Positions 1-64,000 of a stretch of 64,000 bases of DNA are shown here, piece by piece. How positions within the stretch are numbered: position 1 is the first letter of the stretch; every line of letters begins with the position of its first letter. Both the position numbers and the translations under genes were made by a program. Source of the stretch: an uncultured Alphaproteobacteria bacterium (GTDB taxonomy: Bacteria; Pseudomonadota; Alphaproteobacteria; ATCC43930; CGMCC-115725); contig CAVQJP010000022.1 in assembly GCA_963712825.1 (NCBI GenBank), positions 927-64,926 on the forward strand. Reading direction: 5' to 3'. Below the pieces are notes generated by a model. That model made no database searches. It was not told the DNA's origin and was given only the letters and a program-made list of their open reading frames with translations.

Positions 1-187
1 ACCGCAGGCTAGGCAGCAAAATATTGAGGAAGGCTTAACCGGCGGCTGACCCGGAAGGGCCCGCACCGGACCCCTCGCGCTTCCTTCTCCCGACCATTGG
101 GGCGGAGAGGGTTGAGAAGTGTCGGCGAGGCGCCGGCGAGCCCTGCCCGCAGCTGAGTGAGGGGGTTCGGCTCGCTGGGAAACCGCC

Positions 188-988
188 TCAGCCGGGCGTG
201 TGCGACACCAGAAACGGCAGCACCGCGTTGTTGAACTCGCGGGCGCGGACGTGGACCAGAAAATGGCCGCCGCGCGGGAACAGCTTGACCTCGGCTCCCG
301 GGATCAGGCGGGCCAGCTCCTCGGCGTAGTAGGACGGGGTCACGATGTCGTCCTCGGCCCCGATCACCAGGGTCGGCGTCTTGATGCGCGCGAGCTCGCT
401 GGTGCGGTCGAAGGCCAGCATCGCGTCGATGCGGTTGACGACTACCTCGGTCGGGGCGAAGGTCGCAAGATGCTGCGCCTCGATTTGCCGCAACTTTTCG
501 TTGTTGCGAGCGACCCACCAGCTCGGATACCACACCAGGGTTGCCGATTGCAGGTAGATGCTGGCGCCGAGCCGTTCGAGGATCTCCTTGCGCAGCGCGT
601 AGAGCCGCCGGAAATAGGCGTCGGCCTTGGTCCAGGTCGCCGACAGCACGACGCTGGCGAGCCGGTTCGGGTGCTCGATCGCCAGCACCTGGGCAACCGC
701 ACCCCCGGTCGAATGGCCGACGACGTGCGCGCGGGGGATTTCGAGCGCGTCCATCAGGGCCACGGCGTCCACCGCCATGCGTTCGACGGTGTAGCCGAGA
801 CGAGACGGGTCGCTTTGGCCGATCCCGCGATGGTCGAAGGTCACGACTTCAAACCGCTTGGCAAAGGCGCCGGCCTGCTCCTGCCAAAACGACGCATAAC
901 CGCCCAGCCCGGTTATGAACAGGACGGGGAAACCCATGCCTTGGCGCTCGTAATAGAGCGAGCACTCACCGATCGAGATGCGCGGCAT
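188..988 (-). CDS. alpha/beta-fold hydrolase (enol-lactonase/RutD-like)
   Basis: 266-aa ORF. It has a 'PVLFITGLGG' oxyanion region, a 'GHSTGG' GxSxG nucleophile elbow and a C-terminal 'GGHF' His region. Confidence 0.8.
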   Translation of the reverse strand: MPRISIGECSLYYERQGMGFPVLFITGLGGYASFWQEQAGAFAKRFEVVTFDHRGIGQSDPSRLGYTVERMAVDAVALMDALEIPRAHVVGHSTGGAVAQVLAIEHPNRLASVVLSATWTKADAYFRRLYALRKEILERLGASIYLQSATLVWYPSWWVARNNEKLRQIEAQHLATFAPTEVVVNRIDAMLAFDRTSELARIKTPTLVIGAEDDIVTPSYYAEELARLIPGAEVKLFPRGGHFLVHVRAREFNNAVLPFLVSHTPG

Positions 989-1261
989 CGATCCCAGGTT
1001 CGAAGCGGATACGCGTCGGTATCATCGGCGCAGGCCGGCTGTCAACGCGCTGGGCAATGCGCATAACGCAAGTGTGCAGGGCGCGGTGCACTGCGGTAGC
1101 GGCGAGGCTGCCTAAATATTGACACATCGCCGGACTTCGATGCGCCGACACCATGCGGTTGAGCATGGTGGACCGGAGCTAGCGCGCTCTTTCCGGGCAA
1201 AGAGCGGGAGCACAGGAAATCAGGGGCTGCCTCGCGCGGCACGGGCTTCACGACTGATCGA

Positions 1262-1747
1262 GTGAGCGAGATGAAGGACCAGCAAGAGATCATCAAGATG
1301 CGCGCGATCGACGGTTTCGCCTCGGGTACGGCAGCCGTGTCCGGCGCCGAGCCGCCTCCCCTGGCGCTATCTTCGGCGCGCCGCTCCACCACCCGTACCC
1401 AGGACATCGACCGCCATGTCGGCGCCCGCGTCCGCGAGCGGCGGATAATGCTGGGGCTGACCCAGCAGCAGCTCGCGGACCTGATCGGCGTCACTTACCA
1501 GCAGGCGCACAAATACGAGCGCGCGATCAACCGGATCTCCGCCGGCCGGCTGTTCGAGATTGCCCAGGTCCTGGGCGTTCCGGTCAGCTACTTCTTTGCC
1601 GGCCTCGAGCAGGATCACGACCGGTCGGTGACCCCGCGTGAGCGGATGTGTCTCGAATTAGCGCGCAACTTCGCGCAAATCCCCAACGAGCGGCACCAGG
1701 AGGCGTTGAGCCAGCTGGCGCGCGTGCTCGCTGCGGATCAAGTCTAG
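1262..1747 (+). CDS. XRE-family helix-turn-helix transcriptional regulator
   Basis: 161-aa ORF. 'LGLTQQQLADLIGVTYQQAHKYERAINRISAGRLFEIAQVLGVPVSYFF' is a canonical Cro/C1-type HTH segment. Confidence 0.8.
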   Translation: MSEMKDQQEIIKMRAIDGFASGTAAVSGAEPPPLALSSARRSTTRTQDIDRHVGARVRERRIMLGLTQQQLADLIGVTYQQAHKYERAINRISAGRLFEIAQVLGVPVSYFFAGLEQDHDRSVTPRERMCLELARNFAQIPNERHQEALSQLARVLAADQV

Positions 1748-1772
1748 ATCAAGTCTAGACAGCGCCGCCGGA

Positions 1773-1949
1773 TCAGATCGGCGGACGCCGCCGGCCGACG
1801 AGGCCGGTGACCAGCGCCACCACGAAGATGACGAGGAAGACAAAGAACAGGATCTTGGCGATGCCGGCCGCCGCGACAGCGACGCCGCCAAAGCCAAAAA
1901 ACGCGGCTATGATCGCGACGATCAGAAAGACCAGCGCCCAGTAGAGCAT
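1773..1949 (-). CDS. UPF0391/DUF1328 small membrane protein
   Basis: Internal Met of ORF 1773..2099. '[47 protein letters not shown]' is the typical DUF1328 sequence. A GGAGGA RBS lies just upstream of the ATG at 1949. Confidence 0.8.
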
Positions 1950-2058
1950 AGTTTCCTCCGTTGCAGCCCAGCCGAAGCGCACGTGTGGTTGTCCGGGCGC
2001 GGTGGCTATCGCTGGTAACAGGATCACGCGCGCAACGGTTCCCGTGCGCTCTATCGGT

Positions 2059-2952
2059 CTATGCCATTGGTTGCACCAGCAGCAGCGGCGTTTCGGCAAT
2101 GCCGAACGCGATCGGCATGCGAGCAGTGATTTCGCCGTCGATCTCGACCGGAAAGGTCGCGTCCGATTCGGTTGCGGTGGCGGCTATGGCCACGCTCGGC
2201 GCCGCGAAGATCGAGACTTCCGGCAGGCGATGCAGCCCCCCCAGCGCCAACGCCGCGAGAGCGCGCACCGCGGCAAGGCGGCCGGCGACGCCGGAACAGC
2301 ACGACGTGCAGCATCGGGTCGGCGAGGCTCGCCGCCGGCGCGATCACGAAATTTCCGGCGTAGCGCCGGCCCTTGACGACGACAACCGACGCGGCGCGGT
2401 GCTCGGCGCCGACGGCGCCGACGACAAACTGGCGGCGGCGATAGCGAGCAGGCACACGCCCAGCGCCCAGATAAAAGCGAGCTTGCCGAGGTGGCGCTTC
2501 AGGCCTGCACCGAGCGCGCCCAGCACCTCGGCGTCAAAGCCGATGCCGGCTACCGCGAGGAACAGCCGGTCGCCGGCGACACCAGGCCAGATCGGGACCG
2601 GCCGGCCCCTCGGCGATCACCCGGGCCAGGGCCTCGGGGGCACGCGGCATGCCGATCTCGTTGGCGAGCACGTTGCCGGTGCCGAGCGGTAGCACCGCGA
2701 GCAGCCGCGACTCGGGTGCAAGCCGTTGGCGACCTCGTTGACGGTGCCGTCGCCGCCGGCTGCAACGATCACGTCGAACGCAGGATCGGCGGTGCGCGCC
2801 AGCCGCTCGGCGTCGCCGGGACCGTTTGTCGTGCACAGCGCGACCTCGCAGCCGTGCCGGCGCAACGCCGCGACGACGCGGTTCAAGCGCGTCTCGCGGC
2901 GGCTCTTTCGGCCCGCCGCCGGGTTGGCGATGATTAGGATTTGGCGCCGCAT
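2059..2952 (-). pseudogene. diacylglycerol/lipid kinase (YegS/LCB5-like), multiply frameshifted
   Basis: Family-like sequence is spread over 5 minus-strand frames. 'MRRQILIIANPAAGRK..VIVAAGGDGTVNEVANGL' is in ORF 2617-2952. 'LLAVLPLGTGNVLANEIGMPR' is in ORF 2534-2836. 'GALGAGLKRHLGKLAF' is in ORF 2344-2526. 'YAGNFVIAPAASLADPMLHVVLF' is in ORF 2051-2455. '[29 protein letters not shown]' is in ORF 2059-2268. Confidence 0.7.
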
Positions 2953-2980
2953 TTTTCCGATTGTTAAAGCGGCGCGCGCC

Positions 2981-4153
2981 TCATTGCGGGCCGGCGCGCA
3001 TCGAGGCGGGGTGGCCCGGCAGCTTGAAACGCTGCCCGGTGTCGGTGACGTTGGTGCCGTCGACCTTCAGCACCGAGAGGTCGCCGTCGAGGAAATTCCC
3101 AACATAAATATAGCTGCCGTCGGCGCTGAAGGCGACGGCTTCCGGCAACGCGCCGACCGTGACCGAACCGGCCTTGGTCACGTTGTCGCCATCGATCGCG
3201 AGGACCGCGACGGTGCCGCCGGCGTGATGATAAAAGACGCTTTTCGGGGTGTTCGACCCTTCTGCCTGGACCGAGACCGCGAGGTTGCCCTTTGGGCTGA
3301 TCGCCAGCCCCTCCGGCGAGTTGCCGACCGTGACATGGCCGACGACCCGCGGCGGGCTCGCGGCGAGGTCGATCACCCCGACCGTGTCGACATTGCCGTC
3401 AGAGCTGCCGCCGCCGCCATTGTCGGCGGTCAGCGCCAGCTTGCCGTCGGGTGCGATCGCGACATTGTAAGGGAAAATCCCGGTCGGCAGGTCGCGCTTG
3501 TCGTAGGTCACCTTGTCGCCGTCGATCGACAGCAGCGCGACCTTGTTGGCGCCGGGCTTGGTGGCGAGCGCATGCCGGCCGTCCGGCGTGATCGCGACAG
3601 CGGAAACCTGGTCCGCGGCGGCCCCGATCGGCACGGTGCCGACAGCGAGGACATCCTTGCCTTTGATCGCCAGGACCGAAATCGTGCCGTCGCCGCGATT
3701 GGCGACGAGTGCTATGTCGCCCTTCGGGCCGATCGCGAGGCCGGAAGGCTGCTTGCCGACGGCGACCGTGCCGATCACCTTGGGCGGGCTGGCCTTCAGA
3801 TCGACGACGAACACCTTGTCGTCGGGTTCCAGGCGCCGGCCCCAGCCCTGGATCACCGGGGCCAGCGAATTGGCGACAAGCGCAATGTCGCCGGACGGGA
3901 CGATCGCGAGATTGGTCGGCGGGCCGACGACCGAGTTCATCAACGGGATCGTCGCGGTGATCCGCGGCGCACCGGGCTGGGAGATGTCGAGAACCGACAG
4001 GGTGTCGTGACCGGGTTCGCGCAGGATCGGCTTGAAATTCTGGTCAACCCCCTGCTTTTCGTCGTTGCCGACGATCAAGGTTTGGCCAAAGACCGGCCCG
4101 GCGACGCAACCGAGCAGTCCCGCCGCCAGCACGGCGCATCTGAACGACTTCAA
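2981..4153 (-). CDS. secreted beta-propeller repeat protein (YVTN/lactonase-type)
   Basis: 390-aa ORF with signal peptide 'MKSFRCAVLAAGLLGCVAGPVFG'. It has reiterated ~40-aa units ('G..P.GLAI.P.G..ALVAN...G..SV') typical of 7-bladed YncE/YVTN propellers. Confidence 0.75.
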   Translation of the reverse strand: MKSFRCAVLAAGLLGCVAGPVFGQTLIVGNDEKQGVDQNFKPILREPGHDTLSVLDISQPGAPRITATIPLMNSVVGPPTNLAIVPSGDIALVANSLAPVIQGWGRRLEPDDKVFVVDLKASPPKVIGTVAVGKQPSGLAIGPKGDIALVANRGDGTISVLAIKGKDVLAVGTVPIGAAADQVSAVAITPDGRHALATKPGANKVALLSIDGDKVTYDKRDLPTGIFPYNVAIAPDGKLALTADNGGGGSSDGNVDTVGVIDLAASPPRVVGHVTVGNSPEGLAISPKGNLAVSVQAEGSNTPKSVFYHHAGGTVAVLAIDGDNVTKAGSVTVGALPEAVAFSADGSYIYVGNFLDGDLSVLKVDGTNVTDTGQRFKLPGHPASMRAGPQ

Positions 4154-4242
4154 AGCATCCTCCTCCCATTATCTGGATTTGCGCCAGGCATCGTCCTGCA
4201 CGCGCGTTTGCGCGCGGCTCGGCAATCGGCCATGATAGCAGC

Positions 4243-4563
4243 ATGACCGCCGCTGCGATCCTAAAGCTTCAGAGGGCGGGTTTCACCGAGCAGCAGGTCG
4301 AAGCCCTCGCCGAATTTTCCGAGGCGGGGAGCGCGACCAAAACCGACACCTTCCGTCTCGAAGCGGCGATCTCCCAAATCGACAACAAGATCGATCGCAC
4401 GCGCACGGAGCTGGAGTTGGCGATCGAAAAGTTGCGGCACGATCTCGAGCTGAAGATCGCGGAGGGGAAGGCGGAGACCATTCGCTGGGTCGTCGGCGTG
4501 GGCTTTGCTCAAGTCGCGATGATCCTCGCCGTGTTGAGGCTGTTCCCCGGCATCCATCCCTGA
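4243..4563 (+). CDS. coiled-coil protein with C-terminal membrane anchor (DUF1640-like)
   Basis: 106-aa ORF with a heptad-like 'LEAAISQIDNKIDRTRTELELAIEKLRHDLELKIAEGKAE' followed by the hydrophobic tail 'WVVGVGFAQVAMILAVLRLF'. Confidence 0.6.
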   Translation: MTAAAILKLQRAGFTEQQVEALAEFSEAGSATKTDTFRLEAAISQIDNKIDRTRTELELAIEKLRHDLELKIAEGKAETIRWVVGVGFAQVAMILAVLRLFPGIHP

Positions 4564-4581
4564 CCCGGGTGCTCGGCGGCG

Positions 4582-6507
4582 TCAGAACCGGACGCATTCC
4601 CGCGCGGATTTGACATAAGCCTCGGCGTCCGCAGGCAGCAGCAGACGGCCGGCGACCAACGCGCCGGCGGCGGCCTTTATCCTCGCCACGTATTCGTCGC
4701 GGCCGGCATAGCGCTCGGCGAGCGCCGGGCGCGGGTCGCCGGCGGCTTCGCGCTCGCGCCTGGTGCGGGCGAACGGGATCAGCGAGCCGTCGCGGTCGCA
4801 CAGCTCGCAGGGTTGCGCGCGGTAGACGTTCCAGCCGGTATAGGTGCCGAGCGGCACCGCGATCGGCGGCAGGCGAATCCCCGCCACCTCGTTGCCGTCG
4901 GCATCGACGGCGCAGACGCGGGTGCCGTAGAAATTGTCGAGCCGCGCCGGCGGGTCGACCCAGTCGACCGGTGCCGAAATGCGGTTGGCGCCGGGAGCGA
5001 GCGCGAAGCCCGGCACCGACGGCATCTTCACGGTCTCGGCGGCGACCGCTGTACCGTTCGCGATCGAGGGGACGCGGCTTGGCGGCGGTGCCGTTCCGCT
5101 CGCGACCCATTCCTCGAGCGCGGCAAACAGCGCGCGCAATGCGGGGGTGGCGCTGTTCGGGTTGCGCGGGTTGACGCACGGGCCGGGGCTCGGGTCGGTT
5201 CCCGGACGGCCGCCATGCTGGGTCCCGGCGATCAGGTAGGCGCGGGAATTGGCCGGCAATTCGGCGTCGTTGCGGCCGGTCGGATCGGTGTGGATCAGCG
5301 AGGCGCCCTTTTGCCAGTACTCGGTCGCGGTGTTGGTTTCGATGACCAGCGGGTCGGTCGGCCGGCCTTTCAGGATCGCATCGCGGCGGCCGGAAAACAG
5401 ATCGGTCGTCACCGCGCTGCTGAACGGAAACCAGTTTTCGGGATAAAGCCGGTCTTCGTGCTGGGTCGCGGTGCGGCCCGGCATCGCAAAGCCGTGATTG
5501 GCGAAGACCTTGCCGGCGCCGGCGACATGGCTCATCACACCGTCGAAGACCGGACGGCCATGCCCGTCGTCGTTCATCCCGAGCTCGAGGAAATGGCGCA
5601 GAAAGCGGCCGGCCTGCGACACCCCAAAAGCGAGCGCATGCGCGACGCCCGCGGCATCGGCGGGAGCGCCTGGCGCGATCATCGGATTGGGCGTCCCGTC
5701 GCGGTCGGCTTTTTGATAGCGCAGAAAAGAGACAAGATCGCGGGTCGCGGCAAAGCCGACGCCGCTTACAATCGATCCGGTCGCCTCGTACCAAATCTCG
5801 TAGATGTCGTAGGGGTCGAACCAGCGGCCGGCCGGCAGCAGGCGGATCGTGCGCTCGTCGACAAATTCCCACGCCCCCGCCGGGATATCGGTGCGGGCGT
5901 CGCTTTCGCGCTGCCGCACCGTCAGCCGCGCATTTCGCGGGTCGGTCGACACCGCGGGATAGCCCAGCCGCACGATCTCGCCATTGCCTGCGGCGCGGGT
6001 GCCGATATGGAATTCGTCGCGGATGCGCCGGATCATCGGCTTGCCGTTTTCGACAGCCGCCGGCAGCCGCGCCGTCATGCCGTTGTTGGCGCGCGGCGCC
6101 CCCGAATCCCAGCCCGACCAGACCAGGCTGTAGCCGCGCCGAAGGGTGAAGGCGAGCCCGACATCTTGCATCGATTTCGGGTCGTTGGTGTCGGCGCCGC
6201 TGCCGGCGTCGTCGAGCAGGTTAAAGATCATCTTGCGGCCGCGATTGGTCACGTCATAGACGAGCGCGCCGCTGCCGCGGCGCGGGTCCGCAGGGCGCAA
6301 CACAAAAAAATCGGCCTCGTATTCGACCATGCCGCGCGCATTGCGCTCGGCCTTGTCGAGATCGACGATTTCTTGGTTCTCGGGAGCGGCCGGGTCGAGC
6401 TCGCCCCGCGCGATGCCCTTAATGCGGACATAAGCGCCGGCGTTGCCGAACTCGCGGCCTTCGGCAAAGCGCTCGATGGCGCTGACGCTAAGCTTGGTGA
6501 CGGCCAT
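4582..6507 (-). CDS. large conserved alpha/beta-hydrolase-domain protein, function unknown
   Basis: Internal Met (MAVTKLSVSAIERF...) of ORF 4582..6726, preceded by a GGAGGAC RBS. 641 aa with a 'GVSQAG' GxSxG-type motif. It overlaps the upstream DUF924 stop by 20 nt. Confidence 0.7.
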   Translation of the reverse strand: MAVTKLSVSAIERFAEGREFGNAGAYVRIKGIARGELDPAAPENQEIVDLDKAERNARGMVEYEADFFVLRPADPRRGSGALVYDVTNRGRKMIFNLLDDAGSGADTNDPKSMQDVGLAFTLRRGYSLVWSGWDSGAPRANNGMTARLPAAVENGKPMIRRIRDEFHIGTRAAGNGEIVRLGYPAVSTDPRNARLTVRQRESDARTDIPAGAWEFVDERTIRLLPAGRWFDPYDIYEIWYEATGSIVSGVGFAATRDLVSFLRYQKADRDGTPNPMIAPGAPADAAGVAHALAFGVSQAGRFLRHFLELGMNDDGHGRPVFDGVMSHVAGAGKVFANHGFAMPGRTATQHEDRLYPENWFPFSSAVTTDLFSGRRDAILKGRPTDPLVIETNTATEYWQKGASLIHTDPTGRNDAELPANSRAYLIAGTQHGGRPGTDPSPGPCVNPRNPNSATPALRALFAALEEWVASGTAPPPSRVPSIANGTAVAAETVKMPSVPGFALAPGANRISAPVDWVDPPARLDNFYGTRVCAVDADGNEVAGIRLPPIAVPLGTYTGWNVYRAQPCELCDRDGSLIPFARTRREREAAGDPRPALAERYAGRDEYVARIKAAAGALVAGRLLLPADAEAYVKSARECVRF

Positions 6508-7255
6508 GGTCGTCCTCCTGAACGTCTGGTCTCTCGGGCGAAGCGGCCGGAGCCGTCCTCGGAACTTGTCGGCCGGCGGGGTCGGAGGGTTGCCCGAAGC
6601 GGTGAACGCATTCTTCCAGAAAAGCGAGCTCTTCCGCCGTCGACGCCCGGCCGAGGATCGCGTTGCGGTGCGGAAAGCGGCCAAACCGCTCGATGATCTC
6701 GAGATGGAGCCGCGACATGCGCCCATCGCCTGGGCGGCCGGCCACCGGCGGCACGGCTTCGAGCAGCGCTATGCCGCGCTCTTGATCGTCGAGCCGCTCG
6801 CTGTGCTCGAACGGCAGGTAAAAGAACAGCCGCCATGCCGGCGGCACCGCCAGGTCGAAACCGCGGCTCAGCGCCCGGTTGGCCGCCGCCAGCGCCGGCG
6901 GATCGCTGGCAAACGCGCGCGGCGTGCTGCGAAAGATGTTGCGCGGCACCTGGTCGAGCAGCATGACCAGCGCCAGCGCGCTCAGGGCCGACCCTTCCCA
7001 AAGCGCCAGCGCGCCCGCGACCGCCTGCTGATGGTCGGCGGCAAAGGCTTGGCGCACGGCCCCGTCGAATTCCAGGGTGCTGCGAAACCAGATCTGGCGG
7101 TGGCAGAGGCGCTCCGGGTCGTCGCCCGCGCCGAACCAGAAGTCGAGAAGCGCCCGCGCCCGCTCCGGCAGGTCTGCCGCGGATGTCACCGCGCTTCGTC
7201 TGCAGGCATGCCGGCACTCGGCGCCGACGGTCCGGGCGGCTGGTACGCGGCGCAA
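6488..7255 (-). CDS. DUF924 family protein
   Basis: 'LLDFWFG', 'LALVMLLDQVPRNIFR', 'FFYLPFEHSE' and 'HLEIIERFGRFPHRNAILGRASTAEELAFL' match the DUF924 signature. The true start is uncertain; a GTG near 7189 is possible. Confidence 0.8.
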   Translation of the reverse strand: MRRVPAARTVGAECRHACRRSAVTSAADLPERARALLDFWFGAGDDPERLCHRQIWFRSTLEFDGAVRQAFAADHQQAVAGALALWEGSALSALALVMLLDQVPRNIFRSTPRAFASDPPALAAANRALSRGFDLAVPPAWRLFFYLPFEHSERLDDQERGIALLEAVPPVAGRPGDGRMSRLHLEIIERFGRFPHRNAILGRASTAEELAFLEECVHRFGQPSDPAGRQVPRTAPAASPERPDVQEDDHGRHQA

Positions 7256-7303
7256 TTGGCTAAACCCGGCGGGAATGCCAGCCGGCAGCGCGAGTCCAGA
7301 AAG

Positions 7304-8752
7304 CTAATCATCGGCATACGATTTTTCCTCGAGGATGTCGGACCCTGTCAATTCATTGATCTCGCGCTTGAGGGCGGCGCGCCGATCGTTGCAGCGATAG
7401 ACGCTGCGCGCCAGCTCCACAAACCGCCGGTCAAAACATTGGTCGCGCTCCGACCGCCGCAGATCGTCCTCGACATCCCACAATTCCCGATTGATCGCCG
7501 CCAATTCGCGGCACAGCATCTCCAATTCCGGAAGCGGGGCGACATCGCGCCGGCGCACCGCCGCCAGCCATTCGAGCTCGCGACGCACGTTGTCCTGCTT
7601 TTGCGGGTCGATGATCCGCTCGGCCTTGATCTCCAGGATGGTGATCTTGTCGAGAAGCTCGCCGACCGAGATCGGCGCCAGCAGCTGCCCCGGTCCTGCC
7701 GACGGCGGCGCGGCGGTTTGCGACGAGGCGGGGCCGACCGGCACCTGCCGCTCAAGCGCCGCGGCGACGATTTCGACCGGGATCGCGTCGACGCGATTGG
7801 AGCCGAAATCCTGCGCCTTGAGACAGATCAGCGCCCGCGAAAACGGCGCGTACTTCTCGGGGCGCGTCGGGCCGTAGAGCGAAACCATCGGGGCGCCGCC
7901 GGCCGCCAGCAGATGACCGGCGCCGGAGCAGTTCGCGACCGCCGCCGACAACCGCTCGGCGAGGGCCGCAACAAGGCTCGGGCCGCGCAGCGCGGGCGGT
8001 GTGGTTTCAGCCTCCTGCTCCTCGGGAAAAAGCGCCTCGGGCACCGCGTCGCGCAACTTCGCGCACCAGTCCAGCTCGGCCGGACCGACAAAGAACACCG
8101 GCACCCGGCCGCGCTCCACCTGCTGGCGGGCCAGGGCGACGAAGGATTCGAGCGGCCAGCATTTGCCGGTGTGCTTGACCCCGGCGCCGGGCGCCAACCC
8201 CACGTAAATCGGCCCGGGCGGCAGCAGTTGCGCCGCACGGGCGCGCAATGCCGGCGGCAGCGGGATCGGGTTCGGTACCGGGATTTCGTGCCCGGCCGCT
8301 GCCGCCGCCAGGCCCAAGAGCTTGTCGGTCAGGCGCGGCGGCCGGCGCGATAAGCCGCGCGGCGGGCGGGCGTTGGACAGGAAATACCGCCAGGTCCCGC
8401 TGATGAAGCGGCCATGCGGGATGCGCCGCAGGAACAAGGTGCGGCCGATATAGCGCTGGGTGTCGATGATCAGGTCAAAGCGGCGCTTGAGGATCGGATG
8501 CCGGGCGCGGAGTGCCGCGCGCGGTTCGACCGGGATGTCGAGGTCGGTGATGAATTCGGCAATCCGTCCGCCGACCAACGGCGCCAGCTCGCCCTGCAAG
8601 TAAAAATTCCCGCTCGTGCCCGGGACCCAGGCGATGTCAGCCGCCGGAAAGCCGGCGCGGAGCGCCAGCAGCATCGGCAGCTTGAGGACATTTTCGCCGA
8701 GCGCGTTGTCGGCGCCGCTGGTTACGTAAACGAGTATCGACCCGACTGGCAT
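7304..8752 (-). CDS. glycosyltransferase family 9 (heptosyltransferase-like) fused to a DUF6165-like C-terminal domain
   Basis: 482-aa ORF. Residues 1-340 have GT9 features ('FDLIIDTQ', 'YVGLAPGAG...KCWP', 'VANCSGAGHLLAAGGAPMVSLYGPT'). The last ~125 aa ('ISVGELLDKITILEIKAERI...ELWDVEDDLR...ARSVYRCNDRRAALKREIN') resemble the normally free-standing DUF6165 proteins. Confidence 0.7.
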   Translation of the reverse strand: MPVGSILVYVTSGADNALGENVLKLPMLLALRAGFPAADIAWVPGTSGNFYLQGELAPLVGGRIAEFITDLDIPVEPRAALRARHPILKRRFDLIIDTQRYIGRTLFLRRIPHGRFISGTWRYFLSNARPPRGLSRRPPRLTDKLLGLAAAAAGHEIPVPNPIPLPPALRARAAQLLPPGPIYVGLAPGAGVKHTGKCWPLESFVALARQQVERGRVPVFFVGPAELDWCAKLRDAVPEALFPEEQEAETTPPALRGPSLVAALAERLSAAVANCSGAGHLLAAGGAPMVSLYGPTRPEKYAPFSRALICLKAQDFGSNRVDAIPVEIVAAALERQVPVGPASSQTAAPPSAGPGQLLAPISVGELLDKITILEIKAERIIDPQKQDNVRRELEWLAAVRRRDVAPLPELEMLCRELAAINRELWDVEDDLRRSERDQCFDRRFVELARSVYRCNDRRAALKREINELTGSDILEEKSYADD

Positions 8753-9075
8753 TCATGATCCCCCCGTTCGCGATAGCCGGACGATGCCGTCCGCCCGATC
8801 TGGGCCGGTGTCGACCGCTGTTTACCGTCAAATCGACGCATCGTCGAGAATGCGGGGGTGGCGGCGGGTTTTGGCGCCGCCCATTCTGTCGTCAAGCTCG
8901 GTCCGCGCTGCCCGGTCGCGCTCCTGCCGCTCCCGGTAACATGGGGCGCGCAGTTGGCATGCGCCCTGCCGCCCAGCTATCGAGAATTTCCGCTGCGGGC
9001 CGCGCGGAAAGGCGGCGATAGTCGAATTGGTTGGGGAAGGGACCCCGCCGGCAACCAATCGGAGGAGCAAGCCTG

Positions 9076-10833
9076 GTGAATAACGAACAACACGCTGTCG
9101 CGGTGTCCGCCGGCGCTGCCGCGGCTGCGGCCGGCGGCCGCGTCACCCAGGCGCAGGCCCATTCGACAAGCCTCAAATGGTATTGGGAGGCCGATGTCGT
9201 GGTGATCGGCTCGGGGGCGGCCGGTCTTCCGGCGGCGATCGTGGCGCGCGAAGCGGGTGCCACGGCGATCGTGGTCGAAGCCCAAAAGGACATTGGCGGC
9301 CACGCGGTCACCAGCGGCGGCAACGTCCCGCTCGGCGGCGGCACCAGCACCCAGAAGAAGCACGGGATCGAGGATTCGCCCGATCTGCTGTTCCGCGACC
9401 TGACCGACTGGTCGGTGGTCCAGCCCAACGGCTTTCCCGATTATCGCTACAACGATCGTGAAATCGTCCGCGCCTTTGCCGACAACAGCGCCCCCGCCTA
9501 TGAATGGCTGCTGGCGCACGGGGTGGTCTTTGTCGACAAGGCGCCCGACGCGCTCGGCGGCAACGGGGTCGGCAATTCGGCGCCGCGCGAAATGCACGCC
9601 GCGGCGATGGATTGGCGCTTGGTGCAAACCGGCGAGAGGGCCGACCCGGCGATCGCGGCGACCCGCTCTACGGGGAACGGTTTGATGCGCCCTTTGGAGG
9701 TCGCCGCGAAAGAGGCCGGGGTGCAGATCCTGCTCCAACACCGGATGACCGCAATCCATCGCGAAGCGCCCGGTTCGGGGCGTGTGCTCGGCATCGCGGT
9801 CGACAACAACGGCACGACGCTCAACATCAGGGCGCGCAAGGCGGTGGTCGTCGCCACCGGCGGCCACACCGGCAACGTCAACTTCCGACGAATGTTCGAC
9901 CCGCGCCTCACCGAGGAATATTGCGGGCTTGCCGGAATGCCGTGGTCAGATCAGGACGCCAGCGGCGAGATCGCGGCGATGGCGGTCGGCGCGTCGCTGT
10001 GGGGGCTGTTCAACCAGACCGGCGAATTCGGCATCCACTTGACCAAGCCCGGCGCCATCGGGTGTCAATACAATTATCGCAATCTCAGGTGGATGCCGGG
10101 CAGTGCGGTGTTCGAGCGCGCCCGCGCCACCGGTCTCGCGGTAGCGGATTGGCAGGATGCGATCCTGGTAAACATGCTCGGCCGCCGGTTCTACGACGAA
10201 ACCGCCGGCAACTTCACCGGCAACAACTATGATTCGATCAAGCCCTATGTCCACGGCAGCTATCTGAACGCCGTCGGCATCGACTACAGGCCCAACAACT
10301 GGATCAACGCAGCGCTCGCCGGTATCGGCGACGGACACAATGGCGGCGGCCCGATCTGGGCGATTTTCGACGCGGCGGCGGTAGCCCGCGAAGCATGGAA
10401 CCCGGCGCCGCCCAATGTCGACATCGACGCCGGCTTTTTCTTCAGCGCCGGCACGCTCGCCGAGTTGGCGAGGAAGATCGTCATGAAGCATCAGCGCGTC
10501 ACGATGCCGCCCGAAATTCTGGAAAGCACCGTCGCCCGCTACAATTCCTTTGTCGATTCGGGTGTCGATGACGATTTCGGCAAGCCGCGGCCCGCCCACA
10601 AGATCGCGACGCCGCCCTTTTATGCGGCCTGGGCGACCCCGGTGCCGCACGATTCGCGCGCGGGGCTGCGGATCAACGCCAAATGCCAGGTGCTCGACTT
10701 GAACGGGCAGGTGATCCCAAATCTCTATTGCGGCGGCGAGTCGGCGGGCGGCTTCAGCCAGCACGGCTTGGCCCGCGCCGTCTGCCAGGGCTTCATCGCC
10801 GGCGGCAATGCCGCCAAGGAAAGCGGCACCTGA
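9076..10833 (+). CDS. FAD-binding dehydrogenase (fumarate reductase/KstD flavoprotein-like)
   Basis: Dinucleotide-binding 'DVVVIGSGAAGLPAAIVAREAGATAIVVEAQKDIGGH' and a C-terminal 'LYCGGESAGG' motif. The start is placed at GTG 9076, which is in frame and 8 nt after GGAGGAG. The ORF as listed starts at 9031. Confidence 0.8.
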   Translation: MNNEQHAVAVSAGAAAAAAGGRVTQAQAHSTSLKWYWEADVVVIGSGAAGLPAAIVAREAGATAIVVEAQKDIGGHAVTSGGNVPLGGGTSTQKKHGIEDSPDLLFRDLTDWSVVQPNGFPDYRYNDREIVRAFADNSAPAYEWLLAHGVVFVDKAPDALGGNGVGNSAPREMHAAAMDWRLVQTGERADPAIAATRSTGNGLMRPLEVAAKEAGVQILLQHRMTAIHREAPGSGRVLGIAVDNNGTTLNIRARKAVVVATGGHTGNVNFRRMFDPRLTEEYCGLAGMPWSDQDASGEIAAMAVGASLWGLFNQTGEFGIHLTKPGAIGCQYNYRNLRWMPGSAVFERARATGLAVADWQDAILVNMLGRRFYDETAGNFTGNNYDSIKPYVHGSYLNAVGIDYRPNNWINAALAGIGDGHNGGGPIWAIFDAAAVAREAWNPAPPNVDIDAGFFFSAGTLAELARKIVMKHQRVTMPPEILESTVARYNSFVDSGVDDDFGKPRPAHKIATPPFYAAWATPVPHDSRAGLRINAKCQVLDLNGQVIPNLYCGGESAGGFSQHGLARAVCQGFIAGGNAAKESGT

Positions 10834-11150
10834 CCCGTTCCGGCGATCGCGCGACACTCGGCCGGCATCGCCGCAAAGCTTACGGCGCGCACGCGGCGAG
10901 AGCATTTCGCGCTGCGCCGTAGACATTCGAGGCCATCGCCGAGGAAGGCGGCCGATGTCGAGCAGCGCCCGCACCGGTTCGGGCAGGGGTCGGCCCTGGG
11001 CCACGTCAAGGTGGGCAAGTCAAGGCACGGAATCACCGCGGCGGCGAAAGCCGTCGCCGCCTCCGGACGGACAGGAACAGCGATCCCGGCTGATGTCTCA
11101 ATGCACGCCGCCCGCCGCTCGGGCAATCTCTGGGGTGCTGCCGCGGAAGC

Positions 11151-11639
11151 TCAGCGCTGGATGTCCACCGTAGGGCATTCGGGATGAAGCTGTTGATATT
11201 GTTGACCGTCGAACCGAGCCTCGCAGGGGGTGTAGAGCCGGCGATAGCCATGATCGCGTCGCTGAAGAATGTCGATGTTGTCGGAACCGTCATCGTCGTA
11301 GAGAAGGCGGCAGATACCGGCCTGCTCCACCTCCCCAATCAGTAGCTTGCAGCCGGCGGTACCGCACCACCTTTCGCCTTCGATCAGGAAGAAATAACTC
11401 CTGCGACCGTTCCGATTGAGATAGCCCGATGCAACTTTGGCATCCGCCAGCATCTTTTCTTCCGAATGCGAATCGTTCCATTGGCTGGCAGGGTAAATTT
11501 GATCGAAGCAGCGTACTTCGTCAGTACCTAATTTTATAGACCAATTGAGGCGTTTGGCGGCCGCCATATTTGCAACTAGAGGAGATAAACCAATAATGGC
11601 AAGCACAGATATGAAAATCCGCAAATACAAGCTATTCAT
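11151..11639 (-). CDS. secreted Cys-containing hypothetical protein (low-GC islet)
   Basis: Internal Met gives signal peptide 'MNSLYLRIFISVLAIIGLSPLVANMAAA'. The mature part has 6 Cys ('WCGTAGCKLLIGE'). Local GC is clearly below the flanks. Confidence 0.5.
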   Translation of the reverse strand: MNSLYLRIFISVLAIIGLSPLVANMAAAKRLNWSIKLGTDEVRCFDQIYPASQWNDSHSEEKMLADAKVASGYLNRNGRRSYFFLIEGERWCGTAGCKLLIGEVEQAGICRLLYDDDGSDNIDILQRRDHGYRRLYTPCEARFDGQQYQQLHPECPTVDIQR

Positions 11640-11900
11640 AGGGTGTATCTGCGAAGGTACGAAGACGCGTTTCAACAGCACGCTCTTGTCGCGTCAACGC
11701 GATACCCTTGCTGGTGGATCCATTTTTAGTGATTCGATCTAAATAGTTGTATACTGCTCCCGCACCCTCCCGATGGGCTGCCGGGCGATGTATCACTTTG
11801 CGTCCCCACACGCCAGGGGTATGATGCGGGAGGGGTAGACCCTCTCGCCGGCAAGTCGCATCCGTTATGGGATTCCCGCCGGCTGTGGAGCCTGTGGGAT

Positions 11901-12731
11901 ATGATCAATTTCGAGCTTTGCACCTTTCTTCCCGCCTTGGAGGATTTAACGAGGGATGTCAACTACACGCGGTATGCCGCAGACGAAAATGACGGGCTAG
12001 TTGATGAGGCGCAGCATAGCCGTCTCGAGGCAAATACTAAGCGAATTTTCCGAGAATGCGGAAAGCTCGGATTAGATGGCGCTAGCAATGCCTCGCTCCA
12101 CTTGGAGGACATGTTTAGGAGATATAGAATTAGGAAATATAAATACAGCGAGATAACCAATGCGCTGTTTAGGCTTTTAGATGATTTGAGAATGGCTTTG
12201 ATGGATGAATATTTTTTTCACTATCCACGCGAAATAGCCGAGCTAATACATAGAGTTGATTTCGATTGGGAGGCAACTCTATCTGGGTTTCCTTCATCAC
12301 GGCGCGGGATAATGGCGTCAATAGATTGTTACGCGCTCGGCGACTATTCCGGGTGCGTATTTCACATGATGGGACTTGCCGAATTGGGACTCAGGGCCAT
12401 CGCTGGAGAGCGTGGCATTGAGGCTGTCGGCAACAACAAGCCAATTGAATGGGGGACATGGCAGGATGTTTTTCAGGCGATCGAGGGGCAGCTGAAGGTT
12501 ATCCGGTCGAGGCCACCAGGCCCGAAGAAAGATGCGGCTCTGTCGTTTTACGATACAGCCCTCAGTGATCTGAGGCGGCTTCAGGGCTACCGCGATCCAA
12601 CGATGCATTTCCGGCAGAACTACGACAAGGGCGAAGCATATGACGCGATGTATCGCACTAAGAGCCTAATGCAGACCCTCTCCACGAAGCTCAGTGAGGG
12701 TTATTCGGGCCAGATTGAGTGGGGTTTATGA
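11901..12731 (+). CDS. hypothetical protein with HEPN-like C-terminal half
   Basis: 276-aa ORF in low-GC DNA. 'ASIDCYALGDYSGCVFHMMGLAELGLRAIA' is followed by 'YRDPTMHF' (an Rx4H motif) about 95 aa later. This is the layout of HEPN/DUF4145-type domains. Confidence 0.5.
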   Translation: MINFELCTFLPALEDLTRDVNYTRYAADENDGLVDEAQHSRLEANTKRIFRECGKLGLDGASNASLHLEDMFRRYRIRKYKYSEITNALFRLLDDLRMALMDEYFFHYPREIAELIHRVDFDWEATLSGFPSSRRGIMASIDCYALGDYSGCVFHMMGLAELGLRAIAGERGIEAVGNNKPIEWGTWQDVFQAIEGQLKVIRSRPPGPKKDAALSFYDTALSDLRRLQGYRDPTMHFRQNYDKGEAYDAMYRTKSLMQTLSTKLSEGYSGQIEWGL

Positions 12732-12920
12732 AGATTTCCTTGACGGTGAGCGGCGCTCACTTTTGGCCTTAGGAAGCGCGCTCTTGGGCTGTTCGGCAAC
12801 CTTACGGAATACGCGCTCAAACTCCGGGCTGGGCGTCTCAGCCTCGACTTCTCGGGCCATGTCAATGAAGCGCTTCGATTGCTCGGGATCATCGGGTTGC
12901 GGCTTGGGTTTGCGAGGCAT
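12726..12920 (-). CDS. small Lys/Pro/Glu-rich hypothetical protein
   Basis: 64-aa internal-Met ORF 'MPRKPKPQPDDPEQSKRFIDMAREVEAE...'. Its 3' end overlaps the converging 11901-12731 gene by 6 nt. Confidence 0.35.
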   Translation of the reverse strand: MPRKPKPQPDDPEQSKRFIDMAREVEAETPSPEFERVFRKVAEQPKSALPKAKSERRSPSRKSS

Positions 12921-13090
12921 GAACGGAATTATACCACAGACATTCGACAGACGAAGATTCCTGCGGCTGGTGGCGGGGGGTGCCGCAGTTGCTGGCGTTT
13001 CTCTTGCGATAACATCATGTAGTTCTCCTGATAAAAGACACGTCACCTCGATACAAATTGGAATCCGCTCTGAAATCAATTGTGCTCCAA

Positions 13091-13588
13091 TTACATCCCA
13101 AGCCATGTTAATGAGACAACATTGAGTTTCTCCGACACCATTAGCTCAAAACCAGACAGAACATCAAGCCCTAAAATCACATCATGATAATTGCCCGTCG
13201 CTCTCAAATTCACAGCAGTCACGGGACCACCAATAACCAACATTTCCTGAGGAAATACCATTTGTGCAATATAGATCGACGTTTGGGAATTTATTCCAGT
13301 GAAGCTTGAGGATATTTCTCCAATGGCACGTAGGTGGAACATCTCGACTAGGGCGGTATCAATTCTCGTCACGTCTGAGCCGGTGTCAATGACGGCCGTT
13401 AACCCTCCCTTCATACCACTCGGGAGCCGATCGTCGCCAAGATTCCAAGTGGGGTCAGCGGCGACAGATATCGAAACTTTTGGGGCAAAATTCTTACCGA
13501 GCGCTTGGGCATACGCACCAAGCGGCTCAAACCGGCCGACGATGCTCTGGCCGATATTCATCACCATCGCTCCTGGGTTGGTTGGCAC
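13091..13588 (-). CDS. retropepsin-like (clan AA) aspartic protease
   Basis: 165-aa ORF with the catalytic 'AVIDTGSDVTRID' (D-T-G-S) and the downstream 'DVILGLDVL' motif of single-domain retroviral-type proteases. No signal peptide. Confidence 0.7.
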   Translation of the reverse strand: MPTNPGAMVMNIGQSIVGRFEPLGAYAQALGKNFAPKVSISVAADPTWNLGDDRLPSGMKGGLTAVIDTGSDVTRIDTALVEMFHLRAIGEISSSFTGINSQTSIYIAQMVFPQEMLVIGGPVTAVNLRATGNYHDVILGLDVLSGFELMVSEKLNVVSLTWLGM

Positions 13589-13694
13589 CTTCCAGGATAG
13601 CGACGGCGGGGGCGGGCGTCACCGCTTGCCCCCGCCAACGAGCGCCAATTCAAGCTGTCGCGGATCGGGCGTGATTGAAGCGCGACGCCGCGAT

Positions 13695-14647
13695 TTAGAA
13701 GGGCGGCTCGGCTTCAATTCCCCGCTGGCGACGAGTCGTTCGATAGGTGAGCCGCTTGCCCTTTGCGCCGACCAAGGCGCGATCGGCTCGCTCCAAATCG
13801 TCTACGCCGAGTGCGACTCGGTTGTTGTGCCGGAAATCAAATTCGGCAGCGTAGCGGTGCAGGTGCGCTTCGCTGACGTGGAAGTAGCAGCCGAACCGCC
13901 ACGCTTGAAGATCGAAAAGAAATTTTCAACCGTGTTGGTGTGCCAGAAGGCGGCGCGGACATATTCCTCGGCGCTGTGGTTGACGGAACCATGCCCGGCG
14001 AACCAGTCGCCGATGCCGGGATAAACCGGCGCATCGTCGGTCATCAGGTAGCTCGCGCGGTCAACGTTGGCGGTAATGACCGGCCCCAAAGTCGCCGCAG
14101 TCACGTTCGAGACATGGAAGCTGCGCACGCGCCCGTCGCGCTCGACCAGCGAGAGGATGATTTCCTTGGGCGGGATCTTCCCCTTCCGGTTTGCGGCTCT
14201 GCCGCCGACATAGGTTTCATCAGCCTCGACAACCTGATTTGCGCCGCCGAGCGGGCCGACCGGATCAATTCCAAGTTCGGTCATGGCCTCGCGAACGCGA
14301 TGACCGAGAAACCACGCGGTCTTCAACCCACAACCGAAGGTGCGCTGAAGCTGGCGGGTCGAAATCCCCTTCTTCGACGAGCAGAACAAGTAGATCGCCT
14401 GGAGCCAAACCCGCATCGGCACGTGGCTCAACTCAAAGACCGTGCCGATCTTGACGGTGAAGGGCTTCCGGCAGGCATAGCACTTGTACAGACCAACCCG
14501 ATTGGTCTTTCCCCGCAACTTGCCAGCGTGTTCCTTGGTCGCGCCGCAATGCGGGCAAACCGGGCCATCGGGCCATAGCCGCGCTTCGGCGAACTCGTAA
14601 GCGGCCTCTTCGCTATGGAAATGTGCGGCGGAAAGGTGGGATTGCAT
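13695..14647 (-). mobile_element. IS1595-family transposase gene, one frameshift near 13870
   Basis: N-terminal zinc ribbon 'CPHCG...YKCYACRKPFTVKIGTVFE' and 'ETYVGG' are present. After 'NTVENFFSIFKRG' the family-typical 'YFHVSEAHLHRYAAEFDFRHNNRVALGVDD...' continues in another frame down to a TAA at 13695. Confidence 0.8.
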
Positions 14648-14877
14648 GGCCTATCTCCTTGACCATGCTCAATCTAGCACTAGCGGCTGGGAACGTCAAG
14701 TGAAACATCGCCGGAATCTCAATCGTACAAGGCAATCCTCCAGCGCCCCAACCTTATAAATTCCCGATTAACGTCGCCATTGCCCGTGATCTTGGTAAGG
14801 AACAGCCTATACGCGTTCCTACACCATTTGGAAATATTACTGTCGTATATTTAAGAAAATACGAGAGTTCCCGAATT

Positions 14878-15055
14878 AGTTGGTAAGGCGGGTGGAGCGC
14901 AGCACAACCCACCGCCGGCTGAACGGGTAAATGCTTCGGCCGTTGCGAGGCCTCGGATCGGCGGCAACGTTACCTTCAGTTGGTAGGGCGGGTGAAGCGT
15001 AGCGCACCCGCCACCGGTTGTGCCGGCATTATGGCGGGTGCTACCCGCCCTACGG
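14878..15055. repeat. cluster of three REP-type palindromic units upstream of sucA
   Basis: Copy 1 is 'agttggtaaggcgggtggagcgcagcacaacccaccgcc' (14878-14916). Copy 2 is 'agttggtagggcgggtgaagcgtagcgcacccgcc' (14978-15012). An inverted short copy 'atggcgggtgctacccgccctacgg' lies at 15031-15055. Confidence 0.6.
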
Positions 15056-15242
15056 ACCCAACCCATTCGGCAGTATTCGGATTATCACGCCCCGTCGCCC
15101 ATACGCAGAGCGCAAATCAGCAATTCGCAACCGCTTCCGGCATAGCATCCCTATATATCAGACGGCAAAAGGCGCTATCCACGGCAGGGGAAGGGCCCCG
15201 CTTTTGCATAATTTCCTATCGGGAAAGTACGCAGAGTCATCG

Positions 15243-18060
15243 ATGGCTGATATCGACGGTGCGAATTTTCTGACCGGCGCCAATGCGGGATTTATTGCCG
15301 ATCTCTACGCGCGCTTTCTCGACGACCCCGGTTCGGTCGACGAGAGCTGGCGCGGGTTCTTCAGCGAAATCGGCGAGGAGGGGGCGGGCGCGTTGCGCGC
15401 ACCCGTTTGGGAGAAACCCGCCGCCCACAGTGGCAACGGTGCGGCGGCGCCGGTTCCGGATGCCGGTGCATTGCGCCGGGCGACATCCGACTCGATCCGC
15501 GCGTTGCAGCTGATCCGCGCCTATCGCGTGCGCGGCCATCTCGAGGCCGACCTCGACCCGCTCGGGCTCGAAAAGCGCGGCCCTTATCCCGAGCTTGATT
15601 ACCGCAGCTACGGGTTTTTCGAGGCCGATCTCGACCGCGAGATTTTTCTCAACAACGTCTTTGACCGCGAGCGCGCCCGTCTGCGCGAGATCATCGCGAT
15701 CCTGCGCGAGACTTATTGCGGCACGATTGGCGTCGAATACATGCACATCCAGGTCCCAGCCGAACGCGCCTGGATCCAGGAGAAGTTCGAGAAACACCGC
15801 CGCCGCCCCAAATTTTCGGCGGCTGAGAAACAAGAAATTCTCGGCGTCCTGACCACGGCCGAGACCTTTGAGCGGTTTCTCGACCGGCGCTACACCGGCA
15901 CCAAGCGCTTTGGCATCGAGGGCGCGGAATCGCTGATGCCGGCGCTGGAGGCGATCCTGCGCCGCGGCTCGGCGCTCGGTGTCGAGGAATACGTGATCGG
16001 CATGCCGCATCGCGGCCGGCTCAACGTGCTCGCCAACTTTGTCGGCAAGCCCTATGCCGCGATCTTTTCCGAGTTCCAGGGCAATTCGGTCAACCCCGAG
16101 CATGTCCACGGCTCGGGCGACGTCAAATACCACCTCGGCACCTCGGCCGACCGCGAGATCGCCGGCAAGACCGTGCATCTGTCGCTGGCCGCGAACCCGT
16201 CGCATCTGGAAGCGGTCAACCCGGTCGTGCTGGGCAAGGTGCGCGCCAAGCAGCAGCAGCGCGGCGACGATGCGCGGCGCGAGGTCGCCGGCATCCTGAT
16301 GCATGGCGACGCCGCTTTTGCCGGGCAGGGGCTCGTCGCCGAGTCGCTGGAAATGTCGGAGCTGACCGGGTTTTGCACCGGCGGCACAATCCACGTCATC
16401 GTCAACAACCAGATCGGGTTTACCACCGCGCCCTCGGCGGCGCGGTCGAGCCCCTATCCCTCCGACATCGCCAAGGCGGTGCAGGCGCCGATCTTTCACG
16501 TCAACGGCGACGATCCCGAGGCGGTGGTGGAGGTCGCGATCGCCGCCGCCGAATACCGCCGCGAATTCGGCAAGGACGTCGTCGTCGACCTGTTCTGCTA
16601 TCGCCGCCACGGCCATAACGAAGGCGACGAGCCGGCCTTCACCCAGCCCTTGATGTACCGCACGATCGCCCGCCATCCGACGACCCGGCAGATTTACGCC
16701 GCGCGTCTGGTCGAGGAGGGTATCATCGCCGAGGGCGAGGCCGAGGCGATGGCGGCGCATTTTGCCGCCCGCCTCGAAAGCGAGTTCGAATCAGCCAAGG
16801 GCTACCGCCCGAACAAGGCCGACTGGCTCGAAGGCGCCTGGGCCGGGCTCGCCGAAGCGCCCGACGACGAGCGCCGCGGCGACACCGCCGTCGCGATCGC
16901 ATCGCTGCGCGAGCTCGGCCGCGGTCTGACGACGGCGCCGGCGGGATTTCGCCTCAACCCCAAGATCGCCCGCCAGCTCGACGCCAAGCGCGCCGCGATC
17001 GAGGCCGGCGACGGCATCGACTGGGCGACCGCGGAGGCGTTGGCGATCGCCTCGCTCTGCGCCGAGGGAACGCATGTGCGGATGTCAGGCCAGGACAGCG
17101 GCCGCGGCACCTTCTCGCACCGCCACGCGGTCTTGGTCGATCAGGAGAGCGAGGAGCGGTATGTCCCGATCGACCATGTGCGGGCGGGGCAGGCGCGGTT
17201 CGACATCATCGACAGCCCGCTCTCCGAAGCGGGCGTGGTCGGGTTCGAATACGGCTACAGCCTCGCCGACCCGGCGAGCCTGGTGCTGTGGGAAGCGCAA
17301 TTCGGCGATTTCGCCAATGGCGCGCAGGTCATCATCGACCAGTTCCTCTGCGCCGGCGAAGCCAAGTGGCTGCGCATGAGCGGGCTCGTGCTGCTGTTGC
17401 CGCATGGCTACGAAGGCCAGGGGCCGGAGCATTCCTCGGCCCGCATCGAGCGCTATCTGCAGCTCTGCGCCGAGGACAACATCCAGGTCTGCAACCTGAC
17501 GAGTGCTGCCAATTATTTCCACGCATTGCGGCGCCAGGTGCGGCGCAATTTCAGAAAGCCGCTCGTCGTCTTCACCCCGAAATCGCTGCTGCGCGCGAAG
17601 GAGGTCGCCTCGCGCCTCGACGAGATGGGACCGGGAAGCTCGTTTCACCGGGTCATCGACGATCCCGGTCCTGATCGCCGACGCCGACCAAATTCGCCGC
17701 GTCGTGCTGTGCTCGGGAAAGGTCTATTTCGACTTGGCAAAGGCGCGGGCGGCGAGCGGCGACGACCGCGTGGCCCTGATCCGGGTCGAGCAGCTCTACC
17801 CATTTCCGTTCAAGACGCTCGCCAAGGTGCTGGCGCCCCGGCGCAACGCCGAGATCGTGTGGTGCCAGGAAGAGCCGCAGAACATGGGGGCGTGGAATTT
17901 TGTCGACCGGCGCATCGAGCAGGTGTTGTCGAGCCTCGATGTCGCCGCCAAACGGCCGCGCTTTGTCGGGCGGGCCGAGGCCGCGTCGCCGGCGACCGGT
18001 CTCTTCAAACGCCATGTCGAGGAGCAGGCGCTGCTCGTCAACGACGCCCTCGCCGCCTGA
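15243..18060 (+). CDS. sucA: 2-oxoglutarate dehydrogenase E1 component, with a frame change near 17655
   Basis: '[40 protein letters not shown]' at ATG 15243, with a long E1o-type body. After 'FHRVIDDP' the conserved tail '[23 protein letters not shown]...[10 protein letters not shown]...' continues in ORF 17503-18060. This looks like one extra base in 'gatcccggtc'. Confidence 0.9.
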
Positions 18061-18077
18061 TTTTGGGGGACGTGGCG

Positions 18078-19471
18078 ATGGCGATCGAAATCAAGGTGCC
18101 GAGCCTCGGCGAATCGGTCACCGAGGCGACGGTCGCGAAATGGCTGAAGCAGCCAGGCGAGGCGGTGGCGGTCGACGAGCCGGTGGTCGAGCTCGAAACC
18201 GACAAGGTCAATGTCGAGGTACCGGCGCCCGCGGCCGGGATGCTCGCCGAAATCGTCGCCGCGGAAGGCGCCAGCCTCCCCGTCGGGAGCGTGCTTGGAC
18301 GGATCGGCGACAGCGCGACGGTGCCAGCTGCGCATCCGACCCCACTTGAGGCCACTCTGCCGCTGCCGGCCGAACAGGCGACCTCGAGTGCAACCCCACC
18401 CGAAGGACTAGCGGGTCGACCCCGCGCCCGCCCTTACCCACCCAGCCATGCCGGCTGGGTCCCCTCTCTCCCGCGGTGCGGGAGAGGGCGCCGATGCTCG
18501 GACTATGATCCGGGGAGAGGCGGGTCAGGGCGGCGCCGCGTCGGCGCTGGCGCGCTCGGGGCCGGCGGTGCGCAAGCTGGTAGCGGAAAGTGGGCTCGAT
18601 GCCGCGGCAATCGCACCGACCGGACCCGGCGCGCGCATCACCAAAGCCGATGTCGCCCAAGCATTGGCGCGCCCGATGCCGGCTCACCCGGTCGAGCCGC
18701 CACCGGCTCCGGCATCCCCGCCGGCTGAGGCTCGGGCACCGGCGCCGGTTGGCGAGCGCGAGGTGCGGGTGCGGATGACGCGCCTCCGGCGCCGCATCGC
18801 CGAACGGCTGAAAGCGGCGCAGAACACCGCCGCGATGCTGACCACCTTCAACGAAATCGACATGAGCCGGACGATCGCGCTGCGCGAGCAGTGGCGCGAG
18901 GCGTTCGAGAAAAAGCACGGCGTTCGCCTCGGCTTTATGTCGATCTTTGTGAAGGCGTCGATCGCCGCGCTGAAGGAAGTTCCCGGCGTCAACGCCGAGA
19001 TCGACGGCGACGACATCGTCTACAAAAATCATTACGACATAGGGGTCGCGGTCGGGACCGAAAGCGGGTTGGTCGTACCGGTGTTGCGTGACGCCGACCG
19101 GATGGGCTTTCGCCGATATCGAGAAGGAGATCGCCGCCCTCGGGCGCAAGGCGCGCGACGGCAAATTGACGATCGAAGATCTGTCCGGCGGCACCTTTAC
19201 GATTTCGAATGGCGGCATCTACGGCTCGCTACTGTCGACGCCGATCCTGAACCCGCCACAATCGGGCATCCTCGGCATGCACAAGATCGAGCGCCGCCCG
19301 GTCGCGGTGGCCGGTGCCGCCCGGAGCGCCGAAACGATCGAAATCCGGCCGATGATGTATGTGGCGTTGTCCTATGACCACCGCATCGTCGACGGCCGCG
19401 AAGCCGTCGGCTTTCTGGTGCGGGTCAAGGAATTGGTCGAGGACCCGTCGCGGCTGTTGTTCGAGATCTGA
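18078..19471 (+). CDS. sucB: dihydrolipoyllysine-residue succinyltransferase (E2o), read in three frames
   Basis: The lipoyl domain '[41 protein letters not shown]' starts at 18078. The E3-binding '[15 protein letters not shown]' and catalytic core are in ORF 18448-19377. '[39 protein letters not shown]' is in ORF 19088-19471. Frame changes lie at ~18430-18530 and ~19095. Confidence 0.85.
18428..18533. repeat. 106-bp nested-palindrome (REP/MITE-like) element inside the sucB linker
   Basis: The outer arms are 'ccgcccttaccc' and 'gggtcagggcgg'. The inner hairpins are 'cccagcc-atgcc-ggctggg' and 'ccctctctcccgc-ggt-gcgggagaggg'. Boundaries are approximate. Confidence 0.55.
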
Positions 19472-19477
19472 GCGGCG

Positions 19478-20038
19478 CTACTCTTCGGCTGCGCGCGGCG
19501 CCTCGGCGCCATGGGTGATCCGCGCGATCAGCGGCATGATCTTGCGGTCGACATCCTCTTCGCTGAGCGGGCCGACCTGGCGGTAGCGGACATGCCCGGA
19601 GGCATCGACGACATAGGTCTCAGGCACGCCGTAAACGCCGAAATTGATAGCCGTCGCACCGTCGCGGTCGATGCCGACGCGGTGATACGGGTTGCCGAGA
19701 TCGTCGAGGAAATGCCTGGAATCGGCGGGCTTGTCCTTGTAGGCGATGCCGACGAGGGTGACGCCGGGCTCGTGCGCCAGCGCCATCAGCGCCGGCTGCT
19801 CCTCGCGGCAGGGCGCGCACCACGACGCGAAAAAATTGACGAGGGTGACCCCGTGGCCGAGATCCCTGCGCGCCAAGCCCTTCGCCGGGTCGTAAAGGCC
19901 CGGCAGGTCGAAGTTCGGGGCCGGGCGGTCGATCAAGGCCGACGGCAACAGGCTCGGGTCATGGCCGAGCCCCAGCGCGAACGCAACCAGCAGCACCGCA
20001 AACAGCCCCACCGGCAGCAGAAAAAGGAGCCTGCGCAC
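19478..20038 (-). CDS. ccmG: thiol:disulfide interchange protein for cytochrome c maturation (DsbE/CcmG)
   Basis: N-terminal membrane anchor, thioredoxin motif 'FFASWCAPCREE' and 'GVYGVPETYVVD'. Confidence 0.85.
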   Translation of the reverse strand: MRRLLFLLPVGLFAVLLVAFALGLGHDPSLLPSALIDRPAPNFDLPGLYDPAKGLARRDLGHGVTLVNFFASWCAPCREEQPALMALAHEPGVTLVGIAYKDKPADSRHFLDDLGNPYHRVGIDRDGATAINFGVYGVPETYVVDASGHVRYRQVGPLSEEDVDRKIMPLIARITHGAEAPRAAEE

Positions 20039-20085
20039 CGTTCCGTTCCGATCTCAGCAGAGGGGTGGAGGTAACGGTCGGGGCC

Positions 20086-21552
20086 TCATGGATTAAGTGT
20101 ATCCTTATGGATCTTGCCATCTTTCATTATGATGAGGAAATTCTTTGCCGGGTTGGCGATCAGCTCGATGTTCTCAACGGGGTTGCCGTCGACGAGCACC
20201 AGATCGGCAAGCGCGCCCACCTCGACGACCCCCAACTTTCCGCGATAAGGATTGCGTGGACCGGCTAAGCCGAGCAGCTCGGCATTGGTGGCGGTTGCCA
20301 TTCTTAAAGTTTCGGACCCCGTATACCAACGGCTCAGGTGGGTCAACATAGCACCCTGACGCATCGTCAGCGTGTCGGAGAAGAGTAGATCCGAACCGAA
20401 TGCCGTCTTGATCTGATATTTTTTTGCGAGCGTGTATGCTCGATCGGTGCCGGCAAAAACCTGAAGTTGGTCAACCCGGCTTTGGCCGGTCAGACAAATC
20501 GAGTCGTCATCTCCGAGAAATGGTTGAATGCTCAGCCATATGCCCCTCTGCGCCATCAGCTTGGCGGTCGCTTCGTCCATCAGATGGCCGTGCTCGATGC
20601 ACGTAACGCCCGCGGCGATCGCTCGCTGGATTGGCGCTGGCGGATAAGCGTGCGCGGTGACATAGGTGGCCCAGTCCCCGGCCGCTTCGACCGCCGCGCG
20701 CAATTCGGGTTCGGTGAAAGTGGAGGCGTGCAGCGGGCTGCGCGGCGAAGATACGCCGCCGCTTGCCACCACTTTGATCTGCGACGCACCCTGCAGCAGT
20801 TGCTCGCGCACGCGCAGCCGGACCTGATCGGGACTGTCGGCGATTATGCTGCCGCCGGTCTGCTCCACGCGGCTGAGCGTGCCGCCGACAGTCGGCAGAT
20901 CAGACAACGGACGTAAGTCGCCATGACCGCCGGTGGCGGTTATCATGGCTCCGGACGGATAGATGCGGGGGCCCGGCACGAGACCCTCGTCGATCGCCTG
21001 CTTCAACGCGAAGGCCGGACCGCCGACATCCCGGACCGTGGTGAAGCCGCGCATCAAGGTTCGCTCGGCCTCGGCGCTGGCGGACAAATAGATGTAGCCG
21101 ACATCCGCGGCCATCAAAGTCGGCAGCGGCAGCGCGGCAAAAATAGAATGCCAGTGCGCGTCGATCAGACCCGGCATAAGGACTCGGCCGCCGCAATCGA
21201 CCACTTGCGCATCGTCCGGCGCGGCCGGGTTGCCCGCCGCCACCGCTTTGATCCGATTGCCCTCGACGAGCACCCGGAGCCCGTCGCGTAACGCGCCGGA
21301 GGTTCCGTCGAACAACCGCAAATTCGTGAACAGGATCGGCTGCTGCGATCGCCCCGGTCCGGGCGACGGCTGCGCATGGGCGGCTTTGGCGATGCCGAGC
21401 GCCGCAATCGAGGTAGCCATGCCGGCTACAAAGCCGCGTCGTGAAAGATCCTGGCTGATTCGACGTGTCAGAGACTGAATTTCCGGCCGGTGGCAGAAGC
21501 AGCCGGCATGGCCCGCCAACGCTGCGGCATTATTCGATGTGGAGGACGACAA
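20086..21552 (-). CDS. Tat-exported amidohydrolase-family metallohydrolase
   Basis: Twin-arginine leader 'SRRGFVAGMATSIAALGIAKAAHA', metal-binding 'GLIDAHWH', and the later motifs 'TAHAY' and 'CIEHGH'. GC is visibly lower than in the flanking ccm genes. Confidence 0.8.
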   Translation of the reverse strand: MSSSTSNNAAALAGHAGCFCHRPEIQSLTRRISQDLSRRGFVAGMATSIAALGIAKAAHAQPSPGPGRSQQPILFTNLRLFDGTSGALRDGLRVLVEGNRIKAVAAGNPAAPDDAQVVDCGGRVLMPGLIDAHWHSIFAALPLPTLMAADVGYIYLSASAEAERTLMRGFTTVRDVGGPAFALKQAIDEGLVPGPRIYPSGAMITATGGHGDLRPLSDLPTVGGTLSRVEQTGGSIIADSPDQVRLRVREQLLQGASQIKVVASGGVSSPRSPLHASTFTEPELRAAVEAAGDWATYVTAHAYPPAPIQRAIAAGVTCIEHGHLMDEATAKLMAQRGIWLSIQPFLGDDDSICLTGQSRVDQLQVFAGTDRAYTLAKKYQIKTAFGSDLLFSDTLTMRQGAMLTHLSRWYTGSETLRMATATNAELLGLAGPRNPYRGKLGVVEVGALADLVLVDGNPVENIELIANPAKNFLIIMKDGKIHKDTLNP

Positions 21553-21639
21553 GGCGCACCTTCAAACAAGCTTGACGACAAAGCCAGCGCGTCGGCGGAG
21601 CGGGTGAAGCAGGATGTGTTTCAAGCTGGCGCAATCATC

Positions 21640-22128
21640 CTAATGCCCGATCGCGCGGCCGGCCGGTTTCAACGGCGCGGCGGCGGCCTCGGTCGCTGCG
21701 CCCTCTTGCCAATGTCCGGACTTTTTCAGCGCATCGACGACTTCGCGCGGCATGTAGCGCTCGTCATGCTTGGCGAGGATGGTCGAGGCGTCGAACACGC
21801 CATGGTCGAGCTTGCCTTCGGCGACGACCCCCTGTCCTTCGCGAAACAGATCGGGAAGGATGCCGTGATAGACGACCGCGACATCGGTCTTGCCGTCGGT
21901 GATGCGAAAGCTGACGCGGCTGCCGCCGCTGCGCTCGATGCTGCGATCCTCGACGAGGCCGCCGATCCGCATCCGCCGGTCGGCCGACATCGCCTCGGTT
22001 TTAAGATCGCTCGGGCTGTAGAAAAAAACGAGGTTGCTGCTGAACGCGGTCAGCACCAGCGCCGTCGCGCCGGCCAACGCCGTCATGCCGAGCGCCAACA
22101 GCCCCAGGCGTTGCTGCTTGCGGGTCAT
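21640..22128 (-). CDS. ccmE: cytochrome c-type biogenesis heme chaperone CcmE
   Basis: Internal Met 'MTRKQQRLGLLALGMTALAG...LVFFYSPSD...RIGGLVE...GILPDLFREGQGVVAEG...ILAKHDERYMP' includes the heme-binding His. The ATGA overlaps the ccmD stop. Confidence 0.9.
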   Translation of the reverse strand: MTRKQQRLGLLALGMTALAGATALVLTAFSSNLVFFYSPSDLKTEAMSADRRMRIGGLVEDRSIERSGGSRVSFRITDGKTDVAVVYHGILPDLFREGQGVVAEGKLDHGVFDASTILAKHDERYMPREVVDALKKSGHWQEGAATEAAAAPLKPAGRAIGH

Positions 22129-22325
22129 TGCCCGGCTCGGCGACGGCGCCCGAGCTGCTGCTGCAGCGATTCGAGGCCGCGCACGCTGGCGCGATAGCGT
22201 CGCCATGAGAAAAGGGCGAGGCCGCCGAGCACCGCCGCGGTCAGGCCATAGGCCGGCCACACAAAAACGGCGTAGCCGCCCATTGCCAGATAGGCTTCGA
22301 CCGCGCTCATCGCCGGCGCCGTCAT
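22125..22325 (-). CDS. ccmD: heme exporter protein CcmD
   Basis: 66-aa tail of ORF 22125..23576, 'MTAPAMSAVEAYLAMGGYAVFVWPAYGLTAAVLGGLALFSWRRYR'. ATGA overlaps link it to both the ccmC stop and the ccmE start. Confidence 0.7.
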   Translation of the reverse strand: MTAPAMSAVEAYLAMGGYAVFVWPAYGLTAAVLGGLALFSWRRYRASVRGLESLQQQLGRRRRAGQ

Positions 22326-23104
22326 TGCAGCGCCGCCGGCCGCGCCGGAACCGGCGCTTCCCGCCGCGGACGAGCCGGGGCGCCGGCCGGGATGTTGTTG
22401 AGGCGCAGTGCCAATGCCTTGCGTTCGTTGAGCTCGGCGCGCATCCGGACCAGCAGCAGTGTCAAAAACAGCAGCATAAAGCCCAGCGCCATGACCAGCA
22501 GCGGCGTCAGCATCGACAGCGCGATCATCGGCTTGCCGAGCCGCAGCACGGTTGCCGGCTGATGCAACGTGTTCCACCAGTCGACCGAAAACTTGATGAT
22601 CGGCAGGTTGACGACGCCGACCAAGGCCAAAACCGACCCCGCCCGGCCGCCGCGCGCCGGGTCGTCGAACCCGTTCACCAGCGCGATGTAGCCGAGATAG
22701 AGAAAGAACAGCACCAGCACCGAGGTCAGCCGCGCGTCCCACACCCACCAGGTCCCCCACATCGGCCGGCCCCACAGCGAGCCGGTGGTCAGGCAGACAA
22801 AGGTGAACGCGGCTCCGATCGGCGCCGCCGCGCGCGCCGCGATCTCGGCCAAGGCATGGCGCCACACCAGTGAAACAGCGCTCGCCACCGCGACAAACAG
22901 ATAGACGTTGAGCGCCAGCCATGCCGCCGGGACGTGGACATACATGATCCGCACCGCCTCGCCCTGCTGGTAGTCGGGCGGCGCTGCGAACAACGCGAGG
23001 TAAATCCCAAGCGCGATCACCCCGAGGCTCGCCCAGGCGCACCAAGGCAGCGCCGCGGCGCTGATCCGCATAAAACGTGCCGGGTTGGCAAAACGGCTGG
23101 TCAT
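22322..23104 (-). CDS. ccmC: heme exporter protein CcmC
   Basis: 260-aa polytopic ORF containing the WGxxWxWD heme-handling motif 'WGRPMWGTWWVWDARLTS'. Confidence 0.9.
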   Translation of the reverse strand: MTSRFANPARFMRISAAALPWCAWASLGVIALGIYLALFAAPPDYQQGEAVRIMYVHVPAAWLALNVYLFVAVASAVSLVWRHALAEIAARAAAPIGAAFTFVCLTTGSLWGRPMWGTWWVWDARLTSVLVLFFLYLGYIALVNGFDDPARGGRAGSVLALVGVVNLPIIKFSVDWWNTLHQPATVLRLGKPMIALSMLTPLLVMALGFMLLFLTLLLVRMRAELNERKALALRLNNIPAGAPARPRREAPVPARPAALQ

Positions 23105-23200
23105 CGTTCTCCGCAGCTTGCTCGCGCTTGGTTATCGTAGCGTAAACGGCGGCAAAGGTCAGCGGCGTCGCGGTCGCATTAAGGGCGAGGCCGGGTGCGG

Positions 23201-23866
23201 TCACTCGAGGGCGAGCCGCAAGGCTGCCGCGCTTGCCCACGGACACAAGGCCAACGACGCCAATGACATCGCGCCGAGCAGCAGCAAATCGGCGCCGGCT
23301 CCGGTTCCGACAGCACTCGCCTCGACCGCTCCGGCGCCAAAAATCAGCGGCGGCACGTAGAGCGGCAACACCAACAGCGACAACAGCACCGCCTGCCGCC
23401 GTGCGCCCAGGGTCAACGCCGCGGCGACGCCGCCGAGCAGGCTCAACACCGGCGTGCCGATCAACAGGCTCAAGGCCAAGACCGGGATCGCGTGCGGGTC
23501 GAGATCGACAACCAGCGCCAATGCCGGGCTGACCACCGCCAGCGGCAGCCCGGTTGCGACCCAATGCGCGGCGCATTTGGCGAGCACCGCAAGCTCAAGC
23601 GGCAATGGCGACAAAACAATCAGCTCGAGACCGCCATCCTCGTAATCCGGCAGAAACAGCCGGTCGAGCGACAACAGCGCGGCGAGCAGCGCGGCGACCC
23701 ACAAAATGCCGGCCGCGACCCGCGCCAGCACTTCTGCCTCGGGGCCGACCCCGAACGGAAACAGCACGACGGCGAGCACAAAAAAGGCGAGGACGAGACC
23801 GGTCTCGCCGCCCTGATGCAACGCCAGCCGCAGGTCACGGCGAAAGAGGCCGATAAACGCCCGCAT
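23201..23866 (-). CDS. ccmB: heme exporter permease CcmB
   Basis: 221-aa six-TM ORF located between ccmA and ccmC ('FFVLAVVLFPFGVGPE'). Confidence 0.85.
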   Translation of the reverse strand: MRAFIGLFRRDLRLALHQGGETGLVLAFFVLAVVLFPFGVGPEAEVLARVAAGILWVAALLAALLSLDRLFLPDYEDGGLELIVLSPLPLELAVLAKCAAHWVATGLPLAVVSPALALVVDLDPHAIPVLALSLLIGTPVLSLLGGVAAALTLGARRQAVLLSLLVLPLYVPPLIFGAGAVEASAVGTGAGADLLLLGAMSLASLALCPWASAAALRLALE

Positions 23867-23868
23867 CG

Positions 23869-24546
23869 TCAGCCTGCGGGGTCGGGGTCGGGGTCAAGAT
23901 CGCCGGAGCGCGGCGCGAAGCCGTCGAGGGCGAGGTTCGCCGCGGCGTCGAGCGCGATCGGCGTGTGGGTCGCCAGCATTGCCATGCCGCCGGCGGCGCG
24001 GTGCGCGGCGATCGCCCGCTCGAGCCCCGCCTGGCTGGCGTCGTCGAGGGCGCTCGTCGGCTCGTCCAGAAGCCATAACGGTGCCGGAACCACCAGCAGT
24101 CGGGCCAGGGCGACGCGCCGCCGCTGTCCGGCCGACAGCCAGCGGCACGGCCAGTCGGCGATCGGGTCGAGGGCGAAGGCGGAAAGGGCCTCGTCCAATG
24201 CCGGGGCAGAGCGGGGCAGCCGCAACCCGCGCAGCGCGGCCCAAAAGGTCAGCGTCTCGCGCGGGGTCATGGCCGGCTTCAGCGCATCCTGATGGCCGAG
24301 ATAATGCAGCCGGAGGCGATGGCCGACAGGATCGTCGGCGACCGGTGCTGCCGCCCACGACAGGCGCCCGGCCGCCGGCGGAAGCAGGCCGGCAACGAGC
24401 CGCAGCAGGCTCGACTTGCCGCTGCCGTTGGCGCCGGTCAGCACCAAGGCGCCCCCGGGGCCAAGCCGGAACGACACGCCGACAAAGACGACCCGCTCGC
24501 CGCGGCGGCAGGCGAGATCCTCGGCAACCAGATCGGCGGCGCGCAT
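23869..24546 (-). CDS. ccmA: heme exporter ATP-binding protein CcmA
   Basis: Walker A 'GANGSGKSSLLRLVAG', ABC signature 'LSAGQRRRVALARL' and Walker B 'LWLLDEP'. Confidence 0.85.
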   Translation of the reverse strand: MRAADLVAEDLACRRGERVVFVGVSFRLGPGGALVLTGANGSGKSSLLRLVAGLLPPAAGRLSWAAAPVADDPVGHRLRLHYLGHQDALKPAMTPRETLTFWAALRGLRLPRSAPALDEALSAFALDPIADWPCRWLSAGQRRRVALARLLVVPAPLWLLDEPTSALDDASQAGLERAIAAHRAAGGMAMLATHTPIALDAAANLALDGFAPRSGDLDPDPDPAG

Positions 24547-24597
24547 CGCGGTTCCGCGAACGCTGACAAAGGACAGACCGGTCAGGACGACGCACGC

Positions 24598-24625
24598 AAA
24601 AAGGCGGCTCCGGAGGGGGAATCCG
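24598..24625 (+). repeat. att-type direct repeat, distal copy
   Basis: 28/28 identity with 38574-38601. Similarity continues imperfectly to ~24632 ('cgccgct' versus 'gagccgct'). Confidence 0.75.
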
Positions 24626-24843
24626 CGCCGCTCTCTGATTTCATTATGATATTTGGGATTTCTCTCACTATCCCATAGCTATTCCAACGTTGTCGGGTGG
24701 TCGCTAACGACGGCCATTTGGCAGCGGAGCGCCCCCCGCCAAGCATGGCGATCGTGCCTCGCCGGCGACTTTCGTCGATCGCCGGTTTCGGAACCCCCGC
24801 GGCCGGCGCGCCGCCGCCCAATCCGCCCGCGCGAGGCCAGCCT

Positions 24844-25087
24844 TCAATATTGCGGGCGCGGGAGTTCCGAGATCACCAGATACCATAGAAACGGCATGAT
24901 CGTGGAGATCACCATTACCCAAATTCCATGACCTTCGCGCTGGCGCATCGTCAGGATGACGCCGAGCACAAAGCCGACGATCGGCAGCGCGAATGCCGTC
25001 GACCAGGCGCCGAAGATGATGTTCTGCTCGGCCGCGACAGTCTCTCCCTGTTTTCCACGAAGGGCCCGGCGACCGCAGCGGCGTCAT
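24844..25087 (-). pseudogene. small two-TM membrane protein, apparent frameshift in an A4 run
   Basis: ATG 25087 overlaps the upstream stop as ATGA ('MTPLRSPGPSWK'). After 'ggaaaacagg' the hydrophobic reading 'GETVAAEQNIIFGAWSTAFALPIVGFVLGVILTMRQREGHGIWVMVISTIMPFLWYLVI' continues in another frame to TGA 24844. Confidence 0.35.
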
Positions 25088-25434
25088 CGCAGGGCGATTT
25101 CGTCTCCCGTCGCTATGTCGCAGGGGGCGGTGACGAAGTCCGCAGGCACGCGGCGGCGCCCTAAGCGAGGGGCTAAACAGGCAAGACATAATACTCCGCC
25201 ACCGCGCGGCACCGCTTTCCGCCAAAGTGCACCGCGCAGCATGTAGAACTCAGGCTCCTCACGACCGCAGTCTCTGCAACAAGCGCGGCGTCGGGTCAGG
25301 TCCTTATAGCGCCGCGTTTTTCGCGAGCCGCTTTTCATCAGCCGCAGCAACTCGGTGTTCAGCTCCTCGAACTCCACATCAGTCAACGCTACCCCCCGGC
25401 TCAGCAAAGCGGCGCCGCGCCCGGCGAGGTTCAC
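25084..25434 (-). CDS. phage-associated small Cys-containing protein
   Basis: 116-aa ORF. 'CCRDCGREEPEFYMLRGALWRKAVPRGGGVLCLACLAPRLGRR' resembles short zinc-ribbon-like proteins seen in prophages. It overlaps both neighbours by 4 nt. Confidence 0.5.
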   Translation of the reverse strand: MNLAGRGAALLSRGVALTDVEFEELNTELLRLMKSGSRKTRRYKDLTRRRACCRDCGREEPEFYMLRGALWRKAVPRGGGVLCLACLAPRLGRRRVPADFVTAPCDIATGDEIALR

Positions 25435-25784
25435 CCTCGGGGCGGCAGGATGATCTGCATCCTTTCAGCAGGCGTCTGACCGCTCCCGCCGCCGGGCGGA
25501 GAAGCTGGCGCCGGCATCCACCAGGTCGGCTCAAGGCGCGCCTCGCAGCTATCGTCACGCCAGAAATGGCCATCCCAAGCCCCGAAGGTCCACCGGCGCT
25601 CGCTCCCGCAAGGCGTCCACAACAACACGGCCGGCTCATCCTGATGGTATTCGGCAGCCGGATCTTTAGCCGGCCAGCGCTCGCCGCACCTGATCGGCGC
25701 CGTCGCGATCGGCATAGCCTCGACGGGCCGCACTGGCACGGGCAGCGCCGGCAAGGAGGAATTTAGCGTCTCGTGGTTAAACAT
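25431..25784 (-). CDS. DUF551-like phage protein
   Basis: 117-aa ORF. 'VLLWTPCGSERRWTFGAWDGHFWRDD...LEPTWWMPAPASPP' has the DUF551-style W...G.W....THWMPLP ending. Confidence 0.5.
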   Translation of the reverse strand: MFNHETLNSSLPALPVPVRPVEAMPIATAPIRCGERWPAKDPAAEYHQDEPAVLLWTPCGSERRWTFGAWDGHFWRDDSCEARLEPTWWMPAPASPPGGGSGQTPAERMQIILPPRG

Positions 25785-26103
25785 GGTCTTTTATCCTCGA
25801 TTTAAGGTGAGCCCGGTGCTTGACCAGGCGCGTAAAGCCGCCCCCGCCGCCCTTTAAGCTTTCGCCCTGGACATACGGCAGCGGACACCGGACGCGGATT
25901 GGGCATGGATCTCGATCGACTTTACGTTCAGCCTGGTCAAGGGCTGGAACACCGACCCTGCGCGGGCGTGCGTCAAAAATTCGTTGCAATCACCATCCCT
26001 CGGCGCGCCCAAAACGCCGTTCGTTCTAAAATCCATTTCAAGGGCCGCTGAGCGCATGTTGTCGTCAACTGTCCCGGTGTAGCCGCCGATCCGCGTTCAG
26101 CGA

Positions 26104-26578
26104 TCAGCCGGGTGGCCACGGCGGGCGGCGCGGCCACGGACCTATCGCATCGCGCTGCTGCTGATAGGCGTCGAGCACCTCCTCGGCGATTGCCACGGCG
26201 AGCTCGGGCGGCAGCGAGATCGCCGGCTGCGGCGAGGCGCCTGAGCGCCCGCCCGGCGCTTCGATGCCGAGCTCGCGCGGGCCGAGGTTGACGACCTTCA
26301 CGCCATGCAAGCCGATGGACGACGCCGTCAATGTCGATTTCCACCTCGGCCAGAGCGAGCAAGCGCCGCGAGCCGGCAATCGGCGCGATTTTCATGACCG
26401 TGACATTGACCGGCAGCGTATCAACTTCTGCGCCGCCGGCGCCGAGGGCGCGGCCCTCGACGAGCTGGTCGTGGTCGCGCTCGACGAGCTGGTCGTGGTC
26501 GCGCTCGACGAGCTGGTCGTGGTCGCGCTCGACGCCCTGGTCGTGGTCGCGATTGTCGATCATTCGGCGCGCGATCAT
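26104..26578 (-). CDS. repeat-bearing phage protein (SpoVG-like core?), one frameshift near 26330
   Basis: 'MIARRMIDNRDHDQGVE(RDHDQLVE)x3...VNVTVMKIAPIAGSRRLLALAEVEIDIDGV' is in ORF 25973-26662. It continues as 'SIGLHGVKVVNLGPRELGIEAPGGRSG...ISLPPELAVAIAEEVLDAYQQQ' in ORF 26104-26379. ATGA couples it to the upstream gene. Confidence 0.5.
26456..26551. repeat. 24-bp tandem repeat x4 (coding)
   Basis: 'ctcgacgagctggtcgtggtcgcg' occurs three times exactly, plus one variant copy. It encodes the octapeptide RDHDQLVE on the minus strand. Confidence 0.9.
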
Positions 26579-26823
26579 CGGCTCTGACCGGAGTATGTCG
26601 CCAACAACAACCCATGGGCGCGCACGAGCTGCAGCAGCGCGCCTACCGGCATGACATCGCACCCCAATTGCTCGGCGACCGCCGTCAATGCGTCGGCATA
26701 GTCGGCGACGGTATCGGCCGCGCTCGGATCGGCTCGCAATTGCGTGGCTCGCGTCCGCGCCTGGCGGCCGAGTTCTCGGAACCGTTTTGCCATCAGCTGC
26801 GCGACGGCATCGGCCTTGCTCAT
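26575..26823 (-). CDS. hypothetical phage protein
   Basis: 82-aa ORF with non-random composition. Its stop overlaps the next start as ATGA. Confidence 0.45.
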   Translation of the reverse strand: MSKADAVAQLMAKRFRELGRQARTRATQLRADPSAADTVADYADALTAVAEQLGCDVMPVGALLQLVRAHGLLLATYSGQSR

Positions 26824-27069
26824 AGCAATCCCGCCGTCTTTTCGTCAGCGCGCCAAAGTCCGGCGCCGAAGGGCCTTATGATCCCAAGAACGCCCGGTCT
26901 TTCCTCTGAACGTGGGATGCGATGCCGCCGGCGGCGCGACCGCGGCGAGCCGCGCATCCCGTTGCGCGCCGGGGTCGGTTTCTGCGTAAATTCGCGCGAT
27001 CATGTCGATTTCCGCCCCGCGTTCAACATCGGTTCGCCGCATCAGCTCGCTCCTTGTTGGGGCGACGCG

Positions 27070-27396
27070 TCAGGTATCCGTCTTGCCGCCGTCGATGACC
27101 TGCCAGCCGGCGCGCACCTGGTCGCCGGCGATCGGCATCTCGAAAGCTTCAATCATTATTTCAGCGATCAGAGTGCGTTTTGTTCGGCCGCCCTGAGCAG
27201 CCGTCGCCTGGCTTTCCACAAAGCGCAACATCGCCGCAAGCTCGGAGCGCGACATCAGCTCCTTGCGCTCGAGCGTCATGGCAAGAGCGAAAAGAACGTC
27301 GAGCACCCCGTTGAGCATGAGCCCAAAATCCGTTTCGGCATTAAACGATCCGTGAGCACCATGGCCCTGGCTTTCCATTGGCGAAAAAAACCTCAC
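27070..27396 (-). CDS. hypothetical phage protein downstream of the tape-measure gene
   Basis: 108-aa ORF that overlaps the tape-measure stop by 4 nt. No recognisable motif. Confidence 0.4.
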   Translation of the reverse strand: MRFFSPMESQGHGAHGSFNAETDFGLMLNGVLDVLFALAMTLERKELMSRSELAAMLRFVESQATAAQGGRTKRTLIAEIMIEAFEMPIAGDQVRAGWQVIDGGKTDT

Positions 27397-30330
27397 ATCG
27401 TGCGCGGGGTCAGCGCATTCGAGCGGAAGGCATTTTTGATCATGTCATGGATCATCTGTTTGCCGCCGTTCGACTGAAACCAGCGGTGAAACGACGGCCC
27501 ATCGAGTATGTTGGCGCCTTCATTGTGCAGGTGAACGTGCGTTTCGCCGCCACTCGCGGGGTTTCCCGCGCCGCCGCCCCCGCGGATGAACTGCTGCATT
27601 CCTTGTGATATGTCCGGCGGCAGCACCATCTCGTTTTCGTGCAATTTGGCGAGGCCGGGGATGGCGACGCCACCCGCGGCGTAGCTGTGGATGCGATAGC
27701 TCGGCGCGCGCGGGACCGGCGGCATGATGCCGCCGTGGGCGAACCCGAACAGCGATCCGATGCCGCTGAACAACCCGCCGCCGGCGGCACCGACCCCGCC
27801 CGAGAAATCCTGGTCCGCCGACCCCGAGACGCCGCCGAAGAGCGAGCCGATCAGCGGCAGGCTGCCGAGAAAGCTGCCGATGCCGCCGGCAGCACCGGCC
27901 GCACTACCAACCCCGCCGGCGAGCGAGGCGGCACCGCCAGTGCTGGCCGAGCCGGCGAACACGCCGACCGCGGTGCTGAATGTCCCGACCGAGGTGGCAA
28001 ACGTCGCCCCGCTGGTGTCGCTCGCGACCGCGCCAATGCCGGTGCCAAAGAGGCCGCCCGGACCGCCGACGCCGATCGACTTCATCAGCCCTTCGCCGAG
28101 CGACTTGGTGCCCGAGCCGAAGAGCGCCGAGGTCAGCGAGGTTTCGATCCCGGCCCCGACCTCGTGCACGCCCGACCCGATCAGCCCGCGCACCGCTTCC
28201 TGCTCGGCCCGCGCCGCCGTCGTCTGCCGGGTCAGCAACCCGGTCGCGGCGCTCTCGAGCGACGAGCCCAAGGTGTCGAGCGGCTTGGCAAAGGTCTCGG
28301 CCATCTTGTCCGAGGCGCGGTCCGCGGCCTCGGTCATCTGGCGCATGACATTCTGATACTGCGTCGACTGCTCGCCAAAGAGCGCCTTGGCGCGGTTCGC
28401 CCAGTCCTGGTAGATCGCCAGCACCTGCGCCGTGCTGCCCTGCGCCACCGCGATCTTGTCGCGCTCGGCGGCGGCGAACTCCTCATAGGCTTGGCGGCTC
28501 GCCTCGGCGAGTGCGCGCGCCTGCGCTCGCGCCTCGCGCTGCGCCGCCTCGGTCATCTGCCGCATCACGTTGGCATATTCGCGGCTGGTCTCGCCAAACT
28601 GCGCCTTCGCCCGCGCCGCCCATTCCTGGTAGATCGCCTGGATCTGGGTTCCGCTGCCCTCGGCGGCCGCGACCTTCTCGCGCTCGCCGGCGGCGAAATC
28701 CTCGTACTGGCTGCGCGCCTCGGCGCCGCCGCCGCGTTGTGCCGCAGCACTCGGTTCCTTGGCGGCCCGGCCGCCGCCGCGCCCGCCGCCGCCGCGCAGA
28801 TCGGCCGCCATCAGCTCGGCCTTTTTGCGCGCGAGATCGGCCTCGACCGCAAGCCGCTGCGAGGCAGTCAGCTTTTCGTTCGACAGCTCCTGGCTCAGGA
28901 CGCCGATATCGGCCTGCAATTCGCCCTGGTGCAGGTCCTTCAAATTCTTGGCGTGCGCGGCGGCGGCGTTCTCCGCCTCGGCCATGCGCGCGCGCAACTG
29001 CTCGCCTTCGGTCGGCCCCTTCGCCCCGCCGCTGAAATCCTTGTCCTGGGCGTGGAGCTGCTTGTCGATTTGGGCGGCGCGCTCGTTGTAATAGTCGATA
29101 GCGTTGCGCGTCGCGTCATTGGCTTTAATCGTGCCGCCGGCGATCTGGTCGGTTATCTCCTTGATCCTGGCGAGATAGCCGGCGCGCTCGTTTTGCAGCT
29201 TGTTGCCTTCGGCGATGTCGATATTCGCCCGCATCTCACCGGCCGATGGCATCGTCAAGGGGCCCGGCAGCCTCGGATGCTCTTGCGATTGGATGTAGGC
29301 GCCTTCCGCCGCTTCCGCGGGCATGCCGGGCTGCACCATGGCGATCCCAGTGTTGCCCTGCGCGGTCAATGCCGCCTGAGCAGCCTTGTAGCGCTCGGCC
29401 AGGCCGCCGGCGAGCAGATTGCCGGCCTCTTCGGTGTTGCCGGCAGCCGCCGCTTTGGCGAAATCCTGATACGCCTGCCCGGTCAAGAGCCGGTTTTCGT
29501 CGACCAGCTTTTTCATCGACGACACCGAGCCGAACATCCGCTCGATCCCTTTGGCGGCTTCGCCGTAATCGCCGCCGAATTGGATCGCCGTCCACGCCTG
29601 GCTCACTTCGAGCAGGCTCTGCTTCGCCTTCTCGGCCAGGTTCGGGACACCTTCGAGCGCGGCGGCGAATGGGAGTGCCGTGCCCTCGCCGACCCCGAGC
29701 CGCCCGAGTTGATCTCCCATCGCCTTGGTGTTGGCCTCGGCGACGGCCATGTTGCGACCACTGACCAGCGCCGCATTGTAAGCCCCGCTCAAAGCCGCCT
29801 CGGCCGCCCGCGCGGCAAGCTCGACGTAATAGAGGGCGCCCCCCAGCGCTACCGCGCCGGTCACGGCGATGCCGAACGGCCCTTTCAACGCCGCGATCGC
29901 GGTGCCGAGATAGCCCGAGTTCGCGCGCCGCGGCGACCAGGGAGCCGACCATCGCCCCGCGCGCGCCACGGCTGAACTCGTCGATCAGCGCAATCCCGTG
30001 GCGCAATTCCACGCCGAGATTGCGCGAGGCGCCTTCCATCGACTTGAGGCCGGCGGCCGCCGCCTCGGCACCGCCGCGGCTGGCCCCGAGCGCCGCCTCG
30101 GATTCCTGCGCCGACGACGCCATGCCCGCGAGCTGCGCCCGCGTCTGGCCGATTTGCGCGGTCAGCGCCGCCGCCTTGGCGCGCAGATCGTCGGTCGCAC
30201 CCCCCATCGCGATCATCTGCGAGCGGACAGCGCCCAGCTCGCTCTTGAGCTGATCGAGACGCGCCTTGACCGCATCGACGCCGCCGGTGTCGGCGGTGAC
30301 CCGGATTTCTACCGATGGTCCGTCCGGCAT
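27393..30330 (-). CDS. phage tail tape-measure-like protein, one frameshift near 29935
   Basis: The N-terminus 'MPDGPSVEIRVTADTGGVDAVKARLDQLKSEL...' is in ORF 29236-30330. After 'GAMVGSLV' the sequence continues in ORF 27393-29969. It is long, Ala/Gln/Glu-rich and helical, has an internal ~65-aa duplication and a Gly-rich C-terminus. About 975 aa in total. Confidence 0.6.
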
Positions 30331-30388
30331 CTCAGTTCACTTCCCCCAAAAACGCGAAGCGCTGCCAAATGGCAGCGCCTCACTCACC

Positions 30389-30865
30389 CTATGCGCTGAC
30401 CGCGCCGAGCTGCGCCGAGCTGATGACGCCCGGCGCGACGCAAAAGTATTGGCAGCGCTTGGCATTGGTCAGCGGGACGCCGGTGGCGCCGGCGACGCCG
30501 TCGATCGTCATCGTTCCCGGCGCATAGACGGTGCAGACGTTCGCCCCGCCATTAAAGACGAGCTGAAACTGCCCCGGCAGCAACGCCGCCAACTCGACGC
30601 CGGCGCCGCTCGGAACAGTGGCGAGCAGGTTGAGCTGGGCGGTCAGGGCCGGCGCGGTCGCGCGGGTCGTGCCGGCAGCGCTCAATCCGTTCGCGACCGG
30701 AAAAAACGGTTCGACGACATAGCCGCACTCCGCGGCAGCGTTGATATCGCGAAGGTCGACCGTGACCGAATTATCGGAATTCGCTTCGACGGTGCCGCTG
30801 TTCGGGAGCCCAAGCCCTCCTACCGGGACTGTTCCCGGCAACGGCCGCACATTGATTTCCGGCAT
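30389..30865 (-). CDS. hypothetical phage structural-region protein
   Basis: Internal Met 'MPEINVRPLPGTVPVGGLGLPNSG...' preceded by a GGGGAGA RBS. 158 aa. Confidence 0.45.
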   Translation of the reverse strand: MPEINVRPLPGTVPVGGLGLPNSGTVEANSDNSVTVDLRDINAAAECGYVVEPFFPVANGLSAAGTTRATAPALTAQLNLLATVPSGAGVELAALLPGQFQLVFNGGANVCTVYAPGTMTIDGVAGATGVPLTNAKRCQYFCVAPGVISSAQLGAVSA

Positions 30866-30938
30866 TGGTTTCGTCTCCCCAATAAGGCCGCCAGACGCGA
30901 CCGCAATGAAAGCTGCCCGGTTGGCCGCTGGAAGGATG

Positions 30939-31373
30939 TTAAGGGCTCGGCGGCGCGTATTCAGCACGCACTGCGGCTACCCGGCGTTCGCACTCCGCCT
31001 TCAACCGCGCTCGCTCGCGTTTGACGAAATCCAGCTCGTAAAAGCCATGACTTTGGACTTCGCCGAGCATGGCGCGGGGTATGACGCAAACCCCGTCCGC
31101 ATCGGGCTCATAACCGCCCACACCGCCCGCGCCGCCTTCCGTGATCCGACTGACGGGCACCAAGTCGTCGTAGTCGACAGGCTCCGGCGACGGTTTCGGG
31201 CTCGCGTCGAGAAAGCCGCCCACTCGCATCAGCCCGAAGGCGACATGACGCGGCACATCAACCATCAGCCGCCCGTCGCTGCGGCGATACGGTTCATAGT
31301 TGAATTGCCTGTGCGAGATCGGCGCCTCCTCGGCGCCCGGCGGGCAGAACAGTGTCATCAGAAACCGGCTCAT
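30939..31373 (-). CDS. hypothetical phage protein
   Basis: 144-aa ORF in the same co-directional block. No recognisable motif. Confidence 0.4.
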   Translation of the reverse strand: MSRFLMTLFCPPGAEEAPISHRQFNYEPYRRSDGRLMVDVPRHVAFGLMRVGGFLDASPKPSPEPVDYDDLVPVSRITEGGAGGVGGYEPDADGVCVIPRAMLGEVQSHGFYELDFVKRERARLKAECERRVAAVRAEYAPPSP

Positions 31374-31639
31374 AGTTTTTCAACCTCCATCGCGCGGCAC
31401 GGGCCGGTTGCCGACAACCGGCTTCGGCTGCGGCATCACACCGCCGCCGGGAAGTGGAATGCGGTCAGCCATTACGTCCTCCGTTGCGGCTGCGGCCGAT
31501 CAGTTGTCGCGGGCCGCAGGTTGCGCCAGCGTCTCGCGGATCGACCCCATTGCGCGGTCGAATTCGGCTTGCTGCCGCTGCTGTGGCGATACCGGCGGGG
31601 CGGGCCTCGCGTTGCTGCCATTTGGCAGTTGATCGCGGT

Positions 31640-32266
31640 TCATTTGAATTCGCCGCCGCGGCGGATCGGATTGCCGCTGCCGTTGTTGGCGCGGGCTGCC
31701 GACCACCGCAGAAAATCCCGCCCCCCAGAGGCCGGCCCTGCCGCCAGCGTCGACTTGATCGTGATCAGCGCGCGTTCCGCCGGCGTCATTTTCTCCCATG
31801 CCGCGCTGACCTCAGCCGCGCTGACCACGCGGCCCGGCGTCGTGCCGTAATATTTATGGATTGCATTAGTCATTGACATTTCCGCTTCACTCCTCTTGTA
31901 AATCACCGCGATTGTTTGGGGTGATGCTGACGAATACTTGTTGAGAGGTCGATCGACCAGGGTAACCGTCTGGACCTCACCGCCAGCCACATCGATTTCG
32001 AGCTGCAGCCCCTTGAAGACCCTTTCGGCTGTCAGCAACGCAGCACGCGCGCCGGTCACGATCGCATGCAGGGTCGTGCGGCCCGCGGCTGAGACGACAC
32101 TCAAAAGACGCCCGGCAATATCTTCACGCCCCATTTCGGCCAGGCTCGCGCCGGCAGCGCGCTCCAGCGCGGCAACAGTCATCGGATGGCTGACAATCGT
32201 CGCCTCGATCAGCAGCCCGCCCCGCTCGCGCTGGGTGCGATCGATCGATGCATAGACCGCCGTCAT
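31640..32266 (-). CDS. hypothetical phage protein
   Basis: 208-aa ORF. ATGA overlaps link it to the upstream gene and to a possible 47-aa downstream ORF (31500-31643). Confidence 0.4.
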   Translation of the reverse strand: MTAVYASIDRTQRERGGLLIEATIVSHPMTVAALERAAGASLAEMGREDIAGRLLSVVSAAGRTTLHAIVTGARAALLTAERVFKGLQLEIDVAGGEVQTVTLVDRPLNKYSSASPQTIAVIYKRSEAEMSMTNAIHKYYGTTPGRVVSAAEVSAAWEKMTPAERALITIKSTLAAGPASGGRDFLRWSAARANNGSGNPIRRGGEFK

Positions 32267-32550
32267 GGCGACAGCCCAAACCGGCGGTTGACGGCCTCGG
32301 CCAGGCGCGCACGATCTGCCGCGCCAGAGAAGGCTTGGATCAGGCGACCGCCGGCCGCTGCATCGTAGCGCGACCCATCCGCTGGGATCGCGGGCTCATA
32401 CGCGCCAAGCGGGGCGGTCGCGACGATGCCCTCGATCCGCGACGCCAACGCGTTGACCCGACGCTCGATCTCCCGAACTTGGCGGATCATCTCGGCGCGA
32501 TGCGCGAGCTGGCGCTGCCGCCCGCGGACAAGATGCTCGACGGCGCTCAT
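32263..32550 (-). CDS. hypothetical phage protein
   Basis: 95-aa ORF that overlaps both neighbours by 4 nt. Confidence 0.4.
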   Translation of the reverse strand: MSAVEHLVRGRQRQLAHRAEMIRQVREIERRVNALASRIEGIVATAPLGAYEPAIPADGSRYDAAAGGRLIQAFSGAADRARLAEAVNRRFGLSP

Positions 32551-33233
32551 TTCAATTCGGCGTGCGGGTCAGCGCGCAGCCGGGCAAGAAAGCGTGCGCC
32601 AATGTCCGAATTTCGCGGAAGTCCGAACTCCTTTGCGGCGCGAAGTCTGTTGTGTATTTGGTCCGCAGTGCCCGGACCTCCCGGCGAGGAATACAGAGTG
32701 CTGATCAAGCTGACGATCACCAGCTCAGTTTCGAGGAGGGCTCTCAGGCGCGCCGAATATTCGGCGGCGATGTAGGCAATGCCCACCTCCAATGCCACCC
32801 GGTAAAACACGTCTTCCCGCGCGGCGAAGACAGCGGCGACTTGACGTGAGGCTGCGAGGGACGCCTGTTCGAGCTCTGGATGGATTTTTTCGACCGCGGC
32901 GGCATCTTGCGCCAGCGCAATGATCCGCCGCTCGACGGCAAGCAATTCCTCGCCGGGCTCCGGCCGCGCACCGGCGCCGCCGCTGGTCAGCCATTGTCCG
33001 AGATCGATATCAAAGGCGGCTTTTAACTTCGTATGCTTTTCCTGCGCCGCGACCAGGTCGCCCTTAACTCGTGCGGCGCGGTTTGCCGGCTCTTGCAGCT
33101 TGGCGGCCTCCGCCGCTGCGGCCTCGCAGGCGGCATTGGCTGCAGCCAAGGCCGCCCGTGCGGCAGCCAATGGTTCGGAAGGGGCCGCCGACGCCATGCC
33201 GGAAGCCTCACGCAATGCGACGACAGCACTCAT
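32547..33233 (-). CDS. hypothetical coiled-coil phage protein
   Basis: Internal Met 'MSAVVALREASGMASAAPSEPLAAARAALAAANAA...'. 228 aa, Ala-rich and helical. Confidence 0.4.
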   Translation of the reverse strand: MSAVVALREASGMASAAPSEPLAAARAALAAANAACEAAAAEAAKLQEPANRAARVKGDLVAAQEKHTKLKAAFDIDLGQWLTSGGAGARPEPGEELLAVERRIIALAQDAAAVEKIHPELEQASLAASRQVAAVFAAREDVFYRVALEVGIAYIAAEYSARLRALLETELVIVSLISTLYSSPGGPGTADQIHNRLRAAKEFGLPRNSDIGARFLARLRADPHAELK

Positions 33234-33770
33234 GGTGATCACCTTTTCCGAAAAAGGGGTTACAATTTTTTTTGTGAGCGGCGCGGGCGGGTAATGCGAT
33301 CCCGGACGCACAATCCCCGATAGGTACCATCAAAAATAATACAGGCGACGGTCGCTTGGTCATCCCGCCCCGATTGCCGCGCCGCCACGGCAGACGCCGC
33401 ACAGCAATCACGACGCGCCCCAATAAAGGATCTGCCATTAGAGCTTGCCCACGCGACAGGCGCGGAACAGCCCTGCAAATCCTGCCATATGGCCATTTGG
33501 CAGGTTTTTGCCGCCTTGGCAGCACGCGGCCGGCGCCGCTCAGCTATTCCGACGCCCCGCCCCATGATGGAGTGCCGCCAATGAAGCGTGCAGAGAAGGC
33601 TACTGGCGCGGCTGTAGGCCGCCGGCGGCCCGATCGCGTCAGCGCCGCTAACTGCCAATAGCCGGTTTTCGGCATTGGCGAGCGCGACGCCAATTCGCGC
33701 TGATACCCGCAGCTCCCCATCACCTTCACTATGTCCGCTGCCAAGTGGCAGCCGGACGCCGACGTGACGC

Positions 33771-33890
33771 GTTGTTGCAATAGACCTTGCCTTCATGCAA
33801 CGGACGCGGAGATACCATGCAATGTTGCATAAGGATAGGTTTTGATATTTTGCAACGTCTGTTGCATAACCTCTAGGTTGCCTGCACAAC
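33771..33890. promoter_or_regulatory. res-like cluster of TGCAAC/GTTGCA inverted repeats upstream of the serine recombinase
   Basis: GTTGCAA at 33774-33780, TGCAAC at 33796-33801, TGCAA-TG-TTGCA at 33818-33829, TGCAAC-GTCT-GTTGCA at 33851-33866 and a degenerate copy at 33877-33890. The region is AT-richer than its surroundings. Confidence 0.45.
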
Positions 33891-33901
33891 AGGAGGCGGA
33901 C

Positions 33902-34477
33902 ATGAACATCGGTTACGCGCGCACGTCGACCGTCGATCAGAAGGCCGGGTTTGACGCGCAAATCCGTGATTTGAAGGCGGCCGGCTGCTGCGAACGCGAT
34001 ATCTACCGCGAGCAGGTTTCGAGTGTCGCTGAGCGACCGGAATTGGAATTGGTGCTCGACCGCATCCTGCGGCCAGGCGACGTGCTGATCGTCACCAAGC
34101 TCGATCGGCTGGCGCGTTCGGTCGCCGACCTGGTCACGATCACGGCGCGGCTGAAAGCGTTGGGCGCGGCGTTGAAGGTCTTGGACAGCCCAATCGACAT
34201 GACCAGCCCCTCTGGCGAGCTGATCCTGCACGTGCTCGGCGCTGTGGCGCAATTCGAGCGCGAGATCATGCTGGCGCGCCAAAAAGAAGGGATTGCGGCC
34301 GCGAAGGCCGAAGGCAAATACAAAGGGCGCGCGCCCACCGTGCGGGCGCAAGCAGCCGATATCGTCCGGCTGAAAGGCGAAGGCCTCAGCAATGCCGAAA
34401 TCGCGCGCCGGCTTGGCGTGCACCGTGCTAATGTCGGACGCGTGCTCGCGACCGCCAGCTCGGCCGCCGCCGGCTGA
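33902..34477 (+). CDS. serine recombinase (resolvase/invertase family)
   Basis: 'MNIGYARTSTVDQ' contains the catalytic Ser. 'VTKLDRLARS', 'FEREIMLARQKEGI' and a C-terminal HTH 'LSNAEIARRLGVHRANVGRVL' are present. An AGGAGG RBS precedes ATG 33902. Confidence 0.9.
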   Translation: MNIGYARTSTVDQKAGFDAQIRDLKAAGCCERDIYREQVSSVAERPELELVLDRILRPGDVLIVTKLDRLARSVADLVTITARLKALGAALKVLDSPIDMTSPSGELILHVLGAVAQFEREIMLARQKEGIAAAKAEGKYKGRAPTVRAQAADIVRLKGEGLSNAEIARRLGVHRANVGRVLATASSAAAG

Positions 34478-34510
34478 CCGCCGCACGAACCCCACGCCTT
34501 CGTTTAGACC

Positions 34511-34672
34511 GAAGGCAAATACACCGGCCGGCAGCCGACAGCCCGCGCCAAGGCCGCCGAGGTTCGCCGGCTCGCGGCCGAAGGTGTCAGCAAGGCCGAG
34601 ATCGCCCGGCTCTTGGCCGCCGACAGCTTGAATTCCGAGATGGCCGCCCTCCGCGCGCAACCGCACGACTGA
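34511..34672 (+). pseudogene. relic of a second resolvase C-terminal HTH
   Basis: 'EGKYTGRQPTARAKAAEVRRLAAEGVSKAEIARLL' parallels 'EGKYKGRAPTVRAQAADIVRLKGEGLSNAEIARRL' of the intact gene 34 nt upstream. No catalytic domain. Confidence 0.5.
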
Positions 34673-35075
34673 TCGCCGCGCCACCGCCCCAGCGCCGGCC
34701 CACGTCGACGATCGCGCGAGCCCCGCGACTTCACCGGGTAAAAAGGCTGGGCGAGCACCGGGCGGCAGCGCCACGCGGCGTGAAATGCTCAAACTGAGTA
34801 CATCACCCAATATTTAATTATTTGGGAAGGATCGCCTTCAAAGACTGATGAAACGCCAACGCGTTGAGGCCGATAGCGGCACCCTGCGCGGCATCCTTGG
34901 TATATTCGTATCGGGGCATTCGGAATGATCGGATGCTTAGCCGCGCTCTCTGAACGGATGCTCCGTTTAGGTGCTACACGCGTACGCACGCGCGCACACA
35001 CGATAGCCGTTAACCTGAGCACCCGTTCGGTTCCGTGCGCAGAACCATCCGAAGCTTTCGGGCGCTGCGCCGTCA

Positions 35076-35582
35076 TCATCCACCGCCGCCGTCGGTCACG
35101 GCTGAAACGTCAGAACCACCAGTAGCCGCAGTTTTGAGGGCAATCCCACGGAAACCCTGGCGCCGCGTCCACGGATCACGCCACCGCTTCACCCCCAAAC
35201 CCCGCAGCCGCAGCGCGAATACGCGCACGCTCGCGGTGTACAATTGCTGTGTCGCGAGCCAAGTGCTGAAGTCGGCGTGCAAGTCGAGCGTCAGCGCGGT
35301 CAATGCCGGCTCCATGACGCAACGAGCGGCAATCCAACTAGTGACGGATGCTGCGACCGGATCAGCTGCGATCGCCTCTACAACGCGCCGCAGCGCCCGG
35401 GCGCGATTAGCGTCGACCGTGAGCACCACCACCGCAGACATTCGCGCCTCGGGACCGAGGCCGCGCCGCCGCGCCCATTCGAGCGCACCCGCACCAACCC
35501 GCTCCCCCACCTCACCCGCCGCCGAGCCGCAGACAACCCCGACGTATTCGGCCGGCGCCGGGGCTTCCTTACTCACACTCAC
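35076..35582 (-). CDS. hypothetical protein resembling the C-terminal end of P4-type primase/helicase proteins
   Basis: 168-aa ORF. 'WIAARCVMEPALTALTLDLHADFSTWLATQQLYTASVRVFALRLRGLG' follows the pattern of the cargo-recognition tail of P4-like primases. No primase or helicase motifs are present. Confidence 0.4.
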   Translation of the reverse strand: MSVSKEAPAPAEYVGVVCGSAAGEVGERVGAGALEWARRRGLGPEARMSAVVVLTVDANRARALRRVVEAIAADPVAASVTSWIAARCVMEPALTALTLDLHADFSTWLATQQLYTASVRVFALRLRGLGVKRWRDPWTRRQGFRGIALKTAATGGSDVSAVTDGGGG

Positions 35583-35618
35583 ACCCTCGGCCCTGGCAAC
35601 GGGTTGCCTTTAAGCGCT

Positions 35619-35834
35619 TCAAGATCCCTCGTACGGGACGCGGGCGGCGCGGGAACCTGGGCCCCCGATCTTAACCAGCCGAATACGCCGTTCTGAAACG
35701 AGCTCATAAAACCGTGTGCGGCCAATGCTGATCGCTGCACACGCTTGCGGCACCGTTACCAAGATAGGCTTGGGAGCCTCATCGCTTACACTCACCCTCA
35801 CATCTCGCATCCTCTTGTTCGAGAACGAACCCAA
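35619..35834 (-). CDS. excisionase/AlpA-type HTH DNA-binding protein
   Basis: 'ISIGRTRFYELVSERRIRLVKIG...RVPYE' is the MerR-like excisionase HTH. The start could be the internal Met at 35810. Confidence 0.65.
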   Translation of the reverse strand: MGSFSNKRMRDVRVSVSDEAPKPILVTVPQACAAISIGRTRFYELVSERRIRLVKIGGPGSRAARVPYEGS

Positions 35835-35916
35835 CGAACAAGAGCGAGCGTCTCCGAGCGAAGGTGTCTATGTCATTGAAATTAGTTAGATTTTGTAAGA
35901 CTGAGTAGGATTGATT

Positions 35917-36966
35917 TTAACCAGTGTGTCGCTCTTTTTGATAGAGGTTCCGCAGCCCTGTCGCGCAGCTTTCGGCCGAGCCCGTGCCCGGCACCCTCCC
36001 TTCGCGCGCAAGCTGCAAACACACCGCAGAAAGGGAGGACCTTTCCGTTGCCATTATACGGTCTATCTCCGGAAACAGCGCTCGACGATCGGCATCGAAG
36101 CGCCTTACGCGGCCGGGCTTCGGCCCATGGGTTCGCGCTATGCGCGGTCTCTCTGGCACCGCCGGCGGCGCCGCGTCAGCGGCGGCGAGCGCTGCAGCTC
36201 CCTTGGATTTCGCCGGCACCGCTTCCGCTTCGCCAGCCGCCAGAGCAGCCACCGCTGCCGCTCCATCAGGTTCCGACGCCGGCGCACCCGCTTCCGCCGC
36301 GCCGCGTGGCGCCGACGCGGTCACCGCGTCCTTTTCGACCTCGCAAATTTCGGCATCCTGTAAAATGGAGCCGTCGAGAAATTCGACACTACCGCGCGCG
36401 AAATCAAAGCCCCGCGCAGCGACCTCACCTGATCGCGTCACCAGCTCGCCGGTTACGCTGCGGCCAGTGATCACAAGATCGCCCGAACTAAGCCGAGCGC
36501 GCAAATCCAACTCTACGTGCTGCACCTTTTCGAGGTATTCGATCATCTCTTTAACAGGCCAAAACGTGATCCTGATGCTCCCCGGCCATCTGAACCAAAG
36601 CTTTTGCCAATGATCTATCGTCTCCCGCACAAGCCCTACCGGCCGGTTATCTGCTGCGCGCCCGTATTCGACCACCAGGTGTTCAGCGAGCACGCCGAAT
36701 TCTAGCGCCTCATCCCGCAGCTCCGCGGCGATCTCCAATTGTCGCCGCACCGCCGAGCCATCAACAGCGCCAATTATCCACGCCGTCAGCTTGTTGCGGA
36801 ACCTATACGCGCCAGGCGGCCCCTTCGCTGCTGCTGCCGGCGGCCCTCCATAAAGTTCCAGCCATTCCAGAAAAGTCGGCACGGGCGCACCCTTGCGATG
36901 CGTGTCCCTGCGGAAAAAAGAAGGCGGCGCGGCAGCTCGCGCAGGGTGCGAGCGATCGGCGGCCAA
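35917..36966 (-). CDS. hypothetical protein of the integrative module
   Basis: 349-aa ORF between integrase and excisionase, with an Ala-rich low-complexity linker and a basic C-terminal segment. No recognisable motif. Confidence 0.45.
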   Translation of the reverse strand: MAADRSHPARAAAPPSFFRRDTHRKGAPVPTFLEWLELYGGPPAAAAKGPPGAYRFRNKLTAWIIGAVDGSAVRRQLEIAAELRDEALEFGVLAEHLVVEYGRAADNRPVGLVRETIDHWQKLWFRWPGSIRITFWPVKEMIEYLEKVQHVELDLRARLSSGDLVITGRSVTGELVTRSGEVAARGFDFARGSVEFLDGSILQDAEICEVEKDAVTASAPRGAAEAGAPASEPDGAAAVAALAAGEAEAVPAKSKGAAALAAADAAPPAVPERPRIARTHGPKPGRVRRFDADRRALFPEIDRIMATERSSLSAVCLQLAREGRVPGTGSAESCATGLRNLYQKERHTG

Positions 36967-37069
36967 ACCCAGCCGCGCCGAAAAGGATCATACCTTCAAG
37001 CGTTCCATCCACAGACCAAACAGCACTTGCCGGCGAATTTCTTGGGAAGGAACCTAAGCGCGGGGGGCG

Positions 37070-38413
37070 TCACGCGACCTCAGCCGGGCGAATCGGTGCG
37101 CCGCCGGCGGCGATGGCGCGACCCTGCATGTCGACAACCTTTGCCGGTTCCTTGCCAGCGCAGAAATCGTCCCATAGCTGGCTCAGCCGCCGGCGGAGGG
37201 CGAGGGCGTCGCCGCGGCGATAGGCTTGGTCGACCTTGTCGCCAAGCCAGTGTCCGACCGCCAGCTTGCGCGTTTCTTCGGGGATCGTCGGATGTTCCTC
37301 GGCCGCCCAGTCGGAGAATGTGCTGCGGTCCGAACCGTGCACTGTGACTTCGAAGTCGCCGGCGAGCTGGCGCATCAGCTTCAACGGCGCTTTGAGCGAG
37401 ACGCCGGGGAATACGGGTGTATCCGCACCGGTATCCGCCGGCCGGCCGGCGGCCAAGATCGCCGCGGCGCGGCCATTGAGCGGGCATCGCCATATATGCC
37501 CCGATTTGTGTTTTCGCGGTCCGACGCCGGGCACCGTCCATAGTCGCGCTTCCAGGTCGATCTCAGGCCATGGCATCGGCGCCTTGCCGTGATTGTTGCC
37601 GATGACCTCGCCTGGCCGTGCGTTGGTCAAGATGCAGAACTCCAAGGCGCGTGCGACGGTGCTGTCAACGGCCCGCAGCTTTACCATAAAACCCGGCATC
37701 TCAGCCCATGGGAGCGCTTTATGATGCTCATCTTGTGTAGGTTCTGCGCGCGCGAGCAGATGTTCTAGGTGGCCTTTCCAGCGCGCCGGGTTCTCGCCGG
37801 TCCTGAGCTTCATGGCGCCGGCGCGGTCGAGCACCTTCTCGACCCGGTTGCGGATCCGCTCGGCCGTCGGGCGCTTGGTTTCCCAAATCGGCTGCAGGAT
37901 GCGCAGCACATCGTCTGTTTCGATCGTATCGACCGGCATCTTGCCGAGCACCGCAAAGGCGTAATCGGCAAGCGACTGGCGCCACTGCGCCTCGCTGCCG
38001 CCGTTCGCCGACCAGCCTGAACGCATGGCGACGATGGTATCTTCGGCGATCGCCTCGAATGTGCGTCCCTTGGCTTTCGCCTTGGTAATCGTCGCACCGA
38101 TGCGGGCCGCCCGCTGGGCCTCCTTCTCGCCGATCGGGTCGACCCGTTCCCGCACCCGCTTGCGCAGCTCCAGCGCTTTATCGCGGGCCTCGGCGAGGCT
38201 GTAATCGTCGACCGAGCCGAGTCCCATATCACGGGTCTTGCCGGTCGCCGGCGACACAAACCGAAAGACCCAGGACCGATGCACGGCCTTTCCGTCCTTC
38301 GCCGGGTGGACATGGATATACAGGCCGCCGCCATCCCCGAGCATGACCGGTTTGCTACCATTTGGTTTAGCGGTCTTAACCGTGATCGCGCTTAGCTGGC
38401 TCCGGACTGCCAT
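37070..38413 (-). CDS. tyrosine-type integrase (P4-like, DUF4102 N-terminal arm-binding domain)
   Basis: Internal Met 'MAVRSQLSAITVKTAKPNGSKPVMLGDGGGLYIHV...RSWVFRF' gives the DUF4102 domain. The C-terminal catalytic region has 'TNARPGEV', 'HGSDRSTFSDW' and 'LGDKVDQAYRRGD'. Confidence 0.9.
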   Translation of the reverse strand: MAVRSQLSAITVKTAKPNGSKPVMLGDGGGLYIHVHPAKDGKAVHRSWVFRFVSPATGKTRDMGLGSVDDYSLAEARDKALELRKRVRERVDPIGEKEAQRAARIGATITKAKAKGRTFEAIAEDTIVAMRSGWSANGGSEAQWRQSLADYAFAVLGKMPVDTIETDDVLRILQPIWETKRPTAERIRNRVEKVLDRAGAMKLRTGENPARWKGHLEHLLARAEPTQDEHHKALPWAEMPGFMVKLRAVDSTVARALEFCILTNARPGEVIGNNHGKAPMPWPEIDLEARLWTVPGVGPRKHKSGHIWRCPLNGRAAAILAAGRPADTGADTPVFPGVSLKAPLKLMRQLAGDFEVTVHGSDRSTFSDWAAEEHPTIPEETRKLAVGHWLGDKVDQAYRRGDALALRRRLSQLWDDFCAGKEPAKVVDMQGRAIAAGGAPIRPAEVA

Positions 38414-38573
38414 CGGCCAATTTCCTCTCCCATTCTCTATCCCATAGAAATATACCGGATACAGCCGACCGTCAACGAGCAATACCGAATAACAAGCGCC
38501 GTCGGCGTGGGCCAAGATTGAAGCGATCTCAACGGCTTGCAAATTTATTTCGCCACGAAATCAAGCGCCAAAT

Positions 38574-38601
38574 AAAAAGGCGGCTCCGGAGGGGGAATCC
38601 G
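38574..38601 (+). repeat. att-type direct repeat, integrase-proximal copy
   Basis: 28/28 identity with 24598-24625. It forms most of an intact terminator hairpin. Confidence 0.75.
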
Positions 38602-38608
38602 GAGCCGC
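38574..38608 (-). terminator. intrinsic terminator (minus strand)
   Basis: The minus strand reads GCGGCTCCGGA-TTCCCCC-TCCGGAGCCGC followed by CTTTTTATTT. Confidence 0.75.
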
Positions 38609-38774
38609 TTGGCCATCGGCCGCTGCTAACGGCCGATTACGAGGTTTGGGGGACAAACCTGTAAGGGTAAACCTTACGCTTACCATATGAGGAGCGGAAT
38701 GGGACTTCGGTTTGAAGAAAGTGTGACCTTTTAGTGAATTTCAGCTTAGTGAGCTTCAGCCGGCCTGGCGCCGT

Positions 38775-40022
38775 TCAATCGAGCGGCCGGCGGTCCTCGA
38801 TCAGCTTGCCGTCTTGAGGTAGGCTCCCGAGCGGCACCGCGCTGACCGCGCCGCGCAGCCGGGTCAGCGCCTGCACGCTCGCGGCGATCTGCGCCGAATC
38901 TTCAGCCGGCTCGCCGAATTCGACGAAGAGCGTCATTTCGTCGGCGCCGGGTCGCTCGACGACGAGGCGGGCGCGGCGGATCGACGGGTGCCGGCGCATG
39001 ATGTCGGCGACCTGCTGGGGGTGGACGAACATGCCGCGGACCTTGGTCGCCTGGTCGGCGCGGCCGAGCCAGCCTTTGATCCGGTGGTTGGTCCGCGCGC
39101 CGTGAGGCGGCCCCGGCAGCATCGCCGAGAGGTCGCCGGTGGCAAAGCGGATCAGCGGGTATTCGGGCGTCGTCGTCGTCACCACGACTTCCCCAACCTC
39201 GCCCGGCTCGGCCGGGTCGCCGGTTCCCGGCCGGACGATCTCGACGATGATGTCTTCGTCGAGGACCATCCCCTCTTCGGGCTCACCGTCGGGTCCCATC
39301 GTTTCATAGGCGATGACGCCGATGTCGGCGGTGCCGTAGCATTGCAGCACGGTCAACCCGCGGCCGCGGATCTCGCGCCGCAGGGCAGGCGGCAGGGCTT
39401 CGGCCGACACCAGCGCTTTTTTCAGCGACGACGCGTCGATCCCGTCGCGCCCCGCCCGGTCGAGCAGGGTTTTGAGAAAGGACGGCGTGCCGACATAGCC
39501 GACCGGTCTGAGGTCGGCGATGACCCGCAGCTGCTGCTCGGTCGGGGCGGTGCCGGCCGGGATGACCGGGCAGCCGAGCGCTTCGGCGGCGCTCTCGACG
39601 AGCGCGCCGGCCGGGGTCAGATGATAGGAAAACGCGTTGTGCACGAGGTCGCCGCGGCGGAACCCGGCGGCATGGAGCGCGCGGGCGAAGCGGCCGTGAT
39701 CCGGGCGGCGTCCTTCGGGCTCGTAGATCGGTCCGGGTGACGCGAACACCCGGCGCAGCGCCGCAACCGGCACGGCGGCAAAGCCGCCAAAGGGCGGGTC
39801 GCGCCGCTGCCGCTCGATAAGCTCGGATTTACGGGTCAGCGGCAGTCGGGCGAGCGCCCGGCGGTCGACCACGTCTGCCGCCTTCACTCCGGCGAAAAGC
39901 TCGCGGTAAGCCGGGCAGTGCTCCCGGGCGGCGGCGACCAGCGCCGGCAGCAGCGCCATCAGCGCCGCTTCGCGTTCGGCCGGATCGCGTGCTTCCCGCT
40001 CGTCGAAGAGGGCGATGTCCAC
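38775..40022 (-). CDS. phenylacetate-CoA ligase-family adenylate-forming enzyme (PaaK/F390 synthetase-like)
   Basis: 415-aa ORF. 'LPLTRKSELIERQRRDPPFGGF', 'FSYHLTPAG', 'GYVGTPSFL', 'YGTADIG' and 'TGDL' follow the PaaK-family layout. Confidence 0.8.
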   Translation of the reverse strand: MDIALFDEREARDPAEREAALMALLPALVAAAREHCPAYRELFAGVKAADVVDRRALARLPLTRKSELIERQRRDPPFGGFAAVPVAALRRVFASPGPIYEPEGRRPDHGRFARALHAAGFRRGDLVHNAFSYHLTPAGALVESAAEALGCPVIPAGTAPTEQQLRVIADLRPVGYVGTPSFLKTLLDRAGRDGIDASSLKKALVSAEALPPALRREIRGRGLTVLQCYGTADIGVIAYETMGPDGEPEEGMVLDEDIIVEIVRPGTGDPAEPGEVGEVVVTTTTPEYPLIRFATGDLSAMLPGPPHGARTNHRIKGWLGRADQATKVRGMFVHPQQVADIMRRHPSIRRARLVVERPGADEMTLFVEFGEPAEDSAQIAASVQALTRLRGAVSAVPLGSLPQDGKLIEDRRPLD

Positions 40023-40270
40023 CCGACGCCTCCGTTCGTCGCCTCGATTCGCTGCCGGCGACCACCCGACCCGCTCGCAGCGGCAACTCTGCCCCGATCA
40101 AACCCGTTCGACAAGCGCCGCCGCACCTCGGCACAGCCGGAACTTCGGGCTTCGCCGGGACCCGCGACGGGTACCCTCCAACTTCTTGGCCTGAGACTTG
40201 CGGTCGAACGAACTGCTACTCTAAAGTCGCAGAGGTTGGGGCCGCTGCCGCGCAAGGAGGAGAAGAGGCG

Positions 40271-41701
40271 GTGAACGCTTCGCGGGAGGACCGCTGCACG
40301 CCGGGTTGGCTGGCGACCATTTTTATTCACTTTTGCGGCGTGCTGTTTGGCGCGAGCCTGTATATCGCCTCGCCCGCTTTGGCCCAGCCGGTTTCCGGCA
40401 GCGAGCAAACCCGCCTCGAAGCGCAGAAGGAAGCATTGTTTCAGCAGATGCTGCGCAACCCCGCCAATCTCGACGCCACCTTTGCCTATGCCGATGTCTC
40501 CGCGCGCCTCGGCGACTACGAGGCAGCGGTGTCAGCGCTCGAGCGCATGCTGCTGTTCAACCCGAATTTGCCGCGGGTCCAGCTCGAGCTTGGCGCGCTG
40601 TACTTTCGCATGGGGTCATACGACCTCGCGCAAGATTATTTTGCAAAGGCTGCGGCCGGCAACCCGCCGCCCGAGGTCCGCGCCCGCATCGCCGAGTACA
40701 TGGCGCAAATCGACAAGGCCACCTCGCGCCATCACCTGTCCGGCTACATCTTTTTCGGCGGCCAATACCAGAGCGACGCCAATGTTGCCCCCGGCTCGCC
40801 GCTGATCCTGTCGCCGATCGGCGCGGTATTGCTCAACAGCCAGTTCGTCAAGCAGCCCTCCGGCAGCATCTTCGGCAGCGGGTCGGTGCTGTACAGCTAT
40901 GACCTCGAAGACCAGCGCCGCGACACGATCGACCTGACCGCGGTCGGCTACGGCAATCATTACTTCAACTCCAGCGTCAGCCGGCTCGACCTCGATCTGT
41001 TGGAGGTGACCGGCGGTCCGCGGTTCAACTTTCCCAACGGCGGCCTGCTCGGCAACGTCCTCGCCTCGGTCAAGCCTTATGCGATTTTCGATGAGGTCGG
41101 CTTGGGCGAGGAGCAGTATTTCAACGCCTACGGCACCGGGCTCGAATATGACGAGACCGTGTGGAACGACATGCTGGTCAAAACCGCGTTCGAGTTTCGC
41201 CAGAAGAACTTTACCGATGCGCCCGACCGGCCGCTGTCGCGTGGCCTCAACGGCAGCGACAAGCTCGTCAGCGTCTCGGCGACCAAGCCCGTTGCGGCAA
41301 ACGCCGCGCTCAATCTTGAGCTCGACTATCTCGACCAGACCACCCGGCTGCCCTATTACACCAATTCGACCTATGCCGTAATCGGCGCTTACCGGGTTCA
41401 TTACGACGCACCGTTAAAGGCGACCCCGTATCCCTGGGAAACGTCGTTTTTTATCGGCCGCGCCTGGAGCATCTACGCGTCGCCGGACCCGTGCTGCAAT
41501 ACCAGCAGCGACCCCGAGACGACCTTTTCAGCGGCCAGCCAATTGACCCAGCGCTGGCGCTTCGGGTTGACCCAGGCGGTTGCGGTGACACCCCGAATGG
41601 CGGTTGTATTGCAATTGGAGCGCGATATCGTCTCATCGAATTTACCAATTTACGCGTACACCAGCAATTCTGTCTTGCTCGGGCCGCAAATTCGCTTTTA
41701 A
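40271..41701 (+). CDS. TPR plus outer-membrane beta-barrel protein, Slam/DUF560-like (type XI secretion candidate)
   Basis: GTG 40271 lies 10 nt after AGGAGGAG. The leader ends 'ASPALAQP'. TPR-like 'LGDYEAAVSALERMLLFNPNLPRVQLELGALYFRMGSYDLAQDYF' is followed by a ~300-aa alternating beta-strand region ending 'GPQIRF' (a terminal aromatic OMP signal). Confidence 0.7.
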   Translation: MNASREDRCTPGWLATIFIHFCGVLFGASLYIASPALAQPVSGSEQTRLEAQKEALFQQMLRNPANLDATFAYADVSARLGDYEAAVSALERMLLFNPNLPRVQLELGALYFRMGSYDLAQDYFAKAAAGNPPPEVRARIAEYMAQIDKATSRHHLSGYIFFGGQYQSDANVAPGSPLILSPIGAVLLNSQFVKQPSGSIFGSGSVLYSYDLEDQRRDTIDLTAVGYGNHYFNSSVSRLDLDLLEVTGGPRFNFPNGGLLGNVLASVKPYAIFDEVGLGEEQYFNAYGTGLEYDETVWNDMLVKTAFEFRQKNFTDAPDRPLSRGLNGSDKLVSVSATKPVAANAALNLELDYLDQTTRLPYYTNSTYAVIGAYRVHYDAPLKATPYPWETSFFIGRAWSIYASPDPCCNTSSDPETTFSAASQLTQRWRFGLTQAVAVTPRMAVVLQLERDIVSSNLPIYAYTSNSVLLGPQIRF

Positions 41702-41731
41702 AGAGAGCCCAAATTCGCTTTTAAGCCGGTA

Positions 41732-44700
41732 ATGGGCCGAAACGAGGTTTTAATGCCACGCACCTTCCGCCTGCGGCATGCCGTCATGCTCGGCTGCTTG
41801 ATCATGGCGGCCGCGCTGACCAGCCCGGCCGGCTTCGCCCAGCAGCGCGTCGGCGTCAACAGCGCGGTCAACCCGGCCGCCATGGGGATTCCGCCGGGCG
41901 GCCTGCCGCGGCGGCTCGTGCTGGGTCAAGACGTTGTCTACAACGAGCGGATCACCACCCAGGCGACGGGCCAGACGCAGGTCCTGTTTGTCGACGAGTT
42001 GACCCTGTCGATCGGTCCCGACGCGAACATGGTGATCGACCAGTTTGTCTACGATCCGAGCGCCGGCACCGGCAAATTGGCGGCGAGCCTGACCCGCGGC
42101 GTGTTCCGCTTTGTCGGCGGCAAGCTCAGCAAGCACGACGGTGCGGTGACGATGCGCACGTTGAGCGCGACGATCGGCATCCGCGGCGGCGTCATGCTGG
42201 TCGACCAGGCCGCCGATGGCCGCCTGGAAGTCATTTTCGTGTTCGGCAAAGCGGTTGTCGTGAGCGGGCTCAACGGCGTGTCGCAGACGATCTTCCGGCC
42301 CGGCTTCGAGGTCACGGTGGCGGGTCCCGGCGCCTCGCCCTCCGACCCGAAGCCGGCGCCGCCGGGACGCACCGCCGCCCTGCTCGCCCAGCTCGACGGA
42401 CGCGCCGGCGGCAATGGCGGCGCCCCGATCGTCCCGACCGAGGTCACCGTCACCGAGAGCGGCATCGCCAGCGTGATTTCGGAGAATATCGTCGCCAGCA
42501 TCCAGGCTGCGGCGAAAACCCAGCCGCTGCAGCCGCAACCCAACACCGTCGCCCCGGTGGTGACGCAGACCGAGCTCAACAATCAAAACGTCTCGGTCTC
42601 AGGCGCGACCGCGACACCCGCCGGCGGTGGCGCGACGGTGCCGTTTAACCAGTTTTTCACCGGCAATTCCAGTCAGGGCAATAATTCCGGCAACAATTTC
42701 GGGAATTCGGGCGGGAACGGCAGCAACCCGTTCGGCGGCGGCAACAGCGGCCAGGCCAACAACGGTCAAGGCAATGGCGGCCAGGCAAATAACGGGAGTG
42801 GCGGCAACAACGGCGGCGGTCAAGGGAACAACGGCGGCGGCGGCCAGGGCAATAACGGCGGCGGCCAGGGCAACAACGGCGGCGGCCAGGGCAACAACGG
42901 CGGCGGCGGCGGCAACGGCGGCAACAACGGCGGCGGCGGGACGGGAACCGGCACGCCGGTCACGATCGCCGGCGTCGCCGGCGCCTATTACAATACCGGA
43001 ACGCAGGGAACCGCCACCGGCTTTGCCGGCATGCTCTCGCCCTATGCCGGCGCCGATGCCGTAAAAGGTGCATTCACCGCGACCGGGGGCTTTGGCAAGG
43101 TCAGCTTTCCGCTGATCTCGGGCGCCGCGACGCTGCCGTCCTCGGGGGCGGGGACGACGAGCCCGCTCGGCCCGGTCACCGGCACGACCTATGTCGCACC
43201 CGACAACAGCTTTTTTTACGCCGACCTGACGCCGGTCAACCAGCCCTCGCAACGCGAGTTCATCTACGGCGGGACCCCGGTCGCCGCGGCCTTCTACCAG
43301 GCGACCGCGAAGAGCCCGAGCTATCTCGCCTTCAACGTCCGGCCCGACGCGGCGCTGCAATCGAGCATTCCGTTTATCCGCCTTCCGACCGGCGGCGCGC
43401 TGGCGGGCAGCGCCAGCGTCTCGCCGCTGATCCTGGCGACCCCGCTCGGCGGCACGTTCTCGACTGGGAGCGGCGGCACCAAGGCATTGCAGGCGAGCCT
43501 GGCGGTGGTCGGTTCGGGGCCAGGCCAAAGCTCGGTCCTGGTCGTCCTGGTGGGCAATGTTTTCGACGCCTCGCTCAACGGCGCGAGCCCGCCGCAGCCG
43601 ATCCTCAACGGCATCATTCACGGCAGCTATCTGGCGAATGCCGCCGGCCAGCCGATCCGCATCTTCGCGCCCTACGTGACCCCGGCCGACACCAACGGCA
43701 ACAGCTTTTACGGCAGCAAGAGCATTTCGGGTCTGGTGCTGAGCAACGGCAATTGCTGCGGCGCCGGCGAGATCAACTCGCCGGCCAGCGAAACCAACGC
43801 CGCCAGTCAAACGGTCGGCACCTACCAATTCGCGCAACCGGCGACGGCGACGGCGGTGCCGCAGAGCGTGTCGGGGGCCGCGCAGACGACGCGGACGCTT
43901 ACCGGATATTTTGGCGGGATCATGAGCAAGGAGCCCAATTCCGGCTCGACCGCGAGCCCGATCCCCTATGTCCTTGCCGGTTCGGCAACGGTCAACACCA
44001 ACGCCGCCAATCTGCAGGCCGAGGCGCGGTTGAGCGGCACCGACCCGTTTGCCGTCACGAGCGGCAGCGGAATCAGCTCGGTCAATCTCGGCTACGGCTC
44101 GCTGACCGGCGGCACCAACGCCCGCATCGCCTATATCAACGATAATCTGTTTGCGCTGATGGAAAACCCGTCGACGCCGTCGACGGTCAACGGCGTCACC
44201 GTTCCGGTCACCGACGGCAACACGGGTTCGAACATATACCTCGCCACGCAAAGCGCGGCGCCGGTGCCGACCACCTTGCTGGCCAACGGCCTGTGCAGCA
44301 CCTGCCAATATCTGCAATGGGGATATTGGGGCGGCGCGCTCGATACGCCGGCGTCCGGCGGCAGCCCGGCGCGGACCGATGTCGCCCACATCAATTTCTG
44401 GGTCGCTGGGACGCCGGTGACCCCGACCGGCACGATCTCCAGCCTGGTCGCCAGCAACTTTACCGGTCGATATTTCGGCAATTTGATTGGCACGGTCTAC
44501 AACAACGGCGCGCAATACCTTGCGTCCGGAGGTCTTCAGGCGATTTATCATTTCGGCAGCCAGACCGGGACGTTCAACGTCTCGAATTACGACGGCCTGA
44601 GCTTCTCGGCGAACGGCGCCGCAAAGCTGTCGGGCGCCAGCTATTCCTTCGGGATCAACAACGTGCGCGGGCTGGCCGGGCACGTCAACGGTGCCTTTTA

Positions 44701-44803
44701 CGGCCCGGCGGCCGCCGAAACCGCGGGCAATTTCGCATTTCAGAAGACCGTCGGCGCGCCCTACTTCACGTCCGGAATCTTCGCCGCCGGCCCCAAGCCC
44801 TAA
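41732..44803 (+). CDS. 1023-aa secreted protein: FecR-like domain, G/N-rich linker, large unassigned region, TbpB-like C-terminal beta-barrel (putative T11SS cargo)
   Basis: Signal peptide 'MLGCLIMAAALTSPAGFAQQ' with no lipobox Cys. FecR-type 'VLFVDELTLSIGPDANMVIDQFVY...GVFRFVGGK...ATIGIRGG'. C-terminal 'WGYWGG...FTGRYFGNLIGTVYNNG...GTFNVSNYDGLSF...GHVNGAFYGPAAAETAGNFAF...GIFAAG'. The start may instead be the second Met at 41753. Confidence 0.75.
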   Translation: MGRNEVLMPRTFRLRHAVMLGCLIMAAALTSPAGFAQQRVGVNSAVNPAAMGIPPGGLPRRLVLGQDVVYNERITTQATGQTQVLFVDELTLSIGPDANMVIDQFVYDPSAGTGKLAASLTRGVFRFVGGKLSKHDGAVTMRTLSATIGIRGGVMLVDQAADGRLEVIFVFGKAVVVSGLNGVSQTIFRPGFEVTVAGPGASPSDPKPAPPGRTAALLAQLDGRAGGNGGAPIVPTEVTVTESGIASVISENIVASIQAAAKTQPLQPQPNTVAPVVTQTELNNQNVSVSGATATPAGGGATVPFNQFFTGNSSQGNNSGNNFGNSGGNGSNPFGGGNSGQANNGQGNGGQANNGSGGNNGGGQGNNGGGGQGNNGGGQGNNGGGQGNNGGGGGNGGNNGGGGTGTGTPVTIAGVAGAYYNTGTQGTATGFAGMLSPYAGADAVKGAFTATGGFGKVSFPLISGAATLPSSGAGTTSPLGPVTGTTYVAPDNSFFYADLTPVNQPSQREFIYGGTPVAAAFYQATAKSPSYLAFNVRPDAALQSSIPFIRLPTGGALAGSASVSPLILATPLGGTFSTGSGGTKALQASLAVVGSGPGQSSVLVVLVGNVFDASLNGASPPQPILNGIIHGSYLANAAGQPIRIFAPYVTPADTNGNSFYGSKSISGLVLSNGNCCGAGEINSPASETNAASQTVGTYQFAQPATATAVPQSVSGAAQTTRTLTGYFGGIMSKEPNSGSTASPIPYVLAGSATVNTNAANLQAEARLSGTDPFAVTSGSGISSVNLGYGSLTGGTNARIAYINDNLFALMENPSTPSTVNGVTVPVTDGNTGSNIYLATQSAAPVPTTLLANGLCSTCQYLQWGYWGGALDTPASGGSPARTDVAHINFWVAGTPVTPTGTISSLVASNFTGRYFGNLIGTVYNNGAQYLASGGLQAIYHFGSQTGTFNVSNYDGLSFSANGAAKLSGASYSFGINNVRGLAGHVNGAFYGPAAAETAGNFAFQKTVGAPYFTSGIFAAGPKP
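42812..42930. repeat. imperfect 21-bp tandem repeats encoding GGGQGNN units
   Basis: 'ggcggcggccagggcaa(c/t)aac' is reiterated ~5 times inside a wider Gly/Asn low-complexity stretch (~42660-42950). Confidence 0.8.
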
Positions 44804-44833
44804 CGGCCGAGCCCAAAGCCGATGCCGCCAATG

Positions 44834-44859
44834 AAAAACCCGCCGGGGTGACCGGCGGG
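44834..44859 (-). terminator. intrinsic terminator between convergent genes
   Basis: CCCGCCGG-ggtga-CCGGCGGG hairpin with a T5 run on the minus strand. It is downstream of the 44909-45286 gene and also 3' of the cargo gene. Confidence 0.65.
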
Positions 44860-44908
44860 TCGAGGTGGTCTGATCGCTTTTTGTTTTATCCGGTAGGCAT
44901 CGCAGCTG

Positions 44909-45286
44909 CTAGCGGCCGGGGTTGGGACCGTCGCCCTTTTGCGAATAGGGTGACGGCGCATCGCCACCCGGCGGCGGCGTATAGGGCTCGTTGTTGGCAG
45001 ACACATTGCGTCCCGGGTTTGGGCCGGCGCCGCTCGAATAGGGATGATAGGCCGGGTTGGAGCTCCAGTCGGCCGGCTTTTGGTATGCCGCCGTGCCTGG
45101 AATGTTGACGTTGCTGCCCGGGTTCGGCGACGCGACCTGGGGTGGCGCATAGGCGGGCGTCTGCACCGCGGCCTTTGGTTGCGCCCCGGCCGGCGGCAAG
45201 TTGGCAACGCTCTGGGCATGGGCCGCCATCGCAGCGCCGGTCAAAAGAGCAAGGCTGAGGAGTGACGATTTGGACAAGCACCGCAT
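44909..45286 (-). CDS. small secreted Pro/Gly/Asn-rich protein (paralog A)
   Basis: Signal peptide 'MRCLSKSSLLSLALLTGAAMAAHA', then 'QSVANLPP...HPYSSGAGPNPG'. It shares these motifs with 45521-45904. Confidence 0.6.
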   Translation of the reverse strand: MRCLSKSSLLSLALLTGAAMAAHAQSVANLPPAGAQPKAAVQTPAYAPPQVASPNPGSNVNIPGTAAYQKPADWSSNPAYHPYSSGAGPNPGRNVSANNEPYTPPPGGDAPSPYSQKGDGPNPGR

Positions 45287-45520
45287 CTGAGGCTCCGGTT
45301 TGATCGCTATCGATACGCAGAGCCTGATTGCCCCCGGAGCCGCCCATTACGCAAATGATTTTTCCGCATTGCGATCATGAATAGGGTTCACGTTCGTGAA
45401 TCGCCGCAATCAGCGGTGAAAACTCTTTGCCGGAATGGTCCTGCGGCCACGTGCCACACCTTTTATCAGCCGAACCGCGGGACCGCCCGCGCCGGGCGGG
45501 CTGTCGCCGGCTCGAACGCG

Positions 45521-45904
45521 TCAGTTGGGCTTTGGCCCGATGCCCGAGCTGTAAGGATGAAGGGAAGGGTTATTGTCGGTCGCGGTCGCCTGATAACGGG
45601 CACTCTTGCCCGACGACTGCGTGCCCGGGCTCGGTCCGATCGAGGTCGAATACGGGTGATCGGCTTTCTCGGTCGCGTAGTCAGCCGACGGCTGATAGTG
45701 TTCGTCCCGGAAAAATTGGGAACCGCCGGGCTTCGGGTAAAAGCTTTGGGTCGAGCCGTAAGGCGCGGTAACCGCGCTTTGCATTGCAGCGGGGGCGGCG
45801 CCGCCATTCGGGGGCAGCGAGGCGACAGACTGAGCCTGCGCGGCCGTGGTCGCGCCGACCGCCAGCGCAAAACCAAAGAGGGTGGATTTGACGATACTCG
45901 CCAT
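45521..45904 (-). CDS. small secreted Pro/Gly/Ser-rich protein (paralog B)
   Basis: Internal Met with a GGAGA RBS. Signal peptide 'MASIVKSTLFGFALAVGATTAAQA', then 'QSVASLPP...HPYSTSIGPSPG...HPYSSGIGPKPN'. Confidence 0.6.
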   Translation of the reverse strand: MASIVKSTLFGFALAVGATTAAQAQSVASLPPNGGAAPAAMQSAVTAPYGSTQSFYPKPGGSQFFRDEHYQPSADYATEKADHPYSTSIGPSPGTQSSGKSARYQATATDNNPSLHPYSSGIGPKPN

Positions 45905-45994
45905 GTCAGCATCTCCAATGAGGCTGTAAAACAATCGGCCCGCAATTTCGCCATGTTGCGCTTTTTGCGCAAATGATAATGCTGCATCGCACAC

Positions 45995-46966
45995 ATGAAT
46001 AATATTCATTTCGGAGCGCTCGACCTCAACCTGCTGCGGGTATTCGACGCCCTGATCGAGGAGCACAGCGTCACCCGCGCCGGCGAGCGGCTGGGTTTGA
46101 CGCAGTCGGCGATCAGCCACGCATTAAGCCGGCTGCGCTACGTTCTCGACGACGAGCTCTTCGTGCGCGGTCCGGAAGGGATGCGGCCGACCCGGCGGGC
46201 CGCCGAGATAGCACCCCGGCTGCGTCAGGGGCTGCTGCAGCTTCAGCTGGCGCTGACCCCCGCCGATTTTGTCGCCGAGCAGACCACGCGGCGGTTCACC
46301 ATCATCTGCGGCGAGTATGTCGGCGCAGTCTATGTGCCTGCTCTGGTTGCCCGGCTGCGCGATGCCGCACCCCTTGCCGAGGTCAGGATACGGCCGAGCA
46401 ACATGGGCGTCGCCGAAGCGCTGCTCGCCGGGCGGGCCGACTTGGCGATCGGCAGCTTTCGGCGGGTTCCGGAGTGGTTCGCCTGCGAGCCGCTGTTCGA
46501 GGAAACGCGGGTCTGGGTGGTCAGCGACCGGCATCCTGCGGCCTGGCAGGAACTGACCCTGGAGCGGCTCGCCGCACTGCCGCATCTGATCATATCCGCG
46601 ACCGGGGAGGACGAGCAGGCGGTGGCGGGCTACGTCGTCGACCACGGTCTGGAACGGCTGGTCATGCGCAGCGAGGTCGGACTGCTGCAAGGCGCCTTGG
46701 CGGCGCGCGGCTTGAGCCGCGCGGTCGGCCTCACCACTCCGCATTTTCTGGCGGCGCTGGCGGTGGTGAGCCGCTCCGACATGGCCTGCCCGCTGCCGCG
46801 CCGGCTGGCGACCGCCTTTGCCGGCGCCTACCGGCTCAAGCTGTTTGAGCCGCCCTATACCTCGCCGCCCTTCGAGATCATGGCGCTGTCGCATCGCGAG
46901 CACGGCAGCGAGCCCGCGATCATGTGGCTGCGCGACATCGTCTGCCGCGTCGCCGCCGAGCTGTGA
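45995..46966 (+). CDS. LysR-family transcriptional regulator
   Basis: 'LDLNLLRVFDALIEEHSVTRAGERLGLTQSAISHALSRLR' is the LysR HTH. Full-length 323 aa, divergent from paralog B. Confidence 0.85.
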   Translation: MNNIHFGALDLNLLRVFDALIEEHSVTRAGERLGLTQSAISHALSRLRYVLDDELFVRGPEGMRPTRRAAEIAPRLRQGLLQLQLALTPADFVAEQTTRRFTIICGEYVGAVYVPALVARLRDAAPLAEVRIRPSNMGVAEALLAGRADLAIGSFRRVPEWFACEPLFEETRVWVVSDRHPAAWQELTLERLAALPHLIISATGEDEQAVAGYVVDHGLERLVMRSEVGLLQGALAARGLSRAVGLTTPHFLAALAVVSRSDMACPLPRRLATAFAGAYRLKLFEPPYTSPPFEIMALSHREHGSEPAIMWLRDIVCRVAAEL

Positions 46967-47052
46967 CCCAATGCCGGTCTTTTGCAGGCGGCGCGCCCCC
47001 TTCCCCAAGACAACGGGCCCAGCCGGCGTTCCGACTGAGCCCTCGCATCGAT

Positions 47053-47105
47053 TGGTGGAGCCAACCGGGATCGAACCGGTGACCTCTACAATGCCATTGT
47101 AGCGG
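47053..47105 (-). tRNA. 3' fragment of tRNA-Ala(GGC); the 5' acceptor strand and D-arm are absent
   Basis: The minus strand reads CTACA-ATGGCAT-TGTAG-AGGTC-ACCGG-TTCGATC-CCGGT-TGGCTCC-A-CCA. That is an anticodon arm with GGC, a T-arm and an Ala-type GGCTCCACCA end. AT-rich unrelated DNA replaces the expected 5' ~24 nt. Confidence 0.6.
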
Positions 47106-47255
47106 AAAGATAACAAAATCAATGACTAAGAGGCTCGCCAGCTGACATTGCCGGTCACCAGAAACCAAGGACTTAGCAGCAAATGCGTGCTAGCTGCGTG
47201 TTAGCGACCGCAACGCGACCAAGCAAGGCGAACTTCTCCGGCCGTCTGCCTGTGA

Positions 47256-48649
47256 TCATGTCGGCAATTCGAGCCGGGCGCTGAGGCCACCGCCCTTGCG
47301 GGCGGCGAGGACGATGTCACCGCCCTGCTCACGGGCGATCGAGCGGGCGACGGCAAGGCCGAGACCGACGCCGCCGGTGCCGGGGTTGCGCGAACCCTCA
47401 ATGCGGTAGAACGGTTCGAACACCTTCTCGCATTCGCTCTGCGCAATGCCGGGCCCGCTATCGTTGACCGCGACAACGATCCGCCCGGCTTCGGCGGTCA
47501 GGGTCACCTCGGCGGCGCCGGCATACTTGACCGCATTTTCGACCAGATTAGAAATGGCGCGCCGCAACGCCACCGGCCTACCCGAGACGGTGACGCCGCG
47601 GTCGCCGGCATACGTTACCGCCCCATCGGCGTCGGCAGCATCCTCGCAGATGCCTTGCACCAAGGCATCGAGATCGACGAGGACGCACGGCTCACGCTTC
47701 GTATCGTCGCGCGCGAAGGAGAGGATCGAGCCGATCATCGTGCCCATCGCATCGAGTTCGTGGATCATCTTCTGCCGCTGTTCCGGGCTTTCGCCGAGCT
47801 CGAGGCGCAGCTTCACGCGAGTGAGCGAGGTGCGCAGATCGTGCGACATTGCGGCCAGCATCTGCACGCGATCGTCATTGAAGCGGCGCAACCGCTCCTG
47901 CATGTGATTGAAGGCGTGGGTCGTGATCCGCAACTCACGCAGCCCCTTCGGCGTCAGCAGAGGTACCTCGCCACTGGCGCTGAGATGCTCCGCCGCGATC
48001 GCCAGCTCCGAGAGCGGAGTTGCCAGCCGCTGCGCTGTCAACACCGAGAGGAGCAGGAGGAGAACGGCAGCAAGAGTGAGCCACGCCGCGAAGCCGGCGC
48101 CGGTATATTTGGTCGCACTGAATCGGCCGGCGGGGTCGGGACATTTGTCGTGAACAGCAGCCAGTGACCGTTCTTGAGCGAGACCTCGACGCGCATCCCG
48201 GTCTCTCCTAACCCCATCACCCCATCGAGTTGACCTGTATTCTGTTGGTTTCTTGGGGCGGCGACGACGGAGCGAGGGGCTGCAAAGAACAGCCCGATCT
48301 GCTGACGCAGCACCGATGTCATGCGGTCGGTGGAATTCACAAGGTCCGAAAGCGGCCCATCGAGAACGTCAATGTGAATCTGCGGGCGCGCGGCGGCAGC
48401 AATGACCGCCGGCTGCTCTGTGTCGGGTATCGTGTCGAGCGCATCGACCAGTGTGGCGACCTTGGCGGGAAGGAGGCCCATGTAGAATCGAGCCTCGTCA
48501 TAGAGCGGGTCCTTCCCCTGAGGGAGACCGATCAGCTCCAGCCCGGCATTCATCAACTGCTGTAAAGTCAAGCCGAGCCCGATCGCGATAATGATCGTCA
48601 GCCCGATCGTCATCGCGATATTGTCAAGGCGACAGCGCTTCAGCTTCAT
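47256..48649 (-). CDS. sensor histidine kinase (EnvZ-like), one frameshift near 48100-48140
   Basis: The N-terminal TM/periplasmic part is in ORF 48038-48649. The H-box 'AAMSHDLRTSLTRV', N-box 'NLVENAVKY' and G-boxes 'DSGPGI' and 'GGVGLGLAV' are in ORF 47256-48044. ATGA overlaps the regulator stop. Confidence 0.8.
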
Positions 48650-49371
48650 TTGACGGTCCCGTCGAGCGTCACCGGAGCGGCAAAGAGGTAGCCGCCGCCG
48701 CGCACCGTTTTAATCATCCCCGGGTCCTTCGGATCAGCCTCGATCCTGCGGCGCAATCGGCTGATGTGAACATCGATGCTGCGATCGAACGCTGTCGTGG
48801 TCCGTCCGCGGGCGAGATCGAGCAGCTGATCGCGGGTCAGCACCCGCTGCGGCCGTTCGACGAGAGCAAGGAGGATATCGAACTCGGCGGCCCGCAGATC
48901 GACCAGGGCGCCCGCGGGCGAGTATAGCTGGCGGCGCGCCGTGTCGAGGCGCCAGCCTGCGAACTCGAAGACCCGGGCGGCGCCGTCGCCGGGCCAGGGT
49001 ATGGCGGTGCGACGCAGGACCGCGCGGATCCGGGCGAGCAGCTCGCGGGGACCGAACGGTTTTGCGACGTAGTCGTCGGCCCCCATTTCGAGCCCGACGA
49101 TGCGGTCGGTTTCGTCGCCGATTGCGGTCAGCATCACGATCGGAAGTCTTCCGCGGGCGCGCAGCTCGCGGCATAGGACGAGGCCGTCCTTGCCCGGCAG
49201 CATGATGTCGAGGACGACGAGATCGATGTGCGCGTCGGCCAAGGTCTGCATCATCTCGCCGCCGCTGCCCACGGCCGAAACGCGATAGCCATATTGGGCA
49301 AGAAACTTGGACAGCAGTGAACAGATCTCCGCATCGTCGTCGACGATCAGCAGGTGCGGCGGCGTATTCAT
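48646..49371 (-). CDS. OmpR-family response regulator
   Basis: Internal Met 'MNTPPHLLIVDDDAEICSLL...DLVVLDIMLPGKDG...' gives the receiver domain. The C-terminal winged helix has 'LTRDQLLDLARG...DVHISRLRRRIE...IKTVRGGGY'. Confidence 0.9.
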   Translation of the reverse strand: MNTPPHLLIVDDDAEICSLLSKFLAQYGYRVSAVGSGGEMMQTLADAHIDLVVLDIMLPGKDGLVLCRELRARGRLPIVMLTAIGDETDRIVGLEMGADDYVAKPFGPRELLARIRAVLRRTAIPWPGDGAARVFEFAGWRLDTARRQLYSPAGALVDLRAAEFDILLALVERPQRVLTRDQLLDLARGRTTTAFDRSIDVHISRLRRRIEADPKDPGMIKTVRGGGYLFAAPVTLDGTVK

Positions 49372-49618
49372 GGCGCAGGAATAACGCGCTCGGCGGCATG
49401 GCCAAACAAGAGATATGTAAACTAATGTTAAATTGCTGCGATTTGCAAAACTGAGAAATAAAAGGGTGACAGTCTGGCTTAACTGCGACAAGCGGATGAC
49501 ATCGTCCTGAAGACTTCCAGCAGGAGAATGTGCGCGATCATTGTTGAGAACCCGCTGTCACCCCACTCGCAAAAAAGAGCGAGCGAGGTGCTGGTGGCCG
49601 GTTGAGCCGATTACTGTC

Positions 49619-50509
49619 ATGAAGTTGCGTGATCTGGAATACCTGGTGGCTTCCGCGACTGCGGGAAACTTCAGCCGTGCCGCGAGGGCGCTCGGGATCA
49701 ACACTTCGACGATCAGCCGCTGCGTCGGACGGTTCGAGGATGAATTGGGTTTGGCGGTGTTCGAGCGGGGGCATAGCGGCATCCGACTGACAGCTGGCGG
49801 CAAGGCGGTGCTGCTTCATGCTCGGCGCGCGGTGGCGGAGCTTGAGGCGCTCAAATTAGCCGGGAAGCAGAATGGAATCGGAACCGTCGGCGAGGTCCGC
49901 CTCGGTGTCCGAATACCGCCGATTGGCGAGCCGACGCGCGAGCTGTTGACCGGGTGGCGGCAGAATTGTGCCAAGGTCGTGCTGAACGTCTCCGAAATGA
50001 ACGAGCGAGATCTGGCGATCGCTCTCGGCGAGCGCCGCCTCGACGTCGTATTCGCCCCCAGCCACACGCTGCCGACCCGTGTGGCGAGGATGCCGGTCTA
50101 CCGCGAGCGGCTGATCGCGGCGCTGCCGACAGACCATGCACTTATCGGGCATCAGAAAATGTTGGCTTGGCCAGCTTTGAGCGGCGAGACGATCCTGGTT
50201 CAAGGGTGGGAGGAGAGCCAGGCCGAGCGCGAGTTCCTGGAACCGCTACTGGGCGACGAAGCGGTTTTTCGCAGCCATGCGGCGAGCCGGCAATCGATCC
50301 TGGTGCTGGTCGCCGCCGGTTTTGGTATCGCGATCGTCACTGAGAGCCAGGCAGCTGCCGGGTTTCTCGGCGTCGCTTTTCGGCCGCTCGACGAGGCGGA
50401 TGCGTTCTTGCAGGTGGATCTTGCCTGGTTGCCGGAGGCCGAGGAGCCGGCGGTCGGGCGGTTCGTCGCCTTCATCCGCGATGAGGCCGGATTACGCCGG
50501 CTTCTGTGA
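49619..50509 (+). CDS. LysR-family transcriptional regulator (ICE-associated type)
   Basis: 'MKLRDLEYLVASATAGNFSRAARALGINTSTISRCVGRFEDELGLAVFER'. 296 aa. About 60% identical over the N-terminal half to the truncated copy at 59566-60048. Confidence 0.85.
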   Translation: MKLRDLEYLVASATAGNFSRAARALGINTSTISRCVGRFEDELGLAVFERGHSGIRLTAGGKAVLLHARRAVAELEALKLAGKQNGIGTVGEVRLGVRIPPIGEPTRELLTGWRQNCAKVVLNVSEMNERDLAIALGERRLDVVFAPSHTLPTRVARMPVYRERLIAALPTDHALIGHQKMLAWPALSGETILVQGWEESQAEREFLEPLLGDEAVFRSHAASRQSILVLVAAGFGIAIVTESQAAAGFLGVAFRPLDEADAFLQVDLAWLPEAEEPAVGRFVAFIRDEAGLRRLL

Positions 50510-50745
50510 GTCAGATGCCTCCGGCGCGGATTCGGTCCGCCGCAATTTGGCGAAAGCGCGGTCGGTCGCCATGAACCGCACGAGCATCGGGGCGACCAGA
50601 TTCGCCGCTTCGACGTGCCGTGGCCGGTCTCGCGGCCGAGCGCCTCGGCGTAGGCGACAAGGTCGCGGTGGATCGCGGCCGGTAGCTCGATTGTCAGCCG
50701 CAGCGGCTTGTCGTCGTGGATTTTGCCGAGCATCAGCTTCGCCAC
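50492..50745 (-). pseudogene. DUF2274-family protein (follows trbI in conjugative elements), frameshifted
   Basis: 'MAKLMLGKIHDDKPLRLTIELPAAIHRDLVAYAEALGRETG' is followed in another frame by 'VEAANLVAPMLVRFMATDRAFAKLRR'. Confidence 0.6.
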
Positions 50746-50754
50746 GATCGGAGC

Positions 50755-51874
50755 TCAACGGGTATAGGGTTCGAGAACGAGGTCGCGGGTAACGAGCACG
50801 CGCACCGGAAAGCCGGGGCGGATCGTTAGGGTCGGTTGGATGTCGAGGGAGCGTCCGACCACCTGCTCGCCGACCTGGTTGAAGCTTGCGAGGCGCCCTG
50901 GCGGATCGCCTGCACGAGCGCATTTTCGTTGTTAGTGCCGGCTTCGGAGCCAATGCTCAACAAGGTCGAGAGGATCGCGGCCTTGAACAGCATGCCCCAA
51001 TGGTTATCGACCTCGTCCTCGAGGCCGGCATAGCCGGCGGCATCGGCGGCCGGCTGGCGGTCCAGCACGATCGAGCGGCCGTTCGGCATGATGAGCCGCG
51101 TCCAGACCAGCAATACGCGCGACTGGCCGAAGGAGACCTGGGCGCCGTATTGGCCGACGAGGCGCACCCCTTGCGGGATCAGCAGGATCTTGCCGGTCGG
51201 GCTGTCATGGACGTCCTCGGTCACCTGGGCCGTGACCTCGCCCGGCAGGTCGGAGCGGATGCCGGTGATCAGGCCGCCGGGATTACCGAGCCCGCCTGTA
51301 AGACATAGCGGCTTGCGGACGGCACGACGCGGTCGGGGCTGACTGTGCGCCGGTCGACGCGACCATCGAGGAAGGCGAGCTTACGGTCATGCGATGTCGG
51401 GCTTACTGCGGGCGCCGCCGCAGGTGTCGATGCCGAGGCAGCCGGCACGGCGGCGCCCGCGACCTGCTGGAAATTGGTCGTGACAAAGAGGCGGCTCTTG
51501 AGCGCAGCTTCCTCTTCCTGCTGTCCGGCATTCGGCGCCATGACCGGCGCCGGCGCGCCGGCACTGGCGATCGGCGGTCCGAGATCGCCGGGCAGCGGCG
51601 GATCGAGCCGAGGCACGTTGCGCGGCAGCCCGGTGTAGTCGCGCGGCAGGCTGGCGAGACCCTCGGGCGTCGAACGGTTGCTCGTGCTGTAAAGCTCGCT
51701 GCCGGTCATCTGGCGATGCGGTTCGAGGGCGACGAAGAGGGCTGTGGCGATGATGGCCGCGGCGACGATGCCGAGCCCGAGCAGCACCTTACGGGAGACC
51801 CGCGTGACCGGTGGCCGGCGCTACCGCAGGCGCATCTCAGCGCGGAGATGGCCGTTGTCGCCGGGCTCGCTCAC
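50755..51874 (-). pseudogene. trbI: conjugal transfer protein TrbI/VirB10: in-frame TAG plus two frameshifts
   Basis: GTG 51874 overlaps the trbG stop. The sequence reads 'VSEPGDNGHLRAEMRLR' then TAG (51821-51823) then 'RRPPVTRVSRKVLLGLGIVAAAII...'. The core 'GKILLIPQGVRLVGQYG...GYAGLEDEVDNHWG' is in a second frame. The tail 'LDIQPTLTIRPGFPVRVLVTRDLVLEPY' is in a third. Confidence 0.75.
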
Positions 51875-52077
51875 GTCCGGCCGTCGGTGTGAACGATGCG
51901 GACGATCTGCTGCTCCGCGCCGCCGAGGCGCAATTCGGCGGCTGCGAACAGGCGGTCGACGATCATGTGGTTGCCGACCACCCGGTAGTTGACGAGTTCG
52001 GCGCCGCCGGCGGCGCCGATCACCCAAAGCGGCGGCATTTCACCCTCGGCGATGCCGCGTGGGAATTCGATGAACAC
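51871..52077 (-). pseudogene. trbG: C-terminal fragment of TrbG/VirB9
   Basis: '[65 protein letters not shown]' matches the TrbG C-terminus. The upstream part is replaced by IS DNA. Confidence 0.6.
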
Positions 52078-52097
52078 CTGGCGTCCGTCGTCAAAGT

Positions 52098-52445
52098 GTC
52101 AATCGGCGAGCGGCGGCCGCTGTTGTTCTGCGCCACATGCGGCCGCACGTTCAGGCCGCGCAACTCCTCTACGAAATCGGCGGCGTCATAGCCCCAGCCA
52201 AGCTAATCGCGCGCGGCCGGTCGGCCCAAGGCTCGATCATGGTCAGCGCGGCCAGCCGTTCAGCATGGCCCGAGACCCGCGTCAACCGGGTATCGACAAT
52301 CAGCCCCGAGCGGTTCTCCATCAGCCCATGGCCGATGAAACACAGCCGCGCCTCCATGCCCGGACCTTTGCGGTAGAGCCGCGCATCGGGATCGGTGGTG
52401 CTGCGATGGCTCGCGTTCGAGCGCTTCTCGCCGCGGAAATCGGCC
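52098..52445 (-). mobile_element. IS5/IS1182-superfamily transposase fragment (frameshifted)
   Basis: '[49 protein letters not shown]' is followed in another frame by '[23 protein letters not shown]'. It is truncated at both ends. Confidence 0.6.
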
Positions 52446-52492
52446 GGCGCGTTGCGCCCGCCGCCGCGCCGCCTGGTGTTCATCGACGAGAC

Positions 52493-52515
52493 CCCGGCCT
52501 GCGCCGGGGCAGGCT
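52493..52515. repeat. 23-nt palindromic insertion, copy 1
   Basis: 'cccggcctgcgccggggcaggct' sits between AC and CT of the IS630 codons for 'DET|WAK'. It is identical to copy 2, and 27 nt are identical when the flanks are included. Confidence 0.8.
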
Positions 52516-52611
52516 CTGGGCCAAGACCAACATGACCCGCCGCCATGGCCGCTGCCGCCGCGGCGCCCGCCTGGTCGCCAAGGTGCCGCACGGCCGCTGG
52601 CGCACGCTTAC

Positions 52612-52634
52612 CCCGGCCTGCGCCGGGGCAGGCT
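52612..52634. repeat. 23-nt palindromic insertion, copy 2
   Basis: The same 23-mer sits between AC and CT of the codons for 'TLT|FLA', 119 bp from copy 1. Confidence 0.8.
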
Positions 52635-53057
52635 CTTTCTGGCGGCGTTGCGCTGCGACCGCATCACCGCGCCCTGCGTCATTGACGGGCCGATCAACGG
52701 CGCCAGCTTTCGTGCCTATGTCGAGCAGTTCCTGGTGCCGACTCTCAGCCCCGGCGACGTTGTCGTCACGGACAATCTCGGCAGTCATAAGGGCAAGGCG
52801 GTGCGCCGCCTGATCCGCGCCGCCGGCGCCAAGCTGTTCTTCCTGCCGCGCTACTCGCCCGATCTCAACCCGATCGAGCAGGTCTTCGCCAAGCTGAAGA
52901 CACTGCTCCGCAAAACCGACCCGCGCACGACCGAGGCCACCTGGCGTGGCATCGGCAGTCTCCTCGACCGCTTCACCCCAAAGGAATGCGCCAACTACCT
53001 CACCAATGCCGGCTATGCTTCATCCTAACCGGATCACGCTCTAGCATCCGCGGTCGT

Positions 53058-54443
53058 GGTGGAAAATCGGGAGTGAGCGCGCAACGGGCGCAATGCCCAA
53101 CACATGGAGCTCGGCGCGCGCGTGAGCGACGGGTGGTCATCGGGAAGGCCGGCTAAGGTGGAGGTGCAAACACTTCACCCAAAGCCCACCGAGGACCCGA
53201 TGACCGATGACAGAATGGCGCTGGTCGATCTGCTGCAGAAGAGCGGCGACGGCGATTTCCTGAGAGCTGTGGTGGAGGCGGTGCTGCAAATTCTGATGGA
53301 AGCTGATGTCGAAGGGCTGATCGGCGCCGGCCGGCACGAGCGCAGCGCCGACCGGCTCAATTACCGCAATGGTTATCGCGAGCGCAGCCTCGATACGCGC
53401 CTGGGCTCGCTCCAGCTGCGCATCCCCAAGCTGCGCCAGGGTTCGTATTTCCCGCCCTTCCTGGAGCCGCGCAAGACGGCCGAGAAGGCGCTGGTCCTGG
53501 TAATCCAGGAGGCCTGGATCGGCGGCGTGTCGAACTCGACGGGTCGACGAGCTGGTGCAGGCGATGGGCCTCCCCGGCATCTCAAAAAGCCAAGTCTCCA
53601 AGCTCTGTAAGGACATTGATGACCGGGTAAACGCCTTCCTCGATCGGCCGATCGAGGGCGAGTGGCCGTATCTCTGGCTCGACGCCACCTCTGAAGGTCC
53701 GCGACGGCGGCCGCATTGTCTCGGTCGCCGCGATAATCGCCGTGGCGGTCACCACCGAAGGTCGGCGCGAGATCGTCGGCCTCGGTCTGGGTCCGTCAGA
53801 AGCCGAACCGTTCTGGTCGGCTTTCCTCAAGGGCTTGGTCAAGCGCGGTCTCAAGGGCGTCAAGCTGGTGATCTCCGATGCTCACGACGGCTTGCGCCAC
53901 GCCATCACTCGCGTGCTCGGGGCGACATGGCAAAGATGCCGCGTTCATTGGATGCGCAACGCCTTGGCGCACGTGCCCAAAGGCCAGCACACCATGGTCG
54001 CCGCCGCGATCCGACAAGCTTTCCTGCAACCCGATCCCGAGGCCGCGCATCAGACCTGGCGTCATGTCGCCCATCAGCTGCGGGTGCGCTGGCCCAAGCT
54101 TGCCGCGCTGATGGACGAAAGCGAGCACGACGTCCTCGCCTACCTCGCCTTCCCGGCCCAGCACCGCACCAAATTGCACAGCACCAATCCGCTCGAACGC
54201 CTCAACAAGGAGGTCAAACGCCGCGCCGATGTCGTCGGCATCTTCCCCACCGAAGCCAGCATTACCCGGCTGATCGGCGCTGTCCTGCTCGAGCAGAATG
54301 ACGAGTGGCTGCTCCAATGTCGCTACATGCAGATCGAGGGGATGGCCGAACTTACGCCGCGGCTGATCGATGCCGAGCTGGACAAACTTCCACCAGTCGC
54401 CGCCTGACCAATGGCCACCTCAAGCTCCACCCCGATTTACACC
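53058..54443 (+). mobile_element. IS256-family element; transposase (53200-54407) has two frameshifts
   Basis: The terminal inverted repeats are 'GGTGGAAAATCGGGAGTGAGC' and the reverse complement of 'GCTCCACCCCGATTTACACC'. The transposase pieces are 'MTDDRMALVDLLQKSGDGDFLR...RLNYRNGYRERSLDTRLGSLQLRIPKLRQGSYFP', 'VDELVQAMGLPGISKSQVSKLCKDID' and 'VAVTTEGRREIVGL...ISDAHDGL...RCRVHWMRN...NPLERLNKEVKRR'. Confidence 0.8.
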
Positions 54444-54446
54444 AGC

Positions 54447-54913
54447 TTGACGGACATGACCAAAAACAGTGCCGAATGCACGGTGCCGGCTTCACCGAAT
54501 CCTGCGGTTTTGAGGTCCTGGGCAACGAATTTGGTCGGCGCGAGCCCGATGACCCGGTGCCCGGCGCGCTCATATGCCCCGCGGATTACCCCGAGCGTGT
54601 GGCTCTTGCCGGTCCCTGCCCTACCCTCGATCAGTTTCAGCCCGCCGGCATCGATCGCATGGTCGAACGCGGCGCGTTGGTCGGCGCGCGGCCCGCCCTC
54701 CTCCAGCACCGCGAGGGTTACCGCCAGCGGCATCGAAATACCGCGCGTTCTACCGAGCGCTGCGGCGTCGGCGAGGGCGTTCTGCTCCTGTTCGCGCACC
54801 GCCTGCGTCGTGAACCGCCCTGCCCTCTCGCCGGTCTCGCGGTCGTGAAGCGGGATCAGCTCGCGATGCTCCAGCACCTCCTTCTTGACCCCGCCGCGCT
54901 CGGTGTCGTCGGC
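54447..54913 (-). pseudogene. traA: Ti-type conjugative relaxase TraA fragment (AAA_30/helicase start)
   Basis: 'RFTTQAVREQEQNALADAA...DQRAAFDHAIDAGGLKLIEGRAGTGKSHTLGVIRGAYERAGHRVIGLAP' includes a Walker A. It reads through in frame from the IS701 transposase in ORF 54437-55999. Confidence 0.7.
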
Positions 54914-56428
54914 TAGTCTTACTGCGTCAATAATCCGGAATTCTTGGTGTTTTGCGGATCGGCTGCGTTGCAGCAGGGGCATCTCGGGAGGGTCCTGGCG
55001 AGGGCGACGATAAGCCGTCGGCGCATGGTTGCGATCGAGTTTGGAACGTCGTTCGGGTCGGATCGGCGGCGCCTCTGGGTCGGTAACTGTCGGGAAGGGC
55101 AGATCCCGACCAGAGCGTGGCAGGAGTTGGTGCTGAGGGGGAAGGGCGCCGCGTTCGGCGATCAGGAAGCCATAGGCGGCGATACAGAGTGTCGCGTGAT
55201 GGTGGAAGCCGCGCCAGCCGCGCCCTTCGTAATCGCCAAAGCCAAGCTCTTGCTTGAGTTCCTGATAATCGCGTTCGATCCGCCAGCGCAGTTTGGCGAT
55301 GTCGACCAACCGCTCAAAGGCGACATCCTCGGGCAAGGCGGCGAACCAATATTTCGTCGGCTCGGTTTCGCCTTGCGGCCACTCGATCAGCAGCCATTCT
55401 TCCGGGCGCGGCTCGGTCAGCTTGGTATCGCGATGTGCCGGTCGCACCCTCTGCCGTGCGAAGCGCGAAGTGAGCCAGTCGGCGCTGCCCTCGCGCCAGG
55501 TTATGCTTTGCCATGCTGCTGCCGGCAAGCCGAGAGCGAGGGCTTTTACCGAGAGCGGCCGATGTTCCTCGTCGCGGCGCAGCAGCTTGGGTGGTCGTCC
55601 GCTGCCCTGACCACGCTGCGGTAGCAAAGGCCTTGCTCCCGGGGGCCAGACCGAGGTGTTGGGACCGATACCCGCCACGTAGCGCAAGCCGAGGTCGGTA
55701 ACTTTCGTTCGCAGTCCGGTGTCGTTGCCGTAGCCAGCATCCATCAGAACGACGCCTTCGGGTAGCCCCGCTGCTCGGGCCGCCTTGATCTGCTCCAAGG
55801 CGATCTCGGGCTTGGTCTGGAAAGCAATCGTCTGCGGCACCCTAGCCTTGTCTCGCCGCGCTTGGTCCTTGACCCAATCCTCAGGGAGATAGAGCCGATA
55901 GGCGACCGGCAGGCTGGCATTATGATTGGCCAGCGAGAGGGTCACCGCGACCTGCCAGTTATCTTGCTTGCCAAGCTGCCCGCAATATTGCCGGGTCACG
56001 CCGACCGAGTGCTGGCCTTTCTTCGGAAAGCCCGTGTCGTCGATGATCCAGGCCTCGATCGGCCCGCTACGGCAACACCAGTTCGCTCACCTTGGTCAGC
56101 ATCGCTGCATCCGACCACGCTGCGTTGCCGACAAAATGAAGCAAGGATTGATGCTTCGCAGCCACCTGCGACGATGCGGTTACCGCCGCCATCGGCTCGA
56201 CGCTCTTGCGCGCGATCGGCATCAACAGCCCCAAACAGTAATCGCGCATCGGTTCCTGCCGGTCGGCATGGCCAAGCACCTGGCCAAGCGTCTCGACATA
56301 GGCCGCAAATCGCGCTTCACTTCCCCCACTCGCTGCCCCATCCATTCCGGTCCCCCAACCGGCCAACGACCTCGCGCTACTACACAGAGCAAACACATCA
56401 TAGAAGATTTGTGACTTAGTAAGATTAG
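54914..56428 (-). mobile_element. IS701-family element inserted in traA; transposase has one frameshift near 56065
   Basis: The ends are 'TAGTCTTACT' (54914) and the reverse complement of 'CTAATCTTACT' (56428). The transposase pieces are 'RDYCLGLLMPIARKSVEPMAAV...HQSLLHFVGNAAWSD', then 'IEAWIIDDTGFPKKGQHSVGVTRQYCGQLGKQDN...WRIERDYQELKQELGFGDYEGRGWRGFHHH'. Confidence 0.75.
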
Positions 56429-56937
56429 GTGCTTGGCCAGAAACCGGTCGAGATCGCGGGTCGTAAAGGTCGCGTTGTGGCGGATCAGCGCCGTCAGCAC
56501 CTGGTCGGGGTCACGGGCCGCGGCTTCGTTGGTTCGGCGGATCTCTTCGGCGCGCTCGACGATCTCGGAGCCCGCGACCCGCATCCGCACCGGGCCCATA
56601 TGCGGCATCGGGTGCGGCGCGGTCGGGTCGACCTGAAGGTCGATGCCGTGCTCACGGAAATAGCGGTTCTGATGGTCGCGCCATAATTCACCCGAGGCCT
56701 CGCCATCGGCGACGATCGCCCGCCTGCCGGCCCGCCTTACCTCGGGATCGAGGTCCCGCGCTTTCTTCGCCGCAAATTGCTCGCCTTCGAGCCGCCTGGT
56801 CGTGATCGGCAGATGCGCGTGCCAGTTGGCTCTTTCCGATTCGGCCTCGCCCTCATGCGGTGCGTGCACGTCCAGCTGCACCGCGAGGCCCTTGCTGACA
56901 AAATTGGCGGCGGGCACCACCGTCATGATGGGATGGC
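56429..56937 (-). pseudogene. traA: TraA relaxase fragment (MobA/MobL domain)
   Basis: 'FVSKGLAVQLDVHAPHEG...NWHAHLPITTRRLEGEQFAAKKARDLD...LIRHNATFTTRDLDRFLAKH'. IS701 bounds it on the left and IS21 on the right. The N-terminal ~110 aa are missing. Confidence 0.7.
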
Positions 56938-57086
56938 TGCGTATTCCGACGATGTCGGCCGGGCATTCCGATTGATGTCGGCCACCTGTTCCGATCGAAG
57001 TCGGCCGGCCGTTCCGATTGATGTCGGCCGGGGTGGCGGAGCGCCCGCTGGACGGATGTGATCTCTCCACAAGCGGTTGCATCGGG

Positions 57087-57836
57087 TCAAGCGGCGATGG
57101 TTTGAGGCGCCTTCTTGCGCAGACTGTCGCCGGTGAGTTGCAGGCGATGGGCGTTGTGGATGATGCGATCGAGAATGGCGTCGGCAAGGGTCGGTTCGCC
57201 GATCAGGTCATGCCAGCGGTCGACCGGGATCTGGCTGGTGATCAGCGTGGCACCGCGGCCGTAGCGGTCCTCGACGATCTCCAGCATGTCGTGGCGCTGC
57301 TCGGCGCCGAGCGGTTCGAGGCCCCAATCGTCGAGGATCAAGAGCTTGACCCCGCCGAGGGCGCGCATCAGCCGCGGGTAACGGCCGTCGCCGCGCGCCA
57401 GCGCGAGATCGCCGAACATCCGTGGAAAGCGCTGATAGAGTACCGAGCGGTTGTCGCGGCAGGCTTTGTGGCCGAGGGCACAAGCGAGCCAACTTTTGCC
57501 GACCCCGGCCGGCCCCTCGATAATCAAATTCTGTGCCTCTTCGATCCAACGGCCGGCGATCAAGGCCTGGAACAACGGTCGATCGAGGCCGCGGGCGGCG
57601 CGATAATCGACGTCCTCGACTGCCGCCTGGTGGCGCAGCCGGGCATAGCGCAGCCGGGCTCGCAAGCGTCGTTCGTAACGCTCGGTGGCTTCGCGATCGA
57701 GCAGAAGACCCAGCCATTCGGCATGCGACAGGGCGGCGCTTGTCGGGTTTGCCTCGAGTTCGACAAAGGCGCGCGCCATGCCGGCAAGGCCCAGCTGGTG
57801 AAGCTGGTCGAGGGTGGGATGCATCAGCAATGTCAA
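57087..57836 (-). CDS. istB: IS21-family helper ATPase IstB
   Basis: 'LGLAGMARAF', Walker A 'GPAGVGKSWLACALG' and Walker B 'LLILDDWG'. Confidence 0.9.
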   Translation of the reverse strand: MTLLMHPTLDQLHQLGLAGMARAFVELEANPTSAALSHAEWLGLLLDREATERYERRLRARLRYARLRHQAAVEDVDYRAARGLDRPLFQALIAGRWIEEAQNLIIEGPAGVGKSWLACALGHKACRDNRSVLYQRFPRMFGDLALARGDGRYPRLMRALGGVKLLILDDWGLEPLGAEQRHDMLEIVEDRYGRGATLITSQIPVDRWHDLIGEPTLADAILDRIIHNAHRLQLTGDSLRKKAPQTIAA

Positions 57837-57848
57837 TCTCCTAACCGG

Positions 57849-59390
57849 TTAATGGTAGTAGCGGGGGCCGCGGATGTTGGGGTGATCGGGCAACAATTCG
57901 CCCTGTGCCGGCCGGGGCGGCGGACGCCGGTCGAGACCGTGCTTGAGGATCGATTGGATTGAGCCGTAGGAGCGGGCGCCGATGTCGAGGCCGCGGTCGC
58001 AGGCCGCCTCGAGCCGCGCAGCGCCGTAATGGCGCGCCAGGCGCAGGATGCCGGTGCACGCCCGGTAGCCCTGCTCGGGGTGCGCCCGGCTTTCGAGGAT
58101 CAGCGCGGTCAACTTGGCGGTGCTCGGACCGATCGCCGCCGCGTCGGCGCGGATGCGCTCGATCGTCCAATCGGCATAGTGCCGGTGCGTGCTCGGCATA
58201 TGTTCGCGGATTGTCGTGTGGCGGCCGCGGCCGCCGCCGCGGAGGTGGACCGCGACGCGTTCGCCCCTGCAGAACAGCTCGATTGTGCGCTCGGTGATGC
58301 GCGCATCGAGCTGTTCGCGGATCAGCCGATACGGCACCGAGTAGTAGTGCCCGTCGATGTCGACATGGTAATCCCGTCCGACCCGGCGTGGCCGCCATTC
58401 GGCATACTCGTAGGGCTCGGCCGGCAGCTCCTTCAGCGCCGGAGCATCGAGTTCGAGGAAGAGATCGCGCCGGCTGATGCCAAGGCGGCGCATCGGCCGC
58501 GCGTTGAGATCGACAACCAGTTCGGCGATCGCCCGGTTCAGCTCGGCGAGCGAGAAAAAGCGGCGGTTTCTGAGCCGCGCCAGGATCCAGCGCTCGACTA
58601 CCAGCACGGCGACCTCGACCTTGGCCTTGTCGCGCGGCTTTCTGCTGCGCGTCGGCAGGATCGCGGTGCCGTAATGCATCGCCATATCGAGATAGGTGCG
58701 GTTGAGGCCGGGCTCGTACCAATTGGCGCGGTCGACCCCGACCTTCGGATTGTCGGGCACCAACTGCGCCGGTACGCCGCCGATAAACGCGAGCGCCCGA
58801 ACATGGGCGCCGATCCAATCCGGCAGGCTCTGGGTCAGCGTCGCTTCGGCGTAGGTGTAATTGGAGGCGCCCAGCACCGCGACGAAGATCTGCGCCGGGC
58901 GGATCTCGCCGCTGCCGGGCTCGATCAGATCGACGGTCTGGCCGGCGTAATCGACAAACAGGCGCTCGCCGGCGGGATGGGCCTGGCGCATCGTTGGCGA
59001 CAGCCGGCCTTCCCAGGCGCGGTACAGCTCGCACCACCGGCTGTAGCGATAGCCGTCCGGCGCGCGCTGCCGGTACTCCTCCCACAGCAGCATCAGCGTG
59101 ACGCCGGGCCGGCGCAGCTCGTGATGGACATAGACCCAATCGGGCTCGGCCTTGCGCCGCGTGCCTTGCTGGCTGCCGTGGCCGGCATACAGCATCGCCT
59201 GCAGCACGCGATCGGTCAGCGTCGCCGGCAACGGCCAGCGCAGCCCCGCTGCGGCGGCGCGCTCCAAGCTCAGCCCGACGGTGCTGCGCGCCAGGCTCAG
59301 CGACCGGGCAATCTGCCGGTCGCTCGCCCCGCCGTGCTTCAGGCGCAGGATCTCGCGTACGCGTCGCATCGACACTCTCTCGGCTGGCAT
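57849..59390 (-). CDS. istA: IS21-family transposase IstA
   Basis: HTH 'VSMRRVREILRLKHGGASDRQIARSLSLARSTV' and a DDE core ('FVDYAG', 'VPDNPK'). The start is uncertain; the ORF as listed begins at 59459. Confidence 0.85.
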   Translation of the reverse strand: MPAERVSMRRVREILRLKHGGASDRQIARSLSLARSTVGLSLERAAAAGLRWPLPATLTDRVLQAMLYAGHGSQQGTRRKAEPDWVYVHHELRRPGVTLMLLWEEYRQRAPDGYRYSRWCELYRAWEGRLSPTMRQAHPAGERLFVDYAGQTVDLIEPGSGEIRPAQIFVAVLGASNYTYAEATLTQSLPDWIGAHVRALAFIGGVPAQLVPDNPKVGVDRANWYEPGLNRTYLDMAMHYGTAILPTRSRKPRDKAKVEVAVLVVERWILARLRNRRFFSLAELNRAIAELVVDLNARPMRRLGISRRDLFLELDAPALKELPAEPYEYAEWRPRRVGRDYHVDIDGHYYSVPYRLIREQLDARITERTIELFCRGERVAVHLRGGGRGRHTTIREHMPSTHRHYADWTIERIRADAAAIGPSTAKLTALILESRAHPEQGYRACTGILRLARHYGAARLEAACDRGLDIGARSYGSIQSILKHGLDRRPPPRPAQGELLPDHPNIRGPRYYH

Positions 59391-59565
59391 CGGTCCCCCC
59401 GCTCGTCGTTCTTGACGAGCAGAGCGCCGTGCGCCGCCCAGCGGTCGAGCGCTTGCCACCCCTTCCCGGGGGTGGCCGACTTCAAATCGGAATGGCCGAG
59501 ATCAAATCGGAATCAGTGGCCGACTTCATTCCGGAATCGCCGGCCGACTTCCCCCGGAATATGCA

Positions 59566-60048
59566 GTGAAACGGCGCCGACGCGGCATCCGGCCAGAGCG
59601 TATGCCGCGGCATCAGCGCCACATCGATGCGGCGCTCCCGCATCGCCGTTTGAATCTCCCACTCGTTCATTTCCGATATGGTGAGCGCGACCTCCGGATG
59701 CCGCTGTCGCCACCGACCCAGCAGGTCGCACAGGGGCTCGCCGACCGGCGGCATCCGCGCCGCGAGACGTACTTCACCCACGATGCCGTTGCCGTTCCCA
59801 TCACCTGCATTTCTGATCGCATCGAACTCGGCCAGTGCGCGCCGGATATGCGGCAGCACCGCCTTGCCGCCGGAGGTCAGACGAACGCCTGCGTGCCCGC
59901 GCTCGAACAGAGCGAGACCGAGCTCGTCCTCGAATCGCCCCACCCGGCGGCTGATCGTGGACGTGTTGATTCCGAGAGACTTGGCGGCCCGTGTGAAGTT
60001 GCCTGCGGCCACCGAGGCCTCGAGATACATGAGATCGCGGATCTCCAT
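59566..60048 (-). pseudogene. LysR-family regulator truncated by IS21 (N-terminal 161 aa only)
   Basis: 'MEIRDLMYLEASVAAGNFTRAAKSLGINTSTISRRVGRFEDELGLALFER...' runs straight into the IS21 terminus at 59565. Confidence 0.75.
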
Positions 60049-60190
60049 GTCGGCAGACCCTGCAAACTCTACGATGCGCCTCCTGCGCGGGTATCGGCAG
60101 CCGAGGCTGGGCCGACGGTGGGATCCTCGGCAAGGCCGCACGGCGCGCGCGGGGATCGCCCATCAGGTCTTCCTGCTGCCAGTCGCAAGC

Positions 60191-60587
60191 TCACGCAGCC
60201 GCGGCCCCAATTACTTCGCTCAGACCGGGATGTTGGGCGCCGCCGGCTGTCACGTCGATTACCATATCGGAAAGGCCGCCGGCTTCGCGGACGGACGCGA
60301 GCCGCTCGCGAGACACTTCGAGGTAGCCTGCAACGGCAAGCGTCTTACCGATCGCGCACGGCGAACCCAGGCGCCGCAATGGCCAGTGCGCACGGCAGAG
60401 GATTCGCTCCATCCGCGCATCCGTCACGGTGACGATATCGGTGAATTGGCGCATCAGTCCGAATTCGATCATGCCGGCGAACAGCTCGTATGTCGCTATC
60501 GCGATCCTGCGCCCCGTTTTCTCGGCCCGCGAGCAGAGATCGACACCGAACCGGCTGCGTTCCCAGACCGTGTTACGCGCCGGCGCA
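60191..60587 (-). pseudogene. LuxI-family acyl-homoserine-lactone synthase, N-terminally truncated by IS3
   Basis: 'VWERSRFGVD...YELFAGMIEFGLMRQFTDIVTVTDARMERILCRAHWPLRRLGSPCAIGKTLAVAGYLEVS' closely parallels the TraI/LuxI C-terminal two-thirds. Confidence 0.75.
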
Positions 60588-61913
<1,326 letters not shown>

Positions 61914-62320
61914 ACGAACAATTGCCGGCAGCATTGATTCGCCTCAACTCCAATTGCTCTCCGAGTGGGTGTTGGGTTCTGTCCGACAGCAGGGACGACG
62001 ATGATACGGTTTACGGGCGCTGTGCACGGCCCCGCGCAACACGTCCGCAGCGGATAGGGCGCGCCCGTCCGGTCCGCTGCCGGCGTGGGAAACGACCGAT
62101 CCGACGGATTAGTCTTCACCTTTCCGGTGCACCGGAAGTCCCCCAGATCGGGCCGAGGGCCCGTCTGATCTGCTGGCATGACCTTGGAGATGTCGAGATG
62201 GCGGAAAACGTGCCCAGCTCCAACTCTCTGGTTTGACGGATCGGTTCTGGATAGGGCGGAGCGAGTAGCGCTTGAAAAGTTAGTCTGATTGACGTACATA
62301 GGGGTCTGAGGTGACCCATT

Positions 62321-62614
62321 ATGGCAATGCCAAAGCGTGACCGCCGGCTCCGGGACGAGCGTTTAGGGTTTCGAGTCGATGAGCCGACGAAGGCGCTGAT
62401 CGAGCGCGCAGCGCAGCTCGAGCGGCGCAAGCTGACGGACTTCTGCATGACAGCGCTGACAGATGCCGCGCGGCGGACGATCGCTGAGCATGAGACGATC
62501 ATGTTATCCGACCAGGACCGCGCCGTCTTCTTCGACACGCTGGTCAATCCGCCGCCGCCAAGTGAGCGGCTTGAGCGGGCGTTTGCGGAGCACAAGCGCC
62601 GAGTCGTGCGGTGA
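62321..62614 (+). CDS. DUF1778 (RHH) antitoxin, TacA-like
   Basis: 'RLGFRVDEPTKALIERAAQLERRKLTDFCMTALTDAARRTIAEHETIMLSDQDRAVFFDTL'. Confidence 0.8.
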   Translation: MAMPKRDRRLRDERLGFRVDEPTKALIERAAQLERRKLTDFCMTALTDAARRTIAEHETIMLSDQDRAVFFDTLVNPPPPSERLERAFAEHKRRVVR

Positions 62615-63139
62615 ATGCCGAAACGGATATCCGCGGATCTTCGGATTGTGGTGCTCAATGATGGCCACGATCGGGGCAGGTTCACGTGCGGAGTCGAAAG
62701 CCTGGATCGGTATCTCAAAACTCAGGCCGGCCAGGACGTTCGTCGGAAGGCGAATGCCGTGTTCGTCTTGAGTTCGGAGGACGAGCCCGCGCGCGTGCTC
62801 GGCTACTATACTCTTTGTGCCATGGCGATCTCCCAGGGCGACGTGCCGGAAGCGGCGCGGAAGCACGTCCCGCGCTATCCGCTGGTCAGCTCGACTTTGA
62901 TTGGCCGGCTGGCCATCGCCAAGGACCGACAGGGACAGCGTCTCGGTTCCATCCTCCTGGCGGACGCTCTGGAGCGCGCGTTCCAGAGCGCAGACACGAT
63001 AGGGTCGTCGATGGTGATCGTCGACGCGCTGGACGAAACAGCGGCGGGCTTCTACGCGGCGCATGGCTTCGTGCGACTGCCGGACCCGCTACGGCTTGTG
63101 CTGCCGATGCGCCTCGCCGGCGGGAGGTCTGAGCGATGA
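62615..63139 (+). CDS. GNAT-family acetyltransferase toxin, TacT-like
   Basis: It starts immediately after the antitoxin stop (TGAATG). 'FTCGVESLDRYLKTQAGQD', 'LIGRLAIAKDRQGQRLGSILLADAL' and 'FYAAHGFVRLP' are present. Confidence 0.8.
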   Translation: MPKRISADLRIVVLNDGHDRGRFTCGVESLDRYLKTQAGQDVRRKANAVFVLSSEDEPARVLGYYTLCAMAISQGDVPEAARKHVPRYPLVSSTLIGRLAIAKDRQGQRLGSILLADALERAFQSADTIGSSMVIVDALDETAAGFYAAHGFVRLPDPLRLVLPMRLAGGRSER

Positions 63140-63403
63140 ATTTCGCGACGAAGAGATGGCCGGTGCCGGGGAAGCTCCGGGGGAAGCAAAATAGCTGCCG
63201 GTTCGGCGTCCGGGGAAGCGCCTACGCGATCGGCGATAGCGTCTATCGTTGCGCTCCCGAGCAGTCGTCATGGCCCGGCGCTTGGCCGAAAAAGGGCAGA
63301 TCATTGACCCTAGCCATGCCGCAAGCGGCCGAGAGCCTGCTACATTTCGTTTTCTGTTGCTTCCCCCCTGCTTCCCCGGCCGTTGGGTCGGGGGCGGGGA
63401 AGC

Positions 63404-63426
63404 AAAAAACGGCCCGAAAGGGCCGT
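63404..63426 (-). terminator. intrinsic terminator downstream of the tRNA-Gly remnant
   Basis: The minus strand has ACGGCCC-TTTC-GGGCCGT followed by TTTTTTGC. Confidence 0.6.
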
Positions 63427-63455
63427 TCTAAGTCGCTGATTTTCTTGAGAAAAAT

Positions 63456-63508
63456 TGGAGCGGGCGAAGGGATTCGAACCCTCGACCCCAACCTTGGCAA
63501 GGTTGCGC
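63456..63508 (-). tRNA. 3' fragment of tRNA-Gly(GCC); the 5' ~24 nt are absent
   Basis: The minus strand reads GCG-CAACC-TTGCCAA-GGTTG-GGGTC-GAGGG-TTCGAAT-CCCTT-CGCCCGC-T-CCA. The expected GCGGGCG acceptor strand and D-arm are replaced by unrelated sequence. Confidence 0.65.
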
Positions 63509-63643
63509 ATTCCGAATAGCGAGAGTTGGCGTGGGCCGCCGGATTTGAGTAGCAAAGTCGACACTCCTCGCTCAGAGCCAGTATGGCGAGCCCGAGCCGC
63601 GACCGACATGGCTACCATGCAAGATCGCGCTCTGGGCGTGTCG

Positions 63644-64000
63644 TCAATTAAGCCAAATGATAGCGGCGGCGAGGTGGATGGCGGCGAGAAAGCTTTGTGC
63701 GGTTTTGTCATAGCGTGTGGCGATGGCACGTGACTGTTTGAGTTTTCAGAAGAAATTTTCGATCAGGTGGCGCTCCTTGTAGAGGTGCCGGTCGAAATCG
63801 CGCGGCGCTAGGCGATGCTGCCGGGGCGGGATGACGGCTGATTTGCCGGCGGCTGCCAGCGGTTGAAATGATCTGGCCGGCGCCGACGCGCTGCTGCCGC
63901 AAATGGCCGCCGCCCGGCTGATCGCCGACAAAGCCTTTGAGCACCAAAATCCACGCGCTGGTCGACGCCCTCGGCAATCCCCTGGCGTTTGTGCTCACGC
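63644..64000. mobile_element. IS5-family transposase fragments in both orientations (window edge)
   Basis: The minus strand reads 'LAAAGKSAVIPPRQHRLAPRDFDRHLYKERHLIENFF', then TGA (63746-63748), then 'KLKQSRAIATRYDKTAQSFLAAIHLAAAIIWLN'. The plus strand reads 'DLAGADALLPQMAAARLIADKAF' (63864-63938) and 'STKIHALVDALGNPLAFVLT' (63940-64000). Confidence 0.55.

Follow-up and report, generated by a model that had tools for sequence, protein, structure and literature searches.

A divergent Slam-like outer-membrane protein paired with a non-lipidated FecR-domain partner: a probable type XI secretion variant and putative envelope sensing device

Two adjacent genes in the window, the 64-kb stretch of DNA analyzed here, probably encode a new variant of the type XI secretion system (T11SS) that constitutes a putative envelope sensing device. 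With middling confidence, we read them as a single unit composed of a divergent Slam/T11SS outer-membrane protein (OMP) and its dedicated, Sec-exported, non-lipidated partner, putatively engaged in surface sensing. After Sec export, the OMP would move the barrel-tagged C-terminal body of the partner to the cell surface in the manner of a T11SS. The FecR-like N-terminal module would work on the periplasmic side, docking to the TPR domain of the OMP and, in loci with such a gene close by, also to a CHASE2 sensor. With its body at the surface and its FecR module in the periplasm, the device would therefore act as an envelope-coupled ligand-binding or sensing module, and would be neither a nutrient hemophore nor an enzyme that is freely released. 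The features are collected in Table 1.

Table 1 Coordinates of the gene pair, its predicted domains and flanking elements in the window
Feature	Position (nt)	Strand	Basis
Divergent Slam/T11SS-family OMP gene	40271–41701	+	Open reading frame; 476 aa plus stop
OMP signal peptide, residues 1–38	40271–40384	+	Sequence reading; predicted cleavage after ALA
OMP periplasmic TPR domain, residues 43–150	40397–40720	+	Pfam TPR families; AF2 helices
OMP 14-stranded beta-barrel, residues 154–476	40730–41698	+	AF2; ends in ...QIRF beta-signal
30-nt intergenic spacer	41702–41731	+	Partner start codon 31 nt past OMP stop
Non-lipidated partner/cargo gene	41732–44803	+	Open reading frame; 1023 aa from first ATG, 1016 aa from M8
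Sec/signal-peptidase-I signal peptide, residues 1–36 (...AGFA↓QQRVGV)	41732–41839	+	Predicted cleavage site
FecR-like N-module, residues 37–225	41840–42406	+	Pfam FecR; AF2 beta-domain; Foldseek
Disordered low-complexity Gly/Asn/Gln linker, residues 226–403	42407–42940	+	pLDDT below 50 (AF2)
Beta-rich body without assignable fold class, residues 404–850	42941–44281	+	AF2 pLDDT mostly above 90
TbpB/NHBA/fHbp-type C-terminal region, residues 851–1023	44282–44800	+	Profile, Pfam and Foldseek matches
Terminator-like GC hairpin	44837–44872		Both-strand pattern scan; consensus match alone

The first gene had been described from its sequence as encoding a leader, TPR-like helices and a beta-rich half, and this was confirmed by the open reading frame, Pfam TPR matches and the 14 strands of an AlphaFold2 (AF2) model. 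The leader ends in ...SPALA↓QP and the protein in ...LLGPQIRF; an identical 476-aa OMP is already on record from a Stellaceae MAG. Pfam placed TPR_19, TPR_14 and TPR_2 at residues 60–140, and TPR_Slam (PF24575) reached 15.5 bits on the window OMP, under its cutoff of 35.2. The AF2 model (pLDDT 90.9, pTM 0.83) contains helices over residues 43–150 followed by 14 long strands (154–475) with pLDDT > 90, and its low-confidence residues (1–39) coincide with the leader. Exhaustive phmmer searching recovered 412 OMP relatives, and the TPR domain is the best conserved module of the system, with a mean pairwise identity of 0.76.

The preliminary description further held the OMP to be Slam/DUF560-like and not an Omp85, TpsB or porin protein, a view borne out by tblastn, the family consensus and profile alignments. 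Searched alone against Pfam, the window OMP gave no match to PF04575 (DUF560/SlipAM). This model was matched by 23 of 88 OMP relatives, one of which (P0256) lay above the gathering cutoff at 24.2 bits, and was the best Pfam match of the family consensus (32.7 bits, cutoff 22), nearly equaled there by the generic OMP_b-brl model (32.3 bits). By tblastn, the window OMP found a canonical Erwinia Slam (E = 2e-8, 93% of the query covered; SlipAM 229.9 bits, TPR_Slam 95.8 bits) that adjoins an annotated 'Slam-dependent surface lipoprotein' (TbpB_B_D 55.6 bits), as well as a gonococcal Slam (E = 2e-4; SlipAM 115 bits). The barrel HMM of the OMP family aligned end-to-end with the Erwinia Slam (53.1 bits, E = 1.3e-12) and the N. 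gonorrhoeae Slam (32.8 bits, E = 2e-6; Z = 1e6 for both). The window OMP shares only about 24–25% identity with canonical Slams. A fold search returned generic barrels only, because the PDB holds no Slam structure. On these sequence comparisons, the OMP is assigned to the DUF560/SlipAM family as a true distant Slam homolog, by a link that is remote but multiply supported.

The predicted architecture, in which a 14-stranded barrel comes after a periplasmic TPR domain, is likewise that of Slams. The window OMP shares with Neisseria Slam1/2, Acinetobacter HsmA and Xenorhabdus NilB/HrpB a signal peptide, TPR domain and 14-strand barrel of about 300 aa within a total of 450–495 aa, and a gene that adjoins one whose product ends in a TbpB_B_D-type barrel. 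It differs from canonical Slams in failing both Pfam Slam models by itself (PF04575 and PF24575), in its gene order (OMP, then cargo) and in having no TonB-dependent receptor near. Its clade differs further in that the constant partner feature is a FecR-like N-module, some partners being barrel-less, and in its carriers, which are free-living soil Alphaproteobacteria. Alphaproteobacterial and non-lipidated T11SS are themselves already known (PMC12282271; 10.1101/2023.03.29.534853). Membership in two-partner secretion (TpsB/Omp85) or autotransporter families was rejected: POTRA, ShlB and autotransporter models of Pfam had no matches among the window proteins and OMP relatives, and Omp85 stayed under its cutoff on the OMP consensus (17.6 bits). 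The label 'trimeric autotransporter adhesin', attached by JGI to homologs of the partner, is without domain support.

The partner has at least 160 homologs, and gene callers favor its M8 start (1016 aa). Its signal peptide had been reported to have no lipobox Cys. A canonical lipobox is indeed absent, but the signal peptide does hold a cysteine: C22 (in 'MLGCL') lies in the middle of the h-region and is unconserved. A lipobox-like match is absent in 58 of 61 homologs, and the A-x-A↓QQRVGV signal-peptidase-I site is kept in all 61, none of which has a conserved Cys. The remainder of that reading, an open reading frame with a FecR domain, a Gly/Asn linker and a body that could not be assigned, agreed with the open reading frame itself and with Pfam and PDB-sequence searches.

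The N-terminal module belongs to the PF04773 (FecR) periplasmic-domain family, which matched residues 73–172 (26.3 bits, cutoff 24; 39 bits for the consensus). AF2 models it as a beta-domain (pLDDT 82–96), and Foldseek matched it to the anti-sigma structure 4m0h (TM 0.54, rmsd about 3) and to PupR 6ovk. It is also the most conserved module of the partner, with a mean identity of 0.67 versus 0.52 for the barrel and 0.44 for the body, and its mature N-terminus (QQRVGV..AVNP) is invariant. The partner thus resembles FecR/PupR regulators (FecA–FecR–FecI) in its PF04773 domain, which structurally matches the periplasmic domains of 4m0h and PupR 6ovk; in those regulators, the periplasmic domain touches the periplasmic domain of an outer-membrane protein. 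Unlike them, it contains neither a cytoplasmic anti-sigma domain nor a transmembrane helix, the FecR module following directly after the cleavable signal peptide, and the window has no gene for an ECF sigma factor or TonB-dependent receptor (transducer), nor is one for sigma-70 among the neighbors of the pair. An assignment as a FecR-type anti-sigma regulator was rejected on these grounds.

The module is followed by a linker containing 55 Gly, 34 Asn and 15 Gln in 179 residues. In homologs this segment spans 64–348 aa and is G/N-, P/T/V- or Q-rich, with a collagen-like PTGPTG version in Paracoccus. The ensuing body (about 450 aa) is the least conserved folded part (identity 0.44). Residues 421–850 had no match in Pfam or among PDB sequences even with a 22-sequence profile, and hhalign found no similarity between body and C-terminal barrel, and hence no hidden barrel copy.

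The claim that the C-terminus forms a TbpB-type eight-stranded barrel held up by profile, Pfam family, AF2 and Foldseek comparison. The quoted motifs WGYWGG...FYGPAAAETAGNFAF...GIFAAG are present in the last ~170 aa, and in the AF2 model a C..C motif and a beta-hairpin (residues 861–893) precede an eight-strand barrel (911–1020; nt 44462–44791). The barrel profile matched NHBA (9.3e-8) and TbpB (1.5e-7). All 22 cargo family members matched Pfam TbpB_B_D (best 6.8e-8), which on the window partner alone reached 13.9 bits against a cutoff of 26. With Foldseek, NHBA 6cuj aligned at TM 0.71 and 22% identity; the best match was TbpB (E = 7e-9), which aligns over about 600 columns of the model with a TM of 0.26 and an rmsd of about 20. 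As regards a handle/pedestal beta-sheet against the barrel, or a bilobed body like that of TbpB, the model shows the hairpin ahead of the barrel and this long but poorly superposed TbpB alignment. Among known cargo, the barrel is closest to the NHBA C-domain and TbpB. Its combination with a Sec signal peptide is that of T11SS cargo (TbpB, LbpB, fHbp, NHBA-like barrel, hemophilin/HphA, NilC, Pls). The protein is non-lipidated like HphA and hemophilin, and it shares a disordered spacer and a variable N-terminal region with several predicted cargo classes (PMC12282271). It is unlike known cargo in its size (about 100 kDa), in its FecR-like N-module and in a 450-aa body without detectable relative by Pfam, PDB-sequence and hhalign comparison. 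Of roughly ten T11SS cargo architectures catalogued in PMC12282271, none includes FecR; in its supplement, PF04773 occurs only as a neighboring regulatory gene, alongside sigma-70.

We next consider a canonical T11SS, as proposed in the preliminary description, in which the TbpB-like barrel would be the targeting element and the Slam-like OMP would export the whole ~100-kDa protein, to be set free or kept in loose association with the surface. The FecR-like module would then be an extracellular effector or ligand-binding head, spaced from the body by the linker. Homology of the OMP to Slams and the defining C-terminal eight-strand barrel of the partner speak for such a system, as do body and barrel in 28 of 29 informative metagenome partners. 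Known cargo moreover have variable N-terminal effector domains, some after long disordered or repeat regions, and the non-lipidated substrates HphA and hemophilin are secreted (PMC12282271; 10.1101/2023.03.29.534853). We nevertheless regard canonical export as rather unlikely here: barrel-less FecR-module proteins are equally tightly paired with full-length OMPs, the barrel follows OMP divergence poorly compared with the FecR-like module (rho 0.36 versus 0.9, detailed below), and the FecR and CHASE2 sensor domains characterized so far lie in the periplasm (PMC5498481; PMC5192318).

The two genes were expected to be syntenic in related genomes, and this was found: in 42 of 45 informative genome loci, the OMP gene is followed on its own strand by a homolog of the partner. 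In metagenome loci, the OMP gene is upstream in 45 of 53 and directly adjacent in 30. Such consistent pairing far exceeds what chance would give. A pattern scan found no terminator-like site between the two genes, and their tight spacing is kept in relatives; from this arrangement, the genes are probably co-transcribed.

Which part of the partner accompanies the OMP was examined across the family. The FecR-like N-module is encoded directly downstream of six of the eight distant OMP relatives (22–39% identity) whose neighborhoods were sampled, partner genes there being mostly cut by contig ends. It remains the neighbor throughout the OMP family, to identities as low as 22% and in cultured Methylosinus, Paracoccus, Shinella and Azospirillum as well. 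Besides the window, 42 of 45 genome loci have a barrel-bearing neighbor, but such a neighbor is not universal in the clade: barrel-less partners of 277, 439, 449 and 475 aa (loci L052, L140, L141 and L143 lack the barrel) begin 10–15 nt after full-length OMP family members, among others in the completely sequenced Methylosinus sporium. Because these proteins pair equally tightly, general recognition in this OMP clade cannot lie in the barrel. Identity matrices, compared with kinship ignored, gave a rho of 0.89–0.90 between the FecR-like module and the OMP, versus 0.36–0.37 between the barrel and the OMP; the weak tracking by the barrel could stem from diversifying selection or recombination rather than from absence of interaction. 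Across the family, what constantly accompanies the OMP is thus the FecR-like N-module, which co-evolves with it. The preliminary description had implied a pairing defined by the barrel tag, with FecR as an odd passenger; this logic is not supported, given the constancy and co-variation of the FecR-like module, the poor co-variation of the barrel and the recurrence of CHASE2.

A constant N-module with varying C-termini (partners range from 277 to at least 1406 aa) that co-varies tightly with the OMP also fits an arrangement in which the module is a secretion or targeting domain read by the TPR domain of the OMP, and the variable C-terminal passengers (a TbpB-like body, a DUF2135-like domain or a >1100-aa body without assigned fold) are exported. 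TpsA/TpsB systems, with a conserved N-terminal module plus a variable passenger, offer a resemblance. We consider N-terminal targeting improbable, however, as T11SS offer no known precedent for it, partners of 277 aa have hardly any passenger, and the OMP lacks POTRA and convincing Omp85/TpsB similarity (the sub-cutoff Omp85 score given above).

The recurrence of CHASE2 genes points in another direction. Shinella and Paracoccus carry the OMP, the FecR...barrel protein and a CHASE2 cyclase together, and a Stellaceae MAG (L143/144) carries a CHASE2 cyclase, the OMP and a 277-aa FecR protein. The CHASE2 gene is divergent and directly upstream of the OMP gene in 8 of 47 genome loci, and likewise in metagenome loci L073 and L079. 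A FecR head always found with the OMP, and often near a CHASE2 cyclase, points to surface sensing and not plain secretion. Within the 64-kb window, no CHASE2 homolog was found, adjacent to the pair or farther off, so any signaling partner would be encoded elsewhere. This absence, that of ECF sigma factor and TonB-dependent receptor genes from the window, and CHASE2 adjacency in only 8 of the 47 genome loci weigh against the sensing reading.

Genes for periplasmic FecR-domain proteins adjoin CHASE2 sensor genes in Burkholderia and P. aeruginosa (PMC5192318); the same holds for S. meliloti (PMC5498481). The S. meliloti arrangement was confirmed in our analysis, and the window FecR module matches that FecR protein at E = 4e-9. 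In the same species, the TPR/beta-barrel OMP NsrA passes external protein signals to CHASE2 cyclases (PMC7529298), and SMc02177 is dispensable for signal perception (PMC5498481). The NsrA–CyaD1/D2/K–SMc02177 cAMP cascade thus has the same three kinds of component as loci related to the window: an OMP built of TPR and beta-barrel, an adenylate/guanylate cyclase with CHASE2 and a signal-peptide-bearing FecR-domain protein. The likeness is one of component kinds: NsrA is much larger (about 1200 aa) and encoded elsewhere, the S. meliloti FecR protein is short (about 295 aa), lacks a TbpB-like body and has no OMP gene beside it, and the window has no CHASE2 gene. The Burkholderia 'BiofilmReg' and P. 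aeruginosa PA4035/4036 operons (LysM-FecR plus CHASE2 histidine kinase; PMC5192318) similarly couple a FecR gene to CHASE2, but have no OMP, no TbpB-like barrel and a kinase output, and are carried by Beta- and Gammaproteobacteria.

The periplasmic location of FecR and CHASE2 domains in this literature, together with minimal 277-aa partners, would also suit a system without translocation, in which the OMP is a channel or scaffold, a wholly periplasmic partner binds its TPR domain, and the barrel is a periplasmic ligand-binding fold. This seems very improbable: characterized Slam-adjacent proteins with such a barrel are all surface-exposed or secreted (PMC12282271; PMC9090332), and long disordered linkers and a fast-evolving body and barrel suit surface exposure.

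Returning to the sensing unit, we tentatively propose a more specific form, for which we claim low confidence: the partner may be a trans-envelope tethered receptor, its body outside, its FecR module in the periplasm and its linker in the lumen of the OMP barrel. The Slam-like OMP would thread the TbpB-like body to the surface, C-terminus first; the folded FecR-like module would be held in the periplasm, and the disordered linker would fill the barrel lumen. Staying periplasmic, the FecR module would thus stand in for the lipid anchor of classical Slam substrates, and could couple ligand binding outside to the TPR domain and, in many relatives, to CHASE2 adenylate/guanylate cyclases. If true, the pair would represent a novel type of cell-surface signaling built on a type XI secretion chassis, and would offer a mechanistic model for NsrA-type signal perception at the outer membrane.

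The genes neighboring the pair in the window encode an AMP-binding enzyme, small secreted proteins, a LysR regulator and a two-component system. The terminator-like hairpin sits between the partner gene and a small downstream gene that converges on it.

The locus encodes an outer-membrane protein (OMP) that, although divergent, truly belongs to the Slam/type XI secretion (T11SS) OMP family, together with a FecR-domain partner protein. The system is carried by uncharacterised soil Alphaproteobacteria and has cultured relatives. Both ORFs lie on one strand, separated by 30 nt in which no terminator-like site was found, and a GC hairpin follows 3' of the partner gene. GC around the pair is ~65% throughout. 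A database record identical to the OMP is named 'tetratricopeptide repeat protein [Stellaceae bacterium]'.

Features of the OMP-partner pair, with mean pairwise identity per module over 28 complete loci
Feature	Position	Strand	Properties	Mean identity
OMP gene	40271-41701	+	ORF, 476 aa; leader ...SPALA followed by QP; C-terminus ...LLGPQIRF	
OMP TPR	residues 43-150		TPR helices (AlphaFold2)	0.76
OMP barrel	residues 154-475		14 long strands (AlphaFold2)	0.63
Partner gene	41732-44803	+	ORF, 1023 aa; gene-caller start M8 gives 1016 aa	
Partner signal peptide	residues 1-36		signal-peptidase-I type; site A-x-A followed by QQRVGV, conserved (61 homologs)	
Partner FecR-like beta-module	residues 37-225		Pfam FecR 26.3 bits vs 24; consensus 39 bits	0.67
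Partner linker	residues 226-403		Gly/Asn/Gln-rich, disordered; pLDDT < 50	
Partner body	residues 404-850		beta-rich, confidently modelled	0.44
Partner C-terminal region	residues 851-1023		invariant Cys, WGYWGG motif, hairpin, eight strands at 911-1020 (barrel)	0.52

Searched alone in Pfam and NCBIfam, the window OMP matched TPR families only and gave no DUF560 (SlipAM, PF04575) match; the Slam TPR model TPR_Slam reached 15.5 bits, below its cutoff. Such searches on the window proteins alone, which return only TPR and FecR domains, would wrongly suggest 'not DUF560'. When only the barrel half was used as query, an exhaustive phmmer search (E <= 1e-3, 50% clustering) retrieved 412 relatives, mostly 440-480 aa long and of the same layout. 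SlipAM matched 23 of 88 diverse relatives (best 1.1e-6) and TPR_Slam 59 of the 88. The relative P0256, matched by the window barrel at E 3e-41, scored 24.2 bits with SlipAM against a gathering cutoff of 22, and the family consensus had SlipAM as its top match (32.7 bits), with the generic OMP_b-brl close at 32.3 bits. Searching 7.3 Gb of plasmid records by tblastn with the window OMP recovered a protein of Erwinia sp. E602 recorded as 'porin family protein' (E 2e-8, 24% identity, 93% coverage). This protein is a textbook Slam, scoring 229.9 bits with SlipAM and 95.8 bits with TPR_Slam; its gene directly follows one named by PGAP 'Slam-dependent surface lipoprotein' (TbpB_B_D 55.6 bits). A gonococcal ORF was also found (E 2e-4; SlipAM 115 bits, TPR_Slam 54.5 bits). 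The family barrel HMM aligned end to end with both Slams (positions 2-311 of 311), scoring 53.1 bits (E 1.3e-12) for Erwinia and 32.8 bits (E 2e-6) for the gonococcal protein, the E values assuming a nominal database size of 1e6 sequences. These matches bear out the Slam relationship proposed in the preliminary description.

The AlphaFold2 model of the OMP (88-sequence alignment; pLDDT 90.9, pTM 0.83) and that of the partner tail have the strand counts expected earlier, 14 and eight. Phmmer and profile searches of the OMP against PDB sequences found TPR proteins only. The PDB contains no structure of a Slam, so a Foldseek search with the OMP model, whose hits were all generic barrels or TPR-barrel exporters, namely BcsC, PelB, OprD and OmpG (TM 0.58), cannot test Slam membership. 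Autotransporter and two-partner-secretion (TPS) readings were ruled out by domain scans of the window proteins, relatives and consensus. The sole low-confidence barrel loop (window 41477-41542, OMP residues 403-424, pLDDT ~58) holds a vicinal Cys pair, '...SPDPCCNTSSDP...'; the wider family consensus at these positions is YDxPDPxVDP, so the pair is not family-wide.

At the partner C-terminus, a TbpB/NHBA-type barrel is supported by both sequence and structure comparison, as had been read from the window alone. Pfam TbpB_B_D matched 22/22 C-terminal members (best 6.8e-8; window copy alone 13.9 bits), and a profile of these 22 sequences hit the NHBA/GNA2132 barrel (9.3e-8) and TbpB (1.5e-7), with weaker matches to fHbp, hemophilin and LbpB. 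Foldseek placed TbpB on top (E 7e-9) and aligned NHBA 6cuj at TM 0.71 with 22% identity. A C-x-x-C motif stands directly before WGYWGG (window ~44303-44320, residues ~855-861); its C858 is invariant across 61 homologs, and distant partners carry the motif as CTCSFMSWGFW (L054) and CDCAFMAWGVW (Paracoccus). Judged from these cysteines, the base of the barrel domain probably carries a disulfide. The body preceding this region (residues 421-850) had no hit when its profile was run against PDB sequences, no Pfam match was obtained among its 22 members or consensus, and hhalign detected no copy of the barrel in it (probability 0.3). With no sequence relative of the body, a TbpB-like N-lobe cannot be claimed from sequence. 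A Foldseek alignment to TbpB spans ~600 columns, but its TM is 0.26, and it was not counted as evidence for a bilobed TbpB fold. The linker ranges from 64 to 348 aa in homologs and is sometimes Pro/Thr/Val- or Gln-rich instead. Many partner homologs (P0127, P0129, P0131 and others) are named 'trimeric autotransporter adhesin' by JGI; no autotransporter domain is detectable in them, and the low-complexity linker probably gave rise to the name.

The claimed lack of a lipobox Cys was upheld: the signal peptide has no conserved Cys among 61 homologs, and a lipoprotein reading was ruled out, C22 lying outside any lipobox and being unconserved. The FecR-like module resembles the periplasmic domains of the anti-sigma factor 4m0h (TM 0.54, rmsd ~3 A) and of PupR 6ovk. 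A role as an anti-sigma FecR protein was ruled out, as the protein lacks a transmembrane segment and an anti-sigma part, and neither an ECF sigma factor nor a TBDR is encoded nearby. We infer that the OMP would move the barrel-tagged body to the surface in T11SS fashion while the FecR-like module would do its work at the periplasmic face, so that the unit would serve as a device for envelope sensing. In its boldest version, the module would be held in the periplasm as an anchor replacing the lipid, with the linker threading the barrel. Secretion of the whole partner protein is a rival reading, and non-lipidated Slam substrates have already been described (10.1101/2023.03.29.534853); given the periplasmic counterparts of the FecR-like module, we consider it rather unlikely.

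The pair is syntenic in relatives, as anticipated. Among 47 genome loci, all from Stellaceae or uncultured alphaproteobacterial MAGs, 45 were informative; the partner lies downstream on the same strand in 42 of these and is directly adjacent in 40 of the 42. Orphan OMPs occur at loci L007, L009 and L036. Locus L004 (8459-11431) has two partner genes in tandem; a 601-aa FecR ORF and a 374-aa TbpB_B_D ORF (26.5 bits) together represent the first, which was probably split by frameshifts in this long-read MAG. A further 80 metagenome loci were collected with the partner N-module. The OMP is upstream of the partner in 45/53 informative ones, adjacent in 30 and separated by one intervening gene in 15. 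This gene (~1.2-2 kb, 15/53 loci) encodes a conserved ~263-aa protein wherever inspected and occurs at L069, L072, L086, L100 and others; at the genome locus L016 (8533-9321), where it is likewise inserted, it was identified as a cytoplasmic-looking DUF6065 gene (PF19541, E 1e-96). Body and barrel are both present in 28/29 complete metagenome partners.

Sampling more widely shows that the OMP and the FecR-like module are partners throughout the family, whether or not the barrel is present. Of eight OMP relatives taken at 22-39% identity, six have a protein with a FecR-like N-module ~10-60 nt downstream, the module showing the invariant mature N-terminus VGV..AVNP...VFRFVGG.LSK. In the most distant of them (L054), the partner architecture is complete, barrel included. 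At L052, where the OMP is P0256, the SlipAM-passing relative, the partner is a 439-aa protein with another C-terminal domain and without the barrel; a homolog search with it gave 218 relatives of ~250-680 aa, and TbpB_B_D was found in only two of the 120 listed. In three further loci, a full-length OMP family member (barrel HMM E 1e-77 to 1e-102) ends 10-15 nt before partners of 449 aa (L140), 475 aa (the complete Methylosinus sporium genome, L141, CP189553.1) and 277 aa (a Stellaceae MAG, where a CHASE2-guanylate cyclase gene precedes); body and barrel are absent from all three. The M. sporium pair spans 168166-169500 and 169515-170942. The barrel is kept in a short 538-aa version at L118. 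Locus L080 (16-4233), whose upstream neighbour is lost at the contig start, encodes at least 1406 aa of a protein with a FecR-like N-module, a poly-Pro linker and a region of >1100 aa that has no Pfam match, is unrelated in sequence to the window body and contains no detected TbpB-type barrel. Over the 28 complete loci, identity matrices correlated with the OMP at Spearman 0.89-0.90 for the FecR-like module and only 0.36-0.37 for the C-terminal barrel, without phylogenetic control. Clade partners are defined by the N-terminal module rather than the barrel, which challenges the barrel as a universal T11SS targeting element. N-terminal targeting in two-partner-secretion style would accommodate this constancy of the module; set against the domain scans, it appears improbable. 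Of the preliminary description, which proposed a T11SS pair exporting a soluble ~100 kDa FecR-domain cargo, the pair as observed and the Slam homology stand; it fell short on the partner, whose association through the FecR-like module does not depend on the barrel.

Linkage of the pair to CHASE2 genes is recurrent. On Shinella sp. H4-D48 p1, three consecutive genes, MNR02_RS19720/19715/19710, encode the OMP, a FecR...barrel protein of 849 aa and a CHASE2-cyclase. Paracoccus aminophilus JCM 7686 pAMI5 (L149) encodes the OMP (JCM7686_RS20545), a 655-aa protein (RS24185; FecR, PTGPTG linker, TbpB_B_D) and a CHASE2-cyclase (RS20555). A CHASE2 gene is directly upstream of and divergent from the OMP in 8/47 genome loci and two metagenome loci. 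The OMP-partner pair is also adjacent in Azospirillum thermophilum. Other neighbours reinforce the cyclic-nucleotide theme: cNMP-binding proteins flank the pair in Methylosinus (L141), a cNMP-binding patatin-like phospholipase gene lies upstream on pAMI5, and upstream at L118 lies a regulator that its sequence motifs alone mark as Crp-like. The window FecR module itself matches (E 4e-9) a FecR protein of Sinorhizobium meliloti whose gene adjoins that of a CHASE2 cyclase. In S. meliloti, the CHASE2 cyclases CyaD1/D2/K receive an external protein signal via the TPR/beta-barrel OMP NsrA (SMb20495), and the FecR-domain protein SMc02177, whose gene is next to cyaD1, is needed for infection control and not for signal perception (PMC5498481; PMC7529298; PMC13001267). 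In Burkholderia and P. aeruginosa, the CHASE2 partner of LysM-FecR proteins is a kinase (PMC5192318). We regard a reading of the pair with no translocation whatsoever as very improbable. Slam works as a translocon, aided by Skp (PMC9090332).

The seven characterised T11SS/Slam systems come from animal-associated Beta- and Gammaproteobacteria (PMC8406197; PMC12282271). In nine of the ten DUF560 clusters, whose organisms live in soil and water, no member has been characterised (PMC8406197), and the cargo of uncharacterised clusters is largely unknown (PMC8406197; PMC12282271). T11SS cargo is unified by the C-terminal barrel, and FecR occurs in none of the ~ten catalogued architectures, in agreement with the earlier remark that this cargo architecture is not known to be characterised; in the survey supplement, PF04773 is listed solely among neighbouring regulatory genes, together with sigma-70 domains (PMC12282271). 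The locus reveals a large environmental clade of Slam-like OMPs, many of whose members, found by the barrel-only search, are missed by the Pfam DUF560 model. The recurrent CHASE2 cyclase link ties a secretion-system chassis to cyclic-nucleotide signalling and offers a testable structural hypothesis for how FecR-domain proteins work with CHASE2 sensors and how OMPs such as NsrA relay signals inward. Cultured carriers, namely P. aminophilus pAMI5, Shinella sp. H4-D48 p1, M. sporium and A. thermophilum, allow direct testing.

The window itself contains no CHASE2 gene, DUF6065 gene or second copy of OMP or partner. Genes for an AMP-binding enzyme, a two-component system and a LysR regulator lie near the pair, as do those for two small secreted proteins. 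A mobile-element origin was rejected because the upstream AMP-binding gene is kept in 33/47 loci, a conserved chromosomal context. A phage-type tyrosine integrase gene (Arm-DNA-bind_3 + Phage_int_M; 37070-38542, - strand) lies 1.7 kb upstream of the OMP, adjoined by a 349-aa ORF without Pfam family (35917-36966, -); no tRNA genes were found in the whole window. The two small secreted Pro/Gly-rich proteins (44909-45286 and 45521-46120, both -) are paralogs, 40.6% identical, that share the motifs AQAQSVA.LPP and HPYS..GP.PG and have no Pfam family. Their genes converge on the 3' end of the partner gene, and homologs occupy the same place in 18-20/47 genome loci. Farther upstream, GC falls from 0.65-0.69 to 0.53-0.60 at ~10000-16000, a stretch that is possibly foreign DNA and is followed by a 1236-aa ORF at 15018-18728.
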